A stretch of DNA of 64,000 bases. Origin: an uncultured Bacilli bacterium. Lineage in GTDB: Bacteria > Bacillota_I > Bacilli_A > RF39 > UBA660. Position numbers and translations under genes: made by a program. The notes beneath the pieces were generated by a model. It was not told the origin of the DNA. It saw only the letters and a program-made list of their open reading frames with translations, and ran no database searches. Below, one piece after another: positions 1-64,000 of this stretch; position 1 is the stretch's first letter, and every line of letters starts with the position of its first letter. The DNA lies in assembly GCA_934182615.1 (NCBI GenBank), contig CAKPRO010000008.1, positions 7,157 to 71,156 on the forward strand, in the 5' to 3' direction.

Positions 1-552
1 TTAATGTCAATTGAAGACGTATTTACTATTACTGGTAGAGGAACAGTTGTTACTGGTAGAGTTGAAAGAGGACAATTAAAACTTAATGATGAAGTTGAAA
101 TCGTTGGTTTAAAAGATACTAAGAAAACAGTTGTTACTGGTATTGAAATGTTTAGAAAACAACTTGACTATGCTGAAGCTGGAGATAATGCTGGTGTATT
201 ATTAAGAGGAATCGATAGAAGTGAAGTTGAAAGAGGACAAGTTCTTGCTAAACCTGGAACAGTTCATCCACATAAAAAATTCAAAGCACAAGTTTATGTA
301 CTTTCTAAAGAAGAAGGTGGAAGACATACTCCATTCTTTACAAACTATAGACCTCAATTCTATTTCAGAACTACTGACGTTACTGGTGTAGTTACATTAC
401 CAGAAGGAACTGAAATGGTTATGCCTGGTGACAATGTTACTATGACAGTTGAATTAATTGCTCCAATCGCAGTTGAAAATGGTACTAAATTCTCTATTAG
501 AGAAGGTGGACACACTGTTGGTGCTGGATCAGTTACTGAAATTATTGAATAA
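1..552 (+). CDS. tuf: Elongation factor Tu, C-terminal part (5' end upstream of window)
   Basis: Translation is typical EF-Tu domains II/III ([13 protein letters not shown] ... [20 protein letters not shown]). The frame is open to the window edge. Confidence 0.95.
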
Positions 553-560
553 TTAAATTA

Positions 561-588
561 AAGATACTCATTTGAGTGTCTTTTTTCT
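561..588 (+). terminator. Intrinsic terminator after tuf
   Basis: Hairpin aagatactc/gagtgtctt followed by a T6 run. Confidence 0.7.
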
Positions 589-671
589 ACAAAATTTAGT
601 TGATAATAAAATAATAAAAATTGTGTATAATATTAATGCAAATGATAATTTGCCAATTTTATGCAATGGTA

Positions 672-700
672 TTGACTTTTGGCATAAAATATAGTATATT
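672..700 (+). promoter_or_regulatory. Sigma-A-like promoter of the type III TA locus
   Basis: TTGACT (672-677), 17-nt spacer, TATATT (695-700). Confidence 0.55.
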
Positions 701-730
701 ATTATTGCATTTGATGAATGCATTAATAAG

Positions 731-840
731 AAAATGTTTCTCGCTTCCAGGTGGCTTGCGAGTAATAAGTAATCCTGGTCGACAATGTTTCTCGCTTACG
801 GGTGGTGCGAGTAATAAGTAATCCCGAGCGAAAATGTTTG
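731..840 (+). ncRNA. Type III antitoxin RNA (ToxI/CptI-like): about 2.2 tandem repeats of 49-51 nt
   Basis: aatgtttctcgc recurs at 733 and 784, with a partial copy at 833. Each unit can form an H-type pseudoknot. Unit 1 pairs ctcgc 740-744 with gcgag 758-762, and ccagg 747-751 with cctgg 774-778. Unit 2 pairs ctcgc 791-795 with gcgag 807-811, and cggg 799-802 with cccg 823-826, so the second stem covaries. Confidence 0.7.
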
Positions 841-874
841 AAAACTCTTACTTTTTAAGTAGAGTTTTCTTTTA
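841..874 (+). terminator. Intrinsic terminator between the antitoxin repeats and the toxin gene
   Basis: Hairpin aaaactc(t)tac/gtagagtttt followed by a T-rich tail. This is the position typical of type III TA loci. Confidence 0.7.
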
Positions 875-968
875 ATTTATGATATACTTTTATTGGGTTT
901 AATAGTTCAAAAATAATATGTTTTTTACTATATGTTTATGAAATAAAATGAAAGGAGAAAAGATTGTT

Positions 969-1448
969 ATGAAGGTTCAAACTGGATATTTATATCATAT
1001 TAAGGATGATTTTTTTGATATTGTTAATGATGATAATTTAATGCAAAATCATGAAAAGGGTAAAAAAAGACCTACTTATTTTACTATTAAGGATAATGAT
1101 ATTTTATGGTTTATTCCTATTAGTTCAAAAATAGATAAATATAAAAAAATAATTGATAAGAAAATAGAAAAATATGGTTTTTGTAATACTATATTAATAG
1201 AAAAAATTTTTGATGAAGAATCTGCTATTTTACTTCAGAATGCTTTTCCAACTTTAGAAAAGTATATTGATCATGTTCATACAATTGATGGTAAGCCTGC
1301 TAGAGTACCGGAAAAGTTAGAACAGATAATTTATGATAATTTTAAGGAGTTAATGAAGCTTAATACAAGGGGAATAAAGGTATTTTTTACTGATATAGAT
1401 AAAATGAAAGAGCAGATGTTAGAAGAATTAAAAGTTTCTAGTAAATAG
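969..1448 (+). CDS. ToxN/AbiQ-family endoribonuclease toxin (type III TA)
   Basis: The N-terminal pattern YLYHIKDDFFDIV...KRPTYF...WFIPISSKIDKYKK matches the AbiQ/ToxN signature (RP..., aPLSS.K). GGAG lies at 954-957. An alternative ATG at 948 lacks an RBS. Confidence 0.75.
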   Translation: MKVQTGYLYHIKDDFFDIVNDDNLMQNHEKGKKRPTYFTIKDNDILWFIPISSKIDKYKKIIDKKIEKYGFCNTILIEKIFDEESAILLQNAFPTLEKYIDHVHTIDGKPARVPEKLEQIIYDNFKELMKLNTRGIKVFFTDIDKMKEQMLEELKVSSK

Positions 1449-1566
1449 TTATAAGTTTTATTTTTTAGATAGTAGTGAAAAGAAATTATATCACTGCCCG
1501 TTTAGGACGTTTGGAACAGGATATTTAATATCATTATCCTTAGTGATACTAGTTCTTTTCTTTCTT

Positions 1567-1670
1567 TTAGGTATTCACTGTGAATATAATAGATATGGAT
1601 GATATTCATTTCTAGACTATAGGCTAGAAATGACATGAAATGACCTTGGCATTTCATGAAAGGTGAAAGA
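1567..1670 (+). repeat. Double-hairpin intergenic repeat, copy A (forward type)
   Basis: Box ttcactgtgaa at 1574-1584. H1 is tcatttctag/ctagaaatga (1606-1633) with loop actatagg. H2 is catgaaatg/catttcatg (1634-1658) with loop accttgg. Confidence 0.8.
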
Positions 1671-1733
1671 ATGTAAATGATAATAATTACTTAAATATTA
1701 TTATTACATAGGATTATTATAGGGAGGAATAGT

Positions 1734-2085
1734 ATGAATCCTTATGATAAGATAGAAAGAGATAAGAAATGTATATGTAATCCTGTTATTATTGGGATGA
1801 CTGGCCTATGGTATTACAGGGTTTAATTGGTCCTACGAGACTTCAAGGAGAGCCTCCTAGTAGTTAGTACTGAAGGGATATTCTTTGCTAGTTATAATGA
1901 TACTAATGATATTGAAGCAATGATTATTAATAAGACTTGGTTAGTACCAGAACCTAGTGAATATTTTATTTAGATTTGAAGATGATACTATACTTGAGGT
2001 TATGACTAATTTAACGGGAGATATTAATACTTCTAATGTAGAAGTAAAAGATGTTACTTTACTTATGAAGAAGATACATGAATAA
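1734..2085 (+). pseudogene. Degenerate collagen-like (BclA/exosporium-type) gene remnant with multiple frame breaks
   Basis: Short ORF MNPYDKIERDKKCICNPVIIGMTG. The next frame continues with GXY-like GLIGPTRLQGEP. C-terminal pieces are spread over two further frames. Confidence 0.3.
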
Positions 2086-2144
2086 GGAGTATTAATGGTA
2101 CTTTTTTTCTTTACTTTAATTGTTATATTTGATATAATTAGTAA

Positions 2145-3272
<1,128 letters not shown>

Positions 3273-3299
3273 TATACTTATTAAGAGGTGAAGGGTAAG

Positions 3300-5201
3300 A
3301 TGAAGGAAATATTAAAGATTAATGGAATGAATTATTTGGTGTTAATATTTTTTGAGGCGATGTTTGCTCTCATCTCTTTTGATATTTATTCAAAGAGTGA
3401 AGTACTTAGTATACTTATATATTCTTTATTTGTTTCTTTTGTTATGACTATTTTAATGACTATATGGAGTGAGAAAGTAAATAGAATATTTGGTTATATT
3501 ATTTATTTTATTTTTTGTTTTTGGTTTGCTTTAGAGACGATATTTAAGGCTTTTTTACAGACTTTCTTTTCTTTAGATTGTTTTAAGTTATCTGATCAGG
3601 CAATGGGTTTTGCAGGAGAGACTGTTAAGGTTATTGTTAGTAATATCCACTATTTAGTGTTATTCTTTTTACCTTTTATTTTACTTATTATTTTTAGGAA
3701 GAAGATTGATTATGATATAAAGGGTAATAAGAAGTATTTATTTAGTTATATTATTCTTATTCCTTTATCTTTCTTATCTTATAGATTATATATTAATAGT
3801 ACTAAGAATAGTAGTGATATATCTTTATATGATTTATATTATAATACGAATAATATTCCTCTTAGTATTCAGAAGATGGGAGTGTTATCTAGTACGGGGT
3901 TAGATATATATAGGAATATATTTGGGTTTGAAGATAAGGTAATTGAAGTTAATTATGAAGAGAATGATGATAATGAAGAATTATTTGTTTATGACAAGAA
4001 TATTCTTGATTTGGATTTGGATAGTGATAAATTAAATAAGGATATTAAGAAATATATTGAAGATAATCCTGGTACTAGTAAGAATAAATATAGTGGGATG
4101 TTTGAAAATAAGAATCTTATTTTTGTAGTAGCGGAATCTTATAGTGAGATTGGGGTAGATGAGAAGAGAACTCCTACTTTATATAGGCTTATTCATAATG
4201 GGTTTACTTTTGATAATTTTTATGTACCTTATTATTTATCTACTATTGGAGGAGAAGCACAGTCTCTTACGGGGTTATATCCTAATTATGCTACTTTGAC
4301 TAAGTGGAAGAGTGGAGAGAATAGTTTTCCTTATGGACTAGCTACGGTATTTAAAGAGAAAGGGTATAATACTTATGCTTATCATGCGCATAATGGTTAT
4401 TTTCAGAATAGATATAAATATCTTAAGTCTTTAGGTTTTGATAATTTTAAGGCATGTAATATGGGACTTGATATTAACTGTGATATATGGCCTGAGAGTG
4501 ATATTGAGATGATTAATACTAGTATTAATGATTATATTGATAGTGATAAACCTTTTATGACTTATTATATGACGGTATCAGGGCATCTTGATTATGATAA
4601 AGAGAGTAATAGTATTGTTAGTAAGAATTGGGATTTGGTTAAAGACTTAGATTATAGTGATAAGGCTAAGGCTTATCTTGCTACACAGATTGAACTTGAT
4701 AGGGCGATGGAGAGTTTAATTAAGAAGTTAGATGATAAGGGTATTCTTAAGGATACGGTAATTGTCATGCTAGCGGATCATTATCCTTATGGGTTAGATT
4801 TAGATGAGATTAATGAATTATCTAGTTATAAGAGAGATGAGTTATTTGAGATTAATCATAATTCTCTTGTGATATATAATAGTGAGATGAAGAATGTTAA
4901 TATTAGTAAGACTGGTATGCCTATTGATGTTTTACCTACGGTATATAATTTATTTGGTATTAGATATGATTCTAGGTTACTAGCGGGTAATGATCTTTTA
5001 TCTAATAGTGAGGGTATGGTTATTTTAGATAATTTATCTTGGATTACTGATAAGGGTAGATATAATAGTCTTAATGGTAAATATAGTGGTGATATTGATA
5101 GTGATTATATTAGTAATATTAATAATATTATTCAGAATAAGATTATTTTTAGTAGGAATATGATTACTTATGATGGTTATAGATATATTAAAGAGAAATA
5201 G
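3300..5201 (+). CDS. LTA synthase / sulfatase-family membrane protein (LtaS-like)
   Basis: N-terminal multi-TM region followed by an alkaline-phosphatase-superfamily domain (VVAESYS..., MLADHYPYG). ATG 3300 follows the RBS agaggtga. Confidence 0.75.
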   Translation: MKEILKINGMNYLVLIFFEAMFALISFDIYSKSEVLSILIYSLFVSFVMTILMTIWSEKVNRIFGYIIYFIFCFWFALETIFKAFLQTFFSLDCFKLSDQAMGFAGETVKVIVSNIHYLVLFFLPFILLIIFRKKIDYDIKGNKKYLFSYIILIPLSFLSYRLYINSTKNSSDISLYDLYYNTNNIPLSIQKMGVLSSTGLDIYRNIFGFEDKVIEVNYEENDDNEELFVYDKNILDLDLDSDKLNKDIKKYIEDNPGTSKNKYSGMFENKNLIFVVAESYSEIGVDEKRTPTLYRLIHNGFTFDNFYVPYYLSTIGGEAQSLTGLYPNYATLTKWKSGENSFPYGLATVFKEKGYNTYAYHAHNGYFQNRYKYLKSLGFDNFKACNMGLDINCDIWPESDIEMINTSINDYIDSDKPFMTYYMTVSGHLDYDKESNSIVSKNWDLVKDLDYSDKAKAYLATQIELDRAMESLIKKLDDKGILKDTVIVMLADHYPYGLDLDEINELSSYKRDELFEINHNSLVIYNSEMKNVNISKTGMPIDVLPTVYNLFGIRYDSRLLAGNDLLSNSEGMVILDNLSWITDKGRYNSLNGKYSGDIDSDYISNINNIIQNKIIFSRNMITYDGYRYIKEK

Positions 5202-5222
5202 AAGTTGTTTCTCTTTTTCTTT

Positions 5223-5279
5223 CACTCTAAGCTATAATCTTAGAGTGTTGTTGTTAGCCTAAAGAGAGTCTAACAACAA
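5223..5279 (-). repeat. Double-hairpin intergenic repeat, copy F (reverse type)
   Basis: cactctaag/cttagagtg (loop ctataat) and ttgttgttag/ctaacaacaa (loop cctaaagagagt). It lies directly after the ltaS-like terminator. Confidence 0.7.
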
Positions 5280-5528
5280 GATATCAACCATATTTATTAT
5301 ATTTGGGTTAATACTTTTTTGATAAAGAGAGGGTATAATTATCTTTTTTAAATATATCATAATAGTGTATTTTAAAAAAATAATCTTAAAATAGCGATTA
5401 TTATTTAAATATTTGTGAAAAAATCACAAAAATAGCAAAAATAAGTGTACTTTTTGATTATTTTAATTAATAAAAGATATGTACTTTAGAGATAGTTTTT
5501 AGTATAATAGTTATTAGGTGATATTAGT

Positions 5529-7703
5529 ATGTATGTAGAAGTATTAACACAAATTAGTGCTAAAGCAGTAGATCAGTATTATGTATATTCAGTACCAGAA
5601 GTATTTAGAGATAATATTAAGATTGGTATTAGAGTTAGAATACCTTTTGGTAAGATGGAATTAGAAGGATTTGTTATGAATATTCTTAATGATACTGATT
5701 ATGATAAGAGTAAGATTAAAGATATTAGTGATGTAGTAGATGATAGGCCAGTACTTAATAAAGAGATGCTTCTACTGGGTAAATATATGAGTAAGCATTT
5801 ATTATGTTCACTTGTTAGTGCTTATCAAGTAATGCTTCCTAAAGCTTTAAAGGCTAAAGTTAATACTAATATTAAAATTAAATATAATAAATATTTAAGA
5901 AGAACTAAGAGTATTGAAGAGATAGATAAATATATTAGTAGTTGTAGGTATGAAGGACAAGTTAATTTACTTTGTAAGTTAAAAGAGGGAGATGTTCTTA
6001 TTACTAAGATGTCTAGTACGATTAATACGATTATTAAGAATGGATTAGGGGAAATATATTTAGAAGAAGATAAAAGATATGCTTATACAGGAATAAGTGA
6101 TTATAAGAGGGTAGTACTAAATGAAGAACAAGAGAGGGCTAAAGATATAGTAGTTAATTCATTTGGAGAGGCTAATACTTATTTATTATATGGAGTTACT
6201 GGTTCTGGTAAAACAGAAGTATATATGAGTATTATTGAAGATGCTTTAAAGTTAGGTAAAGAAGCGATTATGTTAGTACCAGAAATTAGTTTAACTCCTC
6301 AAGTAGTAGGAAAGTTTATATCTAGATTTGGTGATGTAGTAGCGGTATTACATTCTAAATTATCTGATACTGAGAGATATGATGAATATAGAAAGATAAC
6401 TGATGGAGAAGCTAAGATTGTTATTGGTACAAGAAGTGCTATCTTTGTTCCTTTTAATAATATTGGAGTTATTATAATAGACGAAGAACATACGGGTAGT
6501 TATAAACAAGAGAATCATCCTAGGTATAATGCTAAAGATATTGCTATTCTTAGAAGTAAATATCATAAATGTCCTGTAGTTATGGGAAGTGCTACTCCTA
6601 GTTTGGAGTCTTTTGCTAGAGCAGGTAATAAAGTATATAAGTTATTAGTATTATCTAAAAGACCTAGTAGTAGTACAATGCCTAATGTTGAGATTATTGA
6701 TATGAAAGAAGAAGTTAAGAAAGGTAATTTTATTTTATCTGATACTTTGAAGAATAAGATTAAAGAAAAACTAGATAGACAGGAACAGAGTATTATTTTA
6801 CTTAACAGAAGAGGATACTCTAGTGTTATTAGCTGCAGGGAATGTGGTTATACTGAGAAGTGTCCTAAGTGTGATGTTACTTATACTTATCATAAGACAA
6901 GTAATAATTTAAAATGCCACTACTGCGGTACTGCTAAAGTACCTAGTAAGGTATGTCCTAAATGTGGTGGTAACTTAAGAGATTTTGGACTTGGTACTGA
7001 GAAATTAGAAGAAGAATTAAATAAATTATTTAAAGCAAGAATAGTTAGAATGGATGTTGATACTACTAGTAAAAAAGGAGAACATCAGAAGATTATTGAT
7101 GACTTTGGAGAACATAAATATGATATTTTAATTGGTACACAGATGATTGCTAAGGGACTTGATTTTCCACTTGTTACTTTAGTAGGAGTAGTATCAGTAG
7201 ATTCTTCACTTATGGCTCCAGATTTTAGAGCTAGTGAAAATACTTTTCAGTTACTTTCGCAAGTAGCAGGAAGAGCGGGCAGAAGTACTTCAAAGGGAGA
7301 AGTTATTATTCAAACTTATAATCCTGATCATTATAGTATTATGCTAGCTAAAGATCATGATTATTTAAAATTTTATAAGGAAGAAATGAGTATTAGAAAG
7401 ATGCTTAAATATCCTCCATACTATTATTTAACATTAGTTAGTATATCTTCAAGAGATTATGAAGGAGGATTTAAAGAGGCTAATAAGATAGGTAATTATT
7501 TAAGAAGTAAACTTGGTAATTCAATTATACTTGGCCCTACTACTAGTAGTGCATTTAAGATAAATAATATTTATCATTATCAGATTATTATTAAATATCA
7601 AAAAGAAGATAATTTAATTAATACTTTAAATTTTATTATTGATATGTATAAAAATAATAATAAGATAGATGTAGAAGTAGATTTTAATCCAATTAGAGTA
7701 TAA
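5529..7703 (+). CDS. priA: Primosomal protein N' (replication restart helicase)
   Basis: Walker A GVTGSGKTEVY, DEEH box, and Cys-rich zinc motifs CRECGY..CPKCD / CHYCG..CPKCG. Confidence 0.95.
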   Translation: MYVEVLTQISAKAVDQYYVYSVPEVFRDNIKIGIRVRIPFGKMELEGFVMNILNDTDYDKSKIKDISDVVDDRPVLNKEMLLLGKYMSKHLLCSLVSAYQVMLPKALKAKVNTNIKIKYNKYLRRTKSIEEIDKYISSCRYEGQVNLLCKLKEGDVLITKMSSTINTIIKNGLGEIYLEEDKRYAYTGISDYKRVVLNEEQERAKDIVVNSFGEANTYLLYGVTGSGKTEVYMSIIEDALKLGKEAIMLVPEISLTPQVVGKFISRFGDVVAVLHSKLSDTERYDEYRKITDGEAKIVIGTRSAIFVPFNNIGVIIIDEEHTGSYKQENHPRYNAKDIAILRSKYHKCPVVMGSATPSLESFARAGNKVYKLLVLSKRPSSSTMPNVEIIDMKEEVKKGNFILSDTLKNKIKEKLDRQEQSIILLNRRGYSSVISCRECGYTEKCPKCDVTYTYHKTSNNLKCHYCGTAKVPSKVCPKCGGNLRDFGLGTEKLEEELNKLFKARIVRMDVDTTSKKGEHQKIIDDFGEHKYDILIGTQMIAKGLDFPLVTLVGVVSVDSSLMAPDFRASENTFQLLSQVAGRAGRSTSKGEVIIQTYNPDHYSIMLAKDHDYLKFYKEEMSIRKMLKYPPYYYLTLVSISSRDYEGGFKEANKIGNYLRSKLGNSIILGPTTSSAFKINNIYHYQIIIKYQKEDNLINTLNFIIDMYKNNNKIDVEVDFNPIRV

Positions 7704-7705
7704 AT

Positions 7706-7745
7706 AAAACATTTCTAAAAAAGTAGAAATGTTTTTGCTTTTTAT
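7706..7745. terminator. Bidirectional intrinsic terminator between convergent priA and the rlu gene
   Basis: 12-bp stem aaaacatttcta/tagaaatgtttt, flanked by an A-run and a T-run. Confidence 0.7.
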
Positions 7746-7773
7746 ATAATAGGAACTTTAGATTTAACTAGTA

Positions 7774-8613
7774 CTATTTTGTTATATCATAAAATTCTTT
7801 TGGTATATCACTAGTAAATATCATTAGCTTATTTGTAAGGGGATTAATTATTTCTAGTTTGTTAGCATGTAGTGCTAATCTATTTAGAGAATTATCTCTA
7901 CTGTGGTAGCGGCTATCTCCAAGGATGGGATGATTTATATCATACATATGACATCTTATTTGATTTCTTCTTCCGGTAGATATTAATATTCTTAGCAGAG
8001 AGTATTTATTGTTATATTTTATTCTTTCATAATCTGTTATAGAAAATAGGCCATCTTTGTTTTTTGATGAATATACTTGAAGAGTTTTAGACATTTTTAA
8101 ATATGATTCAATATGACCATGAGAATTAGTTATGCCTTCAACAACCGCAGTGTATTCTCTCTTTTTAGTTAAGTTATTCCAATTTTCTTGGTATAATTTT
8201 TGTATCTTTTGATTTTTAGCAAACATTATTACTCCAGATGTATCATAGTCTAATCTATGTATTACGAATACTTTTTTGTTTTCTTTTTTTAAATAGTTAG
8301 ATACTTCACGATATAACGTTTTTTCTTTTTCTTTTTCGTTTGATATTGTTAATATTTTAGTTGGTTTATCTATAACAATAATATCATTATCTTCATATAT
8401 TATTTTTAGTGTAAAAGTGTTTTCTTTGATGCTTTTACCTATAGTTATAATATCATTTTTATGGACGATATAGTTATATTGGGTTACTGTTTTATTGTTT
8501 ACATATATACATTTATTCTTTAGTAAAGTTTTAATATTATTTTTTGATTTATTTAAGTTTTCTCTTAAATAATTATATATTTCAGCATCATATTCTACTA
8601 TTATTTTATTCAT
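7774..8613 (-). CDS. RluA-family 23S rRNA pseudouridine synthase (RluD-like, with S4 domain)
   Basis: HRLDYDTSGVIMFAK catalytic motif and RNQIRCHM. ATG 8613 sits 8 nt after GGAAG. The GTG at 8622 chosen by the ORF track abuts the RBS. Confidence 0.85.
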   Translation of the reverse strand: MNKIIVEYDAEIYNYLRENLNKSKNNIKTLLKNKCIYVNNKTVTQYNYIVHKNDIITIGKSIKENTFTLKIIYEDNDIIVIDKPTKILTISNEKEKEKTLYREVSNYLKKENKKVFVIHRLDYDTSGVIMFAKNQKIQKLYQENWNNLTKKREYTAVVEGITNSHGHIESYLKMSKTLQVYSSKNKDGLFSITDYERIKYNNKYSLLRILISTGRRNQIRCHMYDINHPILGDSRYHSRDNSLNRLALHANKLEIINPLTNKLMIFTSDIPKEFYDITK

Positions 8614-8763
8614 TTTTTTCACTTCCTATATAATATTATACACTAAATATGATGGTTTTTAAAGTTAATTTTTTTTGTAGAGAATTGTGGTGACATTACG
8701 TTCAAAACATAGTAAACTTATATTGCTAGGATAATATATTATCCAGAGGAAAGGAGAAGAAGA

Positions 8764-9314
8764 ATGGAAAAACAAAGAAGAATTAACACACTTGTAATTT
8801 GTGGATTATTAATTGTAGTAGGGGCAATGACTATTGGTTTTGCGGCTTTAAGTCAAAGACTTGATATTGAAGGAACTGCTACTGTTAAGAGTGCTGCAAG
8901 TAGTTGGAATGTATACTTTTCAAAAGTAGATAATAATACAGCTGGTAATGGTTCATTTAGTACTCCACCTGCTATTTCTACTGATAGTAATAATTCTGGC
9001 AGCGATAACAAAATTACATTTGCTTGTGATTTAGCAGCTCCTGGGGACTCTTGTACTGTAACTGCTACTGTTAAAAATGGTGGTACTACTGTAGCTAAGT
9101 ATAAAGGTTATACTTTAAGTGTTGGTGGACTTTATCACCAGCGTATTATGATAGTAATCAAGCAAAAGTTGGTTTATTTATTGTTCAGACTGGTGGTAGT
9201 ATTACTGACTGGCCAAATACTAATACTATTATTAATTCGGCTGGTATTAGACCGGTTATTACTGTTAATGGTAATTATACTATTAGTGGTAGTGATCCAT
9301 ATTACTTTAATTAA
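8764..9314 (+). pseudogene. Frameshifted secreted protein of the TasA-signal paralog family
   Basis: Frame 1 gives a signal plus N-domain up to ...KYKGYTLSVGG, then a Leu-rich nonsense tail. The frame opening after 9098 reads TLSPAYYDSNQAKVGLFIVQTGGSITDWPNTNTIINSAGIRPVITVNG...YYFN*, which is homologous to the C-terminus of the 29580 gene. Confidence 0.65.
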
Positions 9315-9315
9315 T

Positions 9316-9339
9316 AGGACTAAACTAGTCCTTTTTTTC
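9316..9339 (+). terminator. Intrinsic terminator
   Basis: aggacta/tagtcct hairpin followed by T7. Confidence 0.75.
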
Positions 9340-9361
9340 ATATTATGTTTTAGGTGATTAT

Positions 9362-10444
9362 ATGAAGAAAATTTTGGGTTTATTGATTATTTTATTGGTT
9401 ATAACTACTACTAATGTTAATGCTAGTACTAGTAGTGCTTCTTCGTATATTTTGATGGATCAGACTACTGGGAGAGTACTTACTGGTAAGGATATTCATG
9501 GTAAGAGACTTATTGCTTCTATTACTAAGATTATGACTGCTACTTTGGCTATTGAAAGTGGTAAATTAGATGATGTTGTAGTAGTTGATGATGCTATTTT
9601 AGATGCTTATGGTTCTGGTATATATATAGAAGTAGGGGAAGAAATTACTTTGCGAGATTTGGTATATGGATTAATGCTTAGGAGTGGTAATGATGCTGCT
9701 AGTATGATTGCTAAATATGTTGGTGGAAATAGTGAAGAGTTTGTTAATATGATGAATAATAAGGCTACTAGCATTGGAATGAAAAATACTACATTTTATA
9801 ATCCGAGTGGTCTTCCGACTCCACATGGTAATTATTCTTCTGTTTATGATATGGGACTTCTTACTAGATATGCTATGAAATATGAAGAGTATAGAAATAT
9901 TGTAAAAACAAAAGAATATAAGGTTACTACCAATAAAAAAACTTATTTATGGAAAAATAAAAATAAGTTACTTAGATATGATTATATTACGGGTGGTAAG
10001 ACTGGATATACTGAGGAATCAGGAAGAACACTTGTTAGTTCTGGTAGTATTGATGATATGAATTTGATAGTGGTTACTATTAGAGACAGTGATGATTGGA
10101 ATACACATACTTCTTTATATGAATATGCTAGGGATAATTATATTGGTTATAGGGTACTTAATAGAAGCAAGTTTAGAGTGTATGGAGATAATTATTATAA
10201 GAATGATAGTTTATATATTAAGAATGATGTTTTTATACCACTTATGAAAAATGAAAAGAAATCTTTAATTAGTCACATTATATTAGATAAAAAAAATAAT
10301 TATAATGATAATGACAAAGTAGGAGTTAATCAGATATTACTTAATGATTTATTGTTGTATGAAGAAGATATTTATGTTAATAAGAATAATACTAAATATA
10401 AAAGTAATATATTTAGTATTATAAGAAGATGGTTTAATGATTAA
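9362..10444 (+). CDS. dacB: D-alanyl-D-alanine carboxypeptidase (S11, DacB/PBP5*-like)
   Basis: ASITKIMTA (SxxK), SGND (SxN) and KTGYT (KTG) motifs. It is followed by spmA-spmB, as in the Bacillus dacB operon. Confidence 0.85.
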   Translation: MKKILGLLIILLVITTTNVNASTSSASSYILMDQTTGRVLTGKDIHGKRLIASITKIMTATLAIESGKLDDVVVVDDAILDAYGSGIYIEVGEEITLRDLVYGLMLRSGNDAASMIAKYVGGNSEEFVNMMNNKATSIGMKNTTFYNPSGLPTPHGNYSSVYDMGLLTRYAMKYEEYRNIVKTKEYKVTTNKKTYLWKNKNKLLRYDYITGGKTGYTEESGRTLVSSGSIDDMNLIVVTIRDSDDWNTHTSLYEYARDNYIGYRVLNRSKFRVYGDNYYKNDSLYIKNDVFIPLMKNEKKSLISHIILDKKNNYNDNDKVGVNQILLNDLLLYEEDIYVNKNNTKYKSNIFSIIRRWFND

Positions 10445-11021
10445 TTATTTGTGGGGATTATTTATTGTTATAGGGGTTATTTTTAGTATTATTAATGGTA
10501 ATAATGATATAGGTAATAGTATATTATCTTCGGGGAAAAAGAGTATAGAAATGATAATGGCTATTGTTCCTCTTATGTGTTTATGGCTTGGTACAATGAA
10601 AATAGCGGAGGTATCAGGACTTCTTGATATGATATCTAATAAATTATCTAGAATGGTTAGAGTTTTATTCCCTGAAATACCTAAAGGTGATAGGGCTATT
10701 GGATATATTAGTTCAAATATTGTGATGAATATGTTAGGGCTTGGGAATGCTGCTACTCCATTTGGGCTTAAGGCAATGGGTGAACTTAAAAGACTTAATG
10801 GTAATGATAATGTAGCATCTAGATCAATGATTACTTTTTTAGTTATTAATACGGCATCAGTTACGATTATTCCTACTACTGTTATTAGTATTAGAATGTT
10901 AAATAATAGTATTAATCCTACAGATATTGTACCTGCTACTATTATTACTACTTTTTTATCTACTTTTTTGGCATTATTATTTGATAGATTGTTTTATATT
11001 ATATGGAGAAAGAAAATATGA
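10437..11021 (+). CDS. spmA: Spore maturation protein A (nucleoside-recognition/Gate domain)
   Basis: Membrane protein in the dacB-spmA-spmB arrangement. It overlaps the dacB stop codon. Confidence 0.8.
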   Translation: MINYLWGLFIVIGVIFSIINGNNDIGNSILSSGKKSIEMIMAIVPLMCLWLGTMKIAEVSGLLDMISNKLSRMVRVLFPEIPKGDRAIGYISSNIVMNMLGLGNAATPFGLKAMGELKRLNGNDNVASRSMITFLVINTASVTIIPTTVISIRMLNNSINPTDIVPATIITTFLSTFLALLFDRLFYIIWRKKI

Positions 11022-11530
11022 TTGGGTATTTTATTCCTTTGGTTGTTTGTGTAATTCTTATATATGGTATTTATAAGAAAGTAGATATTTTTGATACTTT
11101 TATAGTAGGAGTAAAAGAGGGAATGAAACTTAGTGTTAATTTGTTTCCTACTATTTTTACTATGATTATTGCTATTACTATGATTACGGATAGTAATGTT
11201 ATTTTTTATATTTGTAATTTATTTGGTTCTTTTTTGGGAAAGATAGGATTTCCTAGTGAAGTTATTCCTTTAGCAATGCTTAGACCAATATCAGGCTCTA
11301 GTTCTTTAGTTCTTTTGAATGATTTACTTAGTAGGTATGGAGCGGATTCTTTTATTGGTAGATTAGCTTCAGTAATGCAGGGATCTACTGATACTACAAT
11401 ATATATTATTAGTATGTATTTTTCTAGTGTTGGGATAAAAAAAATAAAGTATTCTTTACTTGCTGGTTTATTAGCGGATCTTGTTAGTGTTATAATTAGT
11501 TTTATTGTTGTTAAAATTATGTTTGGATAA
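11018..11530 (+). CDS. spmB: Spore maturation protein B
   Basis: Membrane protein downstream of spmA. ATG 11018 follows GGAGAA. ATG 11003 is the alternative start. Confidence 0.8.
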   Translation: MIGYFIPLVVCVILIYGIYKKVDIFDTFIVGVKEGMKLSVNLFPTIFTMIIAITMITDSNVIFYICNLFGSFLGKIGFPSEVIPLAMLRPISGSSSLVLLNDLLSRYGADSFIGRLASVMQGSTDTTIYIISMYFSSVGIKKIKYSLLAGLLADLVSVIISFIVVKIMFG

Positions 11531-11565
11531 AAATAAAAAAGCCTATATAGGCTTTGTAATTATTA

Positions 11566-11642
11566 TGGTAGCGAGAGGGGGATTCGAACCCTCGACCCTT
11601 CGGGTATGAACCGAATGCTCTAGCCAACTGAGCTATCTCGCC
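11566..11642 (-). tRNA. tRNA-Met (CAT), elongator-like
   Basis: Cloverleaf folded by hand with anticodon loop ttCATac and an encoded CCA. It resembles Bacillus elongator tRNA-Met. It has a G1-U72 wobble and an A-C mismatch in the T stem. Confidence 0.85.
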
Positions 11643-11697
11643 GTCAAATGTAATATAATTATATTACATTTTTTTGGTTTTGTCTAGTACTTTTTGA

Positions 11698-12576
11698 TTA
11701 TTTGTATAATTCTTTGTTAAATAATTCTAAATTATTATTCATAATGGTTATATAACTTTCATTTGAATTGGTAATACCACCATCAATTGATTCCATAGTG
11801 TTTATGGTTACTAGTTCAAGATTGTAGTCTTCAATTAGTTTTTGACAGGTTGAGTTTGTTTCAGTGTTTGAAGTATAGATATATTTTATTTCGCCATTTC
11901 TGATTAATTTTTTTACTTCGTCAATAATATTTTCATTTAAGGCATCTGTTTCTTCTAGAGAAATTACTTTTAAGTTATATTTTTCTAGATATTTAAACAT
12001 ATCATTATCAACAACAATTGTTTTATATGGGGCTAGGCTTATTGATTCTTTCATATCAGCGTCTAATCTTGATATATTATATTTTAATTCATCATATTTA
12101 TTTTCAATACCTGTTCCTTCGTCATTAGATATTAGATATGGGTTAGTTATATATTCTAAAAGACCATTTTTAGTGTTTTGAGCCATCATTAAATAGTTAT
12201 ATGGATTAAGCCAAAGTTCGGCGATATCATTTTCATAAGTCATTCCCATTGATACATCTATTACTTTTAATTTTTTGTTGTAATTGATCATCTTTACGGC
12301 ATAGTCTCTTTCACGATCTAGACTATTAAATACGAATAGGTCAGTATTTGAATATTCTTTTAATTTCTTGTCGGATAATTCAAAATCTTTAGTATTTACT
12401 CCGGATGGATAAATACTATAAACAGAACTATTATTACCATATAAACTTGTTATTAGATATTTTATTGGGTAAGTGGTCGTATATATATTAATATTTTCCA
12501 TACTATCTTTAGTTATGTTACATCCTGATAGTAAGAATACTCCTAATAATAATATTAATAATTTTAATTTTTTCAT
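11698..12576 (-). CDS. Lipoprotein of the TroA/ZnuA/PsaA solute-binding family (His-less variant)
   Basis: Lipobox LLSGC. Family-like blocks GVNTKDFELSDKK and IAELWLNPYN are present, but no His occurs anywhere in the mature protein. Confidence 0.55.
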   Translation of the reverse strand: MKKLKLLILLLGVFLLSGCNITKDSMENINIYTTTYPIKYLITSLYGNNSSVYSIYPSGVNTKDFELSDKKLKEYSNTDLFVFNSLDRERDYAVKMINYNKKLKVIDVSMGMTYENDIAELWLNPYNYLMMAQNTKNGLLEYITNPYLISNDEGTGIENKYDELKYNISRLDADMKESISLAPYKTIVVDNDMFKYLEKYNLKVISLEETDALNENIIDEVKKLIRNGEIKYIYTSNTETNSTCQKLIEDYNLELVTINTMESIDGGITNSNESYITIMNNNLELFNKELYK

Positions 12577-12716
12577 TTTTATTCCTTCTTTCATTCTTTT
12601 TATATATTAATATTACTATATTTTTATTTTTTTGTAAATAGATAGAAAAAATAAATTTTTATTATTGATAAAAATACATATATATTGTATAATTATATTG
12701 ATGATAGGAGAGTACT

Positions 12717-15326
12717 ATGAGAGAGATAATAAAAAGAAATGGTAAGTTTTTGATAATTATGTTATTGATCGTTGTTTTTGGTATAATTGGTGTTACTGTG
12801 GCTATTAAAGTTGGTAATTTTAATCCTATTAACTTAAGTACTAAGACAGCTAATATTGATTTAAATTTAACCTATGATACGGCGGTTAACGAGGCTAAAG
12901 TTACTAGTACGGATAAGATGCTTCCGATAGCGGATTCTTTGGTTACTGGGCCTACGGTTAGTGATGAAAGGGTATTAAAAGTTAAGTTTATGGTTACTGG
13001 TAAAGCTAGTAATCCAAGTAATACAATATATGATATTGCTCTTCATAATGCTGAAATTGATTGTGCTCTTCGGACAGAGGATTTGAAATGGCGTTTATAT
13101 AAGAATAATACTTTAATTTCTTCGGGTAATTTATCGCCAACATTTGATACTATGTCTGGTCAAAGATTGGTTCTTACTAATACACAACAAGATTTGACTA
13201 CTTCTACGGATACTTATGTATTTTTACTTTGGATTAGTGAGTCTTGCACTGGTGATATTAAGTCTTGTACTAAAGAACAAGATCAAAGCAAGTATTTAAA
13301 TAAATCTTTAACAGCGGATATTAAGATTGAACTTTCTACTAAGAGTAAAAAGGAACTTGTTAGAACTACTGGTAGTGCATTGTCTTGTAGTTATGTTGCA
13401 ACAAGTATTCCTAGTTGTAATACTGCTACATACGATGGTACTGAGCAGGTATTAATTAATGATGGAGACTATTATACTTTAGATAGGGCTACTGGTATTA
13501 ATGCTGGTACATATGCTGTTACTGCTAGGGTAAAAGATGGTTATAAGTGGACTGATGGTAGTACTGATCCTAAGGTTGTTAGTTGTAATATAAATAAAAG
13601 AAGTGTATCTATTACTAGTGATGATTTATCTGTTGATGTTGGCAGTTTTGATAATCATGATACTAGTGCTATTATTGCTAATAATTTAGTATCAGGGCAT
13701 TCTGTTAGTTATGTATTTATTAATTCTAGTGTTGCTGGGGTTGGTAGTGGTACAGCAACTCCGACTGCTGTTAAGATTGTCGATAGTAGTAATAATGATG
13801 TTACAGATAATTATAATATTGCTTATAATTCTGGTTCTATTGATGTTAAATGTATTAATACGGCTACTGCTCCAACAGTATCTAATCTGATATATACTGG
13901 GGCTACACTAACTGGAGTAAGTGGTGGAAGTAATGTTGTTATTACTGGTAGTAAAACAGCCAAAGATATGGGAAATTATAAGGTTACTGTTAAACCAGAG
14001 AGTAATTATTGTTGGAGTGATTATTCTACTGATGAGAAAACGTTTACTTGGTCAATTGGTAGTAATATGCTTAATGCTACTATTGCTAATAAGACTGTTA
14101 CTTATACTGGATCTGCTGTTAGTTCAAATGCAGTTGTTATTAAAGATTCTAATGGTAATACTATTACAGGACCTACTGTTACATATAAATATTATAGTGG
14201 TTCTAGTTGTTCGACATCTATTACTAGTGCTCCGACAGCGGCGGGTAATTATTCTGTTAAGGCTATTATATCTGCGTATGGTGCCTATCAAGCTACGGAA
14301 AGTAATTGTGCTTTGATAACTATTAATAAGAAAAGTTCTAGTATAAGTCTTAGTTCGTTTCCAACTTCTTTAGTTTATAGTACTGGTACTAGAAGTTATT
14401 CTTATACTTATACTGGTGATAGTACTACTCCTAGTATTACTTGTTCTAGTTCTAATACTTCTATTGCTACTTGTAATGTTGATACTACTAATAAAAAGAT
14501 TAATGTTGTTTCTAAAGGAATTGGTAGTACTACTATTACAGTTAAGGCTGCTGCTACTAGTACTTATAATGCTTCTTCAGTTAGTAAATCGTTATCTATT
14601 ACTTGTTTGAATACGGCTACTGAACCTACTAGTAAAGGTAGTGTTACTTATACTGGCAGTGTTATTACTGGTGTAAGTGGAGGAAGTAATATTACTTTAT
14701 CTGGTACTAAATCGGCTACTTCGGTTGGTAATTATACGGTTACGGCAACACCTAATACAGGTTATTGTTGGAGTAATAATACTATGACTACGAAGAGTTA
14801 TTCTTGGAGTATTGTGGCTTCTAAAACGGCTACTGAGCCTTCAGTATATAATTATACTTATAATTGTAATACACCTACTGTTACTGGTGTAAGTGGAGGT
14901 AATAATGTTACTTTATCTGGTACTACTTCTAGTAGTAGTACAGGAACGTTTACTGCTTATGCAACTCCAAAAACTAATTATGCATGGAGTGATGGTACTA
15001 CTGCTTCAAAAAGTTATACTTGGACAGTAGCGGCTCATACACACGTATTTACTGCTCGTGGTAATACTAAGTTTAGTACAGGATTTACTTGGACTTCTGG
15101 TGGTAATAGTTATACGACAGCATATGCTATTTATTGTAGAACTTGTGGTATGTCAGCTTTATATTATAAGAATAATTATGATAGTTCTGAGACTTCACTT
15201 ATGAGTCCATCTTATCCATATGGTACATCAGACGGATATTTGATATTTAGTGATAGTTCTGTTACATATGCTAAATATAAGGCTCATAGTTGTGGGTTAT
15301 CTGGATCTACTATTACGGGATATTAA
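12717..15326 (+). CDS. Large secreted/surface protein with repeated Ig-like (MBG-type) modules
   Basis: N-terminal anchor, family N-domain, then repeats of ..YTG..(L/I)TGVSGGSN(V/I)..SG(S/T)K.A...G.Y.VT..P...Y.WSD....K...W.I. Confidence 0.7.
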
Positions 15327-15356
15327 GACTATTGATTAATAGTCTTTTCTTTTTGT
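15325..15356 (+). terminator. Intrinsic terminator
   Basis: aagactatt/aatagtctt hairpin followed by a T-rich tail. Confidence 0.75.
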
Positions 15357-15394
15357 TTAAAATGTTATATAATATTAGGGAAAGAAGGAAGATT

Positions 15395-16423
15395 ATGAAG
15401 ACAGATGATTTTGATTATTATTTACCTGAAGAACTTATCGCTCAAGTACCATTAGAGCATAGAGAAGAATCTAGATTATTAGTACTTGATAAGAATAATG
15501 GTGATATGATTGATGATAAATTTTATGATATAGTTAATTATTTGAATAAGGGTGATGTTTTAGTACTTAATGATACTAAGGTTATGCCTGCTAGATTGAT
15601 AGGAGAAAAAATTGATACAGGAGCAGTTATTGAAGTATTACTTCTTAAGAATATTAATGAGGATAATTGGGAATGTTTGGTTAAACCCGCTAAAAGGGTT
15701 AAGGAAGGTACTATTATTTCTTTTGGTGATGGTAATCTTAAGGCTAAATGTACTAAGATAGGTGAAGATGGTATTAGGGAATTTACTTTTATATATGATG
15801 GTATTTTTTATGAAATATTAGATAAACTTGGTACTATGCCACTTCCTCCATATATTAAAGTTAAATTAGAAGATAAAGATAGATATCAGACAGTATATGC
15901 TAAGAATATTGGTAGTGCTGCTGCTCCGACTGCAGGACTTCATTTTACTAAGGAATTATTAAAAGAAATAGAAGATAAGGGTATTACTATTTGTTATATT
16001 ACTTTACATGTAGGACTGGGTACTTTTAGACCAGTAGCAGTAGAAGATGTTACTAAACATAAGATGCATAGTGAGTTTTATAGTATGACTAAAGAAGTAG
16101 CGAATACTTTAAATATGGCTAAATTAGAAGGAAGAAATATAATTGCAGTAGGTACTACTACTACTAGAACATTAGAAACGATTATGAATAAGTATAATAC
16201 ATTTAAAGAGTGTTCTGGATGGACAGATATCTTTATATATCCTGGATATGAATTTAAAGGTATAGATGGACTTATTACTAATTTTCATTTACCTAAATCT
16301 ACATTAGTAATGTTGGTATCAGCATTTGCTAGTAAAGAAATAATATTAAATGCTTATAAGCATGCAGTTGAAGATAAATATAGGTTTTTCTCATTTGGAG
16401 ATGCTATGTTTATTCATAAATAA
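15395..16423 (+). CDS. queA: S-adenosylmethionine:tRNA ribosyltransferase-isomerase
   Basis: [17 protein letters not shown] start, which is typical of QueA. ATG 15395 follows GAAGGAAG. The upstream extension in the ORF track is spurious. Confidence 0.93.
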
Positions 16424-16437
16424 TTTTAAGAAAACTA

Positions 16438-16466
16438 TTTACAAACTACTAAAATTATTATATAAT
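16438..16466 (+). promoter_or_regulatory. Promoter of tRNA-Leu
   Basis: TTTACA, 17-nt spacer, TATAAT. The -10 is bracketed by the 9-bp inverted repeat actactaaa/tttagtagt. Confidence 0.55.
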
Positions 16467-16477
16467 TTAGTAGTAAT

Positions 16478-16563
16478 GCCAGCCTGGCGGAATGGTAGAC
16501 GCGGTAGACTCAAAATCTACTACTAGTGATAGTGTGAGGGTTCAAGTCCCTTGGCTGGTACCA
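16478..16563 (+). tRNA. tRNA-Leu (CAA)
   Basis: Class II cloverleaf with a long variable arm, anticodon loop ctCAAaa and an encoded CCA. Confidence 0.9.
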
Positions 16564-16574
16564 ATAGAAAAGTT

Positions 16575-16602
16575 AGAGAACCTTGAAAAGTTCTCTTTTT
16601 TG
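16575..16602 (+). terminator. Intrinsic terminator after tRNA-Leu
   Basis: agagaac/gttctct hairpin followed by T6. Confidence 0.75.
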
Positions 16603-16636
16603 TGTTATAATAGGCAGTACTTAGGAGGAGTATGAT

Positions 16637-17416
16637 ATGAAAAAGATTGATGATATAAGTTTTTTTAGACAATTGTTTTTGGAACTTAAGAAAAATGGTG
16701 TTGAAGAATGTGATGTTGTAGAACTTAGTAAGAAATTGTATCCTTATTTTGAAAGTAAAGAATATAATAAATTATTTTCATTAAGTTCTAGTAAAATACA
16801 AAGTAGAGTAGTGATTAATAATATGCTCGAATATTTTACTAAGCGTTCTAAAGAATTACTTTATAGTGGAAATAGTAGAGTATTTGAATTAAATCCTAGA
16901 GACAATGTAGAAATTATTAGTAGAATGCAGTTAGATGTTATTAGATCTTTAGCGGATACTTTAACTATTATTAAGAGTGTTGAAGATAAATATAATGTTA
17001 AAATATATAATTTTAATCCTGCTTTAAATTATAATTTATTAAATGCTAGAGGTAAATATTTGAATTTAAATCAAAGATTGGTATCTGATGCTGATAGTAG
17101 TAAGAAAAAGATTACTATGATAGATACTTTATCTTTATATGAATGTCCAATTGATGATGCATTTTGTAGTTTTGAAGATGGCGTTGGTATAGATATTAAG
17201 ATACCTAGTAGTGCTAGTTATGTTATAGTACATAGTTATAGTAGAACTTTAAAGGGTGAATATACTGATAGTAGAATTTATACTAAAGAGACTGCTGTTG
17301 ATAAGCTTAATGAGATGGCTCTAGTAGGAGAAGATTCAATGAGGGAGTTTTTGGATGATTTAAATATGAATGATGTTAAAAGTGCTCCTAAAGTTTTGGT
17401 TAGAAAATTAAAATAA
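16637..17416 (+). CDS. Hypothetical protein (259 aa), no motif recognised
   Basis: Long ORF with RBS aggagg, its own terminator (about 17440-17475), and coding-like composition. Confidence 0.6.
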   Translation: MKKIDDISFFRQLFLELKKNGVEECDVVELSKKLYPYFESKEYNKLFSLSSSKIQSRVVINNMLEYFTKRSKELLYSGNSRVFELNPRDNVEIISRMQLDVIRSLADTLTIIKSVEDKYNVKIYNFNPALNYNLLNARGKYLNLNQRLVSDADSSKKKITMIDTLSLYECPIDDAFCSFEDGVGIDIKIPSSASYVIVHSYSRTLKGEYTDSRIYTKETAVDKLNEMALVGEDSMREFLDDLNMNDVKSAPKVLVRKLK

Positions 17417-17631
17417 TGATTAGTAAATATTTGTTTGTAAGAGAAAAAGTTAACTAGTAGTTTTTTCTCTTTTTAATTGCTTTATTTATAAGGAATTATA
17501 TTTAAAATACACGAACAATTAACTTGTATATTAAAATTAAAAAATTGTGAAAAATTAAAAAAATAGGAAACGGTGATTTTTATAAAATAAGAAAAAATAA
17601 AAAAATAATTGACATATAATATGGCACCGTC

Positions 17632-17647
17632 ACACTATATAAAGCCT
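17632..17647. promoter_or_regulatory. Candidate NrdR box (distal)
   Basis: ACACTATATAAAGCCT matches 13 of 16 positions of the remembered consensus acaCwAtATaTwGtgt. Confidence 0.3.
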
Positions 17648-17792
17648 TTAAATATAAGCAATTATGTGATATAGGATACAAAAATAGTAAATTAATAAAA
17701 AATAGAAAAAATTGAAAAAGAGAAAAATATAAAAAATAAAAAAAGTAAAAAAACAGAAAAATGTAAAAAATAAAAAATACGAACAAAAAGTA

Positions 17793-17825
17793 TTGACAAA
17801 GAACTTTCTAGACTATATAATGGTA
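17793..17825 (+). promoter_or_regulatory. nrdD promoter with an overlapping weaker NrdR-like box
   Basis: TTGACA (17793-17798), 17-nt spacer, TATAAT (17816-17821). AGACTATATAATGGTA (17810-17825) matches 11 of 16 positions of the NrdR consensus. Confidence 0.5.
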
Positions 17826-17848
17826 TCTGTAAGGTAGGAGGAAGAAGT

Positions 17849-20146
17849 ATGGTTGAAACTGAAGAAAAGTTAGAAACTATTGAAGTAGTTAAAAGAAATG
17901 GCAAGAAAGTAGAGTTCGATGGAACTAAAGTTGCTCTTGCTATTAAGAAAGGCTTTGATAGTATTTTAATTGAAGAAGATGAAAAAAAATATAGTGAGAA
18001 AGATATTCAAAAAGTATATCAAGCAGTTATTAAGAAGATAGCTAAAGAATATTTACCACTAGGAAAAATAAAAATAGAGGAAGTTCAAGACTTGATTGAA
18101 GATATGCTAAAAAAATATGATTATATTGATGTATATGAATCATTTTCAGAATATCGTCAAAGAAGAGCAGCAGCTCGTATAGCGTTTAGAGATGACAAGA
18201 TACAAGCTAAGCTGCAGAAGAGTATTGAAGGACTTGGACTTAAGTCTGCAAATGAAGAAGATAGCAAAAGAGAGAATGCCAATATTGATGGTAATTCTGC
18301 AATGGGTACTATGTTACAATTTGGTAGTACTATATCAAGAGTATTTACTGAGACATATTTAATGAAAAAGAAATTTGCAGAGGCTCATGATAATGGTGAT
18401 ATTCATATTCATGATATGGACTTTGAAGCTATGGGTACTACTACTTGTATGCAAATAGATTTGAATAAGTTATTTAAAGGTGGTTTTTCTACTGGACATG
18501 GACATCTTAGAGAACCTAAAGATATTATGAGTTATTCAGCACTAGCAGCAATAGCTATCCAATCTAATCAAAATGATCAACACGGAGGGCAATCAATACC
18601 AGCATTTGACTATTATTTAGCACCTGGTGTACTTAAAACATTTAAAAAGATGTTTAAACAAGCAGTATATGAATTATTAGATTTTACTGATTTTATTAGT
18701 TTTATAAATATGGATAGAGTAGAGAAAGAAATTGATAAGTTATCTAGTATTGACTTAGATATTACTATATTTGAACCTATTTATAAAGAGAGTACTGAAG
18801 TAAAGAGAATCTTTGAAAAAGCTTATGAAACAGCTTATAAGAAAACAGATAGACAAACATATCAAGCAATGGAAGCATTCGTTCATAATCTAAACACAAT
18901 GCATTCAAGAGCAGGAGCACAAGTACCGTTTTCTAGTATTAATTTTGGTACTGATACATCACCTGAAGGTAGAATGGTTATTAAGAATTTCTTATTATCT
19001 ATTGATGCTGGGCTTGGTAAGAATGAAACTCCAATATTCCCAATATCAATATTTAAAGTTAAGAAAGGTGTAAACTATGATCCAGAGGATCCGAACTATG
19101 ATTTATTTAAATTATCATGTAAAGTATCTTCAAAGAGATTATTCCCTAACTTCTCATTTATGGATTCGTCATTTAATAAACCTTATTATAAGGGAGACTA
19201 TAATACTGAAGTAGGATACATGGGATGTAGAACTAGAGTAATTGGTAATGTTGTAGACGAAGATAAGGCTGTTACTCCTGGTAGAGGTAATTTATCATTT
19301 ACTTCAATTAACTTACCTAGACTTGGTATTAAACATGGTATTGTAAGAAATGATGAGACTGATATGAAAGGCTTCTACGAAGAACTAGGAGAACTTATGG
19401 ATTTAGTTAAAGATCAATTACTTGAAAGATTTGAAATTCAATGTAATAAGAGACTTTATAATTTCCCATTCTTATTAGGACAGGGAGTATGGATTGATTC
19501 AGATAAGTTAAAACCTAATGATAGATTAAGAAAGATACTTAAACATGGTACTTTATCAATTGGTTTTATTGGTCTTGCTGAATGTCTTAAGGCTTTAATT
19601 GGTAAACATCATGGTGAGAGTGATGAGGCTCAAAAACTAGGACTTGAGATTATTGAATTTATGAGAAATAGATGTGATGAGTATGCTAAAGAATATAAGT
19701 TAAACTTTACTTTACTTGCTACTCCAGCAGAAGGTTTATCGGGTAGATTTATTAATATAGATAAGGCTGTATATGGTAAGATTAAGGGCGTTACTGATAG
19801 AGAATACTATACTAATTCATTCCATGTACCAGTATATTATAATATATCAATAGTAAATAAAATTAAGAAGGAAGGTCCATATCATAAATATACTAATGCT
19901 GGTCATATTAGTTATATTGAGTTAGATGGTGATACTACGAATAACTTAGAGGCATTTGAAAAGATAATTAGATTAATGTATGAAAATGATATGGGATATG
20001 CTGCAATTAACCATCCAGTAGATAGAGATCCAGTATGTGGTTATGTTGGTGTAATCGGAGATGTTTGCCCTGGATGTGGTAGAAAAGCATATGAAGGTGT
20101 TCCAATAGAAAGGGTAAATGACTATAAAAATAGTTGTAATTGTTAA
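17849..20146 (+). CDS. nrdD: Anaerobic ribonucleoside-triphosphate reductase, large part (ATP-cone to zinc ribbon, no glycyl-radical motif)
   Basis: N-terminal ATP-cone (VVKRNGKKVEFD), class III RNR core, and C-terminal CGY...CPGCG zinc ribbon. It stops before any RxxGY glycyl-radical motif. Confidence 0.9.
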   Translation: MVETEEKLETIEVVKRNGKKVEFDGTKVALAIKKGFDSILIEEDEKKYSEKDIQKVYQAVIKKIAKEYLPLGKIKIEEVQDLIEDMLKKYDYIDVYESFSEYRQRRAAARIAFRDDKIQAKLQKSIEGLGLKSANEEDSKRENANIDGNSAMGTMLQFGSTISRVFTETYLMKKKFAEAHDNGDIHIHDMDFEAMGTTTCMQIDLNKLFKGGFSTGHGHLREPKDIMSYSALAAIAIQSNQNDQHGGQSIPAFDYYLAPGVLKTFKKMFKQAVYELLDFTDFISFINMDRVEKEIDKLSSIDLDITIFEPIYKESTEVKRIFEKAYETAYKKTDRQTYQAMEAFVHNLNTMHSRAGAQVPFSSINFGTDTSPEGRMVIKNFLLSIDAGLGKNETPIFPISIFKVKKGVNYDPEDPNYDLFKLSCKVSSKRLFPNFSFMDSSFNKPYYKGDYNTEVGYMGCRTRVIGNVVDEDKAVTPGRGNLSFTSINLPRLGIKHGIVRNDETDMKGFYEELGELMDLVKDQLLERFEIQCNKRLYNFPFLLGQGVWIDSDKLKPNDRLRKILKHGTLSIGFIGLAECLKALIGKHHGESDEAQKLGLEIIEFMRNRCDEYAKEYKLNFTLLATPAEGLSGRFINIDKAVYGKIKGVTDREYYTNSFHVPVYYNISIVNKIKKEGPYHKYTNAGHISYIELDGDTTNNLEAFEKIIRLMYENDMGYAAINHPVDRDPVCGYVGVIGDVCPGCGRKAYEGVPIERVNDYKNSCNC

Positions 20147-20168
20147 ATAAAGAAAAGAGGTAATTAAA

Positions 20169-20339
20169 ATGAAAGAAGAAACTAAAGAAAAATTAGTAGG
20201 TGAGGGTGTAGGTTTTGAAAGAATTAGAAGAATTACTGGATATCTAGTAGGTACTGTAGACAGATTTAATAACGGTAAAAGAGCAGAAGAAAGAGATAGA
20301 GTAAAACACGGTACTGAAGGATTACTTTCTAATAAATAA
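20169..20339 (+). CDS. Stand-alone glycyl-radical domain of NrdD (56 aa)
   Basis: Absent from the ORF track because it is under 60 aa. RBS aagagg. The translation contains FERIRRITGYLVGTVDRFNNGKRAEERDRVKH, the canonical NrdD C-terminal radical motif. Its stop overlaps the nrdG start (taATG). Confidence 0.8.
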   Translation: MKEETKEKLVGEGVGFERIRRITGYLVGTVDRFNNGKRAEERDRVKHGTEGLLSNK

Positions 20340-20896
20340 TGAAGATTAGACTTGCTAGTCCTGTTCTTATGCCTGATAGTATAGTAGATGGTGAGGGTAT
20401 AAGAGCAGTGCTATGGACACAGGGGTGCTTGCATAAGTGCCCTGGGTGTCAAAATCCTCAGACTCATTCTTTTGATGATGGTTTTCTAATTGATATAGAT
20501 GAAATTAAAGAACAAATTGATGAATTAGAAGGACAAGATGGTATTACTTTTTCAGGAGGAGATCCTTTTTATCAAGTAGAAGAATGTATAGAGATTGCTA
20601 AATATATTAAAAGTAAAAAAATGAATATATGGTGTTATACTGGTTTTACTTATGAAACACTTATTAAACTAGCTAAAGATAATCCTAAAATAATTGAATT
20701 TTTGAAACTTATTGATGTTTTAGTAGATGGTCCATTTATTTTAGAAAAGAAGAGTTTGGATTGTGTTTTTAGGGGATCTACTAATCAGAGAATTATTGAT
20801 ACTAAGTTAAGTCTTAAAAATAGAGAAGTTGTTTTAGTAGATAAATATTATACTGAAAAGAAAGTTAAAAATAAAAGAGATAGAATTTATATCTAA
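20339..20896 (+). CDS. nrdG: Anaerobic RNR activating protein (radical SAM)
   Basis: Cluster motif CLHKCPGCQNP and GITFSGGDP. Confidence 0.9.
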   Translation: MKIRLASPVLMPDSIVDGEGIRAVLWTQGCLHKCPGCQNPQTHSFDDGFLIDIDEIKEQIDELEGQDGITFSGGDPFYQVEECIEIAKYIKSKKMNIWCYTGFTYETLIKLAKDNPKIIEFLKLIDVLVDGPFILEKKSLDCVFRGSTNQRIIDTKLSLKNREVVLVDKYYTEKKVKNKRDRIYI

Positions 20897-20911
20897 TCTC
20901 TTTTTGTTTTT

Positions 20912-20981
20912 CCACTTCAACCTTAAATAAATTTAAGTTTTCCGTGGTATAATAGAGCCTATATTAATAGTCTCTATTATA
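20912..20981 (-). repeat. Double-hairpin intergenic repeat, copy H (reverse type)
   Basis: An imperfect hairpin spans 20912-20947. It is followed by tataatagag/ctctattata (20948-20981) with loop cctatattaatagt. Confidence 0.55.
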
Positions 20982-21026
20982 AACAATTGTATGTATATAT
21001 AAATTAAAATAAATAGTCATATTATA

Positions 21027-21055
21027 TTGACTATTAAGTATAAATATAGTACAAT
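21027..21055 (+). promoter_or_regulatory. Promoter of the type I toxin mRNA
   Basis: TTGACT, 17-nt spacer, TACAAT. The predicted start near 21061 coincides with the first base of the long 5'-3' closing helix. Confidence 0.6.
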
Positions 21056-21060
21056 TATCT

Positions 21061-21332
21061 AGGTAACACCAATAAGGTGCGTCTCTCCATTTTTCCCAAG
21101 TATCTCTGGGAGGAAGGAGTGATTCTGTATGAAAAAGTTTTCTTTCATCCTCAGGGGGTTAGGAGATTTGAGTAATGGATTACGTTGTAGCACTTGCTAT
21201 GATAATCTTTTTCTTTGTTGTCTATATAGATAATAGAAAAAACAGGAGATAAAAAAAGATGGCACCCAGGGGGTGCCTCTATAAAATACTTATGGAGAGA
21301 ATACCTTTTGAAGCTAGGTGTTACCCATTTTT
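21061..21332 (+). other. Structured toxin mRNA with long-range 5'-3' pairing
   Basis: Positions 21062-21090 (ggtaacacc..aaggt..tctctccat) pair with 21292-21325 (atggagaga..acctt..ggtgttacc). A T5 run follows. Confidence 0.55.
21175..21252 (+). CDS. Type I toxin candidate: 25-aa hydrophobic peptide MDYVVALAMIIFFFVVYIDNRKNRR
   Basis: AGGAG at 21161-21165 lies 9 nt upstream of the ATG. The peptide is one TM helix plus a basic tail. An overlapping 34-aa ORF (21129-21233) also has a strong RBS. Confidence 0.55.
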   Translation: MDYVVALAMIIFFFVVYIDNRKNRR

Positions 21333-21354
21333 ATTATGGATAAATTTCTCTTCC
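21252..21354 (-). ncRNA. Antisense antitoxin sRNA candidate (about 100 nt)
   Basis: It has its own promoter at 21362-21390. Its intrinsic terminator on the minus strand is ggcaccc-cct-gggtgcc (21261-21277) followed by T7. It overlaps the toxin stop codon and 3' UTR. Confidence 0.55.
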
Positions 21355-21361
21355 TATAAGT

Positions 21362-21390
21362 ATTCTACCAAAAAATTATAAAAATATCAA
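21362..21390 (-). promoter_or_regulatory. Promoter of the antisense sRNA
   Basis: Minus strand reads TTGATA, 17-nt spacer, TAGAAT, with a TGg extended -10. Confidence 0.55.
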
Positions 21391-21397
21391 TACTTTC

Positions 21398-21426
21398 TTG
21401 AAATATATATTTGTTTATGATAAAAT
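21398..21426 (+). promoter_or_regulatory. Promoter of G9-leader module 1
   Basis: TTGAAA, 17-nt spacer, TAAAAT, with a TGa extended -10. The same architecture occurs at 42646-42674. Confidence 0.6.
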
Positions 21427-21462
21427 TAATTTATAAAATAAAGATTTGAGAGGAGGACCCTT

Positions 21463-21543
21463 ATGAAGAAGAAAGAATTAGCAAAAGTTAACCATTTGTT
21501 AACTAGTACTTTTGTACGTGTTGGGGGGGGGTCAAAAATCTAA
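21463..21543 (+). CDS. Leader ORF 1 (26 aa, MKKKELAKVNHLLTSTFVRVGGGSKI) containing the G9 tract
   Basis: AGGAGG lies 6 nt upstream of the ATG. The GGG GGG GGG codons are the homopolymer. Confidence 0.5.
   Translation: MKKKELAKVNHLLTSTFVRVGGGSKI
21523..21531 (+). repeat. Homopolymeric G9 tract
   Basis: Nine consecutive G in a very AT-rich region. The only other run this long in the window is at 42746-42754, in the paralogous position. Confidence 0.95.
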
Positions 21544-21576
21544 TCTAAATATAACAAATAATAATATAAATAAAGA

Positions 21577-21623
21577 CTATGAAATAACTAATAGAAATAT
21601 TAGTGATTTTTCATAGCCTTTTT
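21577..21623 (+). terminator. Intrinsic terminator between leader ORF 1 and the LRR gene
   Basis: Outer stem ctatgaaa/tttcatag, inner stem actaata/tattagt with a GAAA loop, then ccTTTTT. Confidence 0.6.
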
Positions 21624-21640
21624 GTATGGAGGTATACATT

Positions 21641-23155
21641 ATGAGAAAAAAGAAGAAATTTATATTAATATTAGTAATGGTATTAGTTTTAATGAGTTAT
21701 TTATATCAAAGTTATGCTTTATCTAGCATTATTACTGATAGTAATGATACATATGTTGTTAATGTTAATAATAATTCTAGTATTGAGGTTCCTGCGAATG
21801 GATTTAAGACTATATATTATAAAGTTTTAAATACTAATAAAGGGACAGTTAAATATGGTATTGGATATTCTGGTACTAGTGTTAAGGTTAAGGTGTATAA
21901 CGATTCTCAAGATGAAGAGACAGGCCTTATAGAGTATGGTAAAAGTAAATTTGTAAAATTAAAACTTATTAATAATAATGCTACTAGTAGTACTATTAAG
22001 TTAAGTACAATACTAGGTTATGAGAATGGTGGAAATTTAATAGTGCCTAGTGGTTATACTTTAGTTACTGAAAAAATAAATGAAAATAATGTTATGAAGT
22101 CTTCTGAAGATGCAACTTCTGCTAGCACGGCTTTTTTAAGAAGTTCATTAGTTAGAAGTAGTATTAATAGTATTACTTTTACTAATGATAACATTGTTTC
22201 TACTGATGTTGTAGGTAGTATGGATATATCACAAAATAGTGATGGTGGTGTAATGATGTGGTGGTATAATTCTTCTACAAGTGGAAAATATGATGTATAT
22301 ATAGGTAGTGAAAGTGGTAAGGTTGTTATTAAAGATTGTTATAAATTGTTTTCTTGGCTTACTAGTTTGACTTCTCTTGATTTAACATATCTTGATACTT
22401 CTAGTGTTACTAATATGAGTTATATGTTTTTTAATACTAGTTCAATTAATGAGTTAAATTTATCGGGTATTGATACTAGTAAGGTTACTAATATGAAAGC
22501 TATGTTTTCGGGATGTATAGCTTTAACTAAACTTAATGTTAGTAGTTTTAATACTGTGAATGTTACATCAATGGTTGATATGTTTGCTAATTGTCAAAAT
22601 ATTACAGAGATTGATCTTTCTAATTTTAAAACTCCTAATGTTACTGATATAAGTGGAATGTTTTATCAGAATTATCTTTTAGAAAATATTGATATAAGTA
22701 ATTTTGATACTAGTAGAGTTACTAATATGAGTAATTTATTTTGTAGTTGTAAGAAATTAACTTCTTTAAATTTAAGTAATTTTAACACTAGTAATGTTAC
22801 TAACTTTTATTATATGTTTAATGAGTGTAATGCTCTTACTAGTGTTTATTTAAATAGTTTTGATACTAGTTCTGCGACTAATATGGTTGGTATGTTTAGA
22901 AAGTGTAGTGCTTTAAGGAAAATAGATTTAAGTAGTTTTGATACAAGTAAAGTAACAAGCTCTTACTATATGTTTTTGAATTGTACGGCTGCTACTGAAA
23001 TTGATATTAGAAAGGCTGACTTTTCTAGTGTAACTAATTATAATCTTATGTTTTCTGGTGTTCCTAATGGTACTAAGATATACGTTAAAAATGATACTGT
23101 TAAATCTTGGATTACTAGTAAATTTTCTAATTTGACAGGAGTTACTACTGTTTAA
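21641..23155 (+). CDS. DUF285/BspA-like leucine-rich-repeat surface protein (paralog 1)
   Basis: Signal peptide, then about 25-aa repeats of the form LS.FDTS.VTNM..MF..C..L..(I/L)D. GGAGG lies 8 nt before ATG 21641. Confidence 0.8.
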   Translation: MRKKKKFILILVMVLVLMSYLYQSYALSSIITDSNDTYVVNVNNNSSIEVPANGFKTIYYKVLNTNKGTVKYGIGYSGTSVKVKVYNDSQDEETGLIEYGKSKFVKLKLINNNATSSTIKLSTILGYENGGNLIVPSGYTLVTEKINENNVMKSSEDATSASTAFLRSSLVRSSINSITFTNDNIVSTDVVGSMDISQNSDGGVMMWWYNSSTSGKYDVYIGSESGKVVIKDCYKLFSWLTSLTSLDLTYLDTSSVTNMSYMFFNTSSINELNLSGIDTSKVTNMKAMFSGCIALTKLNVSSFNTVNVTSMVDMFANCQNITEIDLSNFKTPNVTDISGMFYQNYLLENIDISNFDTSRVTNMSNLFCSCKKLTSLNLSNFNTSNVTNFYYMFNECNALTSVYLNSFDTSSATNMVGMFRKCSALRKIDLSSFDTSKVTSSYYMFLNCTAATEIDIRKADFSSVTNYNLMFSGVPNGTKIYVKNDTVKSWITSKFSNLTGVTTV

Positions 23156-23312
23156 TATAATAATTTGATACTAGATTTAATATATTTAAAGTTATTAGCA
23201 ATGAAGAATTTAATGGTTATTATGATAAAGTTAAATATTTTAAACAATTAGCTATGTCTTTAAATACTAATTAGGAAGATACTAGTTATCTTTCTTTTTA
23301 TTTGGAGTTATC

Positions 23313-23415
23313 TTAGTTAGAAAGTACTTCACTGTGAATATGATATCTTAATGTTATTCATTACTAGACTTTAGGCTAGGAATGACATTCTAAGATGTAA
23401 AGCTTAGAATGAATA
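23313..23415 (+). repeat. Double-hairpin intergenic repeat, copy B (forward type)
   Basis: Box ttcactgtgaa at 23328-23338. H1 spans 23358-23385 (one A-G mismatch, loop actttagg). H2 is cattctaag/cttagaatg (23386-23411). Confidence 0.8.
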
Positions 23416-23428
23416 TAATAGTAAATAG

Positions 23429-23457
23429 TTTACAAAAGATAGTAATATTGATATAAT
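23429..23457 (+). promoter_or_regulatory. glmS promoter
   Basis: TTTACA, 17-nt spacer, TATAAT, with a TGa extended -10. Confidence 0.6.
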
Positions 23458-23498
23458 ATAGTAAAGTTTATAGATGTAGAAGGAGGTAAATTATAAAC

Positions 23499-23633
23499 TA
23501 GCGCCTGAACCATATATGGTTGACGAGGAGAGTAATTATCGAATATTCGGCGGATGTTACTCTGGGTTATATACTCATTAGATTATTATAAAAAACAAAA
23601 TTAATATTGTAACAAGATAATAATCATATATAA
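23499..23633 (+). ncRNA. glmS ribozyme
   Basis: Core AGCGCCTGAACC...GGTTGACGAGGAGAG...TATCGAATATTCGGCGGATG matches the conserved glmS ribozyme core. It lies directly upstream of glmS. Confidence 0.88.
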
Positions 23634-23647
23634 GAAAGAGGTAAATT

Positions 23648-25414
23648 ATGTGTGGCATAGTAGGTTATGCAGGAAAAACAAATGTAATTAAAAATATAAT
23701 GACTGGTTTAAAGTCACTTGAATATAGGGGTTATGATTCTTCTGGTATTGCTTATATAAAGAATAATCAAATTAATATATATAAGAAAGAAGGACCTATT
23801 AAAAATCTAGATAAGATATTAAATTATAATGATGTAGCTAGTATAGGTATATCACATACAAGATGGGCTACTCATGGAGGAGCTAATGATACTAATGCTC
23901 ATCCACATAGACAGGGTAAAATTACTTTGGTTCATAATGGTATAATAGAAAATTATGATGTGTTAAAGAAAGAATTAGAGAAAAAGGGGTATGTATTTAA
24001 ATCTAGTACTGATACAGAGATTGCTGCGGGTGTTATTGATGATTTATATAATGAGACTGGTGATATGATTAGTACTTTAAGTAAAATAACGGATATATTG
24101 AAGGGTAGTTATGCTTTTAATATTATTAATGATGATACTCCTGATAAAATATATGGCATTAGAAAAGATGTTCCACTTATTGTAGGGATATCTGATGATG
24201 GTAATATGTTTGCTAGTGATATACCCGCTATCTTACATGTAACTAATAAATATGTTGTTCTTGATAATTATGATATAGTTGTTCTTGATCAAGATATGGT
24301 TAAATATTATGATAGAAGTGGTAAAGAGATTAAAAAAGATGTTAAAGAATATCTTGGAAATGTAGATACTATTAGTAAAAATGGTTATGATCATTTTATG
24401 TTAAAAGAGATTAACGAGGAAGCTGAAGTAGTAAAGAATATACTTAATTTATATACTACGGATGGTAAAGTTAATGATATTTTTGATATTAAGAAATATA
24501 AGAATATTGATATTGTAGCTTGTGGTTCTGCTTCTTTTGCTGGTCAAGTTGGTAAGTATTATATTGAAAAGTATGCTAATATTAAGACTGATGTATATTA
24601 TGCATCGGAATATAGATATCAAAAGAATTTCTTTAATAAAGATACTTTAGTAATACTAATATCACAATCGGGAGAGACTGCTGATACTTTGGCAGCTTTA
24701 AAACTAGCTAAAGAAAATGGTATTGATACACTAGCTATTGTTAATAGAAGAGATTCTTCAATAGCTAGAGAAGCTGGTAGTGTTATATATACTGAGGCTG
24801 GTATAGAGGTAGCAGTAGCTACTACTAAGGCTTATTTGGCTCAAATATTAGTACTTCTTTTATTAGCAGTACATAGTAATGAAATAGAAGCAAAAGTAAT
24901 TGCTGATTTGAAATTATTACCTAATTTAATTACGAAGTATATTAATGAATATGATTATAGTATTATTGCTAATGTACTTAAAGATAAAGAACACGTTTTC
25001 TATTTAGGTAGAGGTATTGATTATTATCTTAGTATGGAAGGTAGTTTGAAATTGAAAGAGATTTCTTATATTCATAGTGAGGCTTTTCAAGCAGGTGAAC
25101 TTAAACATGGTAGTATATCTTTAATTGATAAAGATTTTGGTGTAGTAGCGGTTGTTACGGATAAGGATATTTGTGATAAGACAATTAGTAATTTGAAAGA
25201 AGTAGCCGCTAGAGGGGCTAAAATTATTACTATTACTAATATTAATGACGAGGAATTTTCGGATTATAAGATTGTTATTGATGATTATGATGAGATTTTG
25301 AATCCTTTACTTACGATTATTCCTATGCAAATGCTTGCTTATAATGTTGCTAAATTAAGAGGTTGTGATATTGATAAGCCTAGAAATCTTGCTAAGTCTG
25401 TTACTGTTGAATAA
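23648..25414 (+). CDS. glmS: Glutamine--fructose-6-phosphate aminotransferase
   Basis: MCGIVGY N-terminus, two SIS domains, and a C-terminal ...KPRNLAKSVTVE. Confidence 0.95.
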   Translation: MCGIVGYAGKTNVIKNIMTGLKSLEYRGYDSSGIAYIKNNQINIYKKEGPIKNLDKILNYNDVASIGISHTRWATHGGANDTNAHPHRQGKITLVHNGIIENYDVLKKELEKKGYVFKSSTDTEIAAGVIDDLYNETGDMISTLSKITDILKGSYAFNIINDDTPDKIYGIRKDVPLIVGISDDGNMFASDIPAILHVTNKYVVLDNYDIVVLDQDMVKYYDRSGKEIKKDVKEYLGNVDTISKNGYDHFMLKEINEEAEVVKNILNLYTTDGKVNDIFDIKKYKNIDIVACGSASFAGQVGKYYIEKYANIKTDVYYASEYRYQKNFFNKDTLVILISQSGETADTLAALKLAKENGIDTLAIVNRRDSSIAREAGSVIYTEAGIEVAVATTKAYLAQILVLLLLAVHSNEIEAKVIADLKLLPNLITKYINEYDYSIIANVLKDKEHVFYLGRGIDYYLSMEGSLKLKEISYIHSEAFQAGELKHGSISLIDKDFGVVAVVTDKDICDKTISNLKEVAARGAKIITITNINDEEFSDYKIVIDDYDEILNPLLTIIPMQMLAYNVAKLRGCDIDKPRNLAKSVTVE

Positions 25415-25418
25415 TTTA

Positions 25419-25448
25419 ATAGAGAGATTGATTAATCTCTCTATTTTA
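25419..25448 (+). terminator. Intrinsic terminator after glmS
   Basis: 11-bp stem atagagagatt/aatctctctat followed by T4. Confidence 0.75.
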
Positions 25449-25492
25449 GTATTAAATAATAATATATATCATATATTTTAATGGGTGATATC

Positions 25493-26455
25493 ATGTTAAA
25501 AAGAATGTCTATAAAGAAGATTATAGTATCTAGTACCGCTATTTTATTGTTACTTATTATTTATTTGATACCGGATAATAGAAAAGATATTGAACTTAAA
25601 AATGATAATATTGAATATACTTATAATAATGTTGTTAGTACGATATATTTAGTTGATAGTAATGATTATGTTGCTAGAACTTCTATTCCTACTTGTAAAT
25701 GTGATGGTACTACCTTGGCTAGTGATTTGATCGATGGTTTGATTGTTGGTGGTACTAAGAATAATATAATTCCTAATGGTTTTAGAAGTATAATTCCTCC
25801 TGATGCTACGGTTAAGAGTATTGAACTTAGTGATAAGATATTAACAATTGATTTTTCTAAAGAATTACTTGAAGTTAATGAAAATGATGAAGAAAAAATG
25901 ATTGAAGCAATTATTTATACTTTGACTAGTATTAATGGTATTGATAAAGTTATTATTAAGGTTGAAGGAGAAGTATTAACTAATTTACCACATAGTAAGA
26001 TAAATATTCTAACAGTACTGGATAGAAGTTATGGTATAAATAAGAGTTATGATTTATCTAGTTTAAATAATATATTTTCTTATACTACTTATTATACTAG
26101 TACTTATAATGATCATAAATATTATGTTCCTGTTACTAAGTATATTAATAGTGAAGAAAAAGATGTAGTTAAAGTTATTATTAAAGAGTTAGGTAGTAGT
26201 CCAATATATCAGACTAACTTAATGAGTTATTTGAATGCTAATGCTGTTCTTGATAGTTATGAAATATTAGATAATAATTTGAAGTTAAATTTTAATGAAT
26301 CTTTACTTAATGATTTGGATAAAAAGAATATTTTAGAAGAAGTAATTTATACAATTAGTTTATCTATGGATAATATTTATAGTGATTTGAAATCGGTATC
26401 TTTTTTGGTTAATAATGAAGAAGTATATACTATGAATATTAATGATATTAAATAA
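25493..26455 (+). CDS. gerM: GerM-domain sporulation/germination protein
   Basis: N-terminal anchor and GerM-like blocks (TIDFSKELL...EAIIYTLTSINGIDKVIIKVEGE). ATG 25481 is the alternative start. Confidence 0.65.
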   Translation: MLKRMSIKKIIVSSTAILLLLIIYLIPDNRKDIELKNDNIEYTYNNVVSTIYLVDSNDYVARTSIPTCKCDGTTLASDLIDGLIVGGTKNNIIPNGFRSIIPPDATVKSIELSDKILTIDFSKELLEVNENDEEKMIEAIIYTLTSINGIDKVIIKVEGEVLTNLPHSKINILTVLDRSYGINKSYDLSSLNNIFSYTTYYTSTYNDHKYYVPVTKYINSEEKDVVKVIIKELGSSPIYQTNLMSYLNANAVLDSYEILDNNLKLNFNESLLNDLDKKNILEEVIYTISLSMDNIYSDLKSVSFLVNNEEVYTMNINDIK

Positions 26456-26545
26456 TGCTTAATTTCTTTTGGGAAATTAGGCTTTTTTGTTTGACTATTA
26501 ACTAGACAAATGATATACTTTATATAGAGAATATGAGGTGAGAGA

Positions 26546-27187
26546 GTGGATAATAAGAAGGTAAAAACGTATGGATTAGTACTGGGAATAGTATTATTTG
26601 TTTTATTGGTTGCTGGTTTTACTTATGCTGCTTTGACATGGAGAAGTAATAATATATCGATTAATGGTAGTACTGAGTGTTTAGATATTGATTATACAAA
26701 GACTAATGATATTTCGGGAGATGAGTTACTTTTACTTGATAAGAATAAAATAATAAGTAATAATAAGATTACTATTACTAAGGGAATGGTATTATCAGGA
26801 GTGACCGCTAAAATAAAGAGTACTTGTACAATAGAGGGTTATTTAACATTGAATTTAAAAGTAACTAGTGTAAATAGTGCTTTTACTTCTTCTGGTAATA
26901 GTACAGGAGCGCTTAATTATGTTTTAGTTAGTTATGATCCAGCAACATATTCAACAATAGATGTTACTACTTTAAATGGAGTATCTTTTGATATAATTAG
27001 TACCGGTACAATAACAAGTACTAGTACAATTAAATTAAAAGATGAACAATTATCTAAAGATAGTACTACGGCTTATATGGTTATATTTTATATTGATGGT
27101 GATTTGGCACAGAATGATGCCGCTAACGCGACTAGTAACTTTAAAGGAACACTTGAAGCTTCAATAACACAAGGGGCTTTAAAATAG
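26546..27187 (+). CDS. Secreted protein, TasA-signal paralog family (N-domain only)
   Basis: GTG start after RBS gaggtga. Signal ends AGFTYAALTW. The C-terminal block is Y.V.FYIDGD. Confidence 0.65.
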   Translation: MDNKKVKTYGLVLGIVLFVLLVAGFTYAALTWRSNNISINGSTECLDIDYTKTNDISGDELLLLDKNKIISNNKITITKGMVLSGVTAKIKSTCTIEGYLTLNLKVTSVNSAFTSSGNSTGALNYVLVSYDPATYSTIDVTTLNGVSFDIISTGTITSTSTIKLKDEQLSKDSTTAYMVIFYIDGDLAQNDAANATSNFKGTLEASITQGALK

Positions 27188-27204
27188 AATGGAGGAAATA
27201 ATAC

Positions 27205-27780
27205 ATGGATAATAAGAAATTTATATTAGGAGTAGTAGCATTATTAATACTTATGATAGGAGGAACATATGCCTACTACAAATGGAGTAGTACAGAAAAT
27301 ATTAATATTAATGTAAAGATAGAAGGTGGTACGGTTACATTTGATGGTGGTAGTAATATTACAGGAACAATAATACCGACTGCTAGTAAAGAAGAGGGTA
27401 TTAAGAAAGATATTACAGTTAAAGCAGATACGGCTGGAGCTACAATGAGTCTATTTATGGATTTAACTACAATGCCTAGTGAATTAAAAGACAAGTCATT
27501 TGAATATGAACTATATTATAATGATAGTACTTTAGTTAAGAAAGGTAATTTTGCAGCATATAATGCTAGTAGTAATGCTAGTGGTATAACATATGCTTCA
27601 AGTGGAGTTACTACTTTGACTTTATTTACTGGTAGAGATATTAGTACTACTGGTACTGATAAGTATACTTTATATTTATGGTTTAATGGTAAAGATTATA
27701 CTAATCCAAATACTATGCAAAATAAAACATTATCATTTGATCTATATGCTACTGGTGAGAATGCTGTATTAGCAGGATAA
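27205..27780 (+). CDS. Secreted protein, TasA-signal paralog family (N-domain only)
   Basis: Signal ends IGGTYAYYKW. The domain aligns with the N-terminus of the 42853 gene (SKEEGI.K...V, YELY, YTLY.W). Confidence 0.7.
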   Translation: MDNKKFILGVVALLILMIGGTYAYYKWSSTENININVKIEGGTVTFDGGSNITGTIIPTASKEEGIKKDITVKADTAGATMSLFMDLTTMPSELKDKSFEYELYYNDSTLVKKGNFAAYNASSNASGITYASSGVTTLTLFTGRDISTTGTDKYTLYLWFNGKDYTNPNTMQNKTLSFDLYATGENAVLAG

Positions 27781-27867
27781 TAAAATATTATCTTGCTTTT
27801 TATATGAAGATAAAATTAGGTATAAAAAAATTCTTAAGCGTTAGGCTTAAGAATTAATTATTATAAG

Positions 27868-27944
27868 TGGTGTCCTGGTGGAGATTCGAACTCCAGACCG
27901 ATCGCTTAGAAGGCGATTGCTCTATCCAGCTGAGCTACCAAGAC
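27868..27944 (-). tRNA. tRNA-Arg (TCT)
   Basis: Cloverleaf with anticodon loop ctTCTaa and an encoded CCA. Its own promoter (minus strand TTGATT, 17-nt spacer, TACAAT) lies at 27959-27987 and its terminator at about 27826-27860. Confidence 0.9.
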
Positions 27945-28057
27945 ATCGGACAATATAAATTGTACAACAATAGTTAAAAAAAATCAACCCCTTTTTCGAA
28001 AAAAATTGCATTTTTTGTAAATTTTAGTTATAATTTATTTAGAGAGGTTAGAAATAT

Positions 28058-29521
28058 ATGAAAAAAATACTTAATTTATTATATTTTATATTATTAATAT
28101 TATCTTATTATTTAACTAAGAATACAAATATGTTTTTATTAACAATTAGTTTTAGTTTACTAATTATTTATAGTGGTATCTTTAGTACTATGAGTATTAA
28201 AAAGAGATTAGAATCTTTATATGATAAAAAATATTATTATTCTATGAATAAGATATTTAAGGGAAGTATTTTATTAATTGGTATAATTGGACTTGTACTA
28301 GCCGCTATTAGTTATTTAATTGGTTTATTATTAAATATAAAGGGTATATTTATAGTAAGTATTAGTATGTGTTTATATTTGATAACAAAAGAAATTATTA
28401 ATATAGAAGGAGAGTATTTAAGTGTAATTAAATATAAAAAATTAGGTAATAATTTAAATGATATATATAAATTTGTTAATACTATTCTTTTAATTATTGG
28501 AATTATTTTATTATATAAAGTATTTAATTTAGATAATTATATTAATATTAGTATTTTATATTTGATTAGTGTTGTTACATTTATAGTATTTAATATTTTA
28601 TTTTATATTTTTATTTTTAAAAAGAATAAGTATGTTAAGAAAAGGGAAGAAAATAAAATTAATTATATAAAAGAAGTTAAAAGAATATTAGCAACGAATC
28701 GAATGGCTACGACGGCAAGTATTATACAAGGATCATATATTTATTTATCTATAGTTATATTATATTTTATATTAATTAATAAATATAATTATAGTTATGA
28801 TACTGTTGGGATGTATATTACTAATATATATTTTTATGGGATTAGTGTTGTATATATTATTTATAAAATTATTGAAAATATTTATGAAGATAAGTTTAAT
28901 GAAATTAAAAATAAAATTAATAATAAAGAAGAATGTAATATATATAATTTTATAAATAAGATTGTTATGTCTACGATGACTACTACTATTATAATGATAA
29001 TAGTAGCTAAACCTTTAAATAATTTATTATTTAATAATCAAGATATTAATATAGTTTTAAATGTTAGTTATTTGTTATTATTCTATGTATTATATATTAC
29101 TACTACTAAGATAAGTATGATATGTAATAAAGAAAAGAATGTATTTATAGTTTTGTTAGTAGGAGTATTAGTTACATTAATGACTAGTATACCTTTAATT
29201 GATGCTTCATATAGAATGGGTTATAATTTAGTTGGAGGTTCACTTATTTCAATAATTCTTGGATTTAGTGTAAGTACTATTATTTATATAATACTTATAA
29301 ATAAAAAATTAAAATTATCTTTATTAGATAACTTTAATAATATATTAAATATTATTTATGAAAGTATTATATATGCTTTATTCTTGGTATTATTTACTTT
29401 TATAGTAAAGGTAGATATAAATGGTATAATAAGAAGTATATTGGTGATTTTATTTTATATATTTATTAGTATTATGTTTTATATTGTTAAAGAAAAAATA
29501 ATAGGTAAAAGAGTGCAATAA
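28058..29521 (+). CDS. Polytopic membrane protein, possibly a MOP-family (Wzx/SpoVB-like) flippase
   Basis: 487 aa with about 12-14 hydrophobic segments. No catalytic motif was recognised. Confidence 0.35.
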   Translation: MKKILNLLYFILLILSYYLTKNTNMFLLTISFSLLIIYSGIFSTMSIKKRLESLYDKKYYYSMNKIFKGSILLIGIIGLVLAAISYLIGLLLNIKGIFIVSISMCLYLITKEIINIEGEYLSVIKYKKLGNNLNDIYKFVNTILLIIGIILLYKVFNLDNYINISILYLISVVTFIVFNILFYIFIFKKNKYVKKREENKINYIKEVKRILATNRMATTASIIQGSYIYLSIVILYFILINKYNYSYDTVGMYITNIYFYGISVVYIIYKIIENIYEDKFNEIKNKINNKEECNIYNFINKIVMSTMTTTIIMIIVAKPLNNLLFNNQDINIVLNVSYLLLFYVLYITTTKISMICNKEKNVFIVLLVGVLVTLMTSIPLIDASYRMGYNLVGGSLISIILGFSVSTIIYIILINKKLKLSLLDNFNNILNIIYESIIYALFLVLFTFIVKVDINGIIRSILVILFYIFISIMFYIVKEKIIGKRVQ

Positions 29522-29579
29522 TATTGCACTTTTTTATTAATTATGGTATCATTATTTTAGTATGATAGTGGGAATAGAT

Positions 29580-31124
29580 ATGAAAAAAATAAAAGATAAA
29601 AAGAAATTGTATATGATATTTGGTATAACTGTGTTAGTTGTAGCAATAATAGGTAGTACTTATGCCTACTATCGTTATGTATTAACATCTACTAGTGTAA
29701 ATACCATAACAAGAGGATTAGATTATTATATTAATTATGCTAAAGGTACAGATATAACTTCTGCTACTTTAAATCCAAGTGCTGATTATACTGGTGGTAA
29801 TAGTGCAACTGTAACCCTAAATAAAAAAGATAATACTTATGATATATATGGTCATATCTATTTAGATATTAGTACTATTGGTAGTAATTTAAGTAATAGT
29901 GATGCATTAAAGTATACAGTACTTGAAGGTAGTACTAAAGTATCGGAAGGCAAATTAAAAGGTGTTACTTCAAATGGCTCATATTTACTAGCAGTAAATA
30001 TTCCTTTAAAAACAACATCTACTACATATACTGTATATTTATGGTTAGACGAATCTGCTGGTAGTGATACTTCTATTGAAGGAGAAACTATTAAAGCTAC
30101 TGTCAGATGTGAAGCCACTATGAAAGAAATTAATGACGAACCATATACGTTTAGTTTTTCTAGAAAGATTATTAGTTTATATAATGTATCTACTAAAACA
30201 GATGTTACAAATAATAGCATAACTTATAAGTACGATACAAAAAATAATTTAATGCAAGATGTAGGTGGAAATATTAGATATTATGGAGCAAGTCCAAATA
30301 ACTATGTATATTTCAATTGTTCTGATTATGCAAATCAATCTTCTTCAACTTGTGAACTATGGAGAATAATTGGAGTATTTGATGGTAAAGTAAAATTAGT
30401 AAGAGATACTTCAATAGGAAGTTATTCTTGGGATAATAAGGATACAACAACTGGTGCAGAAAATAACAATGGTAAAAATGACTGGACTGATGCTAGATTA
30501 ATGAAATTACTAAATCCAGGTTATGATAGTGAAACAGTTGGTGGAAGCTTATATTACAATGCTAAAAGTGGAACTTGTTATGTTGGAAAAAATAATGCTA
30601 CAGTTGCTTGTAATTTTACATCTATTGGTATTAAAAATAGTGCAACAAGGAATTTAATTCAAGAAGTAGTATATAACATTGGTGGTTGGGATACTCCTGC
30701 TGTTTACTCAGATTTTATCTATGAAAAAGAAAGAGGCACTACTGTATATAGTGGAAGGCCAACAACATGGACGGGTAAAATAGGATTAATGTATCCAAGT
30801 GATTATGGATATGCTGCTGATTTTACAAAGTGTAAAGATGCAAGTGGTAACGATCTTACAATTTATAATTATGCTAGTAATGTTAATGATTATCAATGTC
30901 GAAAAAATAACTATTTATATAAAAATAAGTCTGAATGGTTATTAATTCCTAGTTCTGGAAGTTCATACAGCGTGTGGGACGTGGATTCGCCCAGCTATGT
31001 CAATTCTGGCGCTTATGTGTCTAATGGCGGCGCTATCCGCCCAGTCGTTTTTCTAAGTTCAACACAAGATATAGCAGGTGGAGAAGGGACAGAGAATAAT
31101 CCATATCAGTTATTGGTAGATTAA
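29580..31124 (+). CDS. Secreted protein, TasA-signal paralog family, with a C-terminal W..(I/R)PS...G.IRPV domain
   Basis: Signal ends IGSTYAYYRY. The C-terminus SEWLLIPSSG...NGGAIRPVVFL is shared with the 8764 pseudogene. It contains the GC-rich patch at 30971-31050. Confidence 0.7.
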   Translation: MKKIKDKKKLYMIFGITVLVVAIIGSTYAYYRYVLTSTSVNTITRGLDYYINYAKGTDITSATLNPSADYTGGNSATVTLNKKDNTYDIYGHIYLDISTIGSNLSNSDALKYTVLEGSTKVSEGKLKGVTSNGSYLLAVNIPLKTTSTTYTVYLWLDESAGSDTSIEGETIKATVRCEATMKEINDEPYTFSFSRKIISLYNVSTKTDVTNNSITYKYDTKNNLMQDVGGNIRYYGASPNNYVYFNCSDYANQSSSTCELWRIIGVFDGKVKLVRDTSIGSYSWDNKDTTTGAENNNGKNDWTDARLMKLLNPGYDSETVGGSLYYNAKSGTCYVGKNNATVACNFTSIGIKNSATRNLIQEVVYNIGGWDTPAVYSDFIYEKERGTTVYSGRPTTWTGKIGLMYPSDYGYAADFTKCKDASGNDLTIYNYASNVNDYQCRKNNYLYKNKSEWLLIPSSGSSYSVWDVDSPSYVNSGAYVSNGGAIRPVVFLSSTQDIAGGEGTENNPYQLLVD

Positions 31125-31185
31125 GTATATATAAGGGCCGACATGGCAAAAGAAAAATGAAAAAAGAATAGGAAGGTGAATAGTA

Positions 31186-33522
31186 ATGAAGAATATAACT
31201 AATTACTATGTTGAAGATAAGAGTAAGTTAATTAGTGATAAGGATGCTTATATAGTTGGAAAGAAGTTTAGATTTACTATTCTTTCTCCTAGACTTATTA
31301 GACTTGAATATAATGAAAAGGGTGTATTTGAAGATAGGGCTACTTCTTTAGTTATTAATAGATCTTTTCCTAAAGTAGAATATTCTATTACGGAGAGTGA
31401 AACTTTAATACAAATTAATACAGGAGTGTTTACTTTAACTTATGTTAAGGATAGTCCTTTGAAATCTAGTGCTTTATCTAGTAATATTAAGGCTATTATT
31501 AATAGTAGTAAAAAGGAGTGGCAAATTAATAGTCCAGAAGCTAGAAATTTAAGGGGTATTAATTATTCTATTGATAGTATTAAGGATAAGATTATTTTAG
31601 ATAAGGGTTTATATTCTTTAGATGGATATTGTTTATTAGATGATAGTGGTTCTTTAGTACTTGATGATAATGATATTTTTGTTGAGAGAGATAAAGGTGT
31701 TAAAGATTTATATTTATTTTTATATGGTAATGATTTTGAGGGATGTTTACAGGATTATTTTACTTTAACGGGATATCCTAATATGATACCTAGATATGCT
31801 TTAGGAGCATGGTGGTATAAGAATGATAATTATAAAGTAGAAGATATTAAAGAATTAGTGGATAAATTTAATCATGATAATATTCCTATATCAATATTTA
31901 TGTTAGGGGATTATTGGCATGATCTGAATAATGGATATACTCCTAGTGTTGATTTAAGGGAAGTTAGTAATTATTTAAGTAAATATAATATTAAATTGGG
32001 AGTAACTATTAATCCTAAATTTGATATTAAAGAGGGAAGTAATGATTATAATTTGATTAGTAATTATATTAATACTAAGAATTTTAATTTTATTCCTTTT
32101 AGTAATGATAAGATAGGGTTATATTTTAATTTATTTATTAATAATTTAGAGAATATGGGAGTAGATTTATTTAGTATTGATTATAATAATCCATTAGATA
32201 GAATTAATTTATGGAAGATTAATCATTATCATTATGGTAAGAGGGTTATTAATAATCGAAGGGGATTAGTACTTAGTCGTAATAGTGGTATTGCTCCTCA
32301 TAGGTATCCTATTATATGGAGTGGTAAGACATTAGTTAATTGGACGACTTTGAATTTACTTCCTAGATATAATCTCCAGGGATATAATATTGGAGTATCT
32401 TATATTGCTCATCCTATTGGAGGATATAAGAATGGTATTGAAGAAGATGAGTTATATTTAAGATATATGCAGTTTGCTTGTTTTTCACCAATATTTTTAC
32501 TTGCTAGTGAGGGTGGCAAGTATTATAAGAGAGAACCTTGGAAATGGAATCCTAGTATTGAGAGTAATATTAAGTATTATATGAATTTACGATATAAATT
32601 GATACCTTATATATATAGTGAAGGATATAATTATCATGTTACTGGACATGGTATTGTTAAACCATTTTATTATGATTATCCTAGAATTATTGATGAGGTT
32701 GCTTATAAGAATCAATATTTCTTTGGAAGAGAATTCTTTGTATCACCAATTACTGAGAGAAAGAATACAGTTATTAATAGGGTTATGAAGAAAGTATTTG
32801 TACCTGATGGTATTTGGTTTGATTTTTTACAGGGTAAGAAATTTATTGGTGGTAAATATTATAGTAACTTCTATCGTGATGAGGATTATCCTGTTTTTGT
32901 TAAGGCAGGAGCTATTATACCTCTTAATGTTAATGTTAAGGAAGATATTCCTACTACTTTAGAAGTACTTGTATATCCGCTTAGTGATGGGGAATATACT
33001 TTATATGAAGATGATGGTTTTAGTAATAATTATGATAATGGTTTATATATGAAGACTAAGTTTAGTTATCATTATGAAGAAGATAATTATACTTTTAGTA
33101 TTCATAGAGAAAGTGGTAGAACATTAATTGGACAAAGAAATTATATGATAAGGTTTAAGAATGTTAAAAATATTACGGAGATTAATATTAGTGATAAAAT
33201 GATTAAGCCTGAATACTATTATGATAAAGATGATTTAGTAGTGGTTATTAATAATTTAATAACTGGTAGAGATATAGAAGTTAATATAAAGGGTAAGGAT
33301 TCTTTAGTTAGTTCAGTTAGTTTAGTTAATGAGGAAATTAAAGAGATATTATATGATATTAATATTAATACTAGTTTAAAAGAAAAGATTGATAAAGTAT
33401 TATTTAGTGATATTGATGTTAGAAAGAAAAGAATTGCTATTAGAAAATTAAAAAGAAAGGGATTAGATAGTAAATATATTAAAATATTTATTAATTTACT
33501 TGAATACATTCAAAAAATATAG
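31186..33522 (+). CDS. Glycoside hydrolase family 31-like protein
   Basis: GH31-like blocks are present (IPRYALGAWW, DNIPISIF, LFSIDYNNP, RNSGIAPHRYPIIWSG). Some catalytic-region residues are atypical. Confidence 0.6.
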   Translation: MKNITNYYVEDKSKLISDKDAYIVGKKFRFTILSPRLIRLEYNEKGVFEDRATSLVINRSFPKVEYSITESETLIQINTGVFTLTYVKDSPLKSSALSSNIKAIINSSKKEWQINSPEARNLRGINYSIDSIKDKIILDKGLYSLDGYCLLDDSGSLVLDDNDIFVERDKGVKDLYLFLYGNDFEGCLQDYFTLTGYPNMIPRYALGAWWYKNDNYKVEDIKELVDKFNHDNIPISIFMLGDYWHDLNNGYTPSVDLREVSNYLSKYNIKLGVTINPKFDIKEGSNDYNLISNYINTKNFNFIPFSNDKIGLYFNLFINNLENMGVDLFSIDYNNPLDRINLWKINHYHYGKRVINNRRGLVLSRNSGIAPHRYPIIWSGKTLVNWTTLNLLPRYNLQGYNIGVSYIAHPIGGYKNGIEEDELYLRYMQFACFSPIFLLASEGGKYYKREPWKWNPSIESNIKYYMNLRYKLIPYIYSEGYNYHVTGHGIVKPFYYDYPRIIDEVAYKNQYFFGREFFVSPITERKNTVINRVMKKVFVPDGIWFDFLQGKKFIGGKYYSNFYRDEDYPVFVKAGAIIPLNVNVKEDIPTTLEVLVYPLSDGEYTLYEDDGFSNNYDNGLYMKTKFSYHYEEDNYTFSIHRESGRTLIGQRNYMIRFKNVKNITEINISDKMIKPEYYYDKDDLVVVINNLITGRDIEVNIKGKDSLVSSVSLVNEEIKEILYDININTSLKEKIDKVLFSDIDVRKKRIAIRKLKRKGLDSKYIKIFINLLEYIQKI

Positions 33523-33552
33523 TATAATACACAGGTATATGGAGGTAATAAG

Positions 33553-33924
33553 ATGATGCAAATATTAAAGATATTATTAGAATATATAATTTGTTATGCT
33601 TTGGTTTTTCTTCTCTATTACCTCATTTTTATTAGAAAGAAGACTAGGTATAATAAAAATAAGGTACCAGTAGAGTATTATTATTTGCTGAGTTTGTATG
33701 GACTTAATCAGAAAGAAGTTAATTATAAGAAGTTTATGTATTTATCTGGTATAGTTAATACTTTTATTATAGTTACTACTTATATGTTAGTGTCTAAATT
33801 ACTTAGTAAATGGCTTTTACAAATATTATGCGGAGTAGTGATAATGGCTTTATTAATAATTATCTGCTACGGCATAATAGGTAGATATTATCAAAATAAA
33901 CAGAACAAAGAAAAGAGGAAGTAG
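33553..33924 (+). CDS. Small membrane protein (3 TM), unknown function
   Basis: ORF with RBS ggaggt. It abuts the leuS start. Confidence 0.5.
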   Translation: MMQILKILLEYIICYALVFLLYYLIFIRKKTRYNKNKVPVEYYYLLSLYGLNQKEVNYKKFMYLSGIVNTFIIVTTYMLVSKLLSKWLLQILCGVVIMALLIIICYGIIGRYYQNKQNKEKRK

Positions 33925-33925
33925 A

Positions 33926-36337
33926 ATGTATAATTTTAAAAGGGTAGAGAAAAAATGGCAAGATTATTGGGATAATAATGAAAGTTTTAAAGCAGTAACA
34001 GGTAGTGATAAGAAACCTTATTATATATTAGTAGAGTTTCCTTATCCTTCTGGTAGTGGTCTTCATGTAGGTCATGTAAGAAGTTATACTGCTCAAGATG
34101 CTCTTGCTAGAATGAAAAGAAGAGAAGGATATAATGTTTTATATCCAATGGGATGGGATGCTTTTGGAGCACCAGCGGAACAATATGCTATTAAGAATCA
34201 TATCCATCCTAAAGATGCGGTAAAGGAAAATGTTAAAACATTTAAAGGTCAAATGAAAAAACTTGGTTTTTCGTTTGATTGGAGTAGAGAGTTTTCTACT
34301 ACTGATCCAGAATATTATAAATGGACACAATGGCAATTTTTACAATTTTATAAACATGGTATGGCTTATAAAGCTACTGTACCAGTAAATTGGTGTCCTA
34401 ATTGTAAGACAGTATTATCTAATGAAGATGCTGCTGGTGGTGTCTGTGAAAGATGTGGTGAAGCTGTAGTTCAAAAAGAAAAGTCACAGTGGATGCTTAA
34501 AATGAGTGCATATGCAGAAGATTTGCTTACTGGTCTTGACGATACTAATTTTAAAGAAAGAGTTAAATTAGGTCAAATAAATTGGATTGGTAAATCTACT
34601 GGTGTTGAACTTGATGTTAATATTGTAGGAGGAGGCAAATTCTCAGTATTTACAACTTGTATTGAAACAGTATATGGTATAACTTTCTTTGTAATAGCTC
34701 CAGATGGTAAATTGATTAAAGAATTGATGCCTAGAGTAGAAAATAAAGAAGAAGTTAATGCTTATATTGAAGAGACTTCTAAGAAGTCTAGTATGGATCG
34801 TACTGAGCTTAATAAGGGTAAGACTGGTGTTGAAATAAAGGGAATTAAAGCTATTAATCCAATTAATGGTAAGGAAGTACCTATTTTCTTAGGAGACTTT
34901 GTATTAGGAGATTATGGTACTGGAGCAGTTATGGCTGTACCTAGTCATGATCAAAGAGACTTTGAATATGCTAAAGAACATAATCTAGAAATGATTGAAG
35001 TAATATCTGGAGGAGATACTACTACTAAGGCTTTTGAAAAGGGAGAATATTTAGGTAAAGGATGTAAGCTTGTTAATTCGGAAGAATTTACTGGTATGAC
35101 TGTTGAAGAAGCTAAAGAGGCTATTACTGATAAACTTGAAAGAGAAGGTATTGCTAGAAGAGTTAATAATTATAAGATGAGAGATTGGATTTTCTCTAGA
35201 CAAAGATTCTGGGGTGAACCAATACCTATGATTTATTGTGAAAAATGTGGATGGCAACCTATGGATGAAAAAGATTTACCATTATTGCTTCCTGATGTAG
35301 CAGAGTATGAACCTACGGATAATGGAGAATCACCACTTGCTAAGATAGATAGTTTTGTTAATACTACTTGTCCAAAATGTGGAGGAGCTGCTAAAAGAGA
35401 AACTGATACTATGCCTAACTGGGCTGGTTCTTCTTGGTACTTCTTAAGATTTATGGATCCACATAATGATAAAGAATTTGCTAGTATGGATGCTATGAAA
35501 TACTGGAATAGAGTAGATTGGTATAATGGTGGTATGGAGCATACGGCTAGACACTTATTATATGCTAGATTCTGGGTACAAATGTTATATAATTTTGGTT
35601 TAGTACCTAAAAAGGAAATGATTTGGACGAGAGTTAGTCATGGTATGGTTCTTGGTGATAATAATGAAAAAATGAGTAAGAGTAAAGGTAATGTTATTAA
35701 TCCTGACGATATTGTAAATGATTATGGAGCAGATACTCTAAGGGTATATGAAATGTTTATGGGTGATTATGAACAAGATGCTCCATGGAGTACTGATTCA
35801 TTAAAAGGATGTAAAAGATTTATTGATAGAGTAATCAGATTAAAAGATAAAGTAACTGATGGTGAAGAATACTCTAAGGATTTAGAGGTACTTATTAATA
35901 AGAGCATTAAGAAAGTTGGATATGATTTAACACATATGGCTTATAATACTGCTGTCAGTACACTTATGATTTTAGTAAATGCTTACGATGAAAAAGAATC
36001 TATTACTAAAGGTGATTATAGAGTATTACTTGATTTGTTAAATCCTATTGCTCCACATATTACTGAAGAATTAAATGAAAGTTTAGGATATGCTCCAATA
36101 TGTGATAGAGTATGGCCTAGTTATGACGAAGATAAAACTATTGATAATGAAATAGATATAGCAGTTCAAGTTAATGGTAAAGTAAGAGATACTATTAGAA
36201 TTAGGAAAGATTCTTCTAAGGAAGAATTAGAAAAGTTAGCTATGGATAGTGAAGTTATTAAGAAATGGTTAGAAGGCAAAGAGATAGTAAAAGTAATCTG
36301 TGTACCTAATAGAATTGTTAATATTGTAATAAAATAA
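33926..36337 (+). CDS. leuS: Leucine--tRNA ligase
   Basis: HVGH (HIGH) and KMSKS motifs, a CP1 editing domain and zinc-knuckle Cys pairs. Confidence 0.95.
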   Translation: MYNFKRVEKKWQDYWDNNESFKAVTGSDKKPYYILVEFPYPSGSGLHVGHVRSYTAQDALARMKRREGYNVLYPMGWDAFGAPAEQYAIKNHIHPKDAVKENVKTFKGQMKKLGFSFDWSREFSTTDPEYYKWTQWQFLQFYKHGMAYKATVPVNWCPNCKTVLSNEDAAGGVCERCGEAVVQKEKSQWMLKMSAYAEDLLTGLDDTNFKERVKLGQINWIGKSTGVELDVNIVGGGKFSVFTTCIETVYGITFFVIAPDGKLIKELMPRVENKEEVNAYIEETSKKSSMDRTELNKGKTGVEIKGIKAINPINGKEVPIFLGDFVLGDYGTGAVMAVPSHDQRDFEYAKEHNLEMIEVISGGDTTTKAFEKGEYLGKGCKLVNSEEFTGMTVEEAKEAITDKLEREGIARRVNNYKMRDWIFSRQRFWGEPIPMIYCEKCGWQPMDEKDLPLLLPDVAEYEPTDNGESPLAKIDSFVNTTCPKCGGAAKRETDTMPNWAGSSWYFLRFMDPHNDKEFASMDAMKYWNRVDWYNGGMEHTARHLLYARFWVQMLYNFGLVPKKEMIWTRVSHGMVLGDNNEKMSKSKGNVINPDDIVNDYGADTLRVYEMFMGDYEQDAPWSTDSLKGCKRFIDRVIRLKDKVTDGEEYSKDLEVLINKSIKKVGYDLTHMAYNTAVSTLMILVNAYDEKESITKGDYRVLLDLLNPIAPHITEELNESLGYAPICDRVWPSYDEDKTIDNEIDIAVQVNGKVRDTIRIRKDSSKEELEKLAMDSEVIKKWLEGKEIVKVICVPNRIVNIVIK

Positions 36338-36490
36338 CCTTAATTGGTTATTTTATTTTTGTCAAAATGTAAAATGAAATTAGTCCAAAATGTAAAATGG
36401 GTATTTAAAAAGAAAGAATATGATAATGGGAGTGCTGTATCTTTTTCATTTCATGATAGTGATTTTAATATAAAATTATGCAAAAATTAC

Positions 36491-36519
36491 TTGAATAACA
36501 GGGAAGATAATGCTATAAT
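36491..36519 (+). promoter_or_regulatory. Promoter of tRNA-Gln
   Basis: TTGAAT, 17-nt spacer, TATAAT, with a TGc extended -10. Confidence 0.6.
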
Positions 36520-36533
36520 TATATTGTTGTTAT

Positions 36534-36608
36534 TGCCCTGTAGCCAAGCGGTAAGGCATCAGACTCTGACTCTGACATGCGTTAGTTCGAATCTAACCAG
36601 GGCAACCA
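36534..36608 (+). tRNA. tRNA-Gln (CTG)
   Basis: U1-A72 acceptor typical of tRNA-Gln, anticodon loop ctCTGac and an encoded CCA. Confidence 0.9.
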
Positions 36609-36611
36609 AAT

Positions 36612-36645
36612 AAAAAAAATAGCCCTATTAAAGGGCTTTATTTGA
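36612..36645. terminator. Bidirectional terminator (tRNA-Gln / small minus-strand ORF)
   Basis: agccct/agggct hairpin flanked by an A8 run and a T-run. Confidence 0.7.
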
Positions 36646-36650
36646 TATGA

Positions 36651-36803
36651 TTAGTGATTGCATGGGTTGCATCTATTTTGGGAACAACCATTTCCCCAGA
36701 ATAAAACAAAGAAGATTAATAATATTACTATTATTATCCAGTATGCTCCTCCTGCATAACCATATCCATAACTTGGGTATCCATAACCGTACATAGTAGT
36801 CAT
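36651..36803 (-). CDS. YjcZ-like tiny Gly/Tyr-rich membrane protein (50 aa)
   Basis: Absent from the ORF track. RBS aaggagaa. Translation is MTTMYGYGYPSYGYGYAGGAYWIIIVILLIFFVLFWGNGCSQNRCNPCNH. Confidence 0.6.
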   Translation of the reverse strand: MTTMYGYGYPSYGYGYAGGAYWIIIVILLIFFVLFWGNGCSQNRCNPCNH

Positions 36804-36887
36804 TTCTCCTTTCAATATATTATACTGTATTAATAGATAAATGAATATAATGGATACCTAATAAATAATAAAAATAGAGGTGAAAAT

Positions 36888-38540
36888 ATGACAAATAAAG
36901 ATTTAGCAGATTTAATATTTCCTAATGTTACTAAGACAGTAGAAGATTATGAAGAAATGTATCCTAATAGGGATTTACCTGAAGGGGCATATGTTACTAG
37001 ATTTGCTCCTAGTCCTACTGGTTATATGCATATTGGTAATTTTATGAGTACTGTAATTAATTATAGTCTTGCTAGAAATACTAATGGGGTATTCTTTTTG
37101 AGAAATGAGGATACAGATAAAGCTAGAGAGATAGAGGATGCTGTAGATAAAATTATGGGTACTTTAAAAGAATATAATATGATACCTGATGAATATGAAT
37201 ATAATGGTCAAGTAGTAGGAAATTATGGTCCTTATATTCAGAGTGAGAGAATAGAAATATATCATGCTTTTATTAAGAGATTGATTGAAATGGGAAGAGC
37301 ATATCCTTGTTTTTGTACTAAAGATACTCTTGATGATTTGAGAAAGAATCAAGAAGAGAAGAAAATGAGAACAGGGTATTATGGTAGATTTGCTAAATGT
37401 CGTAATATTAGTACGGAAGAAGCTATTACTAGAATTAAGAATGGTGAACCATTTGTAATTAGGTTTAAATCAATGGGTGATCCAGATAAGAAGTTTGTTT
37501 TTGAGGATTTGGTTAAGGGTAGAATTGAATTTCCTGAGAATGATCAAGATGCGGTTATTATGAAGTCGGATAATTTACTTCCTACTTATCATTTTGCTCA
37601 TTTGGTTGATGATCATTTAATGCATACTACTCATGTTGTTAGAGGTGAGGAATGGTTGTCTTCAGTACCTTTACATGTTGAGTTATTTAAGGCGTTTGGT
37701 TATAAGATACCTAAATATATTCATATACCACTTATTATGAAACAAGATGGTGATATTAGAAGAAAGATTAGTAAGAGAAAAGATCCGGAAGCTAGTATGA
37801 GTTTTTATAAAGAAAAGGGATATCCTAGTGAAGCTGTTATTGAGTCTATTATGACGATTGCTAATTCTAATTATGAGGAGTGGCATACTGCTAATCATGA
37901 TAAGAGTTATTTGGATTTTAAGTTTTCTCCTAAAAAGATGTCTTCTAGTGGTGCTTTATTTGATTTGGAAAAACTAAATAATATTTCTAGAAATTATATT
38001 AGTAAAATGAGTAAAGATGCTGTTTATGATGGTTTACTTGAATGGACTAAGGATTATGATAGGGATTTTTATGATTTGATTACTAAGTATGAGGAATATA
38101 CTAAGAATATATTAAATATTGAGAGAGAGCAAAAGAAACCGAGAAAGGATTATGCTAGTTATAGTGAGATTAAAGATCAGATATTTTATATGTATGATGA
38201 ACTTTATAATCCTACTACTTATGAATGGGGAAATATTACTGATAAGGAAGAGATAATTAAAATACTTAATACTTATATTGATAGTTATTTTGATGTATCT
38301 GATAAGGAGATATGGTTTAATAAGGTAAAAGAGTTAACTGATAGTTTGGGTTATGCTAGTAATATGAAGGAATATAAGAATGATCCTAGTAAGTATAAGG
38401 GTAGTGTAGCGGATATTTCTACGGTACTTAGAGTAGCTTTAACTAGTAAGAGTATGACTCCTGATCTATATGAAATTATGAGATTATTAGGTAGGGATAG
38501 AATTATTAATAGAATTAAGAATATTGAAGAAGAACTTTAG
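36888..38540 (+). CDS. gltX: Glutamate--tRNA ligase family protein (550 aa)
   Basis: RFAPSPTGYMHIGN (HIGH region) and KISKRK (KMSKS region). It has a long C-terminal extension. Confidence 0.85.
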   Translation: MTNKDLADLIFPNVTKTVEDYEEMYPNRDLPEGAYVTRFAPSPTGYMHIGNFMSTVINYSLARNTNGVFFLRNEDTDKAREIEDAVDKIMGTLKEYNMIPDEYEYNGQVVGNYGPYIQSERIEIYHAFIKRLIEMGRAYPCFCTKDTLDDLRKNQEEKKMRTGYYGRFAKCRNISTEEAITRIKNGEPFVIRFKSMGDPDKKFVFEDLVKGRIEFPENDQDAVIMKSDNLLPTYHFAHLVDDHLMHTTHVVRGEEWLSSVPLHVELFKAFGYKIPKYIHIPLIMKQDGDIRRKISKRKDPEASMSFYKEKGYPSEAVIESIMTIANSNYEEWHTANHDKSYLDFKFSPKKMSSSGALFDLEKLNNISRNYISKMSKDAVYDGLLEWTKDYDRDFYDLITKYEEYTKNILNIEREQKKPRKDYASYSEIKDQIFYMYDELYNPTTYEWGNITDKEEIIKILNTYIDSYFDVSDKEIWFNKVKELTDSLGYASNMKEYKNDPSKYKGSVADISTVLRVALTSKSMTPDLYEIMRLLGRDRIINRIKNIEEEL

Positions 38541-38554
38541 GTTCTTTTTCTTTT

Positions 38555-38608
38555 ACTTCTCAAGCTTGTAATCTTGAGAAGTGTAAGAAAGCCTAGAGTC
38601 TTTCTTAC
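38555..38608 (-). repeat. Double-hairpin intergenic repeat, copy G (reverse type)
   Basis: acttctcaag/cttgagaagt (loop cttgtaat) and gtaagaaag/ctttcttac (loop cctagagt). It lies directly after the gltX terminator. Confidence 0.7.
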
Positions 38609-38670
38609 AAAAAATTAATATTTTTATGTATTTGTGGTATAATTGTATATAGATAGAAAGGATGATTTAA

Positions 38671-39552
38671 TTGGAAAAAGCAAAAGTATATTTTACTAAG
38701 GAAATTACTGAAGAATCTTTAGTAAAAATATATGAGAAATTAGAAATAGAATTAAAGGGTAATGTAGCTGTTAAGTTACATTCTGGTGAAGAGGGTAATC
38801 AAAATTACTTAAGACCGGAGTTTGTAAAAAATATTATTACTAGAGTAGGAGGCACTGTAGTAGAATGTAATACTGCTTATAATGGAGCAAGAAATACTAC
38901 TGAGAAACATAAGAAACTAATGGAGGATCATGAATGGAGTAAATATTATAAAGTTGATATTATGGATAGTGAAGAAGATATGTCTTTAGATATTCCAAAT
39001 GGTCTTGTTATAAAGAAAGATTATGTTGGTAGTCATTTAGATAATTATGATAGTATGTTAGTGTTATCGCACTTTAAAGGACATCCTATGGGAGGTTTTG
39101 GTGGTGCTTTAAAACAATTATCAATAGGTGTTGCTTCAAGTGGTGGTAAAGCATATATTCATACTGCTGGTAAAACTACTGATATGAATAAGTTATGGGA
39201 TAATTTACCGGAACAAGATAAATTTATTGAAGCAATGGCAGATGCTGCTTCAGCCGTACATAATAAATTTAAAGGTAATATTGCTTATATAAATGTTATG
39301 AAAAATATGAGTGTTGATTGTGACTGCTGTGCGGTTGCAGAAGATCCTTGTATGGAAGATATAGGAGTACTTGCTAGTTTAGATCCAGTAGCTATTGATA
39401 AGGCTTGTCTTGATTTAGTATATAATAGTAGTGATTCTGGTCGTGATCATTTGGTAGAAAGAATTGATACTAGACATGGTACACATATAATTGAAGCTGC
39501 TAATGAAATTGGTTTTGGTAGTAGTGACTATGAACTTATAAATATTGACTAG
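38671..39552 (+). CDS. DUF362-domain protein
   Basis: TTG start after RBS aaagga. The N-terminus KVYFTKEIT...VAVKLHSGE and the later CDCC block are typical of DUF362. Confidence 0.65.
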   Translation: MEKAKVYFTKEITEESLVKIYEKLEIELKGNVAVKLHSGEEGNQNYLRPEFVKNIITRVGGTVVECNTAYNGARNTTEKHKKLMEDHEWSKYYKVDIMDSEEDMSLDIPNGLVIKKDYVGSHLDNYDSMLVLSHFKGHPMGGFGGALKQLSIGVASSGGKAYIHTAGKTTDMNKLWDNLPEQDKFIEAMADAASAVHNKFKGNIAYINVMKNMSVDCDCCAVAEDPCMEDIGVLASLDPVAIDKACLDLVYNSSDSGRDHLVERIDTRHGTHIIEAANEIGFGSSDYELINID

Positions 39553-39558
39553 AAGGTA

Positions 39559-39587
39559 TTGTCAAAATTAAATAAATATGGTAAAAT
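39559..39587 (+). promoter_or_regulatory. Promoter of tRNA-Glu
   Basis: TTGTCA, 17-nt spacer, TAAAAT, with a TGg extended -10. Confidence 0.55.
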
Positions 39588-39618
39588 AATAATGGCTTGT
39601 GAGAAAGAAGCATTATAT

Positions 39619-39695
39619 GGCCTGTTGGTGAAGTGGCTTAACACATTGCCCTCTCAAGGCAACATTCATGGATTCGAATTCCATACAGGTCACCA
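39619..39695 (+). tRNA. tRNA-Glu (CTC)
   Basis: Close to Bacillus tRNA-Glu (GGCC.GTTGGT.AAG.GG.TTAA.ACA...), with anticodon loop ctCTCaa and an encoded CCA. Confidence 0.88.
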
Positions 39696-39707
39696 TATTT
39701 AAATATT

Positions 39708-39733
39708 AAGAACTTTGTATAGTTCTTTTTTTC
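39708..39733 (+). terminator. Intrinsic terminator after tRNA-Glu
   Basis: aagaact/agttctt hairpin followed by T7. Confidence 0.75.
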
Positions 39734-39783
39734 TTGCTTTTATTTGACTTTTAGTATATAATAGCACGTGAAAAGAGGAACTG

Positions 39784-40701
39784 ATGGAAAAAATATATTT
39801 GGGTAAGGGTAGTGTAATATTTAATAATGTTTGTAAAGAACAAGTATTGTTATCAGAAACTATAAATTTTAATAGTAGATATAAAGAAAATATTGAAATA
39901 TTTTATAAAACTCTTATTGATAAGGGAGTAGTAACTAATTTAGATAACTTTATGAGAAATATAGATAATATTAAGATATATAATAAGTGGATGAATGTTT
40001 TTAATTTGTTTGATGGAACGATGGCTGAATATGATAGTAAGAAAAATACTATTAGTTTATATACTCCTTATTTACTTGAAACGACATTTAATCATGAGTT
40101 ATTACATGTAGCTAGTTCTTATTATGATAAAGAGAATGATATTAATTATTGTGGTTTTTTTCAAGAAAATAAGAGTGTTACTTTGGGGGATGCTTTAAAT
40201 GAGGGGTATACAGAATATTTGAATGATAAATTATTTTATATTGATATTTCTAAAACATATTATTTATATGAGATGGTTGTGGCATCTTTGATGGAGATTA
40301 TAGTGGGACCTAATAATATGCAGAAATTGTATTTTGATGGGGATTTGTATTCTTTAATTAATATATTAAAGAAATATAATACTTTAGATGGTATTAGGAA
40401 ATTTTTATTGAAGATGGATTTTATTATGGATAATAGGGATAATATGTTACTTAGAAATAAGGTTGTAAAATATATTTATGATGTTAATTATTTTTTGATG
40501 GTATCTTATACTAATAAATTATTATATTTATTTAACAGTGGTATTATATCTTTGATAGAGTTAGAATATTTATTGGGATTATTTACTTGTAAATTAAAAA
40601 AAATATTGGATATTAAGTTACCGATTAGAAGAAGGAAACTTAGAAATAATATTATTGATAATAGAGAGATTGCTTTATATAAAGTTAAGCAAAGAGTATG
40701 A
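39784..40701 (+). CDS. Putative zinc metallopeptidase (HExxH ... NEGxxE)
   Basis: HELLH motif followed 32 residues later by NEGYTEY, which is gluzincin-like. It is otherwise unrecognised. Confidence 0.45.
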   Translation: MEKIYLGKGSVIFNNVCKEQVLLSETINFNSRYKENIEIFYKTLIDKGVVTNLDNFMRNIDNIKIYNKWMNVFNLFDGTMAEYDSKKNTISLYTPYLLETTFNHELLHVASSYYDKENDINYCGFFQENKSVTLGDALNEGYTEYLNDKLFYIDISKTYYLYEMVVASLMEIIVGPNNMQKLYFDGDLYSLINILKKYNTLDGIRKFLLKMDFIMDNRDNMLLRNKVVKYIYDVNYFLMVSYTNKLLYLFNSGIISLIELEYLLGLFTCKLKKILDIKLPIRRRKLRNNIIDNREIALYKVKQRV

Positions 40702-41608
40702 ATAAGATAAATGATATTATACTAGATATTATTGATTGATATATTCTACCTTTTAAGTAGTTATGATATGGTATATCTTCTAGAATAGAAATTACTTGCA
40801 TATGAATGGATAAACCTCCGAAAGATATTATTATAGAACTAAATATTACTTTGTATATATCTTTTATATTTAATAATGATAGAGAAGATAGTCCCATAGT
40901 CATTTCAAGAATGCTTTTAATTATTACAGATAAATAATTATTTAATTGAAAGATATGACATATTAGGGTACTAATTATTAGAAAAGAAGTAACTGTACCA
41001 GCAATCATTAGTAGGGTATTGATACTTCTTTTTATACTGTTTGAAAGAATAGTAGTAAAGCTTTGACAATTATTATTTTTAGATATATAATTGTTACTAG
41101 GGATATTGTTATTTCTAAATATGATAGCAATAATAATATTTGATAAGATATGACTAATTAGAATTATAATACCATAGATATTATTTTTTAAATAGAAGGT
41201 TCCTATTGTCTGAAGAATAAATAATGGATTTGAAAAATGAGTATATAAAAGTAAATGAGAAGCTTCATTTTTGGTTATTAGTTTTAGATCATAAGAATTT
41301 TTAATTGCTAGGGCATTACCTGGAAATCCGGATATTAAGGATATGAATAATACTAAGACTGCTTCTTTACTTATGTTTAATACTTTGGATATAAAATTAG
41401 TAATTGTATTTGGTATTATGGTTATAAAGTTATAGTTTATTAAAATATCTGATAAGACAAACATAGGAAACATTGATGGTACTAGGGTGTTAAACCAGAT
41501 ATAGAAGGATGTTAAAATAGTACTTGATACTAAGTTTTTATTAAATAAAACTAGAATTAAAATTAAAAAAGTAATTAGAATAATAATTAAATTAGAATAT
41601 TTTTTCAT
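40685..41608 (-). CDS. ylbJ: YlbJ-like sporulation integral membrane protein (nucleoside-recognition domain)
   Basis: Polytopic membrane protein. It is divergent from a ylbL-like gene, as in the Bacillus ylbJ-ylbL neighbourhood. Confidence 0.5.
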   Translation of the reverse strand: MKKYSNLIIILITFLILILVLFNKNLVSSTILTSFYIWFNTLVPSMFPMFVLSDILINYNFITIIPNTITNFISKVLNISKEAVLVLFISLISGFPGNALAIKNSYDLKLITKNEASHLLLYTHFSNPLFILQTIGTFYLKNNIYGIIILISHILSNIIIAIIFRNNNIPSNNYISKNNNCQSFTTILSNSIKRSINTLLMIAGTVTSFLIISTLICHIFQLNNYLSVIIKSILEMTMGLSSLSLLNIKDIYKVIFSSIIISFGGLSIHMQVISILEDIPYHNYLKGRIYQSIISSIISFILFILFA

Positions 41609-41652
41609 AATTTAATATATGATATAACATAAGAGAAAAGAAGGAGAATATA

Positions 41653-42636
41653 ATGAAAATAAAAGAATTTATTAAAGAGAATTATAAGTTTATAATATTA
41701 ATGATTATGATAGTATTATTCTTTAATATTAGATTACCATACTATATTATGGCTCCAGGTGGTACTATTAATATTACTGATAGAGTGGTTATGGATAATT
41801 ATAATAAAAGTAGTAAGGGTAGTTTAAATATGCTTTATGTAAGTGAGTATGAGGGAACACCAGCTTCTTTACTAATGGCTAAATTAAAGAGTTATGATAT
41901 AGAGAGTAATAAAGATAGACAAATATCTAATGAATCAGTAAAAGAAATTAATAGAAGAAATACTATTATGAGAGATAATTCTTTAGATATTGCTACGATG
42001 GTTGCTTATGCTGAGGCTGGTAAAGATATTAAGATTAAGAGCAAAAAGAATGTTGTTATTGCTAGAACTAAAGATAATGGATTAGAAGTAGGAGATATTA
42101 TATTATCAGTAGATGGTAAAGAGAGTAATGATGTTAGTGATATTAGGAAGATTATTAATACTAAGAATGAAAATGATATAGTTAAATTTAAAGTATTAAG
42201 AAATAATAAAGAAATAGAAGTGGATAGTAAAATATATTTAGAAGATAATTCTAAAGTAGTAGGAGTTATTATTATTACTGAGTATGATTATGATATTAAT
42301 CCTAAAGTAGATATTAAGTTTAAAAATAGTGAATCAGGTTCTTCTGGTGGACTTATGTTAACGCTTACTATTTATAATGCTATTACTGATGAAGATATTA
42401 TTAAAGATCGTAAGATAGCGGGTACTGGAACAATATCTTTTGATGGTACAGTAGGAGAAATAGATGGCGTTAAATATAAGATAATGGGAGCTGCTAAAGA
42501 CAATGTTGATATTGTATTTGTTCCTACTGCTAACTATGAAGAAGCAATTATGACTAAGAATAAATATAAATATGATTTGGATATTGTAAGAGTAGATACT
42601 TTTGATGAGGCAATAGATTATCTTAAAAATAATTAG
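41653..42636 (+). CDS. ylbL: YlbL/SepM-like PDZ plus Lon-type (S16) serine protease
   Basis: N-terminal anchor, a PDZ block (GLEVGDIILSVDG) and a Lon C-terminal domain (SGSSGGLMLTL...KIAGTGTI). Confidence 0.75.
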   Translation: MKIKEFIKENYKFIILMIMIVLFFNIRLPYYIMAPGGTINITDRVVMDNYNKSSKGSLNMLYVSEYEGTPASLLMAKLKSYDIESNKDRQISNESVKEINRRNTIMRDNSLDIATMVAYAEAGKDIKIKSKKNVVIARTKDNGLEVGDIILSVDGKESNDVSDIRKIINTKNENDIVKFKVLRNNKEIEVDSKIYLEDNSKVVGVIIITEYDYDINPKVDIKFKNSESGSSGGLMLTLTIYNAITDEDIIKDRKIAGTGTISFDGTVGEIDGVKYKIMGAAKDNVDIVFVPTANYEEAIMTKNKYKYDLDIVRVDTFDEAIDYLKNN

Positions 42637-42645
42637 TAATAAATA

Positions 42646-42674
42646 TTGAAAATTAAAAAAGTTTATGATAAAAT
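42646..42674 (+). promoter_or_regulatory. Promoter of G9-leader module 2
   Basis: TTGAAA, 17-nt spacer, TAAAAT, with a TGa extended -10. The sequence gtttatgataaaattaat is shared with module 1. Confidence 0.6.
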
Positions 42675-42706
42675 TAATACATAAAGTATGAAAGGAGGCC
42701 CTGCCT

Positions 42707-42760
42707 ATGGAAGTATTAGATATAGTTAACAACAAGTTAATTTTCGGGGGGGGGTTGTAA
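42707..42760 (+). CDS. Leader ORF 2 (17 aa, MEVLDIVNNKLIFGGGL) containing the G9 tract
   Basis: AGGAGG lies 8 nt upstream of the ATG. GGG GGG GGG is the homopolymer. Confidence 0.5.
   Translation: MEVLDIVNNKLIFGGGL
42746..42754 (+). repeat. Homopolymeric G9 tract
   Basis: Nine consecutive G, in the position paralogous to 21523-21531. Confidence 0.95.
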
Positions 42761-42786
42761 TCTAAATATAAATAATAATATTAATA

Positions 42787-42834
42787 AAGACTATGAAGTA
42801 ACTAGTAGTAATACTAGTCTTTCATAGTCTTTTT
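42787..42834 (+). terminator. Intrinsic terminator between leader ORF 2 and the LRR gene
   Basis: Outer 11-bp stem aagactatgaa/ttcatagtctt, inner stem actagta/tactagt with a GTAA loop, then a T5 run. Confidence 0.7.
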
Positions 42835-42852
42835 ACTATTGGAGGAATAATT

Positions 42853-44967
42853 ATGAACAAGTATAAGTTATATATGATATTTGGTATAGTATTATTAGGT
42901 TTATCTATTACTGGTAGTTTAGCATATTATATATGGAGTAGTAGTACTACTAGTATATCAGGTAATTTATGTTTACCAGAGATATATTTTACTGGAGGAG
43001 CTACGATTAATGGTAAATTAAAACCAGTATCTAGTAAAGAAGAAGGATTAATTAAAGAAGTAGAAGTAAACTTACATAAAACTTGTAATAATGATACTGC
43101 AGTAATGAATCTATATTTAAGTTTAGATTTATTACCTACAGCCTTACAAGAAAATACTTTTGTCTATGAATTATATAATGGTAGTAATGAATTAATAACT
43201 AGTGGTAACTTTAGTGATAAGAAACAAGGTGATACTATAACACTAGCTAATAATGAAATAGTAACTAGTAATGTATCTATATATACTTTATATATTTATA
43301 TAGATGGTAATAGAGATAATCCTATTACTATGAGTAATCAAAACTTTAGATTTAATATTTATGGAGAAGGAACTGGAGCTATATATAAAGAAAATGTAAT
43401 CCAAAATGAAACTACAACTCCCTCTAGTTCATCATCAACATTTCTAAATACTGAAGTACTTAGAAATCAAATAGAATCTATAACAATAGAGAAAAATAAT
43501 ATAGTACCAAGTGATGCAAAATATAGTAAAGATATATCATCAAAACAAGATGGAAGTGTAATGTTATGGTATACAGATAAAGATAATAATAGTTTATATG
43601 AAGTATCAATAGGTAGTGAGAATGGTTCACTTGAAGCTAACACTAATGGTAGTGGTATGTTCTCTTACTTAGATAATGTAGATATTCTAGATTTAACTGG
43701 TTTAAATACTAGTAATATGACTAGTATGAGTAAAATGTTTTACAATAGTACTAGTCTTAAAAACATAGATGTATCAGGATTCGATACATCAAAAGTAGTA
43801 AATATGGATTATATGTTTTTTGGATGTAATAATTTGAAAAATTTAAATGTGTTTAATTTTAATACTAGCAAAGTTAGAAATATGACCGGTATGTTTGAAG
43901 ATTGTTCTAATATAGAAAAACTTGATTTAAGTAATTTTGATACAGCAAATGTTTTATATATGGGTACTCCGGGATATGGATATGGAGGAATGTTTCAAGG
44001 ATGTACAAATTTAAAAAGTATTAATCTAAGTAGTTTTGATACAAGTAAAGTAATTTTGATGGGTAATATGTTTAGAAACTGTAAATCACTTGAGAGTATA
44101 GATTTATCAAGTTTTAATACATCAAATGTGACAAATATGGCTAGTATTTTTCGGAACTGTAGTTCTATCAAAAAATTAAATTTGTCGAATTTCGACACAT
44201 CAACTGTAACTAGTATGGCTGATATGTTTAACGGCTGTTTAGTATTAAATAATCTCGATTTATCAAGTTTTAATACATCAAATGTAACTAGTATGTCTGG
44301 TATGTTTACATACTGTTCTAATATAGAAAAACTTGATTTAAGTAATTTTAATACATCAAATGTAACAAATATGACTTCTATGTTTAGAGGATGTAAATTA
44401 TTGACGAATTTAAATATTAGTAATTTTAACACTAGTAAAGTCACTAATATGTCATCTATGTTTTCTAGTTGCAAGTCACTTGAAAACTTGTCTTTATTAA
44501 ATTTTGATACATCAAATGTAACAAATATGAATAATATGTTTAATGATTGTAGTTCTCTTAAAATTGTTGATTTATCAAGTTTTGATACCAGCAAAGTAAC
44601 AATTATGGCTGGTATGTTTGCATACTGTACTGCAATTGAAGAACTTAATTTAACTAATTTTGATACATCAAATGTAACAACTATGGATAGCATGTTTTGC
44701 AATTGTAGTTCACTTAAAATTGTTGATTTATCAAGTTTTAATACATCAAATGTAACTGATATGGGATTAATGTTTAGAATGTGTGGTAAATTAAAAACAA
44801 TTTATGCTTCAAGTTTGTGGAATGTTAATAAGGTTGACGATTCTTTTCAGATGTTTTTTTGTTGTGGTTCCCTTGCTGGAAGAGTACCATTTGATAGTAG
44901 TAAAATAGATGTAAGTATGGCTAATTATACTAATGGATATTTAACATATAAAAAGAATACTAATTAG
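42853..44967 (+). CDS. DUF285/BspA-like LRR surface protein (paralog 2) with a TasA-signal family N-domain
   Basis: Signal ends TGSLAYYIW. The N-domain is homologous to the 27205 product. More than 15 LRR units follow (LSSF(N/D)TSNVT.M..MF..C..L). Confidence 0.85.
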   Translation: MNKYKLYMIFGIVLLGLSITGSLAYYIWSSSTTSISGNLCLPEIYFTGGATINGKLKPVSSKEEGLIKEVEVNLHKTCNNDTAVMNLYLSLDLLPTALQENTFVYELYNGSNELITSGNFSDKKQGDTITLANNEIVTSNVSIYTLYIYIDGNRDNPITMSNQNFRFNIYGEGTGAIYKENVIQNETTTPSSSSSTFLNTEVLRNQIESITIEKNNIVPSDAKYSKDISSKQDGSVMLWYTDKDNNSLYEVSIGSENGSLEANTNGSGMFSYLDNVDILDLTGLNTSNMTSMSKMFYNSTSLKNIDVSGFDTSKVVNMDYMFFGCNNLKNLNVFNFNTSKVRNMTGMFEDCSNIEKLDLSNFDTANVLYMGTPGYGYGGMFQGCTNLKSINLSSFDTSKVILMGNMFRNCKSLESIDLSSFNTSNVTNMASIFRNCSSIKKLNLSNFDTSTVTSMADMFNGCLVLNNLDLSSFNTSNVTSMSGMFTYCSNIEKLDLSNFNTSNVTNMTSMFRGCKLLTNLNISNFNTSKVTNMSSMFSSCKSLENLSLLNFDTSNVTNMNNMFNDCSSLKIVDLSSFDTSKVTIMAGMFAYCTAIEELNLTNFDTSNVTTMDSMFCNCSSLKIVDLSSFNTSNVTDMGLMFRMCGKLKTIYASSLWNVNKVDDSFQMFFCCGSLAGRVPFDSSKIDVSMANYTNGYLTYKKNTN

Positions 44968-44992
44968 AGAGATAAGTAATTGTCTCTCTTTT

Positions 44993-45097
44993 CAGTTAAG
45001 AGGTACTTCACCCCGAATATAATATCTTATGACTATTCATTCCTAGACCTTAGACTAGGAATGACATGAAATGATCTTGGCATTTCATGAAAGGTGA
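44993..45097 (+). repeat. Double-hairpin intergenic repeat, copy C (forward type)
   Basis: H1 is tcattcctag/ctaggaatga (45037-45064) with loop accttaga. H2 is catgaaatg/catttcatg (45065-45089). The tail is aaaggtga, as in copy A. Confidence 0.8.
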
Positions 45098-45161
45098 TAA
45101 ATATATCTTTTCAAAAATATAAAAATGTATTATAATTAAATAAATAGAGGAGATATAGATT

Positions 45162-46424
45162 ATGAGAAAGAAAACTAGAGTAAAGAGAAGTTTAGTAGTA
45201 GTAATTATTGTATTAGTATTAATATTATTATTATTAGGAGGTTTATTTATATTAAATAAGAATAATAAGATAGAACCTAGAAAAGATAAGAATATAATGA
45301 TAAAATTAAATACTTTAGAAGAAGTAAATAGTTTTAGTAAAGATAAGAATATTAAAGTTAATATTAGTTATGAATATAATGATAGTATTGAGAAAGATAA
45401 AGTAATTAGTCAGAGTATTAAAGAAGGGGATAGTATTAAAGATGTTACTTCAATTGATGTAGTAGTATCTCTTGGTAAATTAGATAAAGATAAACTTGCT
45501 AGTGATGGTATTAATGAATTAGGTAAAGTACCTATTATGATGTATCATGGTATTAGAGAAAAGACTAGTAATAGTACTGGTACAGTAGGAGGTAATGTTG
45601 ATAAAGATGGTTATAATAGAACACCGGAAGCTTTTAGAGAAGACTTGGAGTTTTATTATGAAAATGGTTATGAAATGATTAGACTAGATGATTATATTAA
45701 TGGTATTGTAAAAGCTAGTTATGGTAAGAGTCCTATTATACTTACTTTTGATGATGGTAATGAAGATAATATTAAGGTTACTGGTCTTGATGATAATGGT
45801 AATATTATTATTGATAAGAATAGTGCTGTTGGTATATTAGAGGAATTTAAAAAGAAACATCCTGATACTAATGTTACTGCTACATTCTTTGTAAATGGTG
45901 GTATATTTAATCAAAGTGAATATAATGATAAGATATTAAAATGGATGGTAGATAATGGTTATGATATAGGTAATCATACACAGACACATCTAGATATTAA
46001 GAAATCTAGTGGTGATAGAGTACAAAAAGAAATAGCTTATGTATATGATGAGTTAGAGAAAGTAATACCTGGTAAATATGTTAAAATTATTGCTTTACCA
46101 TTTGGTAGTCCTTATGTTAAAACACATGATAATTTTAAATATGTTTTATCTACTAGTTATAATGGAAAAACATATGAGACTGAGGCTGCTTTAAGAGTAG
46201 GTTGGGAACCTGAAGTATCATGTTTTGATAAAGATTTTGATAAGACTTTCTTAAAGAGATGTCGTGCTTATGATAATAATGGTAAAGATTTTGATATAGA
46301 TATGGTATTTAATATGTTAAAGAAGAATAAATATATATCTGATGGAGATGCCTCTACTATTGTTATTAAAGAAGTAGATAAAGATAAGTTAGGTACTACG
46401 GATAAGAAAGTAATTACTTATTAG
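45162..46424 (+). CDS. Polysaccharide deacetylase (CE4/NodB) with N-terminal anchor and PASTA-like segment
   Basis: LTFDDGNEDN and GNHTQTH motifs. Confidence 0.75.
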   Translation: MRKKTRVKRSLVVVIIVLVLILLLLGGLFILNKNNKIEPRKDKNIMIKLNTLEEVNSFSKDKNIKVNISYEYNDSIEKDKVISQSIKEGDSIKDVTSIDVVVSLGKLDKDKLASDGINELGKVPIMMYHGIREKTSNSTGTVGGNVDKDGYNRTPEAFREDLEFYYENGYEMIRLDDYINGIVKASYGKSPIILTFDDGNEDNIKVTGLDDNGNIIIDKNSAVGILEEFKKKHPDTNVTATFFVNGGIFNQSEYNDKILKWMVDNGYDIGNHTQTHLDIKKSSGDRVQKEIAYVYDELEKVIPGKYVKIIALPFGSPYVKTHDNFKYVLSTSYNGKTYETEAALRVGWEPEVSCFDKDFDKTFLKRCRAYDNNGKDFDIDMVFNMLKKNKYISDGDASTIVIKEVDKDKLGTTDKKVITY

Positions 46425-46432
46425 GAGGATTT

Positions 46433-46762
46433 ATGAAGTTAAATAATAAAGGTTTTGCTATAACTGCGGTTCTATATGGATTACTTATTTTATTTGTTTC
46501 AATTGTAGGATATTATTTGACTATGTTAGGTACTAAGAAGAATAGACTAGATCAAACTATAACTGAAGTTGAAAAAGAGAGTGCATTTGATTATCAATTA
46601 GGTGTTGATAATAGAGAACTTAGTTATCCTTATAGAGCAGAATATACTGGAAAATATGTATTTGATGATGGCTGCTATGTTTATTTATATAAATATAAAG
46701 TGTATAATAGAGAGGATATTAGATGTGAAGGTAAATTAGAAAAGATATTTATGCAAAGGTGA
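46433..46762 (+). CDS. Minor pseudopilin-like protein
   Basis: N-terminus MKLNNKGFAITAVLYGLLILFV is prepilin-like but has no Glu at +5. Confidence 0.45.
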   Translation: MKLNNKGFAITAVLYGLLILFVSIVGYYLTMLGTKKNRLDQTITEVEKESAFDYQLGVDNRELSYPYRAEYTGKYVFDDGCYVYLYKYKVYNREDIRCEGKLEKIFMQR

Positions 46763-46766
46763 TAAT

Positions 46767-47147
46767 ATGAATAGAAAAGGATTTACATTAATTGAAGTTA
46801 TTATGGTAATTGCTATTATTTCATTACTAGCAATGCTTATTACTCCTAATGTGATGAGTTTTATTAATAAGAATAATAAGAAATCGTGTGAAAAATTAAT
46901 TGATAATATTGAGAGTGCTACTAAAATGTATGTTAATCAAAATAAGTATGAGTTAGGTTTTGATTGTAGTGGTACTGCTAAAGAGATTAGACTGCAGACA
47001 TTAATTGATAATGATAATATTAGTAGTCCTATTATTAATCCAGTTACTAAGGAAAAGGTTGATTATAATAATACTATTTCAGTTATTTATAATTGTGATA
47101 ATAAAGTGTTTACTTATAAGGTTAATGGAATAAATTGTAATAAATAA
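46767..47147 (+). CDS. Type IV pilin / ComGC-like pseudopilin
   Basis: Class III signal MNRKGFTLIEVIMVIAIISLLA. Confidence 0.75.
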   Translation: MNRKGFTLIEVIMVIAIISLLAMLITPNVMSFINKNNKKSCEKLIDNIESATKMYVNQNKYELGFDCSGTAKEIRLQTLIDNDNISSPIINPVTKEKVDYNNTISVIYNCDNKVFTYKVNGINCNK

Positions 47148-47208
47148 AAAAAGATATTGTTTTTTATAAAAAAATATGGTAAAATGAAGAAGAATAGGAG
47201 AGATTGAT

Positions 47209-47601
47209 ATGGCACTAAATAAATTAAAAAAATTTGTGACTGAAGAAGTTATGGATGAAGTATCTGAAGATGAATTTTACGATGCTGAAAATGTTACTAT
47301 GCCTAGTGGTAGTGGTAAAATGATTCTTTTAGAACCACGTGCATATTCAGAAAGTCAACAGATAGCAGATCATCTTAAAAAAAGAAATACAGTAGTAGTA
47401 AATATGAAAAGAGTAACTCCTGATCAAGCAAAAAGAATAGTGGATTTTTTAAGTGGTACAGTGTATGCTATTGGTGGTGATCTTCAGAAAATTGGTGGAG
47501 GAATATTTTTATGTACTCCTAAAAATGTAAATGTTGAAGGTTCAATATCTGAAGAGGATGAAAAAAGTAAAAAGAAAAATGATCCAGATTTAGAATGGTA
47601 A
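47209..47601 (+). CDS. sepF: Cell division protein SepF
   Basis: The DUF552 core [27 protein letters not shown]...[19 protein letters not shown] is typical of SepF. Confidence 0.88.
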
Positions 47602-47618
47602 TAAAGTAGGTGGCTTTT

Positions 47619-48053
47619 ATGAAGAGATTTAATTTGGCTAATGAAGGCTATAATATTGAAGAAGTTAATAGATTTATTGATATAGTTATTAAAAGACTTG
47701 AAAAACTTAATAATGAGAATGCTATGTTGCAAGCTAAGATCTCTTCACTAGAAGATAAACTTAAAGAAGAGAAAGTAAGTGAAGTTAAAATAACTGAAGC
47801 TATTATGGCAGCGAAAGAAACTTCAGATCGAATTAAAAGTTTGGCTAGAGAGGAAGCTAATATGATAGTAGAAGAAGCAAGAAATAATGCTAATGCTATT
47901 GTTCATGAAGCACTCTTGAATGCAGAAAAAACGGAAAATGAAGCAATGCTACTTAGAAAGAATATTACTGTATATAAAAATAGGGTAAAGAATATTATTA
48001 AGTCACAACTTGAGATAGCGGATGATCTTGATAAATATGATTTTGATAAGTAA
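47619..48053 (+). CDS. divIVA: DivIVA-domain protein
   Basis: N-terminus F.LANEGYNIEEVNRFID followed by a coiled coil. It lies downstream of sepF. Confidence 0.8.
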   Translation: MKRFNLANEGYNIEEVNRFIDIVIKRLEKLNNENAMLQAKISSLEDKLKEEKVSEVKITEAIMAAKETSDRIKSLAREEANMIVEEARNNANAIVHEALLNAEKTENEAMLLRKNITVYKNRVKNIIKSQLEIADDLDKYDFDK

Positions 48054-48164
48054 TATTGTTATTGATATAGGACTATGGAAAAGTCGATAAGATTTTTAAA
48101 ATAGTCTTTTCTTTTTGTCTAAAATGTTATATAATTAATATGTAGTAAAGAGGAGAGGGTAAAA

Positions 48165-48782
48165 GTGATAAAACAAACATTTATGGAAGTATTACCTGAT
48201 GTATGGCCGATGTTAATTATAATAACAGTTATTTTGTCTAGTTTAAGAATAACTTATTTAATAACTAAACACAAGAAGTTTTTACTGCATAAAGAAATAA
48301 TATATTTACTGGCTATTATTTATATACTTTGTTTGTTCCATGTTGTAACGTTTCAAGATGTAAATTATGGAGTATCTAATTTTACACCATTTAAAGAAAT
48401 ATTTAGATATGAATTTGGAACATATAAGTTTTTTAGAAATGTTGTTGGCAATATACTATTGTTTGTTCCATTTGGATTTTTATCATCTTATTTACTAAAA
48501 AATAATAAGTTGGGTATAGCTACTATTCTTACAGTTATTGCTTCACTTACTATTGAAGTGGTTCAATATTATATAGGAAGAGTATTTGATATAGATGATA
48601 TTATACTTAATGTAATTGGTGGTATAGTTGGATTTTTAGTATATATAGGATTAGATGCTGTTAGAAGAAAGATTAAACTATTTAGAAATGATACTGTATT
48701 AGATATATTAATTATAATACTATTAGTATTAGTAATGGCATATTCATTTAATATAAATGTATTTGATTGGATTGGGGGATAA
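48165..48782 (+). CDS. VanZ-family membrane protein
   Basis: GNILLFVPFGF ... EVVQYYIGRVFDIDDIILNVIGG. GTG start after the RBS gaggagagg. Confidence 0.7.
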   Translation: MIKQTFMEVLPDVWPMLIIITVILSSLRITYLITKHKKFLLHKEIIYLLAIIYILCLFHVVTFQDVNYGVSNFTPFKEIFRYEFGTYKFFRNVVGNILLFVPFGFLSSYLLKNNKLGIATILTVIASLTIEVVQYYIGRVFDIDDIILNVIGGIVGFLVYIGLDAVRRKIKLFRNDTVLDILIIILLVLVMAYSFNINVFDWIGG

Positions 48783-48784
48783 TT

Positions 48785-49225
48785 ATGTTTGAGATATTTA
48801 ATGAAAGTGATAAAGAAATAGTAGAGTTAGATAAATTACAGAAATATATGGAATTTGTTGTTAAGAAATTAGATATTGAGAAGGGAATATTTAATATAAT
48901 ATTTGTAAGTAATGAAGAGATACATAGAATAAATAAGGAGTATCGTAAGGTAGATAGAGTAACTGATGTTATATCTTTTGCTTTAGAAGATAATCCGGAT
49001 ATTGTTTATGATGATTTTAGACTTCTTGGTGATATTTATATTGCTATTGATGTTGCTTACGATCAGGCTACTGAATATAATCATTCAAGAGAGAGGGAAG
49101 TATGTTTCTTGGCTACTCATGGATTGTTACATTTACTTGGTTATGATCATATGGAAGCAGAAGAAGAAAAAATTATGTTTGGTAAACAAGAAGAATTACT
49201 TAATGAATATGGTATTAAAAGATAA
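48785..49225 (+). CDS. ybeY: rRNA maturation endoribonuclease YbeY
   Basis: HGLLHLLGYDH metal motif. ATG 48785 follows GGGGGA. Confidence 0.92.
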   Translation: MFEIFNESDKEIVELDKLQKYMEFVVKKLDIEKGIFNIIFVSNEEIHRINKEYRKVDRVTDVISFALEDNPDIVYDDFRLLGDIYIAIDVAYDQATEYNHSREREVCFLATHGLLHLLGYDHMEAEEEKIMFGKQEELLNEYGIKR

Positions 49226-49239
49226 TAGGAGGACTATAA

Positions 49240-49611
49240 ATGCTTTCGAGAACTAAATCTAAAAGAGGTTTTAGAAGTAGTGTTAAAAATTGTATTGATG
49301 GTTTAAAATTTGTTAATATTAATGAAGATAATTTTAAGAGAGAAGTATTTATTGGAATAATTACACTTATATTATCATATATATTAAAGGTAAATAGGAT
49401 AGAGTTTATTATCATTGTTGTTATGATTAGTTTAGTATTAGTAACAGAAATTATTAATACTGCTACGGAAAGACTTGTTGATTTAGTAAGTCCAGGATAT
49501 AACAAAATAGCAGGAGAAGTAAAGGATATTATGGCATTTGCCGTACTACTAATGTGCTTCTTTTCTTTAGTAGTAGGAATGGTAATATTTATACCCAAAA
49601 TAATATGCTAG
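49240..49611 (+). CDS. dgkA: Diacylglycerol/undecaprenol kinase (DgkA family)
   Basis: 3-TM protein with EIINTATERLVD. The order ybeY-dgkA-cdd is conserved in Bacilli and Clostridia. Confidence 0.85.
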   Translation: MLSRTKSKRGFRSSVKNCIDGLKFVNINEDNFKREVFIGIITLILSYILKVNRIEFIIIVVMISLVLVTEIINTATERLVDLVSPGYNKIAGEVKDIMAFAVLLMCFFSLVVGMVIFIPKIIC

Positions 49612-49621
49612 GAGGAATAAA

Positions 49622-50008
49622 ATGGAAGAGAGTTTAAAGAGATTATTAAAAAATAGTTACAGTCCTTATTCGGGATTTAGAGTAGCTAGTATTTGTTTAA
49701 TGAATGATGGCAAGAGTTTTGGAGGAGTTAATGTAGAAAATGCTTCTTATGGTGGAACTATATGTGCTGAAAGGGTAGCTATTACTTCGGCAATTGCCAG
49801 TGGATATAAAAAGGGAGAATTTAGTAAATTATATGTTATGTGTGATAGTACTAAGATATCTTCTTGTTGTTTCTTATGTAGACAAACTATTAGTGAGTTT
49901 TTTCCTAAGGATGCAGAAATTATTTTATATAGTAATGATGGGGAAAAAGAAATTCATACGGTAAAGGAATTATGTCCTTATCCGTTTGGTAGTAGTGATT
50001 TAAAATAA
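49622..50008 (+). CDS. cdd: Cytidine deaminase
   Basis: CAERVAI and CCFLCRQ zinc-ligand motifs. Confidence 0.9.
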   Translation: MEESLKRLLKNSYSPYSGFRVASICLMNDGKSFGGVNVENASYGGTICAERVAITSAIASGYKKGEFSKLYVMCDSTKISSCCFLCRQTISEFFPKDAEIILYSNDGEKEIHTVKELCPYPFGSSDLK

Positions 50009-50020
50009 AAGAAAAGAGAG

Positions 50021-51229
50021 TTACTTTTTAGTAATTCTCTTTATTAGATCTTGTACTTTAACAATTATTTTAAATATTAGATATAAATATTTATTTATTA
50101 TTAAATCATAACTACCAAGGTATTCATATACTTTACCACCAAATCCCATTTTAAAGGTGTAGTTACCATTCTTTTTGTCAGTATTTTTAATAGAACCAAA
50201 GTTAAATATTTTATAACCTTCATTTAAGTATTTCTTTATGATCTCCCATTTTATTAAATGAGAAGAGTAGAATGAACTTAAATCTTTATTGTAGCCTTCT
50301 TCAAGGAAATATATTTCACGATTATTTTTGATAATTAGAATAGTTCCAATTAAAACTCCTTCAGGATATTTGGTATAGATATTAGTGGCTTTTATTATCT
50401 CTTTGTTATATTTAGTGATTGTTTTATCAGAATTCATTTTTTTAGTGATAAAAGCATCGCTTTTTTTTATGTTAATATTTTGCATTATTTGATTTAAGCG
50501 ATCATTTCTAATGTTTTCTTCTTTTAGTAAGAAACGATAATTATTAACATATTCTTCAGGAGTTATTTTAGCAAAATAGATTTCGGCTTTATTGTTTTCA
50601 GTATTAAAATTATTTAAGATATTTTGAATACGATCTTTACTTGCTCCGGTTAATTCAATAAAACTATCAATATTATTTCCTTCGTCTTTATGAATGGTAA
50701 TAGCTCTTTTTAATGAAACGTTTATATTTCTTTTAGTATTAGCATTGAAAAAGCTAAATGTTTCTTCAGGAGTTTTTTCTGTTTCTAAAACAACATTTCT
50801 TTTGATATTTTTATTGGTTTTTCTAAATGATAGTTCATCAAATAACTTAATAATATTAGTGTCGTAGTAGATAATATCATTATTTTTATCAAACATTTTA
50901 TAAGTAGAAATATTATCTGAAGTTACATAGATATATTTTTTCTTCTTTAGATATTGTTTTAAAGAATTTATAAAATCTTTGAAAAGATTATCGTTATTAT
51001 AGTCAATTAGAAAGGCTCCGGGTACATAACCTATTTTGTATTTGCCAATTCTTTTTTCAAAAAGAAGAGTGGCTCCCATTAAAGTGTTGTCATTTTCATT
51101 GATGTAGCCCAAATAATAGAATGATTGTCTTTTTAAATGAGCGTATTCTGCTGTTTGGTAGTAGTTTCTTAGACTATGTAATTTTGCATAGTTTTTAAAT
51201 TGTGTTTCTGTAAGTTCGATAATTTTCAT
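50021..51229 (-). CDS. FemAB-family peptidoglycan interpeptide-bridge aminoacyltransferase
   Basis: N-terminus MKIIELTETQF..YAKLHSLRNYYQTAEY is FemAB-like. ATG 51229 follows GGAGGAAG. Confidence 0.7.
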   Translation of the reverse strand: MKIIELTETQFKNYAKLHSLRNYYQTAEYAHLKRQSFYYLGYINENDNTLMGATLLFEKRIGKYKIGYVPGAFLIDYNNDNLFKDFINSLKQYLKKKKYIYVTSDNISTYKMFDKNNDIIYYDTNIIKLFDELSFRKTNKNIKRNVVLETEKTPEETFSFFNANTKRNINVSLKRAITIHKDEGNNIDSFIELTGASKDRIQNILNNFNTENNKAEIYFAKITPEEYVNNYRFLLKEENIRNDRLNQIMQNINIKKSDAFITKKMNSDKTITKYNKEIIKATNIYTKYPEGVLIGTILIIKNNREIYFLEEGYNKDLSSFYSSHLIKWEIIKKYLNEGYKIFNFGSIKNTDKKNGNYTFKMGFGGKVYEYLGSYDLIINKYLYLIFKIIVKVQDLIKRITKK

Positions 51230-51347
51230 ACTTCTTCCTCCATTCATAATTGTATCATAATTTACTTTAAAATAAAATACTTTTTTGCTTGATAAGGTAG
51301 TTAATTTATGATATACTTAAGTTAATAAGAATAGGGAGTGTGATATT

Positions 51348-53681
51348 ATGAGTATTTCAAAGAAAGAACTTAATAATCTTGATGCTTATTTTTCTGCTTT
51401 AAATTATATTTCAGCTTGTCAATTATATTTAGTTGATAATCCTCTACTTAAAGAAGAATTAAAGTGGAGTCATATAAAGAAGAAAATAGTAGGTCACTGG
51501 GGAACTGTACCAGGACAAAATTTTATATATACGCATTTAAATAGAATTATTAAGAATAATGATCTTAATATGATATATATATCGGGACCAGGACATGGTG
51601 GTAATGCGGTTGTTTCTAATGTATATTTAGAGGGGACTTATACAGAAATGTATCCTGAAATAACAGAAGATACCGAGGGATTGAAAAAATTATTTAAACA
51701 ATTTTCTTTTCCTGGTGGTATTGCTTCACATGCTGCTCCTGAGACACCTGGTTCAATAAATGAAGGTGGGGAACTTGGTTATAGTTTGTCGCACGCTTTT
51801 GGTGCTGTTTTTGATAATCCATCTTTAATAGCGGCTTGTGTAATTGGGGACGGAGAAGCAGAAACTGGACCTTTAGCCACGAGTTGGCATTCTAATAAAT
51901 TTTTAGATCCTAAAAGAGATGGAGCAGTACTTCCAATCCTTCATTTAAATGGCTATAAGATAAGTAATCCTACTGTTTTGGCAAGGATTAGTGACGAAGA
52001 ACTTGCTTCTTTACTTCATGGATATGGATGGAAACCTTACTTAGTCGAAGGTAGTACTACGATGGAGTTACATAAGAAGATGGCTATTACTTTGGATAAG
52101 ATTATTAAAGAAATTAAAAAGATTCAATATAATGCTAGATATAATAATAAGGTTGAAAGAGTATTTTGGCCAATGATTGTACTTAGAACTCCTAAAGGGT
52201 GGACTGGTCCTAAAGTAGTAGATGGTAAAAAGATTGAGGGTACTTTTAGAAGCCATCAGGTACCTATTCCTATGGAAAATGACGAAGATTTAAAATTATT
52301 AGAGAAATGGTTAAGAAGTTACCATCCAGAAAAGTTATTTGATGATAATGGTAAGTTAAAACCTCATTTGAAGGAACTTGTTCCTTATAATAGAATGGGA
52401 GCTAATCCTAATAGTAATGGTGGTCTTTTGTTAAAAGAATTAAAGATACCTAATATTAATAAATATGCTGTTAAGTTTACACATCCTGGAGAAATTGAAA
52501 AAGAGGATATGCGAGTACTTGGAGAATTTATTAGAGATATTATCAAGAATAATCCAGATAATTTTAGATTGTTTGGACCTGATGAGACTATGAGTAATAG
52601 ATTATCACACGTATTTGAAGCTACTGACAGATGCTTTTATTTGCCTAAGAAGAGTAGTGATGAATATTTATCTTATGATGGTAGAATTATGGATTCTTAT
52701 CTTAGCGAACACACTTGTGAAGGATGGCTCGAGGGTTATCTTTTAACGGGTAGACATGGGGTATTTGTCAGCTACGAAGCTTTTATTAGAATTGTTGATT
52801 CAATGGCTAGTCAACATGCTAAATGGATTAAGGTAGCTAAAGAACTTCCTTGGAGAAAGGATATTGCTTCATTAAATTATATATTAACTTCAAATGTATG
52901 GCAACAAGATCATAATGGTTATACACATCAAGATCCAGGTTTTATTGATCATTTAGCTAATAAGAAGGCTGATATTGTTAGAATATATTTGCCTCCTGAT
53001 AGTAATTGCCTTTTATCTTGTTTTGATCATGTTATTAGGACTAAGAATTATATTAATGTAATTGTAGCCTCTAAACATATGCGTCCACAGTGGCTTACAA
53101 TGGAAGAAGCAAAAGAACATTGTGCTAAGGGATTATCTAAATGGGAGTTTGCTAGTAATGATAAAAAGGGTGTAGATGTCGTTTTGGTATCAATAGGAGA
53201 TGCTCCTACTTTGGAGAATATAGCAGCAGTTTCTATTATAAGAAGTTATCTTCCAGATATTAAGATTAGATTTATTAATGTTGTAGATTTAATGAAATTA
53301 GAGCCTGATACTAAACATCCCCATGGTTTATCTAATACTGAATATAATAAATTATTTACTAGAGATAAACCTATTATTGTTAATTATCATGGTTACCCTA
53401 CTTTAATACATGAGTTAACTTATGAAAGAGAAAATAGAAATATTAGTGTTCATGGTTATATGGAAGAGGGTACTATTACAACGGCTTTTGATATGAGAGT
53501 TAAAAATGAAATAGATAGATATCATATTGTTATTGATATTATTAATCATTTAGATGTTGGTAAAACAAGAGAAGGTAAAAAGATTATTAAACTTATGGAA
53601 GAAAAGTTAAAGTATCATGAAGCATATATAAGAGAATATGGTATTGATATGGAAGAAGTAAGAATGTTTAAATGGGAATAG
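51348..53681 (+). CDS. xfp: Xylulose-5-P/fructose-6-P phosphoketolase
   Basis: Translation is phosphoketolase-like throughout ([34 protein letters not shown]). Confidence 0.93.
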
Positions 53682-53689
53682 GAGATATT

Positions 53690-54031
53690 ATGGAAGAAAG
53701 ATATAATAATAAGAAAAATGTAATATTTAATCCTGATAAAGTTCAAAGATGGAATGAAGAGAAGAATACTATTATTTCTACGACTCCTAATCATATTGAT
53801 CAACTATGTAAACCATTTTTATATCTTAGAAAGACTGCTAGTGAAGGATATTCTAAATTTAGTGAAGTAGAAGAAGCACAAGTAATGGCTAGAAAAGAGA
53901 ATCTGGCTAGAGTGAAAAAACTGGAAATGGAAAAGAAAGCAGGATATGTTACTTTTAGTACACTTATTGTACTGGGTACAGTAGTAGTAGGTATGATAAT
54001 ATTTGGAATAATTGGAAGTATTGTTAGGTGA
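53690..54031 (+). CDS. Hypothetical protein with C-terminal TM anchor
   Basis: ATG follows AGGAGA. It overlaps the xfp stop region. Confidence 0.5.
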   Translation: MEERYNNKKNVIFNPDKVQRWNEEKNTIISTTPNHIDQLCKPFLYLRKTASEGYSKFSEVEEAQVMARKENLARVKKLEMEKKAGYVTFSTLIVLGTVVVGMIIFGIIGSIVR

Positions 54032-54036
54032 TAGTT

Positions 54037-54291
54037 ATGAATTTTAATATATTGAATGAGAAGAATGAATTTAAACTTGGTACTATTATTACAATATTTA
54101 ATATTCCAAATGTAAAAAAAGATATTGTTTTGTTTTCAATTGAAGGTTATGATAGAAATGATATTGCTAATTTAGAAGTTGCTTATTTGAATAAGGATAA
54201 AGATGGTTATGATTATATAGAAGAAATAGATGATGAACAGGTATTAAAAGCCGCTATGAAAGTTGTGAAAAAGATTATCCAAGTTGCTTAA
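54037..54291 (+). CDS. Small acidic protein, possibly DUF1292-like
   Basis: ATG follows AGGTGA. The pattern ...LFSIEGY...YIEEIDDEQVLKAAM.. gives only weak recognition. Confidence 0.4.
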   Translation: MNFNILNEKNEFKLGTIITIFNIPNVKKDIVLFSIEGYDRNDIANLEVAYLNKDKDGYDYIEEIDDEQVLKAAMKVVKKIIQVA

Positions 54292-54303
54292 TAGGAGGTT
54301 ATT

Positions 54304-56928
54304 ATGAAAATAAACAGAAAAGGCTTTACTTTGATAGAATTATTAGGAGTAATAGTTATATTATCTTTAGTTGTAGGGTTTGCTACTTATGGGGTTATTA
54401 ATGCACTAAATAATTCTAAAGAACAAGCGAGTATTATTTCTGAGAGTAGTATAATGGCAGCGGCTACGACATTTTCTACGGAGAAAAATGATGATAATGA
54501 TCGCTGGGTAGATGTTAGTGGTAGTGATAGTAAGTATTTTTGTACGACTGTTGAAGAACTTATTAATAATGGTCTTCTTGATAAGAACGCTAAGTTTAAA
54601 GATGATAATATTGATAAGTATTCTTATATTGCTATAAAGAAAAATAAGGTTACTTTCACTACTAGTATTCCTATTATACTTACGGATACTAGTAGTGATG
54701 ATTATACTATTTGTAGTGGTAATATTAAGAATGAAGATATAATTAGTTATCCTACTCTTGGTAGTAGTAGTCCTTATACGGATACGTTAGAGGTTAATTT
54801 TACTGATGGTAAGGCAGAATCCACTATTAAGGATAGGACTTGTGAATATGGATATTATCCTGGACAAAGTTATGGTAAAGGTACTGTTAGTAATGGAAAA
54901 TGTGTCTTTGAAGGGTTAAGAGACAATAGTACTTATTATGTTAGAGTATGTATGACTACTGAAAAGAATAGTTATATTTGTTCTAATTCTGAAAGTAGAA
55001 AAACATTAAAAGTTCAAGGATCAACTTTTAGTACTAATGAAGATAAAATTAATATTAAATATGATAATACTGGAATAAAAGGTGAAGGTGGTTATTACTT
55101 TAGTATTCCAATGTCGGGTACTAGTGCTTCTGGTGTGAAAAAGTGTACTATTGTAGAAGATGAAAGTACTAGTCAAGATGCTTTTAGTAGACATAAATAT
55201 ATAATTAATTGTAGTGATGAGACTACGAATACTATTGAAGCTGATACTTGGTATAAGAGTGATACTATAACACCAGTAATAACAGTTACTGAGGGTAATG
55301 GTGGCCAACTTGAGACATATACTTATGATAAGAGTGGTAACTATATACATAATTATGATAATATTTATTCACGGGGAATTACTTTTTCTAAGGGAGAAGC
55401 TGATACGATAGATGGTAAAGCAGAAGATATTTATAAGACTTGTGTTAGTACAGATTATAGTTGTAATATTACTTCTCCTAGTATTGAAAAAGAAGGATAT
55501 ACAATAGTAGGATGGGGATTATCTGGTAGTACTACTAGTAGTTGGGATCCTAAGACTTCTAAGAGTGTTAATGGTGATTATATTTATTATCCTATTTTTA
55601 AAAATAGAGTTAATATCCAACTTAGTGTTAATGGTGGTAATTTAACTTCTATAACTGTATCTAATAATAAAGCATATTATTGGAAGACTGATAGTAGTGG
55701 TATTATTTATAAGTCTACGGATTATGGTCAAAAATATGATAAGAATTTTTTTTATATGAATAATGGTGCTACTTTAGGTGGTGATGGGTTACCTAATTAT
55801 AATAATGCTGAATATATTAATATTACTAGAGATGGTTATACTGTTATTAATGATAGTGAATGGATATGTTTAAGTGGATGTAGTACTTCTAATAAAGTAT
55901 TTAGTCAATCTAAGGCTTATAAATCTTCTGAATTTTGTGATGCTAGCAGCGATAGTTGTACTGTTGTATTAGGAGTTAATTGGCAGAATGCTTATAAAAT
56001 TAGTTATGATGCTAATGGTGGTAGTGGGGCTCCTAAAAGTCAAACTAAAGAAAAAGATAAAAATATTACTTTATCAGGAACTAAACCTACGAGAAGTGGT
56101 TATACTTTTCTTTATTGGAATACTAAGAAAGATGGATCGGGAGATAGTTATATGTCTGGTGGGACATATATTGATAATGCAAGTGTAACTTTATATGCAC
56201 AGTGGAGAGATAATAAACAAACATTAACTTATAATAATAATGGTGGTAGTGGTTGTACTTCTAAAAAAGTTACTAAAGGATCGGCATATGGTTATTTATG
56301 TACTCCTACGAGAAGTGGTTATACTTTTGTAGGATGGTTTGATGCTAATTATAAAGATAGTCCACTTAATTACTATGCAGACAATAATAGTGATGTTTAT
56401 GCTTATTTTAAATATGATGCTTCTTTATTATATAAACATTATTTAACTTATGGTAAGAGTGAAAATAGACGTATTTCACAGTATATATCTACAGATATCT
56501 TTAATGAAGCGGGAGATAAAACTATATATGCTGGTTGGATTAAATTCTTTATATTAGAGTCTATTACACCACTAGAACAAGTTGATTATGCGACTGTGGC
56601 AACTTTTACTTATGCTCCTTATGTTTGTAGAAGTAGTTTAGGTATTAATACTTCAAATTGTACTATTCAAGTTAGAAGTCCTGACTGTGCTATTAAGAGT
56701 TCAGCTGGTGCAACTACTAACTGTTTGAGTTCTGATGAATGGCATGATATTAGTGGAGTTACTATTAATGCATATTATTATACTAGTAATAGTAATGTTA
56801 GTAGTGCTACTGCTAGTACAAATAATAGTAGGCATTGTATTGATTATAGGGCTGTTGGTACTGATAGTTCAGGTAATTATATTGCTTCAGATAATTATAT
56901 TACTAGTTGTTATACAATAGTGAGATAG
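54304..56928 (+). CDS. Giant (874 aa) prepilin-type N-terminal-domain protein with Listeria-Bacteroides (Flg_new) repeats
   Basis: Class III signal MKINRKGFTLIELLGVIVILSLV. Two repeats are seen: Y.ISYDANGGSGAP...TRSGYTFLYWNT and LTYNNNGGSGC...TRSGYTFVGWF. Confidence 0.75.
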   Translation: MKINRKGFTLIELLGVIVILSLVVGFATYGVINALNNSKEQASIISESSIMAAATTFSTEKNDDNDRWVDVSGSDSKYFCTTVEELINNGLLDKNAKFKDDNIDKYSYIAIKKNKVTFTTSIPIILTDTSSDDYTICSGNIKNEDIISYPTLGSSSPYTDTLEVNFTDGKAESTIKDRTCEYGYYPGQSYGKGTVSNGKCVFEGLRDNSTYYVRVCMTTEKNSYICSNSESRKTLKVQGSTFSTNEDKINIKYDNTGIKGEGGYYFSIPMSGTSASGVKKCTIVEDESTSQDAFSRHKYIINCSDETTNTIEADTWYKSDTITPVITVTEGNGGQLETYTYDKSGNYIHNYDNIYSRGITFSKGEADTIDGKAEDIYKTCVSTDYSCNITSPSIEKEGYTIVGWGLSGSTTSSWDPKTSKSVNGDYIYYPIFKNRVNIQLSVNGGNLTSITVSNNKAYYWKTDSSGIIYKSTDYGQKYDKNFFYMNNGATLGGDGLPNYNNAEYINITRDGYTVINDSEWICLSGCSTSNKVFSQSKAYKSSEFCDASSDSCTVVLGVNWQNAYKISYDANGGSGAPKSQTKEKDKNITLSGTKPTRSGYTFLYWNTKKDGSGDSYMSGGTYIDNASVTLYAQWRDNKQTLTYNNNGGSGCTSKKVTKGSAYGYLCTPTRSGYTFVGWFDANYKDSPLNYYADNNSDVYAYFKYDASLLYKHYLTYGKSENRRISQYISTDIFNEAGDKTIYAGWIKFFILESITPLEQVDYATVATFTYAPYVCRSSLGINTSNCTIQVRSPDCAIKSSAGATTNCLSSDEWHDISGVTINAYYYTSNSNVSSATASTNNSRHCIDYRAVGTDSSGNYIASDNYITSCYTIVR

Positions 56929-56936
56929 GTGATGTT

Positions 56937-57242
56937 ATGAAAAAGGAAAAGATACTAAAGATTTTATGTATTATACTTGTTATTTTACTGATTATATTTA
57001 TTATTCTTCCTATTATATATAAGAAGAAAGATAATAATACTAATAGTGTATTTGATGTTAATGCTGCGATTAGGATAGTAAAAGATAAGTATGATGTTAA
57101 GAAGGATTCTATTATTTATATAGATGAGGATGATAATTATATTATTTATGGTAAAGATAAGGATAATAATACTAAGATGTATATTGTTAATAAGGAAACA
57201 AAGCTAGTTACTGTAAAAAGTTTTGATACTAAGGCTGGATAA
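56937..57242 (+). CDS. Small membrane-anchored protein
   Basis: ATG follows AGGTGA. It has an N-terminal TM segment. Confidence 0.5.
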   Translation: MKKEKILKILCIILVILLIIFIILPIIYKKKDNNTNSVFDVNAAIRIVKDKYDVKKDSIIYIDEDDNYIIYGKDKDNNTKMYIVNKETKLVTVKSFDTKAG

Positions 57243-57326
57243 TGATAAAATACCTTCACAATATTTGTTATATTGAATACAATAATATGACAGATATATA
57301 ACACCCTATTGGGAAGTGAGGTATTT

Positions 57327-57533
57327 ATGAATAAAGGTATTTTAACTAAAAGAGAAAAAGAAGTATTTTTACTACTAATAGAGAATAAGACTACTAAAGA
57401 GATAGCGGATAATTTGAATATTAGTGAAAAGACTGTTAGAAATCATATTTCTAATACTATGCAGAAATTATCTGTTAAGGGTAGAGCTCAGGCTGTAGTA
57501 GAGTTAATTAGATTAGGAGAAATTACTTTATAG
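57327..57533 (+). CDS. gerE: Sporulation transcription regulator GerE (LuxR-type HTH)
   Basis: LTKREKEVFLLLIENKTTKEIADNLNISEKTVRNHISNTMQKLSVKGRAQAVVELIRLGE is nearly colinear with B. subtilis GerE. Confidence 0.88.
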   Translation: MNKGILTKREKEVFLLLIENKTTKEIADNLNISEKTVRNHISNTMQKLSVKGRAQAVVELIRLGEITL

Positions 57534-57560
57534 CACTTATTATAGTGCTTTTTCTTTTTG

Positions 57561-57619
57561 CCCCTTCATCCTATGGTATTCCGGGGTATGAGAAGGCCTA
57601 AGGTCCTTCTCATAAGGGG
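57561..57619 (-). repeat. Hairpin repeat, copy D' (reverse type)
   Basis: tatgagaagg/ccttctcata (57587-57614) with loop cctaaggt, nested in the outer pairing cccctt/aagggg. Confidence 0.6.
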
Positions 57620-57640
57620 ATATTTATTTGGGATTATCTT

Positions 57641-57745
57641 GGTTAGTAAGTTTACATCGTGGATATGATATCTTATAATCATTTACTTATAGACTATGAT
57701 AATAGGCTATAAGTAATATGAAATGACTTAGGCATTTCATAATAT
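57641..57745 (+). repeat. Double-hairpin intergenic repeat, copy D (forward type)
   Basis: H1 is tacttatag/ctataagta with loop actatgataatagg. H2 is tatgaaatg/catttcata with loop acttagg. Confidence 0.75.
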
Positions 57746-57840
57746 AAAACATAATAAAAATATGTAAAAAAGCATATATTTTAATATAATTATATCTTTT
57801 TTTTAATTATTTTGATATAATGAAGTAGGAGAGTGATATA

Positions 57841-58935
57841 GTGAGAGTAATAATATCTGCTGGAGGAACAGGAGGACATATATATCCTGCTTTAGCTATA
57901 ATTAATAAAATAAAAGAAGAAGAACCAGATAGTGAAATATTATATATAGGAACTACTGATAGAATGGAAAAAGATTTAATACCTAGTTTAGGTTATAAAT
58001 ATGAAGCATTAGAAGTAAAAGGATTAAAGAGAAAATTAACTTTAGATAATATTAAGACAGTTACTTGTTTTATATCCGCTATTAAAAGAGCAAAGGAAAT
58101 AATTAAAGATTTTGATCCAGATATCGTAATAGGATGCGGAGGTTATGTAACTGCTCCTGTTATATATGCCGCTAAAAAGTTAGGTAAAAGAACATTTATC
58201 CATGAACAAAATAGTGTTGTAGGACTTGCTAATAAATTCTTATCTAGATATACTGATAAAGTAGGAGTATCTTTTGAAAGTACTATTAAAGATTTTCCTA
58301 AAGATAAAGCTATACTTACTGGTAATCCTTGTAGTGAGAAGGCTCTATCAATAAAGGCTACTACTAAAGATAAATTAGGCGTAGATAAAGATAAAAAACT
58401 AGTATTAATAGTAATGGGTTCACTTGGTAGTAGAAGTGTTAATGATCGAATCTTTAGTTTTGTAGATAAATTTAGAAATAAAAACTATAGTGTAATAATA
58501 GTTACAGGTAATAGTTATTATGAAAGAGTAAAAGAAAGAAGAGTACCAGATAATGTTAAGGTAGTACCATTTATCTATGAAATGCCTTCAGTTATGAAGA
58601 TTACAGATTTAATGGTAACAAGAGCAGGAGCTTCTACGATGAGTGAAATAACAGCTTTAGGAGTACCCGCTATATTTATACCAAGTCCATATGTAGCTAA
58701 TAACCATCAATATAAAAATGCTAAAGATTTAGTAGATCAAAATGCTGGTATTATGTTAGAAGAAAAAGATATGACTGATAGAAGTCTAATAGAATTAATA
58801 GATAAGACATTAAATGATAAAGAAAAGATTAAGGATATTAAAGATAATTTAAAGAAGATTGGTATTAAAGATAGTAGTACAAGAATATATAATATTTTAA
58901 AGGATTTGATTATAAATGATAGAAAATTTTATTAA
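57841..58935 (+). CDS. murG: UDP-N-acetylglucosamine--N-acetylmuramyl-(pentapeptide) pyrophosphoryl-undecaprenol GlcNAc transferase
   Basis: GTG start. GGTGGHIYPALA N-terminus and a MurG-like C-domain. Confidence 0.92.
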   Translation: MRVIISAGGTGGHIYPALAIINKIKEEEPDSEILYIGTTDRMEKDLIPSLGYKYEALEVKGLKRKLTLDNIKTVTCFISAIKRAKEIIKDFDPDIVIGCGGYVTAPVIYAAKKLGKRTFIHEQNSVVGLANKFLSRYTDKVGVSFESTIKDFPKDKAILTGNPCSEKALSIKATTKDKLGVDKDKKLVLIVMGSLGSRSVNDRIFSFVDKFRNKNYSVIIVTGNSYYERVKERRVPDNVKVVPFIYEMPSVMKITDLMVTRAGASTMSEITALGVPAIFIPSPYVANNHQYKNAKDLVDQNAGIMLEEKDMTDRSLIELIDKTLNDKEKIKDIKDNLKKIGIKDSSTRIYNILKDLIINDRKFY

Positions 58936-59797
58936 GAATTATGAGTATTATAAGAATGTTGATTTAAAAAAATATAATACTTATCGTTTAGAATGTTATA
59001 CTGATTATTTAATATTTCCTAAAGATATAAATGAATTAGTAGAACTATTAGATTATTTAAGACAAAATAGAATTAATTATATTATCTTAGGAGGAGGCTC
59101 TAATATAATTCTTGCTAAACCTTGCTTTGATGTTGTAATAAAATTAGATAAATTAAATAATATTACTATTAATGATAATATTGTAGTAGCAGAAGCAGGC
59201 GTACCTCTTATTAAGCTAGCTAATGAATGTATGAAAAATAATTTAGATGGTCTAGCTTTTGCTGGTGGTATACCTGGTATGGTTGGGGCAAGTACTTCAA
59301 TGAATGCAGGAGCATATAATGAAGATATGTCTATGGTAGTAAAAGAAGTAAAAGTAATAGATCCTGATTTAAAAATAATTACTTTAAATAAAGAAGAATT
59401 AGAATATGCTTATCGAGATTCTTTTCTTAAAAGAAATAAAGATTATGTTTGTATAGAGACTACTTTTGAAATGAAATATAAAGATAAAGAAGAGATAAAG
59501 AATATAATGAACGATCGAAAAAATAGACGAGTAGCTTCTCAGCCACTAGATAAACCTAGTGCTGGCTCAGTATTTAGAAATCCTCCTGGTATGTCTGCTG
59601 GTAAATTAATTGAAGATGCTGGTCTTAAAGGATACATTCATGGTGGGGCTATGATTAGTGATAAACATGCTAATTTTATAATTAATAATGGTACTGCTAC
59701 TTACGAAGATATTATTATGCTAATTGATTATATTAAAGAAAGAATTAAAATAATTTATGATATAGATTTAATATTAGAACAAGAAATAATAAGGTGA
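58916..59797 (+). CDS. murB: UDP-N-acetylenolpyruvoylglucosamine reductase
   Basis: FAD-binding domain (ILGGGSNI) and the block PSAGSVFRNP. Confidence 0.92.
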   Translation: MIENFIKNYEYYKNVDLKKYNTYRLECYTDYLIFPKDINELVELLDYLRQNRINYIILGGGSNIILAKPCFDVVIKLDKLNNITINDNIVVAEAGVPLIKLANECMKNNLDGLAFAGGIPGMVGASTSMNAGAYNEDMSMVVKEVKVIDPDLKIITLNKEELEYAYRDSFLKRNKDYVCIETTFEMKYKDKEEIKNIMNDRKNRRVASQPLDKPSAGSVFRNPPGMSAGKLIEDAGLKGYIHGGAMISDKHANFIINNGTATYEDIIMLIDYIKERIKIIYDIDLILEQEIIR

Positions 59798-59801
59798 TGT
59801 T

Positions 59802-60491
59802 ATGCCAGAAAAAAAGAAAATAAAGGTTAAGGTTAAAAAAAGAAGATTAAAAGTAAAGAAGATACTTATAACTTTATTAATTATTGGTATATTAGTATTA
59901 TCTTTTCTTTATATTAAAAGATTACCAATTACTAATATATATATAGTAGGTAATAATATATTATCTGATAAAGAAATTATTGATATTTCTGGTATTGGTA
60001 ATTATCCATCTTTTATTACTACTTTAGGTAGTAATATCAAAGATAATTTAATGGAAAATAATTATATTAAAAAAATAAAAGTACAAAAGAAAATATGGGG
60101 TAAAGTATATATTTATGTTACGGAAAAGAAAGTACTAGCTTTATATAACGATAAACTCTTATTAGAAGATGGCCTATTAGTAGATAACAATTATAATGTC
60201 ATGAGTGCTCCTATATTAATTGGAGATATTACTAGTGTTAAAGAGAAATTTATTAAGAAATTCTCATTAGTAGATAATGATGTCTTGCTTAAAATATCAG
60301 AAATTAGTTATGTACCTAATGAAGTAGATAGTGAAAGATTTTCATTAAAAATGAATGATGGTAATCTAGTATATATAACATTACCTAAAATAACAAAGAT
60401 AAATAAATATAATAGTATATATTCAGGATTAGAAGGTAAAAAAGGTATTATTTACTTAGATTCTGGTGATTATGTTGAAGTGAAGGAATAG
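59802..60491 (+). CDS. divIB: Cell division protein DivIB/FtsQ (POTRA)
   Basis: Basic N-terminus, a TM segment, then a POTRA-like I.NIYIVGNNILSDKEI. It lies downstream of murG-murB. Confidence 0.75.
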   Translation: MPEKKKIKVKVKKRRLKVKKILITLLIIGILVLSFLYIKRLPITNIYIVGNNILSDKEIIDISGIGNYPSFITTLGSNIKDNLMENNYIKKIKVQKKIWGKVYIYVTEKKVLALYNDKLLLEDGLLVDNNYNVMSAPILIGDITSVKEKFIKKFSLVDNDVLLKISEISYVPNEVDSERFSLKMNDGNLVYITLPKITKINKYNSIYSGLEGKKGIIYLDSGDYVEVKE

Positions 60492-60493
60492 TT

Positions 60494-61102
60494 TTATTCC
60501 TTCTTATCTTTTATTATGTAATAGTTATCAATATTACTAAACTTATTTTTTAGTTCTTCTAATTCATTATTATTATGAATAGTCCATAAAAATATTTCTT
60601 TATCTTTAATCTTTTTTATTTTATTATTACTTATTAATTTATAATTAGTAATAATAAAATCATAATTATTTCTTCTGTAAAGTAATGTAATTATTCCTTT
60701 CTTATATTTACTTTTAATATACTTAATAATATTCTTATCAAAAGAAGCTAAATAAATATTTTTATTATAATTATTTAGAGTATTCATAAGAATATCTCCA
60801 AATACTTTATAGTTATTATTAGTTTTAATATCAATTAAAAATATTTTATTAGTATCAATATCAAGAATCTTATCTAAAGTAGTTAGATAATTATTTTTAA
60901 TTAAATCACTATAGATGGTTTCTTCAATAACATTTAAATTAATAAGAGAATTGTGTGATAAAACTATTTTGTGATCTTTAGTTAGTCTTATATCAAATTC
61001 TACACCTATACTTTCTTTATTTTTAAGGGCTTTTTTAATAGCGTGATAAGAATTTTCTTTAATATTTTTAGAGGTTATTCCTCGATGGATAATATATTTC
61101 AT
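60494..61102 (-). CDS. Glycerophosphodiester phosphodiesterase family protein
   Basis: MKYIIHRG...ENS..A...A......VEFDIRLTKD..IVLSHN. The start is uncertain: 61102 or 61159, and neither has a clear RBS. Confidence 0.65.
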   Translation of the reverse strand: MKYIIHRGITSKNIKENSYHAIKKALKNKESIGVEFDIRLTKDHKIVLSHNSLINLNVIEETIYSDLIKNNYLTTLDKILDIDTNKIFLIDIKTNNNYKVFGDILMNTLNNYNKNIYLASFDKNIIKYIKSKYKKGIITLLYRRNNYDFIITNYKLISNNKIKKIKDKEIFLWTIHNNNELEELKNKFSNIDNYYIIKDKKE

Positions 61103-61173
61103 AATTAATTTTATGAAATATATTGAAAAAAAATTAATTTTATGATAACATTTAATCATAGGAGGATAAGAAA

Positions 61174-62832
61174 ATGAGGAGTAAAAAAATATTGAGTTTA
61201 TTTATGTTTATGATGGGAATCTTTTTTATCTTTTCATCAAAAACACTAGCTTATGAAATAGGGGTATATTATAATGGCTCTGAAAGTAACAAAAATGAAA
61301 ATTATACAGAAGTTACTGGACTAGGGGGAACTAATACATTTGTTATGCACGCTACTAAAGAAGATGGTAATGATATTAGCAGACTTGTATATTGCGGTGA
61401 TGCCACTAAAGGTAATCCAAGAATAGAAGAAAATGGATATGTTAATTGGAACTGTAGTCCACTGTCTACTAACGCAGATCAACTAAGATATATATTTGCT
61501 AATGGTTATCAATATAAGTCCACTATGAGCGATAGTGATAAGAATGAATTCTTTAAAACGCAATTAGCAGTATGGTATTATACAGATAGTGGAAAAATAT
61601 TTAATAACTATGGTAAAGATGCTAATGGTAATTTAGATGGTACTTATAATGGTAGTAGTGATAGTACTGCTGCTGGTATTGCTAAATTAGTAAAAGACGC
61701 TCAAAACTATGCAAATAATTCAACACCATCTGTAAGCGTTTCTATTGACGGTGGTGATAAGACAATGTCTGTTACTAGTGATGGTAAATATTATATAAGT
61801 AAAGCAATTACTTTAGGTGGTAGTAACATAAGTGGTAACATAACAGTTACTATCTCAGGACCTAATGGAGCATTTGTTACATCTGATAAAAATGCGACAA
61901 CAGGTAGTAGTTCTTTTGCAAATGGTAGCAAAGTTTATATTAAAGTGCCTACTGGTTCAGTTGGTGATAAAGCTTTTTCAAAACTAACTGCTAGTGGTAG
62001 TGGAAAAGTATATACTGGTGGTGTATATAGATGTACACACGTTACTGGTAGTGGTAATGTACAGGATATAATTGATTATGTACCAAGCGAAGAAGCAAAA
62101 ACCGCTACTGACGATATTACAGTAACTGCTACTAAAAATATGGTATATATATCAAAAACAGATATAACTGGTTCTAAAGAAATAGAAGGTGCAGAATTAG
62201 TTATTAAACAAGGAGATACTAAAATTGTTAGTTGGACTTCAACAACAACACCATATGGATATTATTTAGCTCCAGGAACATATACTTTAGAAGAAACTAT
62301 TGCTCCTAAAGGATATATTAAAAGTACTTCAAAGATAACTTTTGTTGTAAAAGATAATGGTAAAGTAACAGTAGATGGTAAAGAAGTAACATCAGTAGTT
62401 ATGAAAAATGAACCAATAACAGTAATTATATCTAAAAAGAGTATTAATGGTAAAACGGAACTTCCTGGTGCAAAGTTAAAAATAACTGACAAAGATGGTA
62501 ATATTTTAAAAGATATAGAAGGTAATGATCTAGAGTGGACTTCTACTACTAAAGAAAAAAGTTTTCATTTAGCACCTGGTACTTATTATTTAACAGAAAC
62601 TATTGCTCCAGATGGATACGAATTATCTGATACAACAATAGAATTTACAGTTACTGAAGATGGTAAAGTAAAAATGAATAAAAAGGATGTTGATGGTAAT
62701 TTAATTGTATTTACAAATACACCAGAAGCAACTGAAGTAAAAACAGGTAGTTTTATAATATATATAGTAATTATTGGTGCAGTAGCAGTAGGTTTAGTTA
62801 CTTACTATGTTATGAAAAAACAAGAGGCATAA
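61174..62832 (+). CDS. Surface adhesin with thioester (TQxA) domain and two SpaA/CnaB-type domains
   Basis: Signal peptide. VYCGD plus TQLAVWYY form the thioester pair. Two G.Y.L.ETIAP.GY modules follow. The C-terminal segment is EVKTG, a hydrophobic stretch, then KKQEA. Confidence 0.75.
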   Translation: MRSKKILSLFMFMMGIFFIFSSKTLAYEIGVYYNGSESNKNENYTEVTGLGGTNTFVMHATKEDGNDISRLVYCGDATKGNPRIEENGYVNWNCSPLSTNADQLRYIFANGYQYKSTMSDSDKNEFFKTQLAVWYYTDSGKIFNNYGKDANGNLDGTYNGSSDSTAAGIAKLVKDAQNYANNSTPSVSVSIDGGDKTMSVTSDGKYYISKAITLGGSNISGNITVTISGPNGAFVTSDKNATTGSSSFANGSKVYIKVPTGSVGDKAFSKLTASGSGKVYTGGVYRCTHVTGSGNVQDIIDYVPSEEAKTATDDITVTATKNMVYISKTDITGSKEIEGAELVIKQGDTKIVSWTSTTTPYGYYLAPGTYTLEETIAPKGYIKSTSKITFVVKDNGKVTVDGKEVTSVVMKNEPITVIISKKSINGKTELPGAKLKITDKDGNILKDIEGNDLEWTSTTKEKSFHLAPGTYYLTETIAPDGYELSDTTIEFTVTEDGKVKMNKKDVDGNLIVFTNTPEATEVKTGSFIIYIVIIGAVAVGLVTYYVMKKQEA

Positions 62833-62864
62833 GGAATTATGCTTCTTTTAATTGGAAAAATATA

Positions 62865-62960
62865 GGTTAGAAAGTATTTCACCGTGAATATAATATCTTA
62901 TAATTATTTATGACTAGACTATAGGCTAGTCATAACCAAGAAAGACTAAGGCTTTCTTGG
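62865..62960 (+). repeat. Double-hairpin intergenic repeat, copy E (forward type)
   Basis: Box ttcaccgtgaa at 62878-62888. H1 is tatgactag/ctagtcata (62909-62934) with loop actatagg. H2 is ccaagaaag/ctttcttgg (62936-62960) with loop actaagg. Confidence 0.8.
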
Positions 62961-62989
62961 AATAAAATAGAAAAATTACATAAAAATAG

Positions 62990-63018
62990 TTGTAATTTAA
63001 TATAATATATGGTACAAT
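62990..63018 (+). promoter_or_regulatory. rplS promoter
   Basis: TTGTAA, 17-nt spacer, TACAAT, with a TGg extended -10. Confidence 0.55.
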
Positions 63019-63024
63019 TATATT

Positions 63025-63089
63025 CGTTATGGGATAATCCGCCTATAAAATATAGTGATTATCTGAAAAGGAAAGGAAGTGTATATACG
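63025..63089 (+). ncRNA. Candidate L19 (rplS) leader
   Basis: The 5' UTR hairpin gataatc/gattatc encloses ctata-aaa-tatag, just upstream of the RBS. Position and size fit the Firmicute L19 leader. Sequence identity was not checked. Confidence 0.35.
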
Positions 63090-63440
63090 ATGGACATTAT
63101 TGACAAAATAACTGCTAGTCAAATGAAAAAAGATTTACCTGAATTCAGAGTAGGAGATTCTGTTATAGTAGGATGTATTATTACTGAAACTAAAGGTGGA
63201 AAATCTAAAGAAAGAGTCCAAGACTTTAAAGGTACAGTTATCGCAAGAAAAGGTAAAGGAGTATCTGAAACTTTCACTGTAAGAGGAGAGTACTCTGGTA
63301 TTGGAGTAGAAAAAACTTTCCATGTACATTCTAATAAAGTTGCTTATATTAAGATTGTTAAACCAGGTAAAGTTAGAAGAGCTAAATTATATTTCTTAAG
63401 AGACAGAAAGAGTAAGTATAATATTAAAGAAAGAAGATAA
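63090..63440 (+). CDS. rplS: 50S ribosomal protein L19
   Basis: MDIIDKITASQMKKDLPEFRVGDSV... is typical L19. ATG 63090 follows GGAAAGGAAG. The upstream extension in the ORF track is spurious. Confidence 0.93.
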   Translation: MDIIDKITASQMKKDLPEFRVGDSVIVGCIITETKGGKSKERVQDFKGTVIARKGKGVSETFTVRGEYSGIGVEKTFHVHSNKVAYIKIVKPGKVRRAKLYFLRDRKSKYNIKERR

Positions 63441-63477
63441 TAGCTTAGCTATTGTCTTTTTATTTTAGAGGTGAATA

Positions 63478-63990
63478 ATGAAAAATATAATTAAAGAATT
63501 ATTACCATATGTTTTAATATTAGGTGGAGTTATCTTAATTAGAACTTTTATAATTACTCCTGTTATAGTAAGTGGAGATTCTATGAAACCTAATTTACAT
63601 AGTGGTGAAGTGTTATTAGAGAGAAAGATTGGTTATAATAGTTCTAATATTAAAAGATTTGATATCGTTGTAATTAAAGAAGGTAAAGAAGAAATTATTA
63701 AGAGAGTAATAGGATTACCTGGTGAACATATTAGTTATAAGAATAATAAATTATATGTTAATTATGAAGTGTTAGAAGAGAATTTTGATTTTAGAAAAAC
63801 TAATGATTTTAACTTAGAAGAGATATGTTCTTGCACTAGTATTCCAGAAGGTAAATATCTTGTACTAGGAGATAATAGACCTATATCAAAAGATAGTAGA
63901 ATGATTGGCCTTATAGATGAAAAAGATATTTTAGGTAAAACGGTATATCGTATTTGGCCTATATCTAAATTTGGAAATATATATAATTAG
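63478..63990 (+). CDS. lepB: Signal peptidase I (P-type, Ser/Lys)
   Basis: SGDSMKPN, KRVIGLPGE and GDNRPISKDSR boxes. Confidence 0.9.
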   Translation: MKNIIKELLPYVLILGGVILIRTFIITPVIVSGDSMKPNLHSGEVLLERKIGYNSSNIKRFDIVVIKEGKEEIIKRVIGLPGEHISYKNNKLYVNYEVLEENFDFRKTNDFNLEEICSCTSIPEGKYLVLGDNRPISKDSRMIGLIDEKDILGKTVYRIWPISKFGNIYN

Positions 63991-64000
63991 ATGTAATTTA

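Follow-up and report, generated by a model that had tools for sequence, protein, structure and literature searches.

Two copies of a leader–hairpin module upstream of surface-protein genes

The window, that is, the whole 64-kb stretch of DNA analysed here (73% A+T), carries on its forward strand two copies of a compact module, each leading into a gene for a DUF285 protein. The parts follow the same order in both copies: a promoter, a strong ribosome-binding site, a short leader ORF containing a run of nine G residues (G9), a spacer of ~31-40 nt, a strong hairpin with a T-run, and the DUF285 gene. The features are given below with their positions in the window.

Module 1
21398..21426, + strand: promoter, TTGAAA, 17 nt, TG-extended TAAAAT, with the layout of module 2 (promoter scan)
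21450..21543, + strand: leader, with Shine-Dalgarno sequence GAGGAGG (21450-21456) and C-rich ACCCTT (21457-21462), from the sequence
21463-21543, + strand: short-frame ORF MKKKELAKVNHLLTSTFVRVGGGSKI, from the leader ATG at 21463
21487-21503, + strand: GTTAAC-CATTT-GTTAAC within the leader, from the sequence
21523..21531, + strand: G9 tract, from the sequence; G9 or G10 at this locus in other assemblies
21572..21623, + strand: putative terminator hairpin (21572-21621) and T-run (sequence, fold)
21614-21616, + strand: TAG, stop of the long frame, from the sequence
21628..23155, + strand: downstream Shine-Dalgarno sequence GGAGG (21628-21632) and gene with ATG at 21641, from the sequence

Module 2
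42646..42674, + strand: TG-extended promoter, TTGAAA-17-TG-n-TAAAAT (10/12 consensus matches, TG present)
42693..42706, + strand: leader Shine-Dalgarno element, AGGAGG at 42693-42698, read from the sequence
42699-42706, + strand: C-rich spacer CCCTGCCT, predicted partner of the G tract (RNAfold pairing)
42707..42760, + strand: leader ORF in the assembled G9 state, MEVLDIVNNKLIFGGGL, ATG 42707, stop TAA 42758-42760; short frame, predicted OFF
42725..42741, + strand: GTTAAC-AACAA-GTTAAT motif within the leader, a small hairpin in the fold (sequence, fold)
42746..42754, + strand: G9 tract, the candidate mutable element, from the sequence; its length differs among assemblies
42755..42827, + strand: continuation of the long frame (G8 or G11), ..CNLNINNNINKDYEVTSSNTSLS, with TAG 42825-42827 in the 3' arm of the hairpin
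42786..42834, + strand: two-tier terminator-like hairpin (42786-42832) and T5 (42830-42834) (fold, covariation)
42841..44967, + strand: downstream Shine-Dalgarno sequence GGAGG (42841-42845) and DUF285 gene with ATG at 42853 (sequence, domain search)

The gene that follows module 1 encodes a 504-aa DUF285 protein with a signal-like N-terminus, and that following module 2 a 704-aa DUF285/LRR protein with a membrane or signal anchor at its N-terminus. An earlier interpretation made from the DNA letters only (hereafter the sequence-only reading) had proposed that the two copies share one architecture, and the two lists of parts indeed match, with DUF285 genes downstream in both. The promoter layout is identical, as it described, and the shared sequence is an exact 18-mer, gtttatgataaaattaat, present at these two places only. 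The same interpretation took the leader N-termini upstream of the tract to be unrelated, which does not hold: both contain GTTAAC-N5-GTTAA(C/T), read as V-N-x-x-L, and a C-rich spacer between the Shine-Dalgarno sequence and the ATG. Among the neighbours of the two window copies, the surface-protein gene alone is common to both. A search of the window with the Rfam 15 covariance models at the gathering threshold returned glmS and four tRNAs only, neither module being matched.

The hairpin of module 2, which alone folds at about -21.6 kcal/mol, combines an outer stem (AAAGACTATGAAG / CTTTCATAGTCTTT) with an inner stem ACTAGTA, loop GTAA, TACTAGT. This inner stem holds two G-C pairs only, and the T-run is short (5 T). 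In module 1 the inner stem is ACTAATA, the loop GAAA and the closing arm TATTAGT, so that the inner-stem difference is a true double change, compensatory as had been claimed. The outer stem of module 1 has one A-C mismatch, which a C to T change repairs in its variant L012.

A widespread family with one long and two short leader frames

Further copies, which had been suggested as a check on the sequence-only reading, were found in large numbers in both genomes and metagenomes, amounting to more than 80 distinct related modules with tracts of G5-G12. Their hosts are metagenome-assembled genomes (MAGs) from human and rabbit gut, of uncultured Bacilli or 'Tenericutes' with low GC content, which we take to belong to an RF39-like order; a genome of ~1.5 Mb carries at least eight copies. 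The genome scan used the outer stem as its pattern, a near-palindrome common to many generic bidirectional terminators, and gave at least 109 loci, about half of them unrelated (Clostridium, Staphylococcus, others), with per-genome copy numbers that are lower bounds. Among the matches listed, 42 distinct hairpin-anchored modules were recognized in genomes. The metagenome scan was anchored on the leader GTTAAC-N5-GTTAA motif and yielded a set that is not conditioned on the hairpin; about half of its 120 matches were G+C-rich noise, removed by a local G+C filter, and the motif-anchored matches comprise 54 distinct, low-GC modules. Every gene after a module starts with a signal or anchor sequence, and these genes represent several families of surface protein, not DUF285 alone, including DUF285/LRR, Listeria-Bacteroides repeat and dockerin-bearing proteins as well as unknown families.

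In its G8 frame, the module 2 leader reads MEVLDIVNNKLIFGGGCNLNINNNINKDYEVTSSNTSLS and ends in TCA TAG (42822-42827). The sequence-only reading had located the end of this long frame within the 3' arm of the hairpin in both copies, and the stops do lie there (42825-42827 in module 2, 21614-21616 in module 1). This arrangement extends to the family. With CP091726.1 excluded, one long frame running into or past the hairpin and two short frames ending 16-44 nt upstream of it were found in 35/35 hairpin-anchored modules among the matches listed, and the one-long-frame rule holds for 51 of the 54 motif-anchored metagenome matches; in these modules, as judged from their reading frames, a change in repeat number would shift the leader stop from a position well before the terminator into or past it. 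At least three of the four odd motif-anchored matches form hairpins of low stability (-3 to -9 kcal/mol) and lack a downstream start. CP091726.1 is a complete long-read MAG in which, for four of seven modules, no frame gets as far as the hairpin and the longest ends 10-16 nt short; this probably reflects homopolymer errors because the downstream genes of this MAG also break at poly-A runs. In the main clade the long-frame stop lies 25-30 nt before the downstream ATG, and in the rabbit-gut clade the long frame overlaps the start of the next gene through a terminal ATGA or TATGAATAA.

One frame is kept open in 11/11 spacer clusters despite unrelated spacer peptides (shuffle product 2.6e-4). For a single spacer, one open frame would often arise by chance (P ~0.5 in a spacer-only shuffle), and the statistical weight of the open-frame test derives from its consistency across clades, not from any one spacer.

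The long frame could also be a gene in its own right, encoding a functional secreted peptide with a double-glycine-type leader (a bacteriocin or pheromone) that is switched by the tract and has the hairpin as its own terminator. A double-glycine-leader peptide was the alternative put forward in the sequence-only reading. Gene calls include the long frame in hundreds of contigs, the called long-frame peptides numbering 303, and for module 2 six assemblies with G8 have it annotated as a gene of 39 aa; moreover, ..GGG follows a hydrophobic stretch, and the tail NLNI.NNNINKDYE.T is kept within the window's clade. However, the GGG is the tract itself and KDYE is the hairpin arm read as codons, while what follows the tract shows no relation from clade to clade (VYLTINKRNIDKIN.., VLSLASKDFISNLNKI.., LNLYNIRNCSI.., LEFYILINNISK..), changes within the window's clade are mostly non-synonymous, and the stop falls within the hairpin or, for the rabbit clade, on the start of the next gene. 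The long-frame peptide had no match in Pfam or NCBIfam, even at permissive E-values, and no C39 or ABC transporter occurred among the 25 window ORFs scanned (the neighbours of both modules plus the largest ORFs). On these grounds a peptide gene is an extremely improbable explanation.

Length variation of the G tract

The two module tracts are the only homopolymers of nine or more of any base in the 64-kb window, and the only G runs of six or more; for runs of G8 or longer, these two loci compare with 0.1 expected. Each tract lies within a small ORF preceded by a Shine-Dalgarno sequence, upstream of the gene that it would control, as would suit a hypermutable repeat.

At the module 2 locus, 10 other assemblies have G8 (6) or G9 (4), and a close orthologue of module 2 occurs with G7, G8, G9 and G10 among metagenome contigs, these being lengths from consensus assemblies that differ between assemblies and not inside one clone, in which single calls at G8-G10 may be Illumina consensus errors. 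Several other loci in metagenome contigs also vary in tract length. Tract-length polymorphism was among the checks that the sequence-only reading had named, and it is seen at the same locus as G7 to G10 across independent assemblies. Over the family, tract lengths from G5 to G12 occur without a preferred phase. Long-frame states account for 18/54 of the assembled modules among the metagenome matches, about one third, as expected if tract lengths are unselected. In each of L091 (GGTGGTGGTGGT), L126 and L114, modules whose tract is lost or degenerate, the long frame is fixed and ends in TCA TAG.

A G run might act in a non-heritable manner, through RNA polymerase slippage or ribosomal frameshifting, so that a fixed fraction of product is long-frame and the module behaves as a constitutive attenuator or rheostat. 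RNA polymerase and ribosomes are known to slip on long homopolymers, GGG codons are rare in this 27% G+C genome, and the partner of the tract is a pyrimidine tract resembling an anti-Shine-Dalgarno sequence. Nevertheless, assemblies often differ in the length of the tract in the DNA of one and the same locus, as in contingency loci, the range from G5 to G12 has no favoured phase, and the tract-less copies retain the long frame with no slippery site, which makes slippage or frameshifting a highly unlikely basis for the modules.

The tracts could, finally, represent nothing functional, but rather homopolymer sequencing or assembly artefacts combined with chance ORFs in the duplicated 5' region of paralogous genes. 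The modules are paralogous, so shared ancestry explains part of their conservation, and contigs often break at them. Such an origin is barely credible, given that the tract is found in all clades, in human and rabbit gut and in many independent assemblies, that compensatory changes preserve the hairpin, that the frame rule outlasts spacer turnover and indels, and that the window is otherwise devoid of long homopolymers.

A covarying hairpin with the features of a terminator

A hairpin followed by a T-run is present in every clade, with energies of -14 to -25 kcal/mol in the set gathered by RNAfold-based detection. Compensatory double changes affect 12/18 of its pairs across modules, and the test of covariation suggested in the sequence-only reading thus came out in favour of the structure. 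Since a consensus terminator scan listed neither window hairpin, the hairpin call is based on folding and covariation. From the T-run to the next ATG there are 13-32 nt, which leaves no room for a separate promoter of the downstream gene. With a stem-loop between leader and gene and no later promoter, the folds predict that transcription would terminate at this point.

In the folds of modules 1 and 2, no structure competes with the terminator, the spacer is unpaired, and neither an alternative antiterminator nor regulatory codons of the trp type were found; the leader sequence varies between clades. Pairing of TTAACTAGTA in the module 1 leader with the inner stem was considered as an antiterminator and rejected, because it is not conserved in module 2.

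A predicted helix between the G tract and the leader start

RNAfold pairs the C-rich spacer between the Shine-Dalgarno sequence and the ATG with the G tract. The C-richness of this spacer is unusual, the 9 nt before 29 other ORF starts preceded by a Shine-Dalgarno sequence holding 0-1 C, and a C/U tract at the leader AUG able to pair with the G tract is kept across modules. The folding models suggest that the tract is the 3' arm of a conserved leader helix, in which the C/U tract over the leader spacer and AUG forms the 5' arm and the GTTAAC-N5-GTTAA hairpin is enclosed.

A more speculative idea, which we think is possible but doubtful, is that this helix serves as a built-in pause or coupling device, holding RNA polymerase or limiting initiation to one pioneer ribosome until the leader has been translated. 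Tract length might then tune both frame and helix strength, making the module a portable phase-variation cassette for any surface gene. If true, the pause helix would render ribosome-dependent antitermination reliable where transcription and translation are loosely coupled.

A proposed phase-variation switch

The abundance of copies, the length polymorphism, the covariation of the hairpin and the frame rule all back the claim of the sequence-only reading that the module is a functional RNA/translation device. In our assessment it is likely to be a simple-sequence-repeat phase-variation switch operating through leader-peptide-dependent transcription attenuation, which would impose a random, heritable on/off state on surface genes. 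Neither phase variation nor the precedent of Streptococcus gallolyticus pil1, described below, was part of that earlier interpretation.

The constitutive-looking promoter would produce a transcript opening with a well-translated leader ORF, within which slipped-strand mispairing at replication would alter the length of the G tract. For two of the three length classes (G9 and G10 in module 2), the ribosome would stop 1-8 codons past the tract, at least ~23 nt before the hairpin; hairpin and T-run would then form, and transcription would end before the surface-protein gene (OFF). Both window copies, being G9, are predicted to be in this OFF state. For the third class (G8 or G11 in modules 1 and 2), the ribosome would proceed for ~25 more codons into the hairpin and stop at the UAG in its 3' arm or, in one clade, at the start codon of the next gene. 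Trailing the RNA polymerase, it would block hairpin formation and permit read-through (ON). The long frame would also bring terminating ribosomes to within ~15-30 nt of the next ribosome-binding site.

We infer that the hairpin terminates transcription and is relieved by translation, and that switching takes place within a lineage; a role in pausing or coupling for the helix that the G tract would form with the C/U tract is put forward more tentatively. By analogy with pil1, a translation-dependent rise of downstream transcription is predicted in long-leader variants, and the fixation of tract-less copies in the long frame lends indirect support to long-leader expression. Close coupling of transcription and translation has been reported to be weak in some Firmicutes, which counts against the switch.

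The switch could instead be mainly translational, with long-frame ribosomes ending near or over the start of the surface gene, where they would re-initiate or open structure, and with the hairpin serving as an mRNA stabiliser or translation barrier. The overlap of the long frame with the downstream start in the rabbit clade is in keeping with this, as are the main-clade stop 25-30 nt before the ATG and the short T-run. On the other hand, the downstream Shine-Dalgarno sequence and ATG lie outside the hairpin in the folds of modules 1 and 2, leaving nothing obvious to open, and a T-run follows the hairpin in every clade, with covariation like that of a terminator. In the pil1 analogue, moreover, it is the transcript level that changes, and the effect is gone without the terminator (PMC3894217). 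A mainly translational switch is in our judgement unlikely, and transcriptional and translational mechanisms may act together.

Under transcription attenuation by the leader, our preferred reading, uncultured gut Bacilli of small genome and low G+C content, in human and rabbit alike, would show stochastic surface variation of the kind known from mycoplasmas and mucosal pathogens. The distance between tract and terminator is below 100 nt, so single metagenomic or metatranscriptomic reads can link tract length to read-through.

Annotation and assembly are also affected by the modules. The small leader ORFs are called or missed by annotation according to tract length, and contigs often break or jump at these places; the jumps between paralogues at L002, L007 and L008 may represent recombination.

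Comparison with known systems

Neisseria, Haemophilus and the Mycoplasma Vlp system possess homopolymeric-tract contingency loci at surface-protein genes. The poly-G contingency loci of Campylobacter jejuni are likewise length-variable homopolymers, linked to the surface and present at many loci, that switch by frame (PMC11955535). The modules resemble such loci in their variable homopolymer, their association with surface proteins, their number per small genome and their presumed frame-based switching. In contingency loci, however, the tract lies in the coding region of the controlled gene or in a promoter spacer, whereas in the modules a separate ORF upstream contains it and a terminator would provide the readout, and the controlled protein is never truncated.

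In the pyrBI leader of Escherichia coli, the ORF overlaps or abuts an intrinsic terminator, and the trailing ribosome blocks the hairpin without a separate antiterminator hairpin. Leaders of the trp type similarly work by ribosome-mediated transcription attenuation (PMC3894217). As in pyrBI, the leader ORF described here overlaps or abuts the terminator and requires no antiterminator hairpin; unlike in pyrBI and trp, the input would be a heritable frame state, not charged tRNA or nucleotide supply. The surface protein CwpV of Clostridioides difficile is switched ON or OFF through an intrinsic terminator in the 5' leader, whose state is set by site-specific DNA inversion. In both cases the state of a surface gene would hang on terminator formation in the leader, but through repeat length and leader translation here and through an inversion independent of translation in cwpV. 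With its Gly-Gly behind a short N-terminal stretch, the small ORF recalls the leaders of class II bacteriocins and pheromones, from which it differs in that the glycines are tract-encoded and the 'core' is not conserved.

An experimental precedent is found in the pil1/pil3 loci of S. gallolyticus, so far as could be searched the one described case of phase variation by leader peptide and terminator; the terms leader peptide, attenuation, terminator and gallolyticus are all absent from a phase-variation review of 2025, and a search for DUF285 or RF39 with phase variation gave nothing relevant. In these loci, hypermutable GCAGA repeats lie within a small gene for a leader peptide, which is followed by a stem-loop terminator and an operon for a surface structure (2014, PMC3894217). 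In pil1/pil3, leaders ending ~28-39 nt before the terminator give low expression and those ending within or after it high expression, an effect that needs both translation and the terminator and is attributed to ribosome-induced terminator destabilisation (PMC3894217). The modules follow the same geometry, here deduced from sequence alone, the short frames ending 16-44 nt short of the hairpin, the long one within its 3' arm. Unlike in pil1, the repeat is poly-G, with neither GCAGA nor any sequence similarity, which makes the module an analogue and not a homologue, and one of three phases is long, as against two of three in pil1. The modules also have conserved parts in addition to those of pil1, namely the C/U tract pairing at the leader AUG and the GTTAAC-N5-GTTAA motif, and they form a multi-copy cassette that precedes surface-protein genes of various families throughout an entire lineage of uncultured bacteria. 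To judge from the searchable literature, this logic had been described for one streptococcal pilus operon, while its poly-G form and its scale are new; a mechanism with a single described case would thus appear here as a widespread, multi-copy cassette.

A probable phase-variable leader module ahead of surface-protein genes

Two DUF285 genes in the window are each preceded by a module consisting of a promoter, a Shine-Dalgarno (SD) sequence, a leader ORF with a G tract, and a hairpin with a T run. Most simply, the module can be read as a switch for phase variation whose output depends on antitermination by the ribosome. The length of the G tract would set the leader reading frame. In either of the two short frames the ribosome would be released well ahead of the hairpin, and termination (gene OFF) is predicted; in the long frame the ribosome would enter and block the hairpin, so that the gene would be transcribed (predicted ON). 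Translational coupling might add to antitermination in the long frame, and purely translational coupling or non-heritable slippage on the tract may also contribute. Both window modules stand at G9, in a short frame, and are predicted to be OFF.

Features of the two modules (forward strand)
42646-42674, module 2 promoter, TTGAAA-17-TAAAAT, TG-extended sigma-70-type
42693-42698, module 2 leader SD, AGGAGG
42707 (ATG) to 42758-42760 (stop), module 2 leader ORF, encoding MEVLDIVNNKLIFGGGL in the assembled G9 state
42746-42754, module 2 G9 tract
42786-42832, module 2 two-tier hairpin; outer stem AAAGACTATGAAG / CTTTCATAGTCTTT, inner stem ACTAGTA-GTAA-TACTAGT
42830-42834, module 2 T5 run
42841-42845 (GGAGG) and 42853 (ATG), module 2 downstream gene, DUF285/LRR protein of 704 aa
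21398-21426, module 1 promoter
21463, module 1 leader ATG
21523-21531, module 1 G9 tract
21572-21621, module 1 hairpin; inner stem ACTAATA-GAAA-TATTAGT
21641, module 1 downstream gene ATG

The layout of module 2 proposed in the sequence-only reading is borne out part by part, with an A+T-rich spacer of 31 nt between tract and hairpin. At G8, its leader ORF is 39 aa long and ends at TCA TAG (42822-42827) within the 3' arm of the hairpin. The compensatory pair claimed for the inner stems is a true double change. That reading had also called the leaders upstream of the tract unrelated, which does not hold, as both carry GTTAAC-N5-GTTAA(C/T) and a C-rich spacer between SD and ATG. The two G9 tracts are the only runs of G6 or longer in the window, where 0.1 runs of G8 or longer would be expected; runs of nine or more A, T or C are absent from the window, despite its 73% A+T.

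Tract length varies between assemblies

Looking up the proteins encoded next to the modules on their upstream side, as exact matches in public assemblies, yielded human-gut metagenome contigs (Hadza and other cohorts) that cover the same loci. The tract-length polymorphism that the sequence-only reading proposed to look for is present. With the same flanks, the module 2 tract is G8 in six of ten contigs and G9 in four, and gene callers annotated the 39-aa ORF in the G8 contigs. Module 1 is G9 or G10 in other assemblies. In the metagenome scan, a close orthologue of module 2 occurs in G7, G8, G9 and G10 versions, and tract length is unequal between samples at several further loci. Many contigs (L015-L020) end inside or at module 1, L017 within the G run itself, indicating that modules are assembly break points and that these loci are probably under-represented in MAGs.

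The module family and its frame rule

Many further copies were found in genomes and metagenomes. A genome scan on the outer stem recovered at least 42 distinct modules, with at least eight copies in individual MAGs; among the matches listed, tracts range from G5 to G12, and the host records, which come from the gut of humans and rabbits, are labelled as uncultured Bacilli, 'Tenericutes', Firmicutes bacterium CAG:321 or the like. A metagenome scan for GTTAAC-N5-GTTAA plus G7 or more, a pattern that does not include the hairpin, gave 54 distinct low-G+C matches; those with module architecture each have a hairpin and T run, and almost all have an SD and start codon. A profile search with the long-frame peptide returned 303 predicted proteins, each 41-64 aa long and each of metagenome or MAG origin, including GG, GGG, GGGG and interrupted-tract versions.

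Exactly one of the three post-tract frames is open into the hairpin, where it usually meets a TAG in the 3' arm, and the two short frames stop 16-44 nt upstream of the hairpin. In a rabbit clade the long frame passes the T run and its stop overlaps the ATG of the next gene. This rule holds in all 35 listed genome modules outside the complete long-read MAG CP091726.1 and in 51 of the 54 motif-anchored matches; four of the 54 do not look like modules, and at least three of these have a weak hairpin and no downstream start. In CP091726.1 it holds in three of seven, the longest frame of the other four ending 10-16 nt short of the hairpin. We suspect homopolymer errors behind these exceptions, since poly-A runs in this MAG interrupt the downstream genes too: after modules L042, L046 and L085 the gene is cut to 8 codons (MEKKKRSL-stop) at a poly-A run immediately following the start codon. 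These breaks may be homopolymer assembly errors, or phase variation may have a further layer here that acts through poly-A.

Clustering of the spacers gives 11 groups that are <60% identical, each with exactly one open frame, where shuffling gives about 0.5 per spacer (product 2.6e-4). Between clades the spacer peptide shows no conservation, and within the window's clade its changes are mostly non-synonymous. Together with the single open frame in every cluster, this suggests that what selection maintains is a correctly phased open frame and not the peptide. In three modules the tract is gone or degraded: L091 (GGTGGTGGTGGT, four Gly codons left), L126 (AAAAGGG) and L114 (G5). All of these are fixed in the long frame and end at TCA TAG. 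The assembled state is the long frame in 18 of the 54 motif-anchored matches; random tract lengths would give one third.

The alternative offered in the sequence-only reading, a double-glycine-leader-like peptide gene, was examined as a bacteriocin-like peptide and rejected after failing every test run. The long-frame peptide has no match in Pfam or NCBIfam, its core is not conserved, its stop lies within the hairpin or coincides with the start of the following gene, and its glycines are the tract itself. No C39 or ABC transporter was found among the window ORFs scanned.

Conserved structure in the leader RNA

Covariation in relatives extends the change seen between the two window copies: compensatory double changes occur at 12 of 18 consensus pairs across 27 distinct hairpins (for example, an outer pair is G-C in 14 and A-U in 13, and an inner pair A-U in 13, G-C in 11 and C-G in 2). 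Some clades have a wholly different stem sequence and keep the two-tier shape and GNRA-like loop. An Rfam scan of the window gave no family at the modules. This covariation and the recurrence of the modules in many independent assemblies make it very unlikely that they are sequencing artefacts.

A C/U-rich block, absent from the sequence-only reading, occupies the 8 nt preceding the leader ATG. At least four C per 8-nt window occur there in 85% of modules, a count reached by 22% of control windows taken from these contigs; the 9 nt before 29 other SD-preceded ORF starts of the window contain 0-1 C. RNAfold predicts pairing between this block and at least six G's of the tract for 87% of modules, compared with 27% when shuffled; in 73 of 79 the end of the block lies within 6 nt of the AUG. 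In one clade, the C tract immediately precedes the GTTAAC hairpin and forms a single continuous stem with the G tract. The C/U:G helix could act as a pause or coupling hairpin, by analogy with trp-type leaders.

The GTTAAC motif (42725-42741; 21487-21503) is nearly invariant just upstream of the tract in all related loci, including clades with otherwise different leaders. Its predicted fold is a small hairpin within the C/U:G helix; since the motif never varies, covariation is absent, and it might just as well bind a protein or serve as a pause signal.

A divergent clade (L131, L147, L176, L208, L222, L233) has its C tract abutting the GTTAAC hairpin on the 5' side, and its G tract is followed by a pair of small hairpins, each with a T run. 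The L131 leader carries an in-frame TAG before the tract (CAA TAG in place of CAA CAG), so this copy may be dead.

Downstream genes and other window features

All genes downstream of modules encode a signal or membrane-anchor-like N-terminus. Several are DUF285/LRR proteins, one has Listeria-Bacteroides repeats, one bears a dockerin, and others have no Pfam match. This variety indicates that the module is a general leader of surface-protein genes in the lineage. Three likely surface proteins of the window (12717-15326, 54304-56928, 61174-62832) have no poly-G module; one is MpPF1-like, one has Flg_new repeats and a pilin-type N-methylation motif, and one has SpaA and a thioester domain. The switch would thus serve only part of the surface repertoire.

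A 191-aa ORF (27205-27780), with no module and no clear Pfam match, is 33% identical to the N-terminal region of the module 2 DUF285 protein that lies outside the LRR part (residues 44-177). MEGAHIT contigs L002, L007 and L008 (positions about 5290-6270) match the window exactly as far as the end of module 2, switch within the first 90-480 nt of the gene to a roughly 90%-identical paralogue and, after about 1 kb, pass into unrelated genomic contexts, as compared with L003 and the window. Such jumps reflect either chimeric assembly at the 5' ends of paralogues or genuine recombination between surface-protein loci.

Just downstream of the module 1 gene, the Rfam scan found a glmS ribozyme/riboswitch (23489-23635, 87 bits) directly upstream of glmS (23648-25414). 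In the stretch 28001-31124, G+C dips to 0.19 at 28001-30000, and two long ORFs (28058-29521 and 29562-31124) have no Pfam match.

Comparison with known switches

The sole match found in the literature for this kind of switch comes from Streptococcus gallolyticus and its pilus operons pil1 and pil3; a 2025 review of phase variation nowhere uses the words leader peptide, attenuation, terminator or gallolyticus. In pil1 and pil3 the same logic has been demonstrated experimentally (PMC3894217). GCAGA repeats in the leader-peptide gene move its stop codon from 28-39 nt before the terminator to within or beyond it, leader translation is needed for high expression, and deletion of the terminator locks the operon ON (PMC3894217). 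Although the logic is alike, the poly-G module is unrelated in sequence, and it differs in having a homopolymer repeat with one predicted ON phase in three, an extra conserved helix in which the repeat itself takes part, and a multi-copy cassette form found throughout an uncultured gut lineage.

Follow-up and report, generated by a model that had tools for sequence, protein, structure and literature searches.

A family of double-hairpin intergenic repeats with covarying stems in a narrow clade of uncultured gut Bacilli

The intergenic regions of a 64,000-nucleotide stretch of DNA from an uncultured Bacilli bacterium (the window) were found to carry nine copies of a repeated element whose core is a pair of abutting hairpins on one strand. 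The stems differ in sequence from copy to copy while remaining paired, and the tip of each hairpin is fixed. The explanation that we favour, with moderate confidence only, since no enzyme was found and the ends of the element are not defined, is a non-autonomous, REP/MITE-like intergenic repeat family of a narrow clade of small-genome gut Bacilli, which would be read as folded single-stranded DNA.

Copies in the window and anatomy of the repeated unit

At 27% G+C, the window shows strong positive GC skew, and almost all of its genes lie on the forward strand. It contains housekeeping genes (tgt, priA, nrdD/G, glmS, leuS, murG, murB and rplS) together with genes for DUF285 and SpaA-type surface proteins; no transposase genes were found in it. 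Exact matches to its proteins were located on human gut metagenome contigs, including a 75.8-kb Hadza contig.

All nine copies listed in the initial annotation were present where it had placed them, seven of them (A to E on the forward strand, F and G on the reverse strand) as canonical double hairpins and two, D' and H, as variants (Table 1). All nine are intergenic, and together they make up approximately 2% of the window. A hairpin scan showed that in each of the seven canonical copies the H1 stem is 10 bp and the H2 stem 9 bp, the two abutting without a linker. A covariance model (CM) built from five copies (A, C, D, E and F) recovered these five as well as B and G, with E-values from 6e-18 to 4e-7; there was no comparable match elsewhere in the window, where H and D' scored weakly, and no match in 715 kb of unrelated genomes. 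Strict abutting hairpin pairs numbered five in the window, compared to 0.06 expected from first-order Markov simulations, and each copy folded into two hairpins (z-scores from -2.2 to -6.1). These results confirmed that the double-hairpin observation is real and far above chance. D' and H represent a third type, in which an H1-type hairpin is followed by a stem with three purine•purine mismatches (5'-GGA/5'-GAA); the same variant occurs in two metagenome loci, L131 and L139. The H1-type hairpin of D' sits where the T0 terminator of copy D would be.

Table 1. Positions of the double-hairpin copies and their parts in the window
Copy	Positions	Strand	Parts	CM score (bits)
A	1545-1669	+	degenerate T0/T-run 1545-1568; arm variant 2 1569-1605; H1 1606-1633; H2 1634-1658; tail AAAGGTGAAAG 1659-1669	84.4
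B (full class I unit)	23274-23411	+	T0 terminator 23274-23301; spacer 23302-23314; arm 23315-23351; H1 23358-23385 (one A·G stem mismatch); H2 23386-23411	
C (subject of the initial annotation)	44966-45099	+	terminator 44966-44992; degenerate arm 44993-45030; H1 45037-45064; H2 45065-45089; tail AAAGGTGATA	80
D	57641-57741	+	arm 57641-57676; H1 57683-57716; H2 57717-57741	
E	62824-62960	+	terminator 62824-62849; spacer; arm 62865-62901; H1 62908-62935; H2 62936-62960	
F	5223-5314	-	H2 5223-5247; H1 5248-5279; arm variant 2 5280-5314	70.3
G (no recognisable arm)	38556-38609	-	H2 38556-38581; H1 38582-38609	39.7
D' (variant)	57561-57614	-	H1-type hairpin 57587-57614; GGA/GAA hairpin 57561-57586	
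H (variant)	20912-20981	-	H1-type hairpin with apical mini-helix 20948-20981; GGA/GAA hairpin 20912-20947	

When the regions 5' of many copies were aligned, their homology was seen to extend back to the upstream gene's stop codon, so that the whole module, at approximately 150 bases, is larger than had been described. The class I unit runs in the order T0, spacer, 36-nt arm, short linker, H1 and H2, followed in some subfamilies only by a tail, GAAAGGTA. T0 is a terminator with a T-run and a short hairpin, typically GAAGATAC-loop-GTATCTTC, and the spacer is constant in length (approximately 15 nt) and variable in sequence. Each copy had been said to lie just downstream of a gene's own terminator; in many copies that terminator is itself part of the repeated unit. 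The contexts of the copies vary: some follow T0, some lie inside a 3' UTR ahead of an old terminator, and others lie antisense, immediately after a T-run. In F, G and comparable copies elsewhere, the element adjoins the T-run of the upstream gene's terminator and lacks a canonical arm; G occupies the region from the terminator of an upstream tRNA-synthetase gene (36888-38540) to the next promoter. Copy B ends 16 nt 5' of a conserved glmS -35 box.

The arm, AGTTAGAAAGT-N7/8-GTGAATATRATATCTTAT, consists of two conserved blocks with a more variable segment of 7-8 nt between them, and includes a TATRAT box 13 nt 5' of H1. It had been described in forward copies, and A to E all carry it; the reverse copy F also has an arm variant. 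The metagenome loci described below were retrieved by an arm pattern, and arm conservation among them is therefore partly built in; among the window copies, which were found independently, the arm is near-perfect in B and E and clearly degenerate in A, C and D. RNAalifold analysis of 22 full copies predicted T0, H1 and H2 and nothing else, leaving the arm unstructured. The arm was accordingly rejected as a folded element, as it paired neither with itself nor with T0, and the left half of its TTCAC-N-GTGAA sequence changes without compensation. No solo arms were present in the window. The arm bears a possible resemblance to parS/NBS half-sites, a 7-1-7 operator and a DnaA box (TGTGAATAT vs TGTGGATAA).

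Several other features were noted beside the copies. The glmS ribozyme (Rfam RF00234, 87.4 bits) occupies 23489-23635 on the forward strand, with copy B just 5' of the promoter. Two paralogous genes for DUF285 surface proteins (21626-23155 and 42853-44967, forward) each have a class I element directly 3' of them; the second contains a hotspot of single nucleotide differences between strains (43137-43334), and in strain L003 the upstream neighbourhood is replaced by a gene for a 2662-aa protein. The 500 nt from copy A to tgt, including 1735-2100 on the forward strand, contain only short broken frames, the first being ATGAATCCTTATGATAAG at 1735, and from its sequence the 1735-2100 region could be what is left of a gene. 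A solo hairpin (27831-27853, forward; TTCTTAAG-CGTTAGG-CTTAAGAA) with an H2-like apex, but with C instead of the usual A as the 5' base, lies between the end of a gene and tRNA-Arg; this could be the relic of half an element or simply a terminator.

A second repeated intergenic module was present at 21062-21325 (forward) and in three other loci (L131, approximately 7250-7560; L104, approximately 1-170; L213, approximately 8440-8570, reverse), and it recurs beside double-hairpin elements in other loci. It contains an ORF for a hydrophobic 25-aa product, MDYVVALAMIIFFFVVYIDNRKNRR (21175-21252), which has no Pfam match and is bracketed by 9-nt inverted repeats, GGTAACACC (21062-21070) and GGTGTTACC (21317-21325). 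Judged by sequence, this module looks like a type I toxin mRNA with 5'-3' pairing.

Stem covariation, the fixed apex and the nature of the folded strand

An arm-pattern search retrieved 120 metagenome loci, and the CM applied to the first 100 gave 144 copies, 65 of them distinct. In these 65 copies from related gut metagenome contigs, 98.4% of the stem cells were paired, compared to 68.5% in shuffles and 35-44% in slid alignments, and 17 of the 19 stem pairs had changed on both sides; the observed percentage paired and covariation score were reached by none of 500 shuffles. A CM-fitted alignment favours structure, but the margin over the controls was very large and a model-free parse agreed, with 1486 of 1518 cells Watson-Crick paired. 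Pairing has thus been kept despite near-total turnover of stem sequence, as the initial annotation had claimed.

What had been described as conserved loops is really a fixed apex, which comprises a G-C closing pair, an A opposite G (or A), a C-G or U-A pair, and then either a loop of 3-4 nt or an extra helix of 3-4 bp that itself covaries (TAT/ATA, TAA/TTA, TTA/TAA, AAA/TTT and AATT/AATT). Among 80 distinct copies the 5' apex base was A in 79, the 3' base was G, or A in close variants, the inner pair was C-G or a covarying T-A, and the mismatch had become a Watson-Crick pair only once. In the window, H1 of copy D has an apical mini-helix (CUAU/AUAG), and the H1 apex of copy C has A•A where strain L002 has A•G. 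The shared build of the apex indicates that H1 and H2 are two versions of one type of unit. The AC...GG apex scores approximately 80 bits on one strand and 25 on the other, a strand-specific constraint that points to a folded single strand and agrees with the earlier proposal of selection on such a strand with sequence-specific loops. Together, these data established the anatomy of the element, the covariation of its stems, its strand specificity and its strict Watson-Crick pairing. The possibility that the stems serve as guides to nearby targets was rejected: 8-mers and 9-mers from the stem arms were no commoner within 1.5 kb than those from shuffled arms (23 vs 16, and 43 vs 50, of 170).

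Covariation could also be mutational in origin, with no selection, if template switching at quasi-palindromes during replication uses one arm to rewrite the other. Mutation by quasi-palindrome correction is well established, and both the strict Watson-Crick pairing and the many UA-to-AU and GC-to-CG flips that lack a wobble intermediate are consistent with it. However, this mechanism leaves the conserved apex bases, the fixed 10- and 9-bp stem lengths and the conserved arm unexplained, the purine•purine mismatch was corrected in that single copy out of 80, and unbiased arm conversion would not reduce stem polymorphism relative to the loops, as was observed (see below). We consider it a very improbable explanation.

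G·T wobble pairs were found in 15 of the 1518 cells of H1 and H2 (approximately 1%), each confined to single variants, whereas in the T0 terminators of 22 elements wobble pairs reached approximately 12% and were common to unrelated loci. The pairing of T0 is thus what an RNA hairpin would show, and that of H1 and H2 what a strict DNA palindrome would show, apart from a single protected mismatch. The near absence of G·U next to a terminator that contains it is the main reason for leaning towards a folded strand of DNA. It is not decisive, because A•G mismatches and GGA/GAA purine loops are also typical RNA motifs. The asymmetry between G·T (15) and A·C (3) cells was considered as a sign of strand preference and set aside: two of the three A·C cases lie in reverse copies, and the asymmetry may therefore follow the mutation bias of the genome. 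The orientation of the element cannot decide between the readings, since in these genomes it is completely tied to both the direction of the genes and the strand of replication.

A multi-copy small RNA or a cis-acting RNA element, with the arm as a possibly repressible promoter, is a possible but doubtful alternative. The TATRAT box would then be the -10 region and TTCAC-N-GTGAA the operator; the transcript would start a few nucleotides before H1, and its hairpins would give it a stable dumbbell at the 5' end for protein binding or RNA protection. The strand-specific structure, the purine•purine mismatches and the GGA/GAA internal-loop variant are as expected of such an RNA, but G·U is nearly missing although the adjoining RNA terminator tolerates it. 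The blocks of the unstructured arm are spaced like -35 and -10 regions; however, a consensus promoter scan of copy E did not call the arm on the forward strand, the best -35 candidate (TTAGAA, 15-16 nt away) is weak, and the reverse copies lack the canonical arm altogether. Forward transcripts may enter the downstream gene, and reverse ones would be antisense to the 3' end of the upstream gene. Arm-bearing copies share the orientation of the next gene in 24 of 25 cases, with the end of H2 40-160 nt before the start codon, but each of the downstream genes that were read (those of B, C, D, E and a few other loci) has its own TGnTAYAAT-type promoter 3' of the element, and the same genes in sister species are without it. 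An A-rich stretch and hairpin after some copies, such as the older terminator that follows copy D (57766-57804), could end a short RNA; a terminator is not consistently present after H2. The low polymorphism of resident stems (see below) is also consistent with an RNA, but some 200 copies per genome, by extrapolation, would be unprecedented for a small RNA family.

Distribution, gain and loss, and mosaicism

When a looser arm pattern was applied to a set of species-representative genomes, most matches were due to chance; the only true members were the uncultured gut 'Tenericutes/Bacilli' MAGs UMGS1739 and UMGS1185, several gut MAGs from Hadza and Nepal samples, the closed 1.46-Mb MAG CP091726.1, Firmicutes bacterium CAG:321 and Clostridium sp. 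CAG:302. This restricts the family to a narrow clade of Bacilli/'Tenericutes' MAGs from the gut, all uncultured and probably of the RF39 group. No copies were found in viral contigs, phage records or plasmids, and a phage, plasmid or virus origin was rejected, as none of these gave a match.

To compare orthologous sites, use was made of three sister species (L254-L256) whose MurG orthologues, at 87, 82 and 77% identity, lie on contigs syntenic with the window (fmt-ORF-murG-murB...SpaA-rplS). The CM gave one, zero and zero matches in 17, 21 and 21 kb of these contigs, compared to nine copies in the 64-kb window, and zero in 11 kb of a fourth relative with a different gene neighbourhood. At the sites of copies D, E and B the sister contigs have short, empty intergenic regions: the region before murG is 83 nt, copy E is missing between SpaA and rplS, where the gap upstream of rplS is 38 nt in L254 and 135 nt in the window, and the glmS -35 box follows directly after the terminator T-run in L254. 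In strains with the fmt-ORF-murG arrangement, copy D lies within approximately 240 extra nucleotides inserted in an A-run before the old terminator. This segment is bracketed by a 7-nt AAAAAAG direct repeat, one possible target duplication; the other filled and empty site pairs are too diverged to be judged in this respect.

The copies are also mosaic. Stems of H1 and H2 assort independently, with 27 H1 arms and 22 H2 arms in 34 combinations. Within the species, strain L131 and the window are arranged differently at murG and rplS, the breakpoints being in the spacer or arm, and after such rearrangement T0 keeps with the upstream gene and arm-H1-H2 with the downstream gene. Before murG, L131 has fmt and a 223-aa ORF where the window has a gene for a GerE-type regulator (57318-57533); in comparisons of window positions 57243-57840 with L131- and L145-type contigs the breakpoint fell at the spacer of the element, and L131 was without most of the H2 of copy D. 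Within the copy D arm there were three single nucleotide differences between strains in 25 nt, the rest of the intergenic region being identical, and strain L002 showed approximately 30 differences in 44953-45075 compared to approximately 50 in the other 4.9 kb examined. No two window copies are near-identical; there is thus no sign of a recent burst. These results established that copies are gained and lost at orthologous sites, that they are mosaic and that breakpoints fall within them. Gain and loss, recombination and partial homogenising characterise a repeat family and would not be expected of a cis-regulatory RNA that belongs to particular genes.

In eight sets of orthologous copies, drawn from many strains, there were 0.036 segregating sites per nucleotide in stems, 0.115 in loops, 0.139 in the linker and 0.198 in the spacer, a value that recombination may inflate; the arm value of 0.093 is biased by the way the loci were collected. 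The neighbouring promoter and gene start gave 0.049, similar to the stems. The lower polymorphism of stems than of loops and spacer suggests that resident copies are constrained in place and, unlike DNA left to decay freely, keep their stems. Four 'species' that share a pair of copies upstream of typA are approximately 97% identical and so cannot show selection.

Some of these observations would also suit a host 'intergenic cassette', made up of a terminator, a spacer and insulator, and hairpins that block exonucleases or absorb supercoiling. Duplication and homologous recombination would spread it along with its neighbours, above all variable genes for surface proteins, and no dedicated mobility enzyme would be needed. 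That homology starts at the stop codon, and sometimes reaches into the final codons of upstream genes that are paralogues (the DUF285 and '...DPYQL' families), is consistent with such a cassette, as are a remnant of upstream-gene homology in locus L213, the separate inheritance of T0 and arm-H1-H2 in rearranged strains, and the clustering of consensus-like differences in the arm, as gene conversion would give. However, copies adjoin unrelated housekeeping genes (glmS, murG, rplS, typA, fmt and priA) and their left flanks are unrelated; the kept apex motif, the exact stem lengths, the mismatch and the reverse copies are also left unexplained. A cassette of this kind appears improbable. For the repeat family that we favour, spread by transposition rather than by recombination alone would be expected.

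Just past the right end of the window, the contig L126 carries a gene for a large serine recombinase with Resolvase and Recombinase domains (16665-18719 of that contig, reverse), together with small ORFs of unknown function, downstream of a signal-peptidase gene. Other strains carry different genes there, which marks the site as a strain-specific island.

Comparison with known families and proposed mode of action

At the gathering threshold, Rfam 15 yielded only glmS and tRNAs in the whole window, and no Rfam family matched the element, in line with the initial annotation, which could not assign it to a known family. E-value searches with C, D/D' and E gave different sub-threshold hits each time, among them an IS605-orfB-II match (E = 3.8, opposite strand), and these were dismissed as chance. 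Two adjacent hairpins with covarying stems and conserved loops are also found in TwoAYGGAY, an Rfam family, and in ANTAR-type motifs, some of them from gut metagenomes; these differ in loop consensus, in stem lengths and in having few copies per genome.

The earlier view that the element does not look like simple copying of a MITE or REP unit was not supported, since gain and loss, reshuffling of H1 and H2, internal breakpoints and the site in the gap between terminator and promoter are all REP/BOX/Correia-like. Compensatory stem change has also been described for REPs. BOX, RUP and SPRITE of pneumococcus and Correia (CREE/NEMIS) of Neisseria are modular, composite, strain-variable intergenic repeats with stable stem-loops and possible promoter or terminator activity, and no enzyme is known to mobilise BOX. 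Those repeats are conserved in sequence, and none is known to combine a variable stem with a fixed apex; RUP and Correia have terminal inverted repeats and TA duplications. Here the arm and tail are not mutual inverted copies in the 22 aligned full copies, as MITE ends would be; the tail GAAAGGTA resembles the first arm block in direct orientation. Presence/absence polymorphism of the kind seen in MITEs was observed, D, E and B being missing at the syntenic sites. The textbook case of a site conserved in folded single-stranded structure rather than in sequence is the integron attC site, in which unpaired bases mark the active strand. It is a single long hairpin with RYYYAAC/GTTRRRY cores, is associated with promoterless cassettes and needs IntI, none of which applies here; the element has two separate hairpins and an arm that found no pairing partner in RNAalifold.

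On the basis of these comparisons, the element would appear to work most like REP/REPIN-RAYT systems and the ends of IS200/IS605, while being a member of neither. Like REPs, BIMEs and REPINs, it is a short, abundant, extragenic hairpin element found in both orientations and gained or lost between relatives, and its copies are many, short, imperfect palindromes. REPs are recognised as folded single-stranded DNA (PMC3479197, PMC6006769), and H1 is built like the REP 'long hairpin', which has a fully paired basal stem, a bulge of 1-3 nt and a second stem (PMC6006769). The REP tag, GTAG or GTGG 0-2 nt 5' of the stem (PMC6006769), is not seen here: the bases 5' of H1 are TAT, TGT, AGT and others, and H2 follows H1 directly. 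A REPIN consists of two REPs in inverted orientation (PMC3116915), whereas H1 and H2 differ from each other and stand in direct tandem orientation without a spacer. The stems here are rich in A and T and change between copies, an unstructured arm of 36 nt and in many copies a terminator are additional, the host belongs to the Bacilli/'Tenericutes' rather than the Proteobacteria, and no RAYT was found. IS200/IS605 ends carry subterminal single-stranded hairpins on one strand, two of which are bound at once by a dimeric enzyme, and these elements have no inverted repeats, make no duplication and are linked to the lagging-strand template (PMC6006769). Unlike IS200/IS605 and the ORF-less PATEs, the present hairpins abut with no cargo, no TnpA was found in the sequence searched, and neither a conserved cleavage tetranucleotide nor a guide relation was identified. 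A motif scan of the window and of related loci (1.4 Mb, redundant), which is weak evidence, gave no HUH...Y motif of the IS200/RAYT type. Flanking of a cargo gene was considered and rejected: an inverted pair of elements approximately 1.1 kb apart in L139 encloses ordinary rplM-rpsI.

In the reading that we favour, the functional core would be the two abutting hairpins on one strand, with stems free in sequence and fixed in length (10 and 9 bp), each ending in a G-C closing pair, a purine•purine mismatch, a C-G pair and a short loop or mini-helix. The hairpins would form in DNA that has become single-stranded, as on the lagging-strand template. Because they abut they could stack base to base, and we infer that the resulting pseudo-symmetric dumbbell of approximately 20 bp, its apex motifs about two helical turns apart, would be read by a dimeric structure-specific protein. 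The unstructured arm would be a sequence-specific cis site that travels with the hairpins. Copies would find a 'safe' place downstream of a terminator and ahead of the next promoter, and may later be lost, exchanged or homogenised by recombination with one another. Several results count against this reading: neither a transposase nor terminal inverted repeats were found, a single possible target duplication was seen, the window copies show no recent burst, resident stems vary little, and the purine mismatches and the TATRAT box of the arm would suit an RNA.

More tentatively, and with a low probability in our estimation, the hairpin pair could be the site of an undescribed system: either a novel Bacilli single-stranded DNA mobility machinery with no IS200/RAYT-type enzyme, or a set of promoter-equipped 'dumbbell' RNAs of approximately 60 nt, of which a genome of less than 2 Mb might, by extrapolation, hold a couple of hundred copies. 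A dimeric protein would then recognise the purine•purine mismatch that lies two pairs below each loop and gauge how long the stem is.

Structured repeats of the REP type are known mainly from Proteobacteria, and the present family, which departs from several features that define REP, REPIN, MITE and IS200-derived elements, occurs in an uncultured, genome-reduced gut lineage. With its strong covariation and near absence of G·U, the element could easily be mistaken for a structured RNA, and the G·U contrast with an adjoining terminator provides a simple test of RNA versus DNA constraint on covarying hairpins. The fixed apex and the 36-nt arm are possible bait for a binding protein. The element marks points of strain rearrangement and gene swapping, and the share of the window that it takes up is notable for a genome thought to be small and gene-dense.
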